Shown here: positions 1 to 32,000 of the stretch, piece after piece
Numbering within the stretch: the first letter of the stretch is position 1
Layout of the letters: each line of letters opens with the position of its first letter
Assembly: GCF_000406145.1 (NCBI RefSeq)
Contig: NZ_CM001976.1
Location: 1,742,551-1,774,550 of the forward strand
DNA: 32,000 nt
Source of the DNA: Dickeya dadantii NCPPB 898
Lineage (GTDB): Bacteria; Pseudomonadota; Gammaproteobacteria; Enterobacterales; Enterobacteriaceae
Reading direction: 5' to 3'
Program-made: the position numbers and the translations under genes
The notes under the pieces: generated by a model
Seen by the model: only the letters and a program-made list of their open reading frames with translations
Database searches by the model: none
Told to the model about the DNA's origin: nothing

Positions 1-333
1 TTTTTCCACCACAACATCCCGTCGCCTTATGACGTGGAAATGGCGATCGCCGCTATTGAAGACCTGCTTCAGTCAGCACCTGCGTTACGTCAGGTAGCGC
101 AACATTTCTCTTCCGCCGACCATTATCTTAAAGAGATAGCGCGTAGCGCCGGCAGCCATGACATGTTGACTCAGCAACAAATCGAGAACGTGTTCAACCG
201 GGTGGCGGATGTTATTTCCGGCAGCCCCTGGCGTGATGGTGAATTCCCGGATGAGACGGGCTTTATCAGCTACCTGATCATTGTGCGCGAGCTATCGCAC
301 CATCTTAATATTCAGCAGATCACGCTGGCATAG
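1..333 (+). CDS. 3' end of a gene entering from upstream of the window; product not recognised (hypothetical protein)
   Basis: Frame 1 is open from nt 1 (FFHHNIPSPYDVEMAIAA...) to TAG at 331-333. The listed ORF 34..333 is only its Met-initiated tail. No motif I can name. Confidence 0.5.
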   Translation, partial: FFHHNIPSPYDVEMAIAAIEDLLQSAPALRQVAQHFSSADHYLKEIARSAGSHDMLTQQQIENVFNRVADVISGSPWRDGEFPDETGFISYLIIVRELSHHLNIQQITLA

Positions 334-386
334 TACGCGGTTCGCTCGGTAAAAGGGGCTGTATCAATGACGATGCATCATCATGG

Positions 387-1304
387 TTATAACGCGCGGA
401 TTATCGGCCTTTTGCGTTGACGCTGATCGCACCACAGCGTGAAGATCCCAGCCATGACGATAATCGACGCCCCAAGCAAGGTGGCGTTGCCGGGTAAGCT
501 GTCGAGAAACAAATAACCTATCACCATCGACCACACTAGCGTGGTGTAATCAAACGGTGCGAGTAGTGAGGCGTCGGCATAGCGCAGGCTGAGCGTGACC
601 AGAATTTGCGCCAGCCCGCCAAATACGCCGCAGCCAATCAGCAACGCCCATTGCCCGCCAACAGGACGTGCCCAGCCCCAAAATGTGGTCGAGAGGCCAA
701 TCAGCGTCGTCATCAGCGAAAAATAAAAAACGATCGCCCCCGGCGTTTCGACGCCATTCAGGAAGCGAATTTGTACATTTGATGTGGCGGAACAGAGTGC
801 CGCAAGCAAGGCAAAGAGCGTTCCCAGCGCGGCGTCGTCAAAGGTGAAGCCGGATGCCCATAACGTGTGACCGAGAGTGAGGTTTGACGACAGCATAATC
901 ACAATGCCGCTAAAGCCGACCAGAACCGCCAGCCAACGATAAAAGCGTACTGTCTCTTTCAGCAATATCGCGGCCATGAGAACGGTAAATAGCGGTACGG
1001 CATAACTGATGGCCGTGGCGTCGGCCAGCGAGATGTAAATCAGTGCCAGATAGTTGAAATACATACCGCCAGTACCGGATAAACCGCGAATAACATGGCC
1101 GAAAATATTTTGCGTTTTGATGCTTTCTCTAATACTGCCTTGTAGTTTTAACCACAACAACAGTGGAAATAGGGCGACGAATGAGCGGAAAAAAATGACT
1201 TCTCCGGTGGGAATGGCGCCGTGTAGGCCTTTGACGCAGGCCAGCATTAATGTCGCACACAGCGCTGACATTATTTTCAGCAATATCCCAAGTTTGGCAT
1301 TCAT
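387..1304 (-). CDS. EamA/DMT-superfamily (drug/metabolite) inner-membrane transporter
   Basis: 305 aa, almost entirely hydrophobic, with about 10 predicted TM segments in two similar halves, typical of EamA repeats. The C-terminus is basic (CDQRQRKRPIIRAL). AAGGTAAG lies upstream of the ATG at 1304. Confidence 0.85.
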   Translation of the reverse strand: MNAKLGILLKIMSALCATLMLACVKGLHGAIPTGEVIFFRSFVALFPLLLWLKLQGSIRESIKTQNIFGHVIRGLSGTGGMYFNYLALIYISLADATAISYAVPLFTVLMAAILLKETVRFYRWLAVLVGFSGIVIMLSSNLTLGHTLWASGFTFDDAALGTLFALLAALCSATSNVQIRFLNGVETPGAIVFYFSLMTTLIGLSTTFWGWARPVGGQWALLIGCGVFGGLAQILVTLSLRYADASLLAPFDYTTLVWSMVIGYLFLDSLPGNATLLGASIIVMAGIFTLWCDQRQRKRPIIRAL

Positions 1305-1593
1305 TGTCTTACCTTTTACAACCTACCGGTGTAGATGAGCCCTCACCTTAAAACGCCGGTAAAGTGCACTGATAAGATAATTTCCCTCTGTCCGAATAAT
1401 CTTTTCTTATTACCGGATTCCGCCTGTGGGGCGTGATAGTGGTCATATAAATTGTGTATCTCGCGACAGGGTTTCCCTCTTATGCCGTTAACCGCAAAGT
1501 CCGTATATTCCAGAGAATACGGGCTGCCGTACTGGGCCGCTCCGGTAATAAAAAGTCGTGTATTCAAAGCATTAACACTTTGGGGGAAACATC

Positions 1594-2430
1594 ATGACAG
1601 TAAAAAAATTATCTGCCGTTTTGGCGTCGTCGGTTTTATTCACCAGCATTGGCGCGCAGGCGGACCTGCTGGCCGATATGACTGCCCGGGGGGAGTTGAA
1701 GTGTGCGGTTTATTCTGATGTTCCCCCGTTTTCATCACCGGATGCGAACACACGTCAATTGGTGGGAATGGATGTCGACCTGTGCAATGCGCTGGCGAAG
1801 CAAATGGGGTTGAAGCTGGTGCTGGTGCCGACATCGGTAGAAGCCCGCATTGCCGTGATTGTTACCGGGCGCGCCGATGTGCTGATCGCCAATCTGGCCT
1901 ACACGAAAACCCGCGGTAACCAAATCCAGTTCAGCGATCCGTACTACGTGGCTAAAGAGATGTTGCTGGTGAAGAAAGAGAACGCAGATAAAACCCTTGA
2001 GTATTTCAAAGGCAAACGCATCAGCGCGACAAAAGGAACCACGTCTGAGCAGTCGATCAACCTTAAAGGCGGTAAAGCGGTTACCTTCCAGGATTCAGCG
2101 TCCGCATTTCTCGCGCTGGAACAAAACAAAGCGGTGGGATTTGTCACCAATATGATGACCGGTATCAAGATGATCTCACAGGCGAAAAAAGACGGTATTG
2201 AACTGGCGATGATCAAAGAACCAATGGCGCTGGAACCGATTGGCGTGGGCATGAAACGTGACGAACCGGCACTGCTGGCTGCCGTCAACACCAGCCTGAA
2301 AACCATGGATGACAATGGAACCATCGACAAAATCTGGGAGAGCTGGATTGGGCCGAACACCGAATACAAAATGGTGCGCGAAGAGCGTGTGCAGCCGTTG
2401 TCGAGCCTGAAATTTGAACCGCTGGAATAA
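1594..2430 (+). CDS. Periplasmic polar-amino-acid ABC transporter substrate-binding protein (SBP_bac_3 type)
   Basis: N-terminal Sec signal peptide (MTVKKLSAVLASSVLFTSIGAQA|D). About 255-aa mature two-lobe binding-protein-like sequence (GMDVDLCNALAK..., YTKTRGNQIQFSDPYY). GGGGGA Shine-Dalgarno before the ATG. Confidence 0.9.
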   Translation: MTVKKLSAVLASSVLFTSIGAQADLLADMTARGELKCAVYSDVPPFSSPDANTRQLVGMDVDLCNALAKQMGLKLVLVPTSVEARIAVIVTGRADVLIANLAYTKTRGNQIQFSDPYYVAKEMLLVKKENADKTLEYFKGKRISATKGTTSEQSINLKGGKAVTFQDSASAFLALEQNKAVGFVTNMMTGIKMISQAKKDGIELAMIKEPMALEPIGVGMKRDEPALLAAVNTSLKTMDDNGTIDKIWESWIGPNTEYKMVREERVQPLSSLKFEPLE

Positions 2431-2437
2431 GTAAGTT

Positions 2438-3127
2438 ATGGGCTGGTTAGCGCAACACGCGTCTGTTTTTCAGGAGGCGGATGTCACCCTCTCGACCATG
2501 GGGAGCCGGGCCTGGTTGGTGGAAGCGCCAGGGGAATTTAGCCTGGCTGCCCAGCGGCGCATCTGGTCACTGGCGCAAATACTCGCTCACTGTGATGATG
2601 TCGAAACGCTGATTCCCGGCGTCACCAATTTGCTGGTATTGCTCAAACGTACCCCGGAAGAGGAGGAGGCTTTCCCGCAGCGGCTGCGTGAATACTGGCG
2701 GCAGGCACGGGAAGTGACTCCGCAAGGACGGCTGATCGAAATTCCGGTTCACTATGGCGGCGTGCTGGCAAGCGATCTGGCAGCGGTTTGCCACCATACC
2801 GGTTTGAGCGAAAAAGAGGTCATTCGTCGCCATTATCAGGGGAGCTACACGGTTGTTGCGCTGGGTAGTGCCCCCGGTTTTGGTTATCTGCATGGGTTGG
2901 ATCCGCAGCTCGCGACGCCGCGTAAAAAAGTACCGTCGCTCAATATGCTCAAGGGCACGGTTACCATTGGCGGAGCACAGACGGGGGTGTCGGTGTTGAC
3001 CGGACCCAACGGCTGGAACGCCATCGGCTATGCGGATTTGCAGGTCTTTGACCCTTACGCAGCCAGCCCCGCATTGATGGCGCCCGGTGATAACATCCGT
3101 TTTTTACCCGAAAGGATCGAACTGTGA
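2438..3127 (+). CDS. pxpB: 5-oxoprolinase subunit PxpB-like (KipI / 'allophanate hydrolase subunit 1' family)
   Basis: Collinear by eye with E. coli YbgJ/PxpB as I recall it (SLAAQRRIW, IEIPVHYGG, GLSEKEVI, GFGYL, TPRKKVP, GGAQTGV, GDNIRF). Its stop overlaps the next start (GTGA at 3124-3127). Probably a paralogue, not the housekeeping copy. Confidence 0.85.
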   Translation: MGWLAQHASVFQEADVTLSTMGSRAWLVEAPGEFSLAAQRRIWSLAQILAHCDDVETLIPGVTNLLVLLKRTPEEEEAFPQRLREYWRQAREVTPQGRLIEIPVHYGGVLASDLAAVCHHTGLSEKEVIRRHYQGSYTVVALGSAPGFGYLHGLDPQLATPRKKVPSLNMLKGTVTIGGAQTGVSVLTGPNGWNAIGYADLQVFDPYAASPALMAPGDNIRFLPERIEL

Positions 3128-4104
3128 TTGAAATCGAGCGCACGGGTGCGCTGAACACGGTGCAGGATTTGGGACGCTTTGGCTTTCGTCATCTGGGGGT
3201 GTCGGTGAGCGGCGTGATGGACCCGCTGGCTCTGCGGGCGGGCAATGCGTTGTTGGGTAATGACGATAACGCCGCCGCCGTTGAGGTGCAAATGTTCCCC
3301 TTTCGTGTGCGTTTCCAACAGGATATGACGATCGCCCTGACGGGAGCGGATTGCCGTGCGCGGCTTGATGATGACGACCTGCCGCCCTGGTGGGGCTGCC
3401 GGGTTGCCAAAGGGCAGGTGTTGGAGATGCGCTATCCGCGTTCCGGTACGCGTGGTTACCTCTGTGTCGCGGGCGGAATTACGGTTCCCGAGGTATTAGG
3501 CTCGCGTAGTACGGCGTTGCGCGGCGGGTTTGGCGGTGTTGACGGACGTCCGCTACAGGCTGGCGATAGATTACCGACAGGTGCCGGCCGAATCACCTTA
3601 CCGCCGGGAGGGTTAGGCATTGAACCCCCGGAACTGGCGCTGTGCGAAGTGTTCCCGGCGGCGAATCAGGGCGTGGTGCCGGTGCGTGCTATTCCATCCG
3701 GTGAGTATGCCCTGTTCGCGGCCGAGCATGCGCGTTTCTGGCGGCAATCCTGGCAGATTTCCAGACAAAGTAACCGTACCGGTTACCGGCTTTCCGGCGA
3801 ACCGATTTACCCTTCCCACACCATTGAAATGCGCTCCTATGGCCTGATCCCCGGCATTGTGCAGGTTCCTCCCGCCGGGGAGCCGATCATTCAGTTAAGC
3901 GATGCCAATACGGCAGGGGGATACCCAAAAATCGCCTGTGTGATTGAGGAGGATTTATGGCGGCTCGGGCAGCTACAGGCCGGGCAGTCGATTCAATTCA
4001 TGCAAGGCGATGGGAAGCAGGCCATCGCGGCGCGGCGGGCGATTGAGGGCTGGCTGGCGCAACTGCGTGATTTTTCCCGTTGCTTTAACCACATGAACGG
4101 ATGA
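3124..4104 (+). CDS. pxpC: 5-oxoprolinase subunit PxpC-like (KipA / 'allophanate hydrolase subunit 2', biotin-dependent carboxyltransferase family)
   Basis: 326 aa with family hallmarks (TVQDLGR.G....GV..SG.MD..A.R.GN.LLGN; SNRTGYRL; ANTAGGYPKIA). GTG start coupled to pxpB. Gene order B-C-A as in E. coli ybgJKL. Confidence 0.85.
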   Translation: MIEIERTGALNTVQDLGRFGFRHLGVSVSGVMDPLALRAGNALLGNDDNAAAVEVQMFPFRVRFQQDMTIALTGADCRARLDDDDLPPWWGCRVAKGQVLEMRYPRSGTRGYLCVAGGITVPEVLGSRSTALRGGFGGVDGRPLQAGDRLPTGAGRITLPPGGLGIEPPELALCEVFPAANQGVVPVRAIPSGEYALFAAEHARFWRQSWQISRQSNRTGYRLSGEPIYPSHTIEMRSYGLIPGIVQVPPAGEPIIQLSDANTAGGYPKIACVIEEDLWRLGQLQAGQSIQFMQGDGKQAIAARRAIEGWLAQLRDFSRCFNHMNG

Positions 4105-4110
4105 CGACAG

Positions 4111-4881
4111 ATGATGAAAATAGATGTGAACGCCGATATGGGAGAAGGGTTTGGTGTCTATCAACTGTGCGATGACGCAGCCCTGATGCAAGTGGTTTCA
4201 TCGGCGAATATCGCCTGTGGCTTTCATGCGGGAGATCCGTCCATCATGACAAAAATGGTACGGCTGGCAAAGCACCGGGGGGTGGGCATCGGTGCGCATC
4301 CCGGTTTACCAGACAGATTAGGATTCGGGCGTAAAGAGATGGCCTTTAGCCACGATGAGATTTGTCAGCAGGTGATTTATCAGATCGGCGCACTGCAGGC
4401 GATAGCCAGAACCGATGGCGTAAGCGTGTCGCACGTCAGTTTTCACGCGGCGATGGGCAATATGATTAATCGGGATGAGACGCTGGCGCAGCAAGTGATG
4501 CTGGCGATTTACCGTCTTGACCCGGCGCTGATCATTTTTTGTCAGGCGGATACCATTATTGAACGGGCAGCCCAACAGGTGGGTTTACCCAGCCTGCCTC
4601 TGTTTCTGGCTGACCGCGCCTGCGACGCGACGGGGCGTCTGGTGCCGCGCGGTGCGCCGGGTGCAGTGATTACAGAAGAAGAGGCGGTGCGTAGCCGGGT
4701 GCGCCAGTTCCTGCAGCAAGGCACGATAACCACCGTTGAGGGGCACTCGCTTGCCGTGCGCGCCCAGTCCATTCTGGTGCATAGCGATACGCCGGGTTCG
4801 CTGAGGCTTGCACAGATTGTCCGCAGCGAGATTGAAGCCTGCGGCGCAGTGGTGGCTCCGGCTACCCACGTGTTGCAGTAG
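4111..4881 (+). CDS. pxpA: 5-oxoprolinase subunit PxpA-like (LamB/YcsF family)
   Basis: N-terminal KIDVNADMGEGFG and IACGFHAGDP motifs, typical of LamB/YcsF. 256 aa. Starts 7 nt after pxpC. Confidence 0.88.
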   Translation: MMKIDVNADMGEGFGVYQLCDDAALMQVVSSANIACGFHAGDPSIMTKMVRLAKHRGVGIGAHPGLPDRLGFGRKEMAFSHDEICQQVIYQIGALQAIARTDGVSVSHVSFHAAMGNMINRDETLAQQVMLAIYRLDPALIIFCQADTIIERAAQQVGLPSLPLFLADRACDATGRLVPRGAPGAVITEEEAVRSRVRQFLQQGTITTVEGHSLAVRAQSILVHSDTPGSLRLAQIVRSEIEACGAVVAPATHVLQ

Positions 4882-4902
4882 CGTGTCTGTGATTTGATTT
4901 AT

Positions 4903-4927
4903 CGGGGAGCGAGGGGACGTCTCCCCG
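4903..4927 (+). terminator. Candidate stem-loop between convergent pxpA and the aminotransferase gene
   Basis: CGGGGAG (4903-4909) pairs with CTCCCCG (4921-4927), 11-nt loop. Only a weak T-run (TGTTTT) about 15 nt downstream, so intrinsic-terminator status is uncertain. Confidence 0.3.
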
Positions 4928-5173
4928 ACATGCCGATACTGTTTTCAACGCCATCCTACCCAGACTGAACATGACCCGCGCCGACATCCTCGGCCGACGC
5001 GCTCATCCAGCTTCTTTTTTCCGTCTTCCAGACGCTTAAACCGCACGACCATGATGACAGCCGCAACATGACGAAGGCGCTCCGAACGGTGTCTAACAGG
5101 GCGTGGTAATCTGGTGGGGAGGTGCGGGCGTCGCCCCGGCAGGCATCCGCGCTACCGGGGAGAGTGGTGGTGT

Positions 5174-6376
5174 TTACCGGCAGCCTTTGCAAAATGCGGC
5201 GAGGCGTTCGCAACCGGTTTGCAGACGCTCCATGCTGGTGGCGTACGAGAGGCGAATATAGGGACTGATACCATAGGCCGCTCCCTGAACAGTCACCACA
5301 TGCTGCTCTTCAATTAATGCCATCACAAAATCTGTATCGCTGGCAATCAATCGCCCGGCGGCACTGGTTTTTCCGATAAACGCGGCGATGTTCACAAACA
5401 GATAAAATGCTCCCTGCGGCTTATGGCACGTCAGCCCGGGAATGGCAGCCAGTTTCTCCAGTACAAAATCGCGGCGCTCTCGATAAATCGCAGCGCGTTC
5501 TTTGAGCAAATCCTGAGGGCCATCCAGCACGGCGACAGCCGCCGCCTGCGTCAGCGTCGTAATGCCGCCGGCGTTCTGGGTGTTCACATTACTCATCGCT
5601 TTGATAAGCGACGCAGGGCCGCCGCAAAAACCCAGACGCCAGCCAGTCATGGAATAGGCTTTCGACACACCATTGACTGTCAACACACGGTTGTACAGCC
5701 GCGGTTCTACCTGCGCCAGCGTCAGGAATACGCAGTCGTCGTAAATCAGGTGCTCATAGATATCGTCGCTCAGGATCCAGACATGCGGATTATCGAGCAT
5801 CACATCGGCGATACCTTGTAATTCTTCACGACTGGCGACGGCTCCGGTGGGATTACTGGGGTAGTTCAGCACCAGCCATTTGGTTTTAGCGGTTACCGCC
5901 GCGGCGATATCCGCAGGCAGCGGCTTAAAGCCATGTTCTTCATGGCAGGGCACGGGGATGGGGGTAGCACCGGCGAATTTTACAATGTCCGCATAGCTAA
6001 TCCATGACGGCGTGGGGATCACCACTTCATCACCGGGATTCAGCGTTGCCATCATGGCGTTGAAGATGATCTGCCGGGCGCCCCCTGCGGTGATGATTTG
6101 GCTCAGGTCGTAATCCAGCCCGTTGTCGCGTTTGAATTTGCGTTGGATGGCCATCCGCAACGCCGGCGTCCCGTCGATGGGGGGATAGCGTGTGTCTCCG
6201 GCGAGTGCGGCGGCATGGGCCGCTTCAATCGCATGTACGGGCGTGGGGAAATCCGGTTCGCCGGTGGAAAGCCCAACAACATCAATACCCTGCGCGGCGA
6301 GATCCCGCGCCTTTTGCGTCATCGCAACGGACGCTGAAATGGCTATGTTTTTAAGTCGATCGGCAATTTCTGGCAT
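5174..6376 (-). CDS. PLP-dependent class-I aminotransferase (aspartate aminotransferase-like)
   Basis: 400 aa. NYPSNPTG, the PLP-lysine motif SKAYSMTGWRLG, and IRLSYA near the C-terminus. Divergent from the LysR gene. Confidence 0.9.
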   Translation of the reverse strand: MPEIADRLKNIAISASVAMTQKARDLAAQGIDVVGLSTGEPDFPTPVHAIEAAHAAALAGDTRYPPIDGTPALRMAIQRKFKRDNGLDYDLSQIITAGGARQIIFNAMMATLNPGDEVVIPTPSWISYADIVKFAGATPIPVPCHEEHGFKPLPADIAAAVTAKTKWLVLNYPSNPTGAVASREELQGIADVMLDNPHVWILSDDIYEHLIYDDCVFLTLAQVEPRLYNRVLTVNGVSKAYSMTGWRLGFCGGPASLIKAMSNVNTQNAGGITTLTQAAAVAVLDGPQDLLKERAAIYRERRDFVLEKLAAIPGLTCHKPQGAFYLFVNIAAFIGKTSAAGRLIASDTDFVMALIEEQHVVTVQGAAYGISPYIRLSYATSMERLQTGCERLAAFCKGCR

Positions 6377-6720
6377 ATCACAGGTGTTCCAGTTGGTTCA
6401 GCGGGGACCGCGCTTGCGCACGGTGGAGGGTGATGCGTGTTTGAGGATAGGGAACAGCGCTGGGGAGCGGATAATACTGCTTTATTGTGGCGACATAATA
6501 CAAAGCAATGACAGAAACCACGGTAAGCCCCCGCAACGATGCAATGCGGTGTCGATTTGCACCGCCGCAGTGCGGCGTACCCATGGTGGAATGCGGGTTG
6601 GGAGACGATTGTATGGATTGTGAGCGAATTACATCATAAGTAGCCGGTGTGGTTTCGCCATCATCATAACTGGCATATCCGTTGCTTAAGTGATGAGAAG
6701 GTCCTCACTGGAGAAACGCC

Positions 6721-7644
6721 ATGAATCTACGTCGCCTGAAATATTTTATCAAAATTGTTGATGTGGGCAGCTTAACCCAGGCGGCGGATATTCTGCATAT
6801 CGCCCAGCCCGCACTCAGCCAGCAACTGGCGACGCTGGAAGGGGAAGTGAATCAGCAACTGTTGATCCGCACCAAGCGCGGGGTGACGCCAACCACCGCC
6901 GGTAACATCCTTTATACCCATGCGCAGGCGATTTTGCGCCAGTGCGCGCAGGCGCAAAGTGCTATCGACCGTTCAGGAATGGAATTGTGCGGCAATGTTT
7001 CCGTCGGCCTGGCTCCCGGCACGGCGGCGCAGCAGCTTGCCATTCCACTGATGAAGGAGGTGCAGCGCCAACATCCCGGCATTGTGCTCTACTTTAACGA
7101 AAATTTCGGCACGACCTTAAGCGAGCTGATTATGAACGGGCGGATGGATATGGCGGTGATCTACGATAACCGTGCCATCCACGGGCTGCGCTTTATTCCT
7201 TTAATGAGGGAGCACCTGTGTTTTGTCTGTCCGAACAGTCTGGGTAAGCCGGTAAAAGAGATAGCGCTTGCCGAGGTGGCGCACTACGACCTGTTCGTGC
7301 CGCGCATCTACAACATCATGCGTAAGTGTGTGGATGACGCTTTTGTTAAGAAAGGGCTGGATTACCGGGTCGCCTGTGAAATCGAGTCGCAGACTACGCT
7401 CAATGCGGCGCTGGCGGAGGGGCTGGGTTGTACGATCATGCCGGAGTCCGCTGCACGCGCGATGCTGAAGGCATCCGATGCGTGGATGGCGAAAATTATC
7501 GAACCGGATGTCCATGCTTCGCTCTCGTTTTGCATATCCGACCATCTGCCGCTCTCGGAACCGGCAGAGGCCGTGAAGTCTATTTTGTTGTCACTGGTGT
7601 CGAACCGAACGCCGGATAACCGCCCGCTGATGCTGGTGAGTTAA
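6721..7644 (+). CDS. LysR-family transcriptional regulator
   Basis: N-terminal wHTH (LRRLKYFIKIVDVGSLTQAADILHIAQPALSQQLATLE) plus a C-terminal substrate-binding domain of about 200 aa. Classic divergent arrangement with a candidate target gene. Confidence 0.92.
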   Translation: MNLRRLKYFIKIVDVGSLTQAADILHIAQPALSQQLATLEGEVNQQLLIRTKRGVTPTTAGNILYTHAQAILRQCAQAQSAIDRSGMELCGNVSVGLAPGTAAQQLAIPLMKEVQRQHPGIVLYFNENFGTTLSELIMNGRMDMAVIYDNRAIHGLRFIPLMREHLCFVCPNSLGKPVKEIALAEVAHYDLFVPRIYNIMRKCVDDAFVKKGLDYRVACEIESQTTLNAALAEGLGCTIMPESAARAMLKASDAWMAKIIEPDVHASLSFCISDHLPLSEPAEAVKSILLSLVSNRTPDNRPLMLVS

Positions 7645-7752
7645 TAAGCCGCCCTTATTACCGTAAAACCAAACCCTCTTACTGGTCAGCCGTGCGTACA
7701 GGATAGAGTGAAGACCTTCACTGAAAATAGTTACCGGTAACCGGGTTCGGAT

Positions 7753-8184
7753 ATGGGAAAAACGATCACACTGAAGGTGTTACAGCAACTGGCCCGAAGC
7801 CTGCGCGCCACGTCGATTTCGCATGTCGCGCTAAAGGGCGAGACATGGTCGATTCGTCTTACCACCGTTCCACACGTTGCATTGCCCGCCGCGCCCGCGA
7901 AACCGTCTTGCGTAACGGCGCCGTCAACATCGCTGTGTGCCCCCGCGCCGGGGCGCGTGTTACTCCGCCATCCGCTGCTCGACGGCAATTTCGCGGTGCC
8001 GGGCGCGATGGTTAACCAACACGAGATGTTGGCGATGCTGAAGGTGGGCACCCTTTATTTACCTGTTCGAAGCACGGTATCAGGGCGGCTGATTGCTTTC
8101 ACCGTCAGCGATGGCGATGTGGTGGAGTTCGGCCAGGAAATTTTGAAAATTCAAGATGATGTGACTATGGCATCAGGATTATAA
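7753..8184 (+). CDS. Biotin carboxyl carrier protein (AccB)-like biotinyl/lipoyl-domain protein, non-canonical attachment motif
   Basis: Tripartite AccB-like layout: N-terminal LKVLQQLARSLRATSISHVALKGETWSIRL, a Pro/Ala-rich linker, and a C-terminal hairpin domain ending SGRLIAFTVSDGDVVEFGQEILKIQ. That end aligns ungapped with the E. coli AccB C-terminus (recalled). EAMKM is replaced by KVGTL. Confidence 0.75.
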   Translation: MGKTITLKVLQQLARSLRATSISHVALKGETWSIRLTTVPHVALPAAPAKPSCVTAPSTSLCAPAPGRVLLRHPLLDGNFAVPGAMVNQHEMLAMLKVGTLYLPVRSTVSGRLIAFTVSDGDVVEFGQEILKIQDDVTMASGL

Positions 8185-8306
8185 GACCCCCTTATCGCCT
8201 CAAACCATTTATGTCTTATACCGCCGGGGCATAACTGAATAGAGTCAAAAATACGCAATAAATACGCTGCGGCATTGATGACCGCAGTCATGACAGGAGA
8301 GGCAAA

Positions 8307-9059
8307 ATGCCATTTTCAGATTACAAAGTCGCTCTGGTAACGGGGGCGTCCGCCGGTATGGGGGAAGCCATCGTCGAACGTTTATGCCAGGAAGGTCTCA
8401 CTGTGCATGCGGTTGCCCGCAGGCGGGAACAACTGGCCGTACTGGCTGAACGTACCGGCTGTATTCCCCATGCGCTGGACGTGGCTGACCTCGATGCGTT
8501 GACCCACCTGTGCAGTGATTTGCAGGTTGATATTCTGGTGAATAACGCCGGCGTCTCGCACCCCGGTTCTATCCTGAATGCCAGTGAAGAGGTGATTGAA
8601 ACCCAGTTGAGCGTCAACCTGCGCGCGGTACTGCATCTGTGCCGCCTGCTGGTTCCGGGCATGGTGGCGCGTGACTGTGGCCACGTCATCAACATTACCT
8701 CTATCGCCGCTATTTATAACTTTAACGGCAACTCGGTTTATCACGCGACCAAAGCCGGGGTACATGCCTTATCGCGGCAACTGCGTGTTGACTGTTATGG
8801 CAAACGTGTTCGCATCACGGAAATTTGTCCGGGGCGGGTCGCCACCGATATTTTCGGCAACGTATCCGGCGATCATGAGGATGCCCGCCGACGGTTTATT
8901 GATGGCTTTGAGCTGCCACAGGCAAAAGATATTGCCGATTGTGTGGCCTTTGCCATTGGCGCGCCGGTGGCGGTGAACATCGGCAATATAGAAATTACGC
9001 CGACGCTTCAGGTTCCCGGCGGGCTGTCTACGATGCGGCCCGGCGAAAACGTCGTTTGA
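8307..9059 (+). CDS. Short-chain dehydrogenase/reductase (SDR) family oxidoreductase
   Basis: TGASAGMG cofactor motif, NNAG, and catalytic YHATK (YxxxK). 250 aa. AGGAGAGG Shine-Dalgarno. Confidence 0.92.
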   Translation: MPFSDYKVALVTGASAGMGEAIVERLCQEGLTVHAVARRREQLAVLAERTGCIPHALDVADLDALTHLCSDLQVDILVNNAGVSHPGSILNASEEVIETQLSVNLRAVLHLCRLLVPGMVARDCGHVINITSIAAIYNFNGNSVYHATKAGVHALSRQLRVDCYGKRVRITEICPGRVATDIFGNVSGDHEDARRRFIDGFELPQAKDIADCVAFAIGAPVAVNIGNIEITPTLQVPGGLSTMRPGENVV

Positions 9060-9081
9060 CCGGGTGTACAGGAGGCTCATT

Positions 9082-9777
9082 ATGGCGCTCGATTTTAGTA
9101 CTGTATTAACAGGCCATTATGGCGCGATGGTCGTGCAAGGCGCGACTGTTACGCTGGAACTGGCGCTGGGTGCCTGGCTGCTGGCCATGTTTATCGCACT
9201 GTTGCTGTTGGTTATCCGTCTGACTGAACACCGCGTCGCCACGCGGCTGGTGGCGGCATACATCTCCTATCACCGCAATGTGCCCACGCTTATCCAATTG
9301 ATGATGTGGTATTTCGCTATTCCGACGCTGCTGCCGGAATCGGTACAAGGTTGGATCAACGCGTTCAATGCCGAGTTTCTTTTCTCGATGTTCGCATTGG
9401 GATTATGTCAGGCGGCCTATTTCTCCGAAGACATTCGCAGCGGCCTGCGCGCCATCCCCGATGGACAAAATGAGGCCGCGCGCGCACTGGGAATGAGTTA
9501 TATGCGGGCGATGCGAGAGGTGATTTTGCCGCAGGGGATCCGTAATGCGCTGCCTGCATTGATTAACCACACGGTGTTGTTGTTTAAAAATACCAGTCTG
9601 GCGATGGTCATCGGCGTGGCTGAATTGACGTATGTCACACGCGATATTGAAAATCAGACCTTCCACACCTTCGAAGCTTATGTGATTGGCACGCTGGGAT
9701 ATCTGGCATTTTCACTGTTGTTGATGGGGCTGGGGGCGCTGCTGGGGAGTCACTTTCAACGCGTGTATGCGAGGTAA
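9082..9777 (+). CDS. Amino-acid ABC transporter permease (His/Glu/Gln/Arg/opine family)
   Basis: Multi-TM protein with the EAA loop (NEAARALGMSYMRAMREVILPQ). I prefer ATG 9082, preceded by AGGAGG at 9070-9075, over the listed GTG 9064. Confidence 0.88.
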   Translation: MALDFSTVLTGHYGAMVVQGATVTLELALGAWLLAMFIALLLLVIRLTEHRVATRLVAAYISYHRNVPTLIQLMMWYFAIPTLLPESVQGWINAFNAEFLFSMFALGLCQAAYFSEDIRSGLRAIPDGQNEAARALGMSYMRAMREVILPQGIRNALPALINHTVLLFKNTSLAMVIGVAELTYVTRDIENQTFHTFEAYVIGTLGYLAFSLLLMGLGALLGSHFQRVYAR

Positions 9778-9782
9778 TCGCT

Positions 9783-10553
9783 ATGTTTGACGTTTTAACT
9801 ATTCTGCACGACCACAGCATGCTGCTTCTGATGGGGCAATATCCGAACGGGCCGCTGGGCGGTGTGCTTTGTACCCTTTTAATCTCGCTGCTGGCTGTGG
9901 TGCTCTCCTTTCCGCTTGGCGTGTTGGTCGGGCTCGCGCGTCTGTCGCCGTGGCGCGGATTACGCTGGGCCGCCACCGCGTGGGTCTACACACTGCGTGG
10001 TATTCCGTTAATGATGGTGGTGTTTTGGACGTACTTCTGCGTGCCTCTGCTGATTGGGCAGAATATCAGTGGTTTTTCCACCATGCTTTGCACGCTGGTT
10101 ATCTATGAAAGCGCCTACATCGCCGAGATCGTCCGCGGCGGCATTCAGGCGTTGCCGCACGGCCAGTATGAAGCCTCGCGGGCACTGGGGATGAGTTACC
10201 TGAAAACCCTGCGATTGGTCGTTTTACCGCAGGCTTTGTTCAATTCTCTGCCAAGCCTGGTGAGCCAACTGGTGTCGATCATCAAAGACAGTACGCTTGG
10301 CTACGTCATCAACGTGCCGGAACTGACTTATGCCGCCAATCAGGTTAGCAATCAGCTGTTGACCAAACCATTTCAGGTGTTTGCGATTGTCGCCCTGAGT
10401 TATTACATCATCTGTTTTAGTCTGACATGGCTGGCGAATAAGCTTGAAAGCTATATTGCCAACAAACGGCTCAACGAGCGGCCATCACAGGGAGAAGGGC
10501 AGAACAGCCCCCTTTTTTTAGCTAACCGCAATCTGAATAAGGAAGCATCATGA
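9783..10553 (+). CDS. Amino-acid ABC transporter permease (second subunit)
   Basis: EAA loop [22 protein letters not shown] and multiple TM segments. Starts 5 nt after the previous stop. Its stop overlaps the ATPase start (ATGA at 10550-10553). Confidence 0.88.
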
Positions 10554-11284
10554 TCCCGATGATTTTGTTTAATCAGGTTAACAAATGGTATGGAGACTAC
10601 CATGCGCTGACTGACCTTAGCGCCGAAGTCAACATGGGGGAAGTGGTGGTGGTTTGCGGCCCATCCGGCTCAGGTAAGTCCACACTGATTCGTACGGTCA
10701 ACCGCCTTGAACCTATTGAGCAAGGGCAGATTCTGTTTGATGGCATGGATATTCACGGCAGCAGTACGCGATTGAATCAGCTACGCACACGGATTGGTTT
10801 TGTTTTCCAGAATTTCAATCTGTTCCCGCATGTATCGGTGATGGACAACATCATGATGTCTCCAGTGAAAGTGCTGGGGGTCAAGCGTTCCGAAGCACGT
10901 AAACATGCCGGTGAATTGCTGGAGCGCGTCGGATTGTCGCACAAAGCCAACGCCTATCCGGCACAGCTTTCAGGCGGCCAGCAACAGCGAGTCGCTATTG
11001 CTCGTGCGTTGGCGATGAAGCCGCCGGTCATGTTGTTTGATGAGCCCACATCGGCGCTGGATCCTGAAATGGTGGGCGAGGTGTTAAACGTGATGCGTTC
11101 GCTGGCACAGGAAGGCATGACCATGATGTGTGTTACGCATGAGATGCATTTTGCCCGCGATGTGGCCGATACCATCTGGTTTATGGATCAAGGGGAAATT
11201 CTCGAAAAGGCCAAGCCGGAACAGTTCTTTAGCGCACCGCAGCACCCTCGTGCACAGCGTTTCCTGAGTGATTTATTGAATTGA
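10550..11284 (+). CDS. Amino-acid ABC transporter ATP-binding protein (GlnQ/HisP-like)
   Basis: Walker [11 protein letters not shown]-loop, signature LSGGQQQR, Walker [14 protein letters not shown]-loop VTHEM. Confidence 0.94.
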
Positions 11285-11306
11285 TGACAAGACCATCAGT
11301 CCGTTT

Positions 11307-11327
11307 CCACCAGGGTAATCCTGGTGG
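11307..11327 (+). terminator. Candidate terminator hairpin after the ABC ATPase gene
   Basis: Perfect 8-bp stem CCACCAGG / CCTGGTGG with a 5-nt loop, 23 nt after the stop. No clear U-tract follows. Confidence 0.35.
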
Positions 11328-11586
11328 CGATTATGTCAGAGCAGAGTACCCAGCGATGGGGTGGTAGCATCGTGCACTGTCAATTATCGTGCCGCCATCA
11401 GGGGGGGGGAGGCTGTAGCCTGTCAGGATTGTGCATCCTTGCTGGCGAGGAATAACACGACTTCTCAGCTGGCCTGCATGGGCCACTTCACTAGGGCGAT
11501 GCAAATGTTGGGGCGAAGGCCACTACTGGAAGATGTCGGCTCGCGTGGAAATAATACTTCAATAAACGACGGATTATTTATGCCTG

Positions 11587-12357
11587 CTAAAGGTGATACA
11601 TCATCCGGGATATCGCGGCTGCCAGTCCATTCGGATTATCGTAAGCCATCATGTGGCTACAGTCAGGCACTAACTCAACCAGACATCCGGCACTTATGTA
11701 TCGTTCAATGTCATCCGGAGAAGCGTTATCGGGCAGAATAACGCCTTTAGCGATCGGCAGACGGGACAATATTTCCAGCCAATTCTTTTGATTATCATCC
11801 AGAGTCGACTCAGCCCATTGATAAATAGCCAATGGAGAGCTGACCTGAAATGGACCAAGCCAGACATCATTTCCGCCTTCATTTTTAAGCTGCATCACCA
11901 GTTGCTTAAATCCTGTTGCGATAAATTCGCTTTCGCTCATCGCCGTGATGCTTTCAAGCAACGCAATACCATAATCATTCACACCGGGGGTACATAAAAT
12001 CAGTCGCTCTGGTTGCGGGGACATGGTTGTGGCCATTTTTAACGCGATAAATGCGCCGGCACTGTGGCCGAACAGGCTGATAGTGGATACCCCTGTACTG
12101 GTGATCCAGGTTTGCAACATGGTTGACAGACTGCCCGAATCATATCGCGCAGTCACAGGCTTATCACTGAACCCTGAACCAGGAAGATCTACCAGCCAGG
12201 AGCGAGTATCGGAATAGTGGGGGGATGTGACTACCGGCAGGTAGTCACTACTGGATGCACAACCGAGGCCATGAATGTAAACGAGAGGAGACGCGCCGGG
12301 ATGGCAGTCCAGCCAGCGCAGGAGATTACTCTTTTCATCAAAAGGCCACGTTTCCAT
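11587..12357 (-). CDS. Alpha/beta-fold hydrolase (cytoplasmic, 256 aa)
   Basis: HG oxyanion motif (VYIHGLG), nucleophile elbow GHSAGA, C-terminal His (DCSHMM). Start set at METWPF (ATG at 12357) because the longer listed ORF (to 12642) overlaps the upstream gene. Starts 19 nt after that gene's TAG. Confidence 0.8.
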   Translation of the reverse strand: METWPFDEKSNLLRWLDCHPGASPLVYIHGLGCASSSDYLPVVTSPHYSDTRSWLVDLPGSGFSDKPVTARYDSGSLSTMLQTWITSTGVSTISLFGHSAGAFIALKMATTMSPQPERLILCTPGVNDYGIALLESITAMSESEFIATGFKQLVMQLKNEGGNDVWLGPFQVSSPLAIYQWAESTLDDNQKNWLEILSRLPIAKGVILPDNASPDDIERYISAGCLVELVPDCSHMMAYDNPNGLAAAISRMMYHL

Positions 12358-12376
12358 AAATTTTCTTAAACGAATG

Positions 12377-13594
12377 CTATGGAGAGACTGAGACAGTGGA
12401 TGCCTGTTGATGCTCAGGTTTCCCGGCGGGCACTCCGGCGACAACCTGATTACCGATGGCATACACGGCGCACCCGACGGCGCCTGGGCGCTGCTGGCAG
12501 TTTTTAAGTGCCTGTTTAGCGGCTTCCCGCATAGTTCGCATACCGTATGCCGCTCCCCAGTTACCTTTCGAGTCAGTCGCAAACGCTTTCTCGTAACGCT
12601 GACTGACGTCGTAATATCTGAAATTCTCACGTCCGGCGGCATTCAGGTGGGCAGGATATGGCAGATGCGTTTCGGGAAGCGCGACAATTTCTTTGAACGG
12701 AAGATGCTGCTGCTCCAGAAACCCGGCTACTTGCTGCCACCAGAAACTTTCCGGTGCACTTTCTATAAACGTGTGCCCGTTTTCTTCGAAAGCAGGCATC
12801 AGAATGAATTCTGCGTTGCCTCCACCACGTTGATACGCATTCAACATCTCTCTGGCCATGTCAGGGGGAAAGAGATGGTCATTCTGGGTGTAAAGCCAGA
12901 GCGTAGGAATACGTGCCGTCCGTCCGTACAATTCGAACGCTTTTAATAGTCCGGCTTTATCACAAAATGATTTTCCATCAATCGCGCCTCTTCCTCCGTC
13001 AAAACTAATAATGGCCTGTACACCTGCCGGATTCACCGCGCTGGTCGCTATGACAGCAAACCCTCCCGCAGACATTCCGGTAAGGATTGCCTTGTCTTGC
13101 GATGCCCAGGGCTGGCGACGGATCGCAGCAAGCGCAGCCGTGATATTATTTTTATCTATTGTTCCTGCTCGCATGTGCCGAGGCTCATTGCAGGAACTCC
13201 CTTCACCCTCCGTCGTTCCGCTTGATTGCCCGTATCCCTGACGAAGAACGGAGACTACAGCGTAGCCGTGCCGTGCAAACGCAATAGCTGCAGACGAGAA
13301 CTGGGTTGGCGTTGCCATCATGCGGTTAAATACTGGGGAAGAGCTGCCATTTGTTATCAACACTACGGGCAGTCGACCGGTACTGACGGGACGGGTAACG
13401 AATGCATCCAGCGTTGCTGGTTGACCGTTATCCAGCGTCACTTGCAGTGAAAGGGGTTCCCTTATCAGGCCGGCAAGTTGTTGCCGACTGTCCGGTGAAG
13501 CGGCTGTCGGCGCGTCATTTGCCGAGGCTGTGAAAACAAGAAAAATGAAAGATAGCGATATTATTCTGAGACAAGCCATGAAGATCTGTTGCAT
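12377..13594 (-). CDS. Secreted dienelactone-hydrolase-family alpha/beta hydrolase with an extra C-terminal domain
   Basis: Signal peptide (MQQIFMACLRIISLSFIFLVFTASA|ND). GMSAGG nucleophile, QNDHLF Asp and ENGHTF His in DLH-like order. The C-terminal ~85 aa (...WGAAYGMRTMREAAKQALKNCQQRPGAVGCAVYAIGNQVV) is a separate Cys-containing module, possibly DUF4189-like (low certainty). Confidence 0.75.
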   Translation of the reverse strand: MQQIFMACLRIISLSFIFLVFTASANDAPTAASPDSRQQLAGLIREPLSLQVTLDNGQPATLDAFVTRPVSTGRLPVVLITNGSSSPVFNRMMATPTQFSSAAIAFARHGYAVVSVLRQGYGQSSGTTEGEGSSCNEPRHMRAGTIDKNNITAALAAIRRQPWASQDKAILTGMSAGGFAVIATSAVNPAGVQAIISFDGGRGAIDGKSFCDKAGLLKAFELYGRTARIPTLWLYTQNDHLFPPDMAREMLNAYQRGGGNAEFILMPAFEENGHTFIESAPESFWWQQVAGFLEQQHLPFKEIVALPETHLPYPAHLNAAGRENFRYYDVSQRYEKAFATDSKGNWGAAYGMRTMREAAKQALKNCQQRPGAVGCAVYAIGNQVVAGVPAGKPEHQQASTVSVSP

Positions 13595-13988
13595 CAGTGC
13601 TAATCCTTATTGGTGAATGTGTAGTGTACAAGTGTTCAAAAAACGGACTTACTATGGCTAACTACGGTTTCCGGTATGATGAAATCATCAGTTGATTAGG
13701 TACGTTTACATTGACGCCTGTTGATTATTCCCATATTCAGCGTTCAGATGGCTCAGTGTGTAAAGGCGTTTATTGAACGATGCCGCCATAATCGAAAAAT
13801 AGAGTATACCGTGCCGGAATGGGTGTCTGACGATGTATCATTTTATTATTGAATTAGGTTTTTACCTGAGCGTTCCACTTTTAATTGTATAAATGTGATC
13901 GTGTAAGTTTATTTATTTAAACGGTTATCCATAATTATTTACAAAATTAATCCGCATCAATAAACCAGATGTGCCTCTGGCTAAATTG

Positions 13989-14172
13989 TATACCCGTTAT
14001 ACTTCAAGTTGCAGGTGTGTTGGCTTGCGCTCCCTTACCCGAAGCACTTACCTGAGTAAGCTATTCTCTTGCCGCGTTACAACGGTCTTAATGAGCTTTG
14101 CCCTGTCGGACCAACGCACTGCGTTGTTCAACACTAATGTGTTGTCCTGCAACTCGAATTATTTAGGGTATA
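13989..14172. repeat. ERIC / IRU (enterobacterial repetitive intergenic consensus) element, long form with an internal insertion
   Basis: Ends match the ERIC consensus as I recall it: TATACCCGTTATACTTCAAGTTGCAGGTG... and ...CCTGCAACTCGAATTATTTAGGGTATA. A degenerate core is present (CACTTACCTGAGTAAGCT). About 60-70 extra bp sit between CTTGCCGC and CCTGCAAC. Confidence 0.7.
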
Positions 14173-14287
14173 GAATATCTATTGTTAGATGAGATTGTTG
14201 CTAATTATTTCCCTTGAAAAGAAATGCATTCAGGAAAAAGCCATCAGCGTAATCTCATCTCTAAAGAATTGAAAAAATGCCCATGGA

Positions 14288-14590
14288 TTACAGCGTTGGG
14301 GGCGATCTTTTGTCTCTATGGCGATGATGAGCTGGATTGCATTCCTGATTCGTTCCCGGCAGATAATATTTTCCATCAGAAGAGGGCGATGTTCCTCCGG
14401 GGCAACCGCTCATGCCGGGTTTTCCATCTTTACCGCCCGGAAGTCCAGCCCCTCCGGCCTGGCTAACAGAAACCAACAAAGCGTCTTTTGTTTCACCTCT
14501 ATTTTGGCTGACGACATCGTCGTGAGCTGCGTAGGTTATGGAAGAAAATCCTAAGGTAAACAGATAAATAAAAGCCAGCGCTTTGCTCAT
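14288..14590 (-). CDS. Hypothetical small secreted glycine-rich protein (100 aa)
   Basis: Good Shine-Dalgarno (AAGGTGAG) 5-6 nt before the ATG. Sec-type signal peptide MSKALAFIYLFTLGFSSITYA|AHDD. The mature part is Gly/Pro/Ser-rich (GGAGLPGGKDGKPGMSGCPGGTSPS) with 2 Cys and a basic His-rich tail. No family recognised. Confidence 0.45.
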   Translation of the reverse strand: MSKALAFIYLFTLGFSSITYAAHDDVVSQNRGETKDALLVSVSQAGGAGLPGGKDGKPGMSGCPGGTSPSSDGKYYLPGTNQECNPAHHRHRDKRSPPTL

Positions 14591-14927
14591 ATCTCACCTT
14601 TTACGTTTTTGTACGTTTTTGACTTCATTAACAGACAGTTATCGGAACAGACCATTATTGGGCTTGGCTACAAGTCCAACAATCTTCATATCGCTTCACT
14701 GACAAGGATTAAGGTATCACCATCTTTCATATCATTTTACTACCATGTATATGAATATAAGATGAATCGCTGCCGTGTTGCTGGAAAGCATCTGAACATA
14801 AAGCCGGATAAATATCATTACATTCATTATTTCTAAGTGTTATCTTTATTGACAAATAACTTACAAGAGCGAGCTCTTTAACTGTATTTATGGAAGTCTG
14901 GACTACGCTTTTGGTATTTATGTTGTA

Positions 14928-14956
14928 GGGAATGATAAAATAAAATTATCATTCCC
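14928..14956. repeat. Perfect inverted repeat / hairpin (11-bp stem, 7-nt loop)
   Basis: GGGAATGATAA (14928-14938), AATAAAA, TTATCATTCCC (14946-14956). No flanking T-run on either strand. Confidence 0.9.
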
Positions 14957-15015
14957 GGTAAGAAAGTCGGCATATTGGATTAATGAAATATCCATTTAAC
15001 TGACCCTGACCCGAA

Positions 15016-15164
15016 TGATCTTACCCAGCAATAATGGACGCGTGACTAAGTGAGTACACTCTCAATCAGAGGTGATTACTCATGACAAAACCAGCATCAA
15101 CCAATAAAAAGCCCCGTAAACAGCATTCGCCGGAATTCCGCGAAGAAGCCCTGAAATTGGCAGA
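15016..15164 (+). mobile_element. IS3-like left end: terminal inverted repeat plus the first 27 codons of orfA, truncated by insertion of another IS
   Basis: TGATCTTACCCAGCAATAATGGACGCG..AAGTGAGTA.ACTCTCA.TCAGAGGTGA closely follows the E. coli IS3 left end as I recall it. The ATG at 15082 encodes MTKPASTNKKPRKQHSPEFREEALKLA (IS3 InsE: MTKTVSTSKKPRKQHSPEFRSEALKLA). Similarity stops at about 15164. Confidence 0.8.
15082..15164 (+). pseudogene. Truncated IS3-family orfA (HTH transposase subunit) remnant
   Basis: Only 27 homologous codons remain. The reading frame then runs into foreign sequence and stops at 15199-15201. Confidence 0.75.
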
Positions 15165-15830
15165 TGTAAGCACACCTATTTTAGTTCCACGCACTTTTTG
15201 AGGTTTCCGGGTTTCCAGCCATCAATCTGTATTCTTCCAGTGTCAGGTTATTCAGGGATTCATGAGGACGCTCGCAGTTATATTCGTTCAGCCAGCGCTC
15301 CTTGATTTCCCTGACTTCGTTCAGTGTTCTGAATAGATAAAAATCCAGTATTTCTGTTCGGTACGTCCGGTTGAAGCGTTCGATAAACGCATTCTGTGTC
15401 GGCTTGCCCGGTTTAATAAATTCCAGTGTTACACCATGCTCTTCCGCCCACTGCGCCAGCGTCAGAGAGACGAGTTTGGGACCGTTATCCATGCGCAGTT
15501 TCAACGGATATCCGCGATTTGCCACTATTCGCTCCAACACACGAACGACACGCAGTGCCGGGATATTCAGGTCAATCTCAATCGCCAGCACTTCACGATT
15601 AAAATCATCCACCACGTTGAACGTGCGAAAACGTCTGCCGCACACCAGCGCATCATGCATAAAATCGACTGATCAGCTCTGGTTCAGTTGTTCCGGCGTT
15701 TCCAGTGGGGCTGGATTGCGCACTGGCAAGCGTTGCTTTCCCTTACGACGAAAATTCAGTTTTAACAGGCAATAAATTCGATGAATGCGTTTATGGTTCC
15801 ATGTCAGAAGGCGTGCGTATTGCCTGATGG
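15165..15830 (-). mobile_element. 3' part of a second IS3-family element inserted into the IS3-like orfA; its 5' part is deleted
   Basis: The boundary reads TG... at 15165 on the + strand (the ...CA 3' terminus of an IS3-family element on the - strand). It carries the orfB remnant below. Protein similarity fades near 15830, where an unrelated AT-rich tract begins. Confidence 0.7.
15181..15830 (-). pseudogene. IS3-family DDE (rve) transposase orfB, 5'-truncated and interrupted by an in-frame stop
   Basis: ORF 15181..15660 encodes the integrase core (DDFNREVLAIEID, RMDNGPKL, KPTQNAFIERFNRTYR, YNCERPHESL). Upstream in the same frame I read ...[49 protein letters not shown]. The TGA at 15673-15675 sits where family members have Trp (TGG). 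No orfA or frameshift region is present. Confidence 0.8.
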
Positions 15831-15849
15831 TCAACTCTTCTCCAGAGGT

Positions 15850-16168
15850 GCTTGCTCAAAATCCGATTTTTTCCACAAAGCTTTAATTTATTTTAAATCA
15901 AGGTGATATTGTTTTTAAAATTGCATTTTAAAATTTGATAAAAATCAAAAAAATAAAAAAATTTTAATGTATAAACAAGTGGTTCTAAGTAAAAAAATTC
16001 TTGTTATCGATTGCATCGAAGCTTGATTTCTGATTATTTCGATTTTAGATCCGATAAAATAGTTTCTTTTCTTTATTATTTTTTGTCAATTTATTTACAA
16101 TTTAGATTGTTATGTTCCGTTGTATTCTATTGTACTTACTTGTCGGGTTTGTGGCTGTTATGAATTAA
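15850..16168 (+). promoter_or_regulatory. Extremely AT-rich upstream region of the PKS-NRPS operon (promoter, likely nucleoid-protein target)
   Basis: About 320 bp of A/T tracts directly 5' of the first biosynthetic gene. Hand count of line 15901-15960 gives 8 G+C out of 60. Contains two abutting palindromes (15913-15933, 15934-15949). I could not place a -35/-10 pair confidently. Confidence 0.5.
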
Positions 16169-16189
16169 GTGAATATAAGTCAGGATATT

Positions 16190-19100
16190 ATGAATCAAGG
16201 AAATTATGAGCACTCTATCGCAGTTATTGGATTGTCTGGCTATTTCCCGCAATCGCGAAATGTAGAAGAGTTCTGGCAGTGGCTTATCAGAGGAAAAGAA
16301 TGCATCAGCCATTTTACTGATGAGGAATTAATAGCGGATGGTGAGGATCCGCAATTGCTCAATAACCCTGACTATGTACGAGCTAAAGGGACTATCACAG
16401 AACCAGAATATTTTGATGCGAGTTTTTTTGGTATATCACCAGCTGAAGCAGCATTAATCGACCCGCAACATCGACTTTTTCTCGAATGTTGTTGGCATGC
16501 CATCGAGGATTCAGGATGTAATTTAGATGCGGCTGGGGCTGTAGGTGTATTTGGCTCCGCCGGGATGAGCACGTACTTGTTACATCATCTTACGCAAAAT
16601 CCCAGTTTGTTGCGGGAATATGATTCCTATCAGCTTATGCTTGGCAATGATAAAGATTACATTGCTACGCGTGTCTCTTTTAAATTGAATTTGTCAGGTC
16701 CCAGTATTTCAGTACAGACAGCCTGTTCCAGTTCACTGGTTGCGGTACACCTTGCCTGTCAAAGTTTACTCAATGGTGAGTGTGATATGGCGCTGGCTGG
16801 TGGTGCTTCGGTGAGCTTCCCGCACAGCAGAGGCTACCTCTACCAGAAGGGCATGATCTTCTCACCTGATGGTCATTGTCGCCCGTTTGATAAGCATGCT
16901 GCCGGAACGGTTGAAGGCAATGGGGCTGGTGTTGTTCTGCTAAAGCGATTGGAAGACGCGATAGCGGATAATGATCGCATTTGTGCGGTAATTCGAGGCA
17001 GCGCAATAAATAACGATGGTGCAGAAAAGATTGGTTATACGGCACCGAGTGTTGTCAGGCAGACTGAAGTTATTAGTGAGGCATTAGATATTGCTGGTGT
17101 AGATGCTGGTCATATTTCATATGTAGAAACACACGGCACCGGGACTCCACTCGGAGATCCCATTGAAATAGCTGCATTGACTAATGCCTTTCGACAACAT
17201 ACTGATAAGATCAGATATTGTGCGCTGGGATCGCTGAAAAGCAATTTGGGTCATCTTAATTCGGCAGCAGGCGTTGCCGGGTTAATTAAGGTGGTATTAT
17301 CCCTTAAAAATAAATACATTCCAGCAAGTCTTAATTATTCGACTCCAAATCCGAATATTGATTTTGATAATAGCCCTTTCTACGTCAATTCATGCAGTAC
17401 ACCCTGGACGAGTAGTAAAGATACGCGTTGTGCCGCAGTGAGTTCTTTTGGCATTGGTGGCACTAATGCGCATATAGTGTTGTCCGAGGCGCCATCATCG
17501 ATTAATACAATACCCTCTCTACGTCAGTCACACATTCTAACCATCTCGGCAAAAACAAAAAATTCCGTTGTGCGTTACTGCAATGATCTTCAACATTTTC
17601 TGCAAAAAAACAGAGATCTTGCTTTGGAAGATATTGCTTTCACTATGCAAACAGGGCGACAGGAATTTGAATATCGTCGGGCAATTGTCGGCAATACTAT
17701 CGATGAAGTTATTACGAAACTGGCGGATACCGTTGATAATGTGGGTAGTATTGAACATAAGAACCGAATGGTCTGGATGTTCAGCGGTCAGGGGTCTCAG
17801 CATATTGGCATGGCACGTGAGGTTTATTCGTCAGAGCCTTTTTTCCACAATGAGTTTGATCGTTGCTGTGCGCTGCTGGAACCGCATTTGGCTGGTAAGG
17901 ACATCAGGCAGGCTATTTTTTCCTCGGCGGGGAATACAGAGCTCGCCTCCGCGGAACTAAAGAATACTGCCATAGCACAACCTGCATTGTTTGTTGTTGA
18001 GTATTGCCTGGCTCGTTTGTTGCTGTCATGGGGAATAGAGCCTGCTGCCATGCTAGGTCACAGCATTGGTGAATATGTGGCGGCTACTCTGGCGGGGGTT
18101 ATGTCGTTGCCGGATGCACTGATGTTAGTGGTGCATCGCGGGCGTTTGATGCAAGGGTTACCTACCGGAAGCATGCTGTCTGTTGCTTTGGCGGAAGAGG
18201 CGTTGCAGCAGCGTCTTGAGGAATTCCCAAGTCTGGACATTGCAGCGGTTAATAGTCAGAGCAATTGTGTGATATCTGGGCCGCTGGCGGATGTAGAGAC
18301 ACTTCGTGTGGTGCTCAAAGAAAGCGGTATTGCCTCAACATTACTCCACACTTCACATGCGTTCCACTCCGCGATGATGGAGCCAATTTTGGCGCCATTT
18401 ACTGAATTGTTACGCAATATTCGTCTTTCTCCACCAACTAGACCCTTTCTGTCAAATGTTACTGGCAGTTGGATTACTCAGGAGCAAGCCTGTTCTCCGG
18501 CGTACTGGGCCTTACATCTGCGACAGCCGGTACGCTTCGCAGCGATGATTGGATTACTGGAAGACGAAGGGTTTACACATTTTGTCGAGGTCGGACCAGG
18601 TCAGGTGCTGACATCATTGTCCCGTCAGATTCTCAGTACAGCAACGGTAATGCCACTGCTGTCATCTGTCCGTGCTCAGCAGAGCAATGTCTCTTACCTG
18701 ATGGAGACAATTGGTCGCCTGTGGTCTGTGGGTTTTCACGTGGACTGGCGTTCGGTTTACCACCATGAGGTACGGTGCAAAGTAGCACTTCCCTTGTATG
18801 CCTTTGACAGGCAGCGTTACAGCTTGAGTAAAGCCGTTGCCCCTTGCGCACTGACTACGACGCAACAATCTGTTATGCAACCCGATGTGAGCCAAAGGCA
18901 ACATCATGTCAGAAATGATTATGTGGAACCTGAGAATGAATTGGAGTGGATCCTTGCCGAAATGTGGCAAGCACTGCTTCAGATTTCTCCTGTCGGCCGA
19001 AATGATGATTTTTTCGAACTTGGCGGCAATTCTCTTATTGGGATTCAACTACTGGAACGGATTCGGGCGACCTTCATGGTTGAGGTGTCAGTAAATGACC

Positions 19101-19228
19101 TTTTTGCTGCTCCGACAGTTAGCAATTTGGCTGCCCAGATGCTGGATAAGCTTAGTACATTAACCGAAGAAGAGGCGAATGAAGTGCAGAAGACTTTAGC
19201 AGCCTGGTTAGATAGAGCGGATAAGTAA
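16190..19228 (+). CDS. Type I polyketide synthase module, KS-AT-carrier protein, no reductive domains
   Basis: KS: TACSSSLV (Cys codon 16724-16726), ETHGTGTPLGD, KSNLGHL. AT: FSGQGSQ, GHSIGE (Ser 18062-18064), HAFHS (18356-18370). Carrier: FFELGGNSL (Ser 19031-19033). ATG 16190 has AGGA at 16182-16185; the listed GTG 16169 has no Shine-Dalgarno. Confidence 0.93.
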   Translation: MNQGNYEHSIAVIGLSGYFPQSRNVEEFWQWLIRGKECISHFTDEELIADGEDPQLLNNPDYVRAKGTITEPEYFDASFFGISPAEAALIDPQHRLFLECCWHAIEDSGCNLDAAGAVGVFGSAGMSTYLLHHLTQNPSLLREYDSYQLMLGNDKDYIATRVSFKLNLSGPSISVQTACSSSLVAVHLACQSLLNGECDMALAGGASVSFPHSRGYLYQKGMIFSPDGHCRPFDKHAAGTVEGNGAGVVLLKRLEDAIADNDRICAVIRGSAINNDGAEKIGYTAPSVVRQTEVISEALDIAGVDAGHISYVETHGTGTPLGDPIEIAALTNAFRQHTDKIRYCALGSLKSNLGHLNSAAGVAGLIKVVLSLKNKYIPASLNYSTPNPNIDFDNSPFYVNSCSTPWTSSKDTRCAAVSSFGIGGTNAHIVLSEAPSSINTIPSLRQSHILTISAKTKNSVVRYCNDLQHFLQKNRDLALEDIAFTMQTGRQEFEYRRAIVGNTIDEVITKLADTVDNVGSIEHKNRMVWMFSGQGSQHIGMAREVYSSEPFFHNEFDRCCALLEPHLAGKDIRQAIFSSAGNTELASAELKNTAIAQPALFVVEYCLARLLLSWGIEPAAMLGHSIGEYVAATLAGVMSLPDALMLVVHRGRLMQGLPTGSMLSVALAEEALQQRLEEFPSLDIAAVNSQSNCVISGPLADVETLRVVLKESGIASTLLHTSHAFHSAMMEPILAPFTELLRNIRLSPPTRPFLSNVTGSWITQEQACSPAYWALHLRQPVRFAAMIGLLEDEGFTHFVEVGPGQVLTSLSRQILSTATVMPLLSSVRAQQSNVSYLMETIGRLWSVGFHVDWRSVYHHEVRCKVALPLYAFDRQRYSLSKAVAPCALTTTQQSVMQPDVSQRQHHVRNDYVEPENELEWILAEMWQALLQISPVGRNDDFFELGGNSLIGIQLLERIRATFMVEVSVNDLFAAPTVSNLAAQMLDKLSTLTEEEANEVQKTLAAWLDRADK
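16214..17490 (+). other. Ketosynthase (KS) domain
   Basis: From IAVIGLSGYFP to GGTNAHIVLSEAP. The Cys-His-His catalytic residues are all present, so it should be condensation-competent and is not a KS-Q loader. Confidence 0.88.
17768..18630 (+). other. Acyltransferase (AT) domain, malonyl-CoA-type motifs
   Basis: GQGSQ...GHSIGE...HAFH...VEVGPGQVL. By established AT motif rules, HAFH with GHSxGE indicates malonyl-CoA (methylmalonyl-specific ATs carry YASH). Confidence 0.8.
18940..19150 (+). other. Carrier (thiolation) domain of the PKS
   Basis: LAEMWQALLQISPVGRNDDFFELGGNSLIGIQLLERI. GGNSL is closer to the NRPS PCP form (GGxSL) than to the usual PKS ACP form (GxDSL). Confidence 0.8.
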
Positions 19229-22200
19229 TGGATAATACTAAAGGTAACGCAAAATCTCAGCTTTTAGCAACGCTACGTAGCCAGACTTCGTCGGGAAAGT
19301 CGGCGCATCCGGCGATAAAGCAGTTGGCAAGTGTTGTGCCGGGCAATGGGGATATTATCAGGGTGGACAATCGCCCTTTTTATCCTGTGTCGTTTGCGCA
19401 AAAGCGGATGTACCTCTTGCATCAGTTGGATCCTAAATCTACCGCCTATAACCTGCCGCTTGCACTTTATATAGAAGGAAAAATCGATATTGAGCGTTTT
19501 ACTGTTGCAGTAAAGCAGCTTACAGAGCGCCACGAATGCTTGCGTAGCGGGATTTACCTGGTTGAGCAGGAGATCATGCAATCCATCGAACAGAATGCTG
19601 CGCTTGCTATTCACTACACGGACGTACGTGACGACGATATTCCAGCACTGATGAAAGCGTTCAGCCAGCCTTTTGATCTTGCCAAGCCACCTTTGGCTCG
19701 TATTGCGCTAGCAACAGTGGAAAGAGAGCGATATTTATTATTGCTAGATATGCACCACATCATTGCCGATGGTATTTCTCAACAAATCATTTTGCGTGAT
19801 TTGATGTTCTTATATAACGGAATGACGCTTTCACAACTGCCACTACGCTATCGGGATTATGCTGTTTGGCAGGAACAATGGCTTTTATCTGCGGCGGCGC
19901 AAAAACAGCAGCATTTTTGGCTGGAAATGTACGCAACAGACGTGCCAGTGCTGGATTTAGCAACTGATTTCCCGCGCCCGGATATTCTGACGTCGGTGGG
20001 TGCGCACTATGAATTTGTTTTTACGGCAAATGAAACTGATTCGATGAAGTCTCTGGCGAGACAATTGAATGTCACCACTTATACCTTGTTCCTCGGTGTA
20101 TTCTCCCTGCTATTGGCTAAAGATTCCGGGCAAGATGATATTGTTGTAGGTTCGCCTGTTGCCGGACGGCGCCAGATTGCATTGCAGGAACTGGTAGGGA
20201 TGTTCGTTAATACGATTGCATTACGCTGCAAGCCTGAAGCAACAAAACGCGTTGCTGACTATATCAAAGAGTTGGGTATTACTGTTTCCTCTGCACTTGA
20301 AGCACAAGACTATCCATTCGAAGCATTAGTCGAGAAAACTCGCGCTACCCGCAGTATTAATCGTAATCCGCTTTTTGATGTCATGTTTTCGCTTAGCAAT
20401 ATGAAGAAAACGACATCACAATTTAAGGAACTGAGCATTAGCCCGTATCCGTTTCAACGCAATGTGGCCAATTTTGACCTTGAGTTGTATATGACGGAAG
20501 AGAATCAGTGCATTGAGTTCCGACTGGAATATAACACTCAACTGTTTATCGAAGAAACCATACAACGTATGGCTAGCCACTTCCGGTACCTCGCGCGCCA
20601 GTTAGTCGATAAACCAGAGCAGGCTATTTCTGCACTGAAACTTTTGGATGCAGCAGAACAGGCAGAGACGCTGGCAAGGCATCGCGGTCCGGCGGTAATT
20701 GCAGAAGATTGTGTATTTACACAGGTATTTGAACAGCAAGTGGAGCAAACACCGAATGCTCTTGCGGCCATTTGTGATAAACGTCAGCTTAGTTACGCAG
20801 AATTAAATAGCTGGGCCAATAGTGTTGCTCGTGGCCTGATTGGGAAAGAATTTCCCAGGGAAACACTTATTGCACTCTGGCTGGACCGGGAGCTTGAGTT
20901 TCTGGCGGCCATGATAGGGGTTTTTAAGGCGTCATACAGTTATATGCCAGTGGATCCGGCGTTGCCGCATGCACGTATTCGCACGTTGTTGGCCGAGAGT
21001 AAAAGTCGTTTAATTATTACTGAAAAGCAATATCTGTCGATTGCGCGTGAAATCGCTGGTCCGAATGTAGAAATAGTTTTGATTGAAACCCTTCTGACAA
21101 GAGGGGAGCTCTCAACCAATCCCGACATTCCGGTAGTGCCAGAGCAGCTTGCTTACATAATTTTCACCTCAGGTTCGACGGGTAAACCGAAAGGTGCAAT
21201 GGTCGAACATCGGGGCATGCTCAATCACCTGCGGGCGAAAATCGATGTTTTGCAGCTCACTCATCATGATCGAGTGGCTGAAACTGCAACGCAAAGTTTC
21301 GACGTATCCGTCTGGCAGTTTCTTTCTGCACTGATGACTGGCGGTGTGACCGTTATTTTTAATGGTGTCAGTGCATGGCAGCCTAGTCTGGTGCTGGAAG
21401 GCATTTGTAAACATCGTGTCACGGTATTTGAAACGGTGCCCAGCCATCTGATTGTGTTGCTGGATGAAATCGAGGATTCTCTATCGGCTACAGGTGCGCT
21501 GCCGTTGCGCTGGCTGATGCTGAATGGTGAACAACTGTTGTCTGAACTTTGTCGCCGCTGGTTCGTTTGTTACCCGGATATTCCGCTAATCAATGCGTAT
21601 GGTCCGACCGAGTGTTCTGATGATGTTACTCACCATCTAATAACAAAGTCTTCCCCCTTGGAACGCTCTGCCATTCCCATCGGTGACACGGTAAGAGGAA
21701 TGTGGCTCTATGTCCTTGATGAATATTTGCAACTGGTTCCCCGCGGCTGTGTTGGTGAACTCTATATCGGCGGAATAGGTGTCGGCCGCGGATATTTAGA
21801 TGATCCAGAGAAGACGGCGGCTGCTTTTTTGCCCGATGTTTTCGTGGTGGACCCAACAAAACGTATGTACAAAACCGGTGATCTGGTACGTGAGCTTGCT
21901 GATGGCTCGCTCGAATACTTAGGACGTCGCGACCATCAGGTTAAAATTAATGGCATGCGTGTGGAACTGAGTGAAATTGAACATGCGTTACTGGCGACAG
22001 GGCGGGTGCGTGAGGCTGTTGTGGTCGCAGGACAATGGGGCCATTTACCGCTCAAGCAGCTCTGTGCTTATGTGGTATTGAAAGCCGGCAATGAACTGGC
22101 TCTTTTGCAGAACGAGATTGAGTCAATCCTGCCAGGTTATATGACCCCTGTTTTTTGGGTATGCCTGTCATCACTACCTTTGTTGGTTAATGGTAAAGTT

Positions 22201-23820
22201 GATCGTAAAGCGCTTCCGTATCCTAAAGCAGATGAGTCCACCGCTATCCCTTTAATTGTACCTGTCACCGAAGAGCAGCGTCTGATGGCTAAGTTCTGGG
22301 CCGACGTGCTGGATCTGGATGCGGCAGGTATCGGTTTACAGCATGAATTTTTCAAACTTGGTGGAACCTCGTTGAAAGCGATGCGGCTGGTTTCTCGGAT
22401 CAAAAGGGAAACCGGGGTTGGAATGCCTTTCTCGGCGATTTTTGCCAACTCTATTTTGCAGGGATTTACTGAGTTATATCAGCAGGCCAGGCAATCCAGT
22501 CAGGCTCCACAGCCGCTGAATTCTGCACGGCATTATACGTTTCGTATCCCTGCGTTGCCCGAACATCAGCGTATTTATCGTATGGAAGGCCAGATGCCAA
22601 GGGAAGCCGTATTCAACATGCCGTATCGCTTATTAGTGGAAGGCGCGTTGGATGCGCAGAAGGTTGAAGCAGCCTTCCGGGCTGTCTGCAGGCGTCACTG
22701 GATGATGACGGCGAACATCGTGTCAGATAATAATGGTGAGTTAAGCTTGTTTCCCAATTCTGCGGCTGATATTGCTTTCTCTTACTCGGATAGCACTGAA
22801 GAAGATATTGAGTATCGGTGGCATCAGTTTGTCCGTCCCTTTGCCATTGCTGATGAGCCCCTCTTCAGGATGCAGTTACTGACGGTGAACCCACAGCGGC
22901 ATTATTTTTTCTTCGATAACCACACTATAGCTGCGGATTTTACGTCAAAAGCGCTAATTTTACGCGAGTTTGTCAGTTTATATCTCGGGCATTCCTTGCC
23001 GCAGCCTGGGATGGATTATCCAACCTATGTGCAACAACGTTTGGCGCGGGCAAACAGTGCGATAGCACTGGCGCAAAGGAACGCATGGCAACGCATGTTT
23101 AGCCGGGGGGCATTGCGTTTACAGAGTACTGATGCGCAAACACTGACCGAGGTCAGTGCAGAAAAAGCGAAGCATCTCACGCTCAGGCTGGATGAGACGC
23201 GACTGGGACAAATCAGTGCGCTGTCTAAAATCAGCGGCGTTAGCGAACACAATATTTGCCAGGCAGCTTTTTCCCTTGCCTTGGCCAGTCAGTTCAACCA
23301 ACGTGAGTTCTTTTTGCTTTCACTGGTGACCGATCGTGACCAGCCGGAATATGACAACATTGTCGGGCTGGTATTTGATTCGCTCCCTGTGTGGCAACAG
23401 ATCGATGTAGCCCAGTCAGTAACGCAACTTTTAGTTCAAACACAATATCATTCACGCCAATCCTATGAGAAACGAGAATATCCGGCCATTCTGCTTTATG
23501 AAGAACGATCAGAGCAGGATGGTAATTGGAGTAATGGTTATTTTGATACGACGATGGTCTGGGTTGAACATGATGCATTTAATTTTTCTCAGGCAGGTTT
23601 TAATGTCAAAGATATACCGAATGATAACATCATGGGGCGTTTCGATCTTCGTTTGGAGGCTTATCGAGAGCAATCCAGCCTGACGCTCATTCTTGAGTAT
23701 CGGGAGAGAATTTTTTATCCAGAGACTGCTGAGAAAATATTTTCTTCTATTGATTCAGCGCTCATTTTTATGGTGAATAACCCTGACGCAAAAATTGCAG
23801 CCTGGGGGCGGTATGTATAA
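19228..23820 (+). CDS. Non-ribosomal peptide synthetase, C-A-T plus a terminal condensation-like domain (1530 aa)
   Basis: The ATG overlaps the PKS stop (TAATG). C: SFAQKRMY, MHHIIADG (19753-19773). A: LSYAELN, LAYIIFTSGSTGKPKG, FDVSVWQ, NAYGPTE, GELYIGGIGVGRGY, YKTGD, GRRDHQVKINGMRVEL, NGKVDRKAL. T: FFKLGGTSL (Ser 22369-22371). The C-terminal ~430 aa is C-like. Confidence 0.95.
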   Translation: MDNTKGNAKSQLLATLRSQTSSGKSAHPAIKQLASVVPGNGDIIRVDNRPFYPVSFAQKRMYLLHQLDPKSTAYNLPLALYIEGKIDIERFTVAVKQLTERHECLRSGIYLVEQEIMQSIEQNAALAIHYTDVRDDDIPALMKAFSQPFDLAKPPLARIALATVERERYLLLLDMHHIIADGISQQIILRDLMFLYNGMTLSQLPLRYRDYAVWQEQWLLSAAAQKQQHFWLEMYATDVPVLDLATDFPRPDILTSVGAHYEFVFTANETDSMKSLARQLNVTTYTLFLGVFSLLLAKDSGQDDIVVGSPVAGRRQIALQELVGMFVNTIALRCKPEATKRVADYIKELGITVSSALEAQDYPFEALVEKTRATRSINRNPLFDVMFSLSNMKKTTSQFKELSISPYPFQRNVANFDLELYMTEENQCIEFRLEYNTQLFIEETIQRMASHFRYLARQLVDKPEQAISALKLLDAAEQAETLARHRGPAVIAEDCVFTQVFEQQVEQTPNALAAICDKRQLSYAELNSWANSVARGLIGKEFPRETLIALWLDRELEFLAAMIGVFKASYSYMPVDPALPHARIRTLLAESKSRLIITEKQYLSIAREIAGPNVEIVLIETLLTRGELSTNPDIPVVPEQLAYIIFTSGSTGKPKGAMVEHRGMLNHLRAKIDVLQLTHHDRVAETATQSFDVSVWQFLSALMTGGVTVIFNGVSAWQPSLVLEGICKHRVTVFETVPSHLIVLLDEIEDSLSATGALPLRWLMLNGEQLLSELCRRWFVCYPDIPLINAYGPTECSDDVTHHLITKSSPLERSAIPIGDTVRGMWLYVLDEYLQLVPRGCVGELYIGGIGVGRGYLDDPEKTAAAFLPDVFVVDPTKRMYKTGDLVRELADGSLEYLGRRDHQVKINGMRVELSEIEHALLATGRVREAVVVAGQWGHLPLKQLCAYVVLKAGNELALLQNEIESILPGYMTPVFWVCLSSLPLLVNGKVDRKALPYPKADESTAIPLIVPVTEEQRLMAKFWADVLDLDAAGIGLQHEFFKLGGTSLKAMRLVSRIKRETGVGMPFSAIFANSILQGFTELYQQARQSSQAPQPLNSARHYTFRIPALPEHQRIYRMEGQMPREAVFNMPYRLLVEGALDAQKVEAAFRAVCRRHWMMTANIVSDNNGELSLFPNSAADIAFSYSDSTEEDIEYRWHQFVRPFAIADEPLFRMQLLTVNPQRHYFFFDNHTIAADFTSKALILREFVSLYLGHSLPQPGMDYPTYVQQRLARANSAIALAQRNAWQRMFSRGALRLQSTDAQTLTEVSAEKAKHLTLRLDETRLGQISALSKISGVSEHNICQAAFSLALASQFNQREFFLLSLVTDRDQPEYDNIVGLVFDSLPVWQQIDVAQSVTQLLVQTQYHSRQSYEKREYPAILLYEERSEQDGNWSNGYFDTTMVWVEHDAFNFSQAGFNVKDIPNDNIMGRFDLRLEAYREQSSLTLILEYRERIFYPETAEKIFSSIDSALIFMVNNPDAKIAAWGRYV
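19378..20640 (+). other. Condensation (C) domain, canonical HHxxxDG
   Basis: C1 SFAQKRMYLL, C2 RHECLRSG, C3 MHHIIADGIS, C5 VGMFVNTIALR. Confidence 0.85.
20713..22225 (+). other. Adenylation (A) domain; hand-extracted specificity code about D-V-W-E-M-N-A-D-D-K
   Basis: Core motifs A1-A10 are all present. The code was read by eye-aligning to GrsA positions 235/236/239/278/299/301/322/330/331/517. Confidence 0.85.
22270..22485 (+). other. Thiolation (PCP) domain
   Basis: EEQRLMAKFWADVL...FFKLGGTSLKAMRLVSRI. Confidence 0.85.
22531..23817 (+). other. Terminal condensation-like domain with a degenerate active-site motif (NHTIAAD instead of HHxxxDG)
   Basis: The motif order is C-like but each motif is diverged: LPEHQRIYRM (C1), RRHWMMTANI (C2), FFFDNHTIAADFTS at 22918-22938 (C3), VGLVFDSLPVWQ (C5). 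Confidence 0.7.
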
Positions 23821-24535
23821 GATGAAAATATTTTGTCTACCATATGCTGGTGGATCAGCCAGTATATATCGCAAATGGCAGTCTACTATTCATCCATTAA
23901 TTGAGTGGGTTCCTCTTGAACTAGCCGGACGCGGTAGTCGCTTAAATGAAGCTCCTTATGAAATATTTCAGGATTGTATAAATGAGGTATACGATAAGAT
24001 TATCCAGCATGGCTTGAATATGCCATATGCGTTACTGGGACACAGTATGGGAGCAAGTATCGCTTTTGAAGTAGCACAAAAGCTTGTCCGCCACGCTCAG
24101 CGTCTGCCGATGCATTTATTTATTTCTGGACGCCGTGCCCCCCAATCTGTGCGTCCGGTAAAAAAGATGCACTTACTTTCTGAGGATGAGTTTATTGCTG
24201 AATTACGTTTGCTGGGGGGAACTGCCGACGAACTCTTTGCCGACTGTGATTTATTAGCATTGTTTTTGCCAATCATTCGTGCAGACTATCGGATGCTCGC
24301 AACCTATTTATTTCAGGCACCACCTCGGCCTATTGATGTGGCATTTACCATTTTAAATGGCAAATCGGATGACTTGTTTCCAGAAGAGATAACAGGCTGG
24401 CAGGCTTTAAGTATGAGAAAATGCGAGTATCGTTTTTTTGACGGTGGGCACTTTTTTATTGATCAACATTATAAAGAAATAAGCCACTATCTGAATTCAG
24501 TCATGCTGTCCACAGGGAGTGCTGGGGAAAAATGA
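23813..24535 (+). CDS. Type II (editing-type) thioesterase
   Basis: FCLPYAGGSASIY, nucleophile GHSMGA, and a C-terminal GGHFF motif. About 240 aa. ATG 23813 overlaps the NRPS stop (ATGTATAA) and has GGGGG upstream. ATG 23822 is an alternative start. Confidence 0.9.
   Translation: MYKMKIFCLPYAGGSASIYRKWQSTIHPLIEWVPLELAGRGSRLNEAPYEIFQDCINEVYDKIIQHGLNMPYALLGHSMGASIAFEVAQKLVRHAQRLPMHLFISGRRAPQSVRPVKKMHLLSEDEFIAELRLLGGTADELFADCDLLALFLPIIRADYRMLATYLFQAPPRPIDVAFTILNGKSDDLFPEEITGWQALSMRKCEYRFFDGGHFFIDQHYKEISHYLNSVMLSTGSAGEK

Positions 24536-32000: not shown

Follow-up and report, generated by a model that had tools for sequence, protein, structure and literature searches.

A terminal condensation-fold domain without the second histidine of HHxxxDG in a PKS–NRPS operon of Dickeya dadantii

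A translationally coupled PKS–NRPS operon

The window analysed here, a stretch of 32,000 nucleotides from Dickeya dadantii NCPPB 898, carries five genes that are translationally coupled from a type I polyketide synthase (PKS) through NRPS-2, a thioesterase (TEII) and an ABC exporter to NRPS-3 (Table 1). A transposase remnant lies at the left border of the low-GC island bearing the cluster, as judged from the GC profile, and the left flank gave no match in a blastn search against E. coli. Since the best identity in a tblastn search of plasmids was 25.7%, the cluster does not lie on known plasmids. A literature search found no described product for this orphan cluster, an uncharacterised PKS–NRPS cluster of the antibiotic type.

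Table 1. Features of the operon and of its left boundary, in window coordinates
Feature	Position	Strand	Basis
Truncated IS3-type transposase, rve core	15181–15660	−	Pfam rve_3 and rve
Type I PKS, KS-AT-T, 1019 aa	16169–19228	+	Pfam
NRPS-2, C-A-T-C*, 1530 aa	19228–23820	+	Pfam, motifs
C*, terminal condensation-fold domain, residues ~1112–1524 of NRPS-2	22561–23799	+	Pfam, PDB match, AF2
HTIAADF, counterpart of HHxxxDG in C*	22921–22941	+	Ungapped alignments
TEII, type II thioesterase, 240 aa	23813–24535	+	Pfam Thioesterase, 147 bits
Full-length ABC exporter of 1249 aa, fused from two TMD-NBD halves	24532–28281	+	Pfam, NCBIfam
NRPS-3, C-A-T-C..., continues past the window end	28274–32000	+	Domain and motif reading

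The PKS, which is the first gene of the operon at every syntenic locus, retains the KS cysteine (TACSSS, 16718–16735), the AT motif HAFH (18356–18367) and the carrier serine (LGGNS, 19019–19033); Pfam places only about 15 residues ahead of the KS and finds no KR, DH or ER in the module. Its stop codon is overlapped by the start of NRPS-2 (ATGA), in which Pfam detects a Condensation, an AMP-binding, a PP-binding and a second Condensation domain and nothing else, bearing out the preliminary description, which had seen neither a TE nor an R domain here. The first C domain is canonical (HHIIADG, 19753–19773) and the carrier serine lies within LGGTS (22357–22371). The A domain has the specificity residues DVWEMNADDK, with an acidic pocket (E278, D330 and D331) that suggests a residue with a side-chain amine; judged by this pocket, it probably loads a cationic amino acid. 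In the PDB, its best single-domain match comes from PvdL, whose third A domain (350 bits) activates Dab, and a literature search on the Stachelhaus strings returned nothing usable.

The thioesterase gene starts 8 nt within the end of NRPS-2, and its orthologues show the same 8-nt overlap and the same length of 240 aa; with its GHSMG (24038–24052) and GGHFF (24443–24457) motifs the product is a free-standing type II thioesterase. The exporter gene overlaps the TEII stop by 4 nt, and the ATG of NRPS-3 at 28274 overlaps the exporter stop by 8 nt. Both intervening genes had been missed when NRPS-3 was described as following NRPS-2 directly, although it was correctly seen to begin with a C domain of its own (HHIAVDL, 28682–28702). 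NRPS-3 continues with a Ser-like A domain (code DVWHVSLVDK) and a second C domain (HHIISDG, 31862–31882).

Fold, motif register and conservation of the terminal domain

The C-sized domain noted after the carrier of NRPS-2, here called C*, is real: the C-terminal 440 aa alone match PF00668 with 163 bits over profile positions 9–442 of 456, essentially its full length. C* belongs to this superfamily with its two-lobe fold of the chloramphenicol-acetyltransferase type; its best PDB match by sequence is TycC6 (2JGP, E = 1e-31), and the AF2 model (pLDDT 77.5) superimposes in Foldseek on the same structure with a TM score of 0.80 (E = 1.6e-30).

The segment YFFFDNHTIAADFTSKA at 22903–22953 contains the string NHTIAAD (22918–22938), which had been read as an HHxxxDG motif with the first histidine changed to asparagine, the catalytic second histidine kept and the aspartate displaced by one position. 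The string is there, but its register had been set off by one. We derived the register from HMMER alignments to three PDB C domains, phmmer alignments to 388 NRPS proteins and an hmmalign alignment of 1048 C-family domains. In all three sets FFDNHTIAADF-S pairs ungapped with FDMHHIISDG-S, such that the asparagine pairs with methionine, H1232 is the first histidine (His1), T1233 occupies the position of the catalytic second histidine (His2), D1237 stands in the canonical aspartate register and F1238 replaces the glycine. What emerges in the corrected register is not the HHxxxDG of canonical catalytic C domains (LCL, DCL or starter) but a motif without His2. As had been described, the remaining core motifs have diverged from those of TycC6.

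Across the eight orthologues, the His2 position is held by T, S or A and the glycine position by F or A. Such a loss is rare: 1034 of the 1048 sampled C-family domains keep His2, and 8 of the 14 that do not are the C* clade. Since the motif loop of the model (residues 144–146) has a pLDDT below 50, a local rearrangement could still bring H1232 into the active site. Moreover, the catalytic role of His2 in C domains has been described as debated (PMC13638107), so its loss is no proof of lost chemistry.

The pattern FDNH[TSA][IL][AS]AD is invariant over the eight orthologues even though these are 29–77% identical in C*, so that the variant motif reflects more than chance. Between the window and a 79% identical orthologue, dN/dS is 0.152 for C*, compared with 0.118 for the first C domain, 0.113 for the A domain and 0.185 for the carrier, and 61 residues of C* are invariant, among them D1230, N1231, H1232, A1236, D1237, S1240 and K1241. 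Given purifying selection near that on the catalytic domains and this number of invariant residues, C* is not decaying. It is very unlikely to be the remnant of a lost downstream module, kept only for the folding or stability of NRPS-2. The lost catalytic histidine and the several diverged core motifs would suit a remnant, as would the fact that C* is the least conserved of the four NRPS-2 domains (47% mean pairwise identity against 55–63% for the other three), and glidonin synthetase does keep degenerate A*-T domains for stability only (PMC10587159). Speaking against it are the selection just described, the constancy of the modified motif and the 61 residues between Firmicutes and Proteobacteria copies, and the presence of C* at full length in all eight orthologues, with nothing C-terminal of it in any of them, while adjoining modules and the ABC gene vary in their presence.

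C* also forms a sharply bounded family, whose members score 187–990 bits against 141 bits for the best outsider. Among 1.84 billion representatives searched exhaustively, only this family exceeds about 25% identity; giant NRPSs dominate that listing through summed scores, so that on subtype it says only that nothing is close. A metagenome scan with the C* alignment re-found just one contig (L014), of the same type as the syntenic locus L011 discussed below. The nearest relatives are of the LCL subtype: the closest PDB entry, TycC6, is an LCL domain, the best matches outside the family all carry a motif of the FDMHHIISDG type, as is typical for LCL domains, and the stretch that follows the motif resembles LCL domains (TDRDQPEYDNIVGLVFDS, where TycC6 has TGRSHADLEPIVGMFVNT). 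By its sequence C* is descended from an ordinary LCL-type C domain and yet constitutes a clearly separate clade.

Several known subtypes were set aside. A divergent E domain, marked by HHxxxDG with His2, by EGHGRE and by a DCL domain downstream, was rejected because of the missing His2, the LCL-like region after the motif and the LCL-like first C domain of NRPS-3. A glycopeptide X domain is a poor match, with only 26.7 bits to 4TX2 and no TE in cis after C*; P450 genes were absent from the window and the syntenic loci, over the parts of the cluster covered. Interface (I) domains, which partner a beta-hydroxylase, do not fit either, since C* is C-terminal after a carrier and no hydroxylase gene was seen. 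Compared with a fungal-type macrocyclising CT domain, the motif of C* is reversed, with His1 kept and His2 lost. A Cy domain would carry DxxxxD where C* has HxxxxD; Cy structures match poorly, with 22.9 bits for PchE (7EMY), and no module that could provide the Cys, Ser or Thr acceptor lies behind C*. A VibH-like terminal domain condensing an amine or alcohol likewise appears not to apply, as His2 is missing and no amine-supply genes occur in the cluster parts seen.

Syntenic clusters and the possible role of the terminal domain

The order PKS, NRPS-2, TEII, ABC exporter (where present) and NRPS-3 is kept in the Bacillus cereus group, Paenibacillus sophorae and a Bacilli MAG, as well as in another Gram-negative copy and in two metagenomic clusters that are more distant. 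Complete genomes bear it in two of these groups, CP132200.1 in the Bacillus cereus group and CP076607.1 in P. sophorae, where the cluster would run on below 3,714,615 and 5,749,108, respectively. Full NRPS-3 orthologues either have the organisation C-A-T-C-A-T-C, at about 2580 aa, or carry an additional module, at 3622 aa; a homologue search with NRPS-3 did not return these 2580- and 3622-aa proteins, and a contig scan with the end of the window gave only unrelated Streptomyces and MAG NRPSs. All clusters share an orthologous first C domain in NRPS-3 (HHxxxDLWS), including those with a different module after it. Against TycC6 this domain reaches 155 bits, compared with about 80 bits for the DCL-type domains of SrfA-C and TycB1, and starter C structures give no match; as an elongation-type (LCL) domain it needs a carrier-bound donor upstream. 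Of the carriers in the genes seen, only that of NRPS-2 lacks a canonical condensing domain downstream in cis. At locus L011, the canonical terminal C domain of NRPS-3 (HHIVSDG) pairs with NRPS-4, a protein starting A-KR-T, which is for that reason unavailable to C*; since no other A-starting protein was seen, C* as the partner of such a protein was rejected.

Taken together, we tentatively interpret C* as a functional C-fold domain that no longer condenses and serves an auxiliary or hand-off role rather than chain release, a reading we place somewhat short of an even chance. The KS-AT-T module would make a malonate-derived (beta-keto)acyl thioester, and as only about 15 residues precede the KS, the PKS fits as the first module. 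The canonical first C domain of NRPS-2 would then join the acyl group to an amino acid, probably cationic, on the NRPS-2 carrier, from where NRPS-3 would receive the chain at its LCL-type first C domain and add Ser and further residues. C* itself would neither form a bond nor release the chain, but would be a scaffold for the carrier-bound intermediate, presenting or gating it; it might mediate the protein–protein hand-off to NRPS-3, or hold a partner that acts in trans, for instance the co-translated thioesterase, as X and interface domains do. The evidence thus favours the docking or recruitment option of the preliminary description, although the scaffold role and the order of the assembly line are our inference. 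Two observations count against this reading: neither the C-terminus of C* nor the N-terminus of NRPS-3 shows a docking helix, and at L011 the PKS is preceded by an NRPS tail that ends in a carrier and a beta-lactamase-fold domain. Beyond the part of the cluster seen there may be genes for another initiation NRPS, for a terminal TE or for tailoring, which could change the order. Precedents exist for C-like domains that lack His2 and are nevertheless needed by their pathways, namely the second domain of the PfaA tandem (HPxxxD), interface domains and CMxgE (PMC11731387; PMC13638107).

A bolder version, which we consider quite improbable, would make C* a new functional class, a His2-less T-C*‖C arrangement that either chemically processes the beta-ketoacyl-(diamino acid) intermediate before hand-off or is an obligatory adaptor replacing docking domains; this version would also have the orphan cluster moving between Firmicutes and Enterobacterales. 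One form of processing could be a Cy-like cyclodehydration, considered because HxxxxD mirrors the DxxxxD of Cy domains, in which the side-chain amine would attack a carbonyl and form a cyclic amidine or a lactam.

It is also conceivable, if unlikely, that C* terminates the chain by intramolecular cyclisation in a non-collinear assembly line whose last modules are the PKS and NRPS-2. NRPS-2 does end T-C* without a TE or R domain, a PKS followed by C-A-T-C is the architecture of RapP and FkbP, and the acidic A pocket and its closeness to the Dab-type A domain of PvdL suggest a side-chain amine usable as an internal nucleophile. The cyclisation could be macrolactonisation or lactamisation as proposed for RapP/FkbP, cyclisation as by fungal CT domains, or self-lactamisation through a diamino-acid side chain. 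Such a release would leave the first C domain of NRPS-3 without a visible donor carrier, and would require a chain to be taken from another protein by a KS with no N-terminal docking region; the PKS also stands first in an operon whose genes are translationally coupled. The characterised releasing C domains, fungal CT and glidonin C13, moreover keep the His2 that C* has lost.

The option placed first in the preliminary description was VibH-like release to a free amine or hydroxyl, relying on the retained second histidine. Exactly this histidine is lost in the alignments, so that amine capture of this kind loses its main support. More generally, an active C* condensing in trans, whether by capturing a free amine or hydroxyl, as the VibH, rhabdopeptide and glidonin C domains do, or by acylating a diamino-acid side chain with a second chain to form a branch, seems to us a slim prospect. 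Its terminal position after a carrier and the strong purifying selection are compatible with a catalyst, and the acidic A pocket would fit a diamino acid with two acylable amines. The VibH H126A variant reportedly retains activity, which together with the debate over His2 cited above leaves room for C domains in which this residue is not strictly essential. In C*, however, the position is not only devoid of histidine but varies between T, S and A, the cluster parts seen contain no genes for polyamines or amine supply, and the one A-starting protein is already paired at L011. In glidonin synthetase, inactivation of the amine-condensing terminal domain C13 abolishes the product, and its second histidine (H9721A) is assigned a substrate-positioning role, as in a typical C domain (PMC10587159).

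Non-condensing C-fold domains such as the X and interface domains, the second C domain of PfaA and CMxgE are emerging as control points of assembly lines and as markers for genome mining. The C* clade is small, sharply set apart from all other C domains and strongly constrained, and it sits at a synthetase–synthetase junction, a type of site often recombined in assembly-line engineering. To establish its role as adaptor, gate or hidden catalyst would guide the cutting and joining of such synthetases, and would help product prediction for an orphan PKS–NRPS cluster that the Bacillus cereus group and Paenibacillus share with an enterobacterial island.

Comparison with known systems

Two C-fold domains meeting without a carrier had been called a non-standard junction. 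This needs qualification, as T-E‖C is the ordinary junction of GrsA/GrsB, TycA/TycB and SrfAA/SrfAB, the E domain being itself a member of the C superfamily; what is unusual is a C-like domain without His2 in that place. The layout is alike, with a C-superfamily domain of about 430 aa after the last carrier and the next synthetase starting with C (T-X‖C). In contrast to E domains, C* is LCL-like, has no E structures among its PDB matches and is without the His2 on which E domains rely; the C domain that follows, in NRPS-3, is LCL-like rather than DCL-like, and two genes lie between the synthetases.

Among the best matches of C* (64 bits, TM 0.77–0.80) is HtmB2-CT, termed the 'special condensation domain' of the hangtaimycin NRPS (PDB 8Z0Q) and likewise a C-terminal C-fold domain with a degenerate motif (PWGIFDG). 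It belongs to another clade at about 19% identity and has lost both histidines, whereas C* has lost His2 alone; a literature search for its function found none.

X domains precede a TE and work with P450s, and I domains stand before an A domain; no oxygenase genes were seen near C*, and its fold match to the X domain is no better than to ordinary C domains. Both the X domains of glycopeptide NRPSs (PDB 4TX2/4TX3) and the interface domains of siderophore NRPSs keep the C fold, have lost the catalytic histidine and act as scaffolds recruiting trans enzymes to a carrier-bound substrate (PMC13638107).

The amine-condensing domains VibH, the rhabdopeptide terminal C domain and glidonin C13 resemble C* in their terminal or near-terminal place, with no functional TE required, but they keep HHxxxDG where C* has Thr, Ser or Ala at the His2 position. 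Fungal CT domains, with their SHxxxD motif, also keep the second histidine. RapP and FkbP, of the rapamycin and FK506/FK520 pathways, share the order C-A-T-C and are fed by a PKS carrier, and their second C domain is proposed to cyclise and release the chain; here, by contrast, a multi-module NRPS with an elongation-type first C domain follows in the operon.

The fungal PKS–NRPS PfaA likewise places two C-fold domains, one of them without His2, at a single junction after a PKS carrier. Its tandem domains carry NHALYD (C1) and HPAIYD (C2), and the His2-less one is required for production even though point mutants of its motif keep activity (PMC11731387). In PfaA both domains are in cis before the A domain and the His2-less domain is the second, whereas C* is the first of its pair and lies on a different protein from the neighbouring C domain.

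A terminal condensation-fold domain without the catalytic histidine

NRPS-2, one of the operon's two peptide synthetases, lacks a TE or R domain and, just where the preliminary description placed it, ends in a second Condensation-family domain, here called C*; the last 440 residues alone match nearly the whole PF00668 profile (Pfam; 163 bits). C* is both genuine and unusual, yet its active site had been misread: the second, catalytic histidine of HHxxxDG (His2) is lost, not kept. The motif region, found in the segment YFFFDNHTIAADFTSKA, runs ungapped in HMMER alignments to TycC6 (2JGP), 8XJZ and HtmB2-CT (8Z0Q), as it does by local phmmer (388 NRPS proteins) and hmmalign (1048 C-family domains). 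FFDNHTIAADF-SK aligns to FDMHHIISDG-S(K), with N1231 opposite the Met preceding the canonical motif, H1232 as the first histidine, T1233 at the His2 position, D1237 as the canonical, unshifted Asp, and F1238 in place of Gly. The earlier reading, in which the first His became Asn, the catalytic His was kept and the Asp moved by one, needs a deletion plus an insertion and is supported by no alignment. Its statement that the other C motifs are strongly diverged stands insofar as C2, C3, C5, C6 and C7 are altered in the alignment to solved C domains. The AF2 model has low confidence precisely at domain residues 144-146, the motif loop, which is poorly modelled and may be locally rearranged.

Loss of His2 is uncommon: 859 of the 1048 sampled domains carry HHxxxDG and only 14 lack His2, eight of these belonging to the C* family. 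The pattern FDNH[TSA][IL][AS]AD is present in all C* orthologues, and the variation among T, S and A at the His2 position speaks against catalysis by that residue. Of the solved structures, the LCL domain TycC6 comes closest in sequence (E = 1e-31, about 25% identity) and in fold (TM 0.80). When 1.84 billion representative proteins were searched exhaustively, nothing outside the family exceeded about 25% identity. In the phmmer comparison the top non-family matches all have FDMHHIISDG-type LCL motifs and reach at most 141 bits, versus 187-990 bits for family members. Among PDB matches, E-domain structures are absent and the X-domain and Cy structures are distant (26.7 and 22.9 bits); C* shares 25% identity with the canonical C domains encoded in the same cluster. 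C* is therefore a small LCL-type offshoot, sharply set apart; it is not E-like and seems not to be catalytically equipped.

Full-length NRPS-2 orthologues (1505-1531 aa) all end in C*. They comprise a second Gram-negative copy (L005; 79% identity), Paenibacillus sophorae (65%), a Bacilli MAG (62%), P. tengchongensis (61%), the Bacillus cereus group (56%, adjoining mutS-mutL) and, more remotely related, two metagenomic clusters (43% and 41%). Pairwise identity averages 47% for C*, 55% for the first C domain (C1), 63% for A and 56% for T, and 61 residues of C* are invariant. Comparison of the window with the 79% copy gives a dN/dS of 0.152 for C*, 0.118 for C1, 0.113 for A and 0.185 for T. Like the catalytic domains beside it, C* evolves under purifying selection; being conserved and constrained, it has a function, probably one other than condensation. 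That it is an evolutionary relic is highly improbable, contradicted by a dN/dS of 0.15 and by the invariant modified motif.

A probably horizontally mobile operon

The cluster forms one translationally coupled operon of five genes on the plus strand, with overlaps of ATGA (PKS/NRPS-2), 8 nt (NRPS-2/TEII), 4 nt (TEII/ABC) and 8 nt (ABC/NRPS-3). The preliminary description has another C-starting synthetase follow NRPS-2; that gene, NRPS-3, lies in the same operon but is not adjacent, with the TEII and ABC genes in between.

Features of the window and of related loci (L011; L015, Bacilli MAG)
Feature	Position	Strand	Description
Alpha/beta-hydrolase ORF, downstream	11587-12642	-	
Alpha/beta-hydrolase ORF, upstream	12377-13594	-	405 aa
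Operon island	13600-32000		GC 43-49%
Truncated IS3-type transposase	15181-15660	-	borders low-GC island
PKS	16169-19228	+	KS-AT-T module; KS Cys present; HAFH in AT
NRPS-2	19228-23820	+	1530 aa, C-A-T-C*
NRPS-2 A domain	20728-22197		
C*	22561-23799	+	residues about 1112-1524
C* motif segment	22903-22953		
TEII	23813-24535	+	type II thioesterase, 240 aa, GHSMG and GGHFF
ABC	24532-28281	+	full-length fused ABC exporter
NRPS-3	28274 to beyond 32000	+	C-A-T-C..., continues past window end
NRPS-3 C1	28301-29656		
NRPS-3 C1 motif	28682-28702		HHIAVDL
L011, NRPS tail	1-1806		ends in T and beta-lactamase-fold domain
L011, ORF	10448-10561		37 aa
L015, upstream region	1-6525		KS protein, MatE exporter, type II thioesterase, DrrA-type ABC transporter

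The left flank has a GC content of 51-59% and genes of ordinary enterobacterial type, among them nac and those for amino-acid ABC transporters. Operon proteins share 56-65% identity with counterparts from the Bacillus cereus group and Paenibacillus, and ICE-type genes (ParE-like, DUF2857, TraR-type zinc finger) adjoin the 79% copy. Together with the low-GC island and the transposase, this makes the whole cluster look acquired by cross-phylum horizontal transfer. A literature search found no paper describing its product; it is an orphan, horizontally mobile PKS-NRPS cluster.

Elsewhere in the window, the ORF finder gave two alpha/beta-hydrolase ORFs overlapping by 266 nt; the true start of the downstream ORF is probably a later codon, and the upstream one has a signal-peptide-like N-terminus and dienelactone-hydrolase and S15-peptidase matches. 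Just before the PKS in L011 comes the tail of another NRPS; its beta-lactamase-fold domain has weak PDB matches to alkaline D-peptidase and to SurE (6KSU), a PBP-type thioesterase, and is possibly a PBP-type releasing domain fused in cis. PBP-type releasing enzymes are usually stand-alone. The region upstream of the PKS in L015 looks like the end of a second cluster. The short L011 ORF resembles the ABC exporter N-terminus (MKNLKQIFNRIFYSDK versus MNLLQDLFRKVFYQE); this copy of the cluster has lost the exporter gene by deletion, and the ORF is its remaining stub.

Donors, carriers and the place of C* in the assembly line

NRPS-3 C1 is LCL-like (TycC6, 155 bits, versus about 80 bits for the DCL-type SrfA-C and TycB1), and no starter-C structure matched it in the PDB comparison; it therefore requires a carrier-bound donor. 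It is orthologous across all clusters, even where a different module follows, and carries the conserved, non-standard L[GV]FHHxxxDLWS; together these point to a special donor substrate or partner that is itself conserved. Behind it, NRPS-3 varies by whole-module indels (2577-2608 versus 3622-3629 aa; L001, L003, L005, L011, L013): the window and L005 have Ser and DVFY-type modules, the Bacillus and Paenibacillus proteins (3622 aa) have Ser, DLK-type and DVFY-type, and L011 has DLK-type and DVFY-type. There the Ser module is missing and a different one follows C1, which is 33-37% identical to other C1s versus 24-26% to their C2s. A canonical C domain closes NRPS-3 in every copy and is followed in L011 by a separate protein starting A-KR-T (a keto-acid-type module), the split partner of NRPS-3 and not of C*.

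Among the visible genes, NRPS-3 C1 is the only elongation C domain lacking a donor, and the NRPS-2 carrier the only one with no canonical condensing domain behind it. The PKS, first in the operon, has no reductive domains and only about 15 residues, with no docking region, N-terminal to its KS. From these three points the simplest order would be collinear: PKS, NRPS-2, NRPS-3, then the A-KR-T protein. With some 50 conserved aa at the NRPS-2 N-terminus (AKSQLL...) and a PKS tail beyond its carrier, the PKS/NRPS-2 junction is docked in the normal way; no comparable tails occur at the C* end or the NRPS-3 start. The meeting of two C-fold domains with no carrier between them, to which the preliminary description drew attention, is less exotic in geometry than it seemed, since C* would take the place of the E domain in a T-E‖C junction; what is unusual is C* itself. 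Given that place, and a domain apparently neither E-like nor catalytically equipped, we tentatively favour a non-condensing auxiliary domain. Its task would be to pass on or gate the intermediate on the carrier, or to hold a partner acting in trans; TEII, which is invariably co-translated, is a candidate for such a partner. Fold, loss of His2, conservation, synteny and the type of the downstream C domain are demonstrated, whereas module order and a scaffold role are inferred. Beyond the retrieved parts of the cluster copies there may be a terminal TE, further modules or tailoring enzymes.

The NRPS-2 A domain has specificity residues DVWEMNADDK (DVWE[M/V/I]NADDK in orthologues), at positions checked on SrfAA module 1, which read DAKDLGVVDK. 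The pocket is unusually acidic, with acidic residues at 278, 330 and 331, which suggests that the substrate is cationic, for instance the diamino acids Dab or Orn; the Orn code is DVGEIGSIDK, and Dab codes are like DIWELTADDK. The top single-domain PDB match is the third A domain of PvdL, which we take to activate Dab. The acidic pocket and the missing TE would both fit cyclising release by C*, in which the PKS and NRPS-2 modules would come last, either in the manner of the RapP/FkbP C-A-T-C proteins or by diamino-acid self-lactamisation; we consider this unlikely, as it leaves NRPS-3 C1 with no donor and demands chemistry without the His retained by known releasing C domains.

Comparison with known terminal and His2-less C domains

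VibH-like capture of a free amine or hydroxyl, the leading idea of the earlier reading, is much weakened by the loss of His2. Condensation in trans with such a nucleophile, or side-chain acylation giving a branch, is improbable: no amine-supply genes occur among the cluster parts seen, and the studied amine-condensing terminal domain, glidonin C13, keeps HHxxxDG; its inactivation abolishes the product, and H9721 has been given a substrate-positioning role (PMC10587159). Set against non-condensing domains, C* adds a variant to an already known group of non-canonical, His2-less C-fold domains. The glycopeptide X domain is a precedent for one that is still required, as are interface domains and CMxgE (HPxxxD) (PMC13638107). 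The second tandem C domain of PfaA likewise lacks His2; its deletion abolishes the product, and its motif point mutants stay active (PMC11731387).
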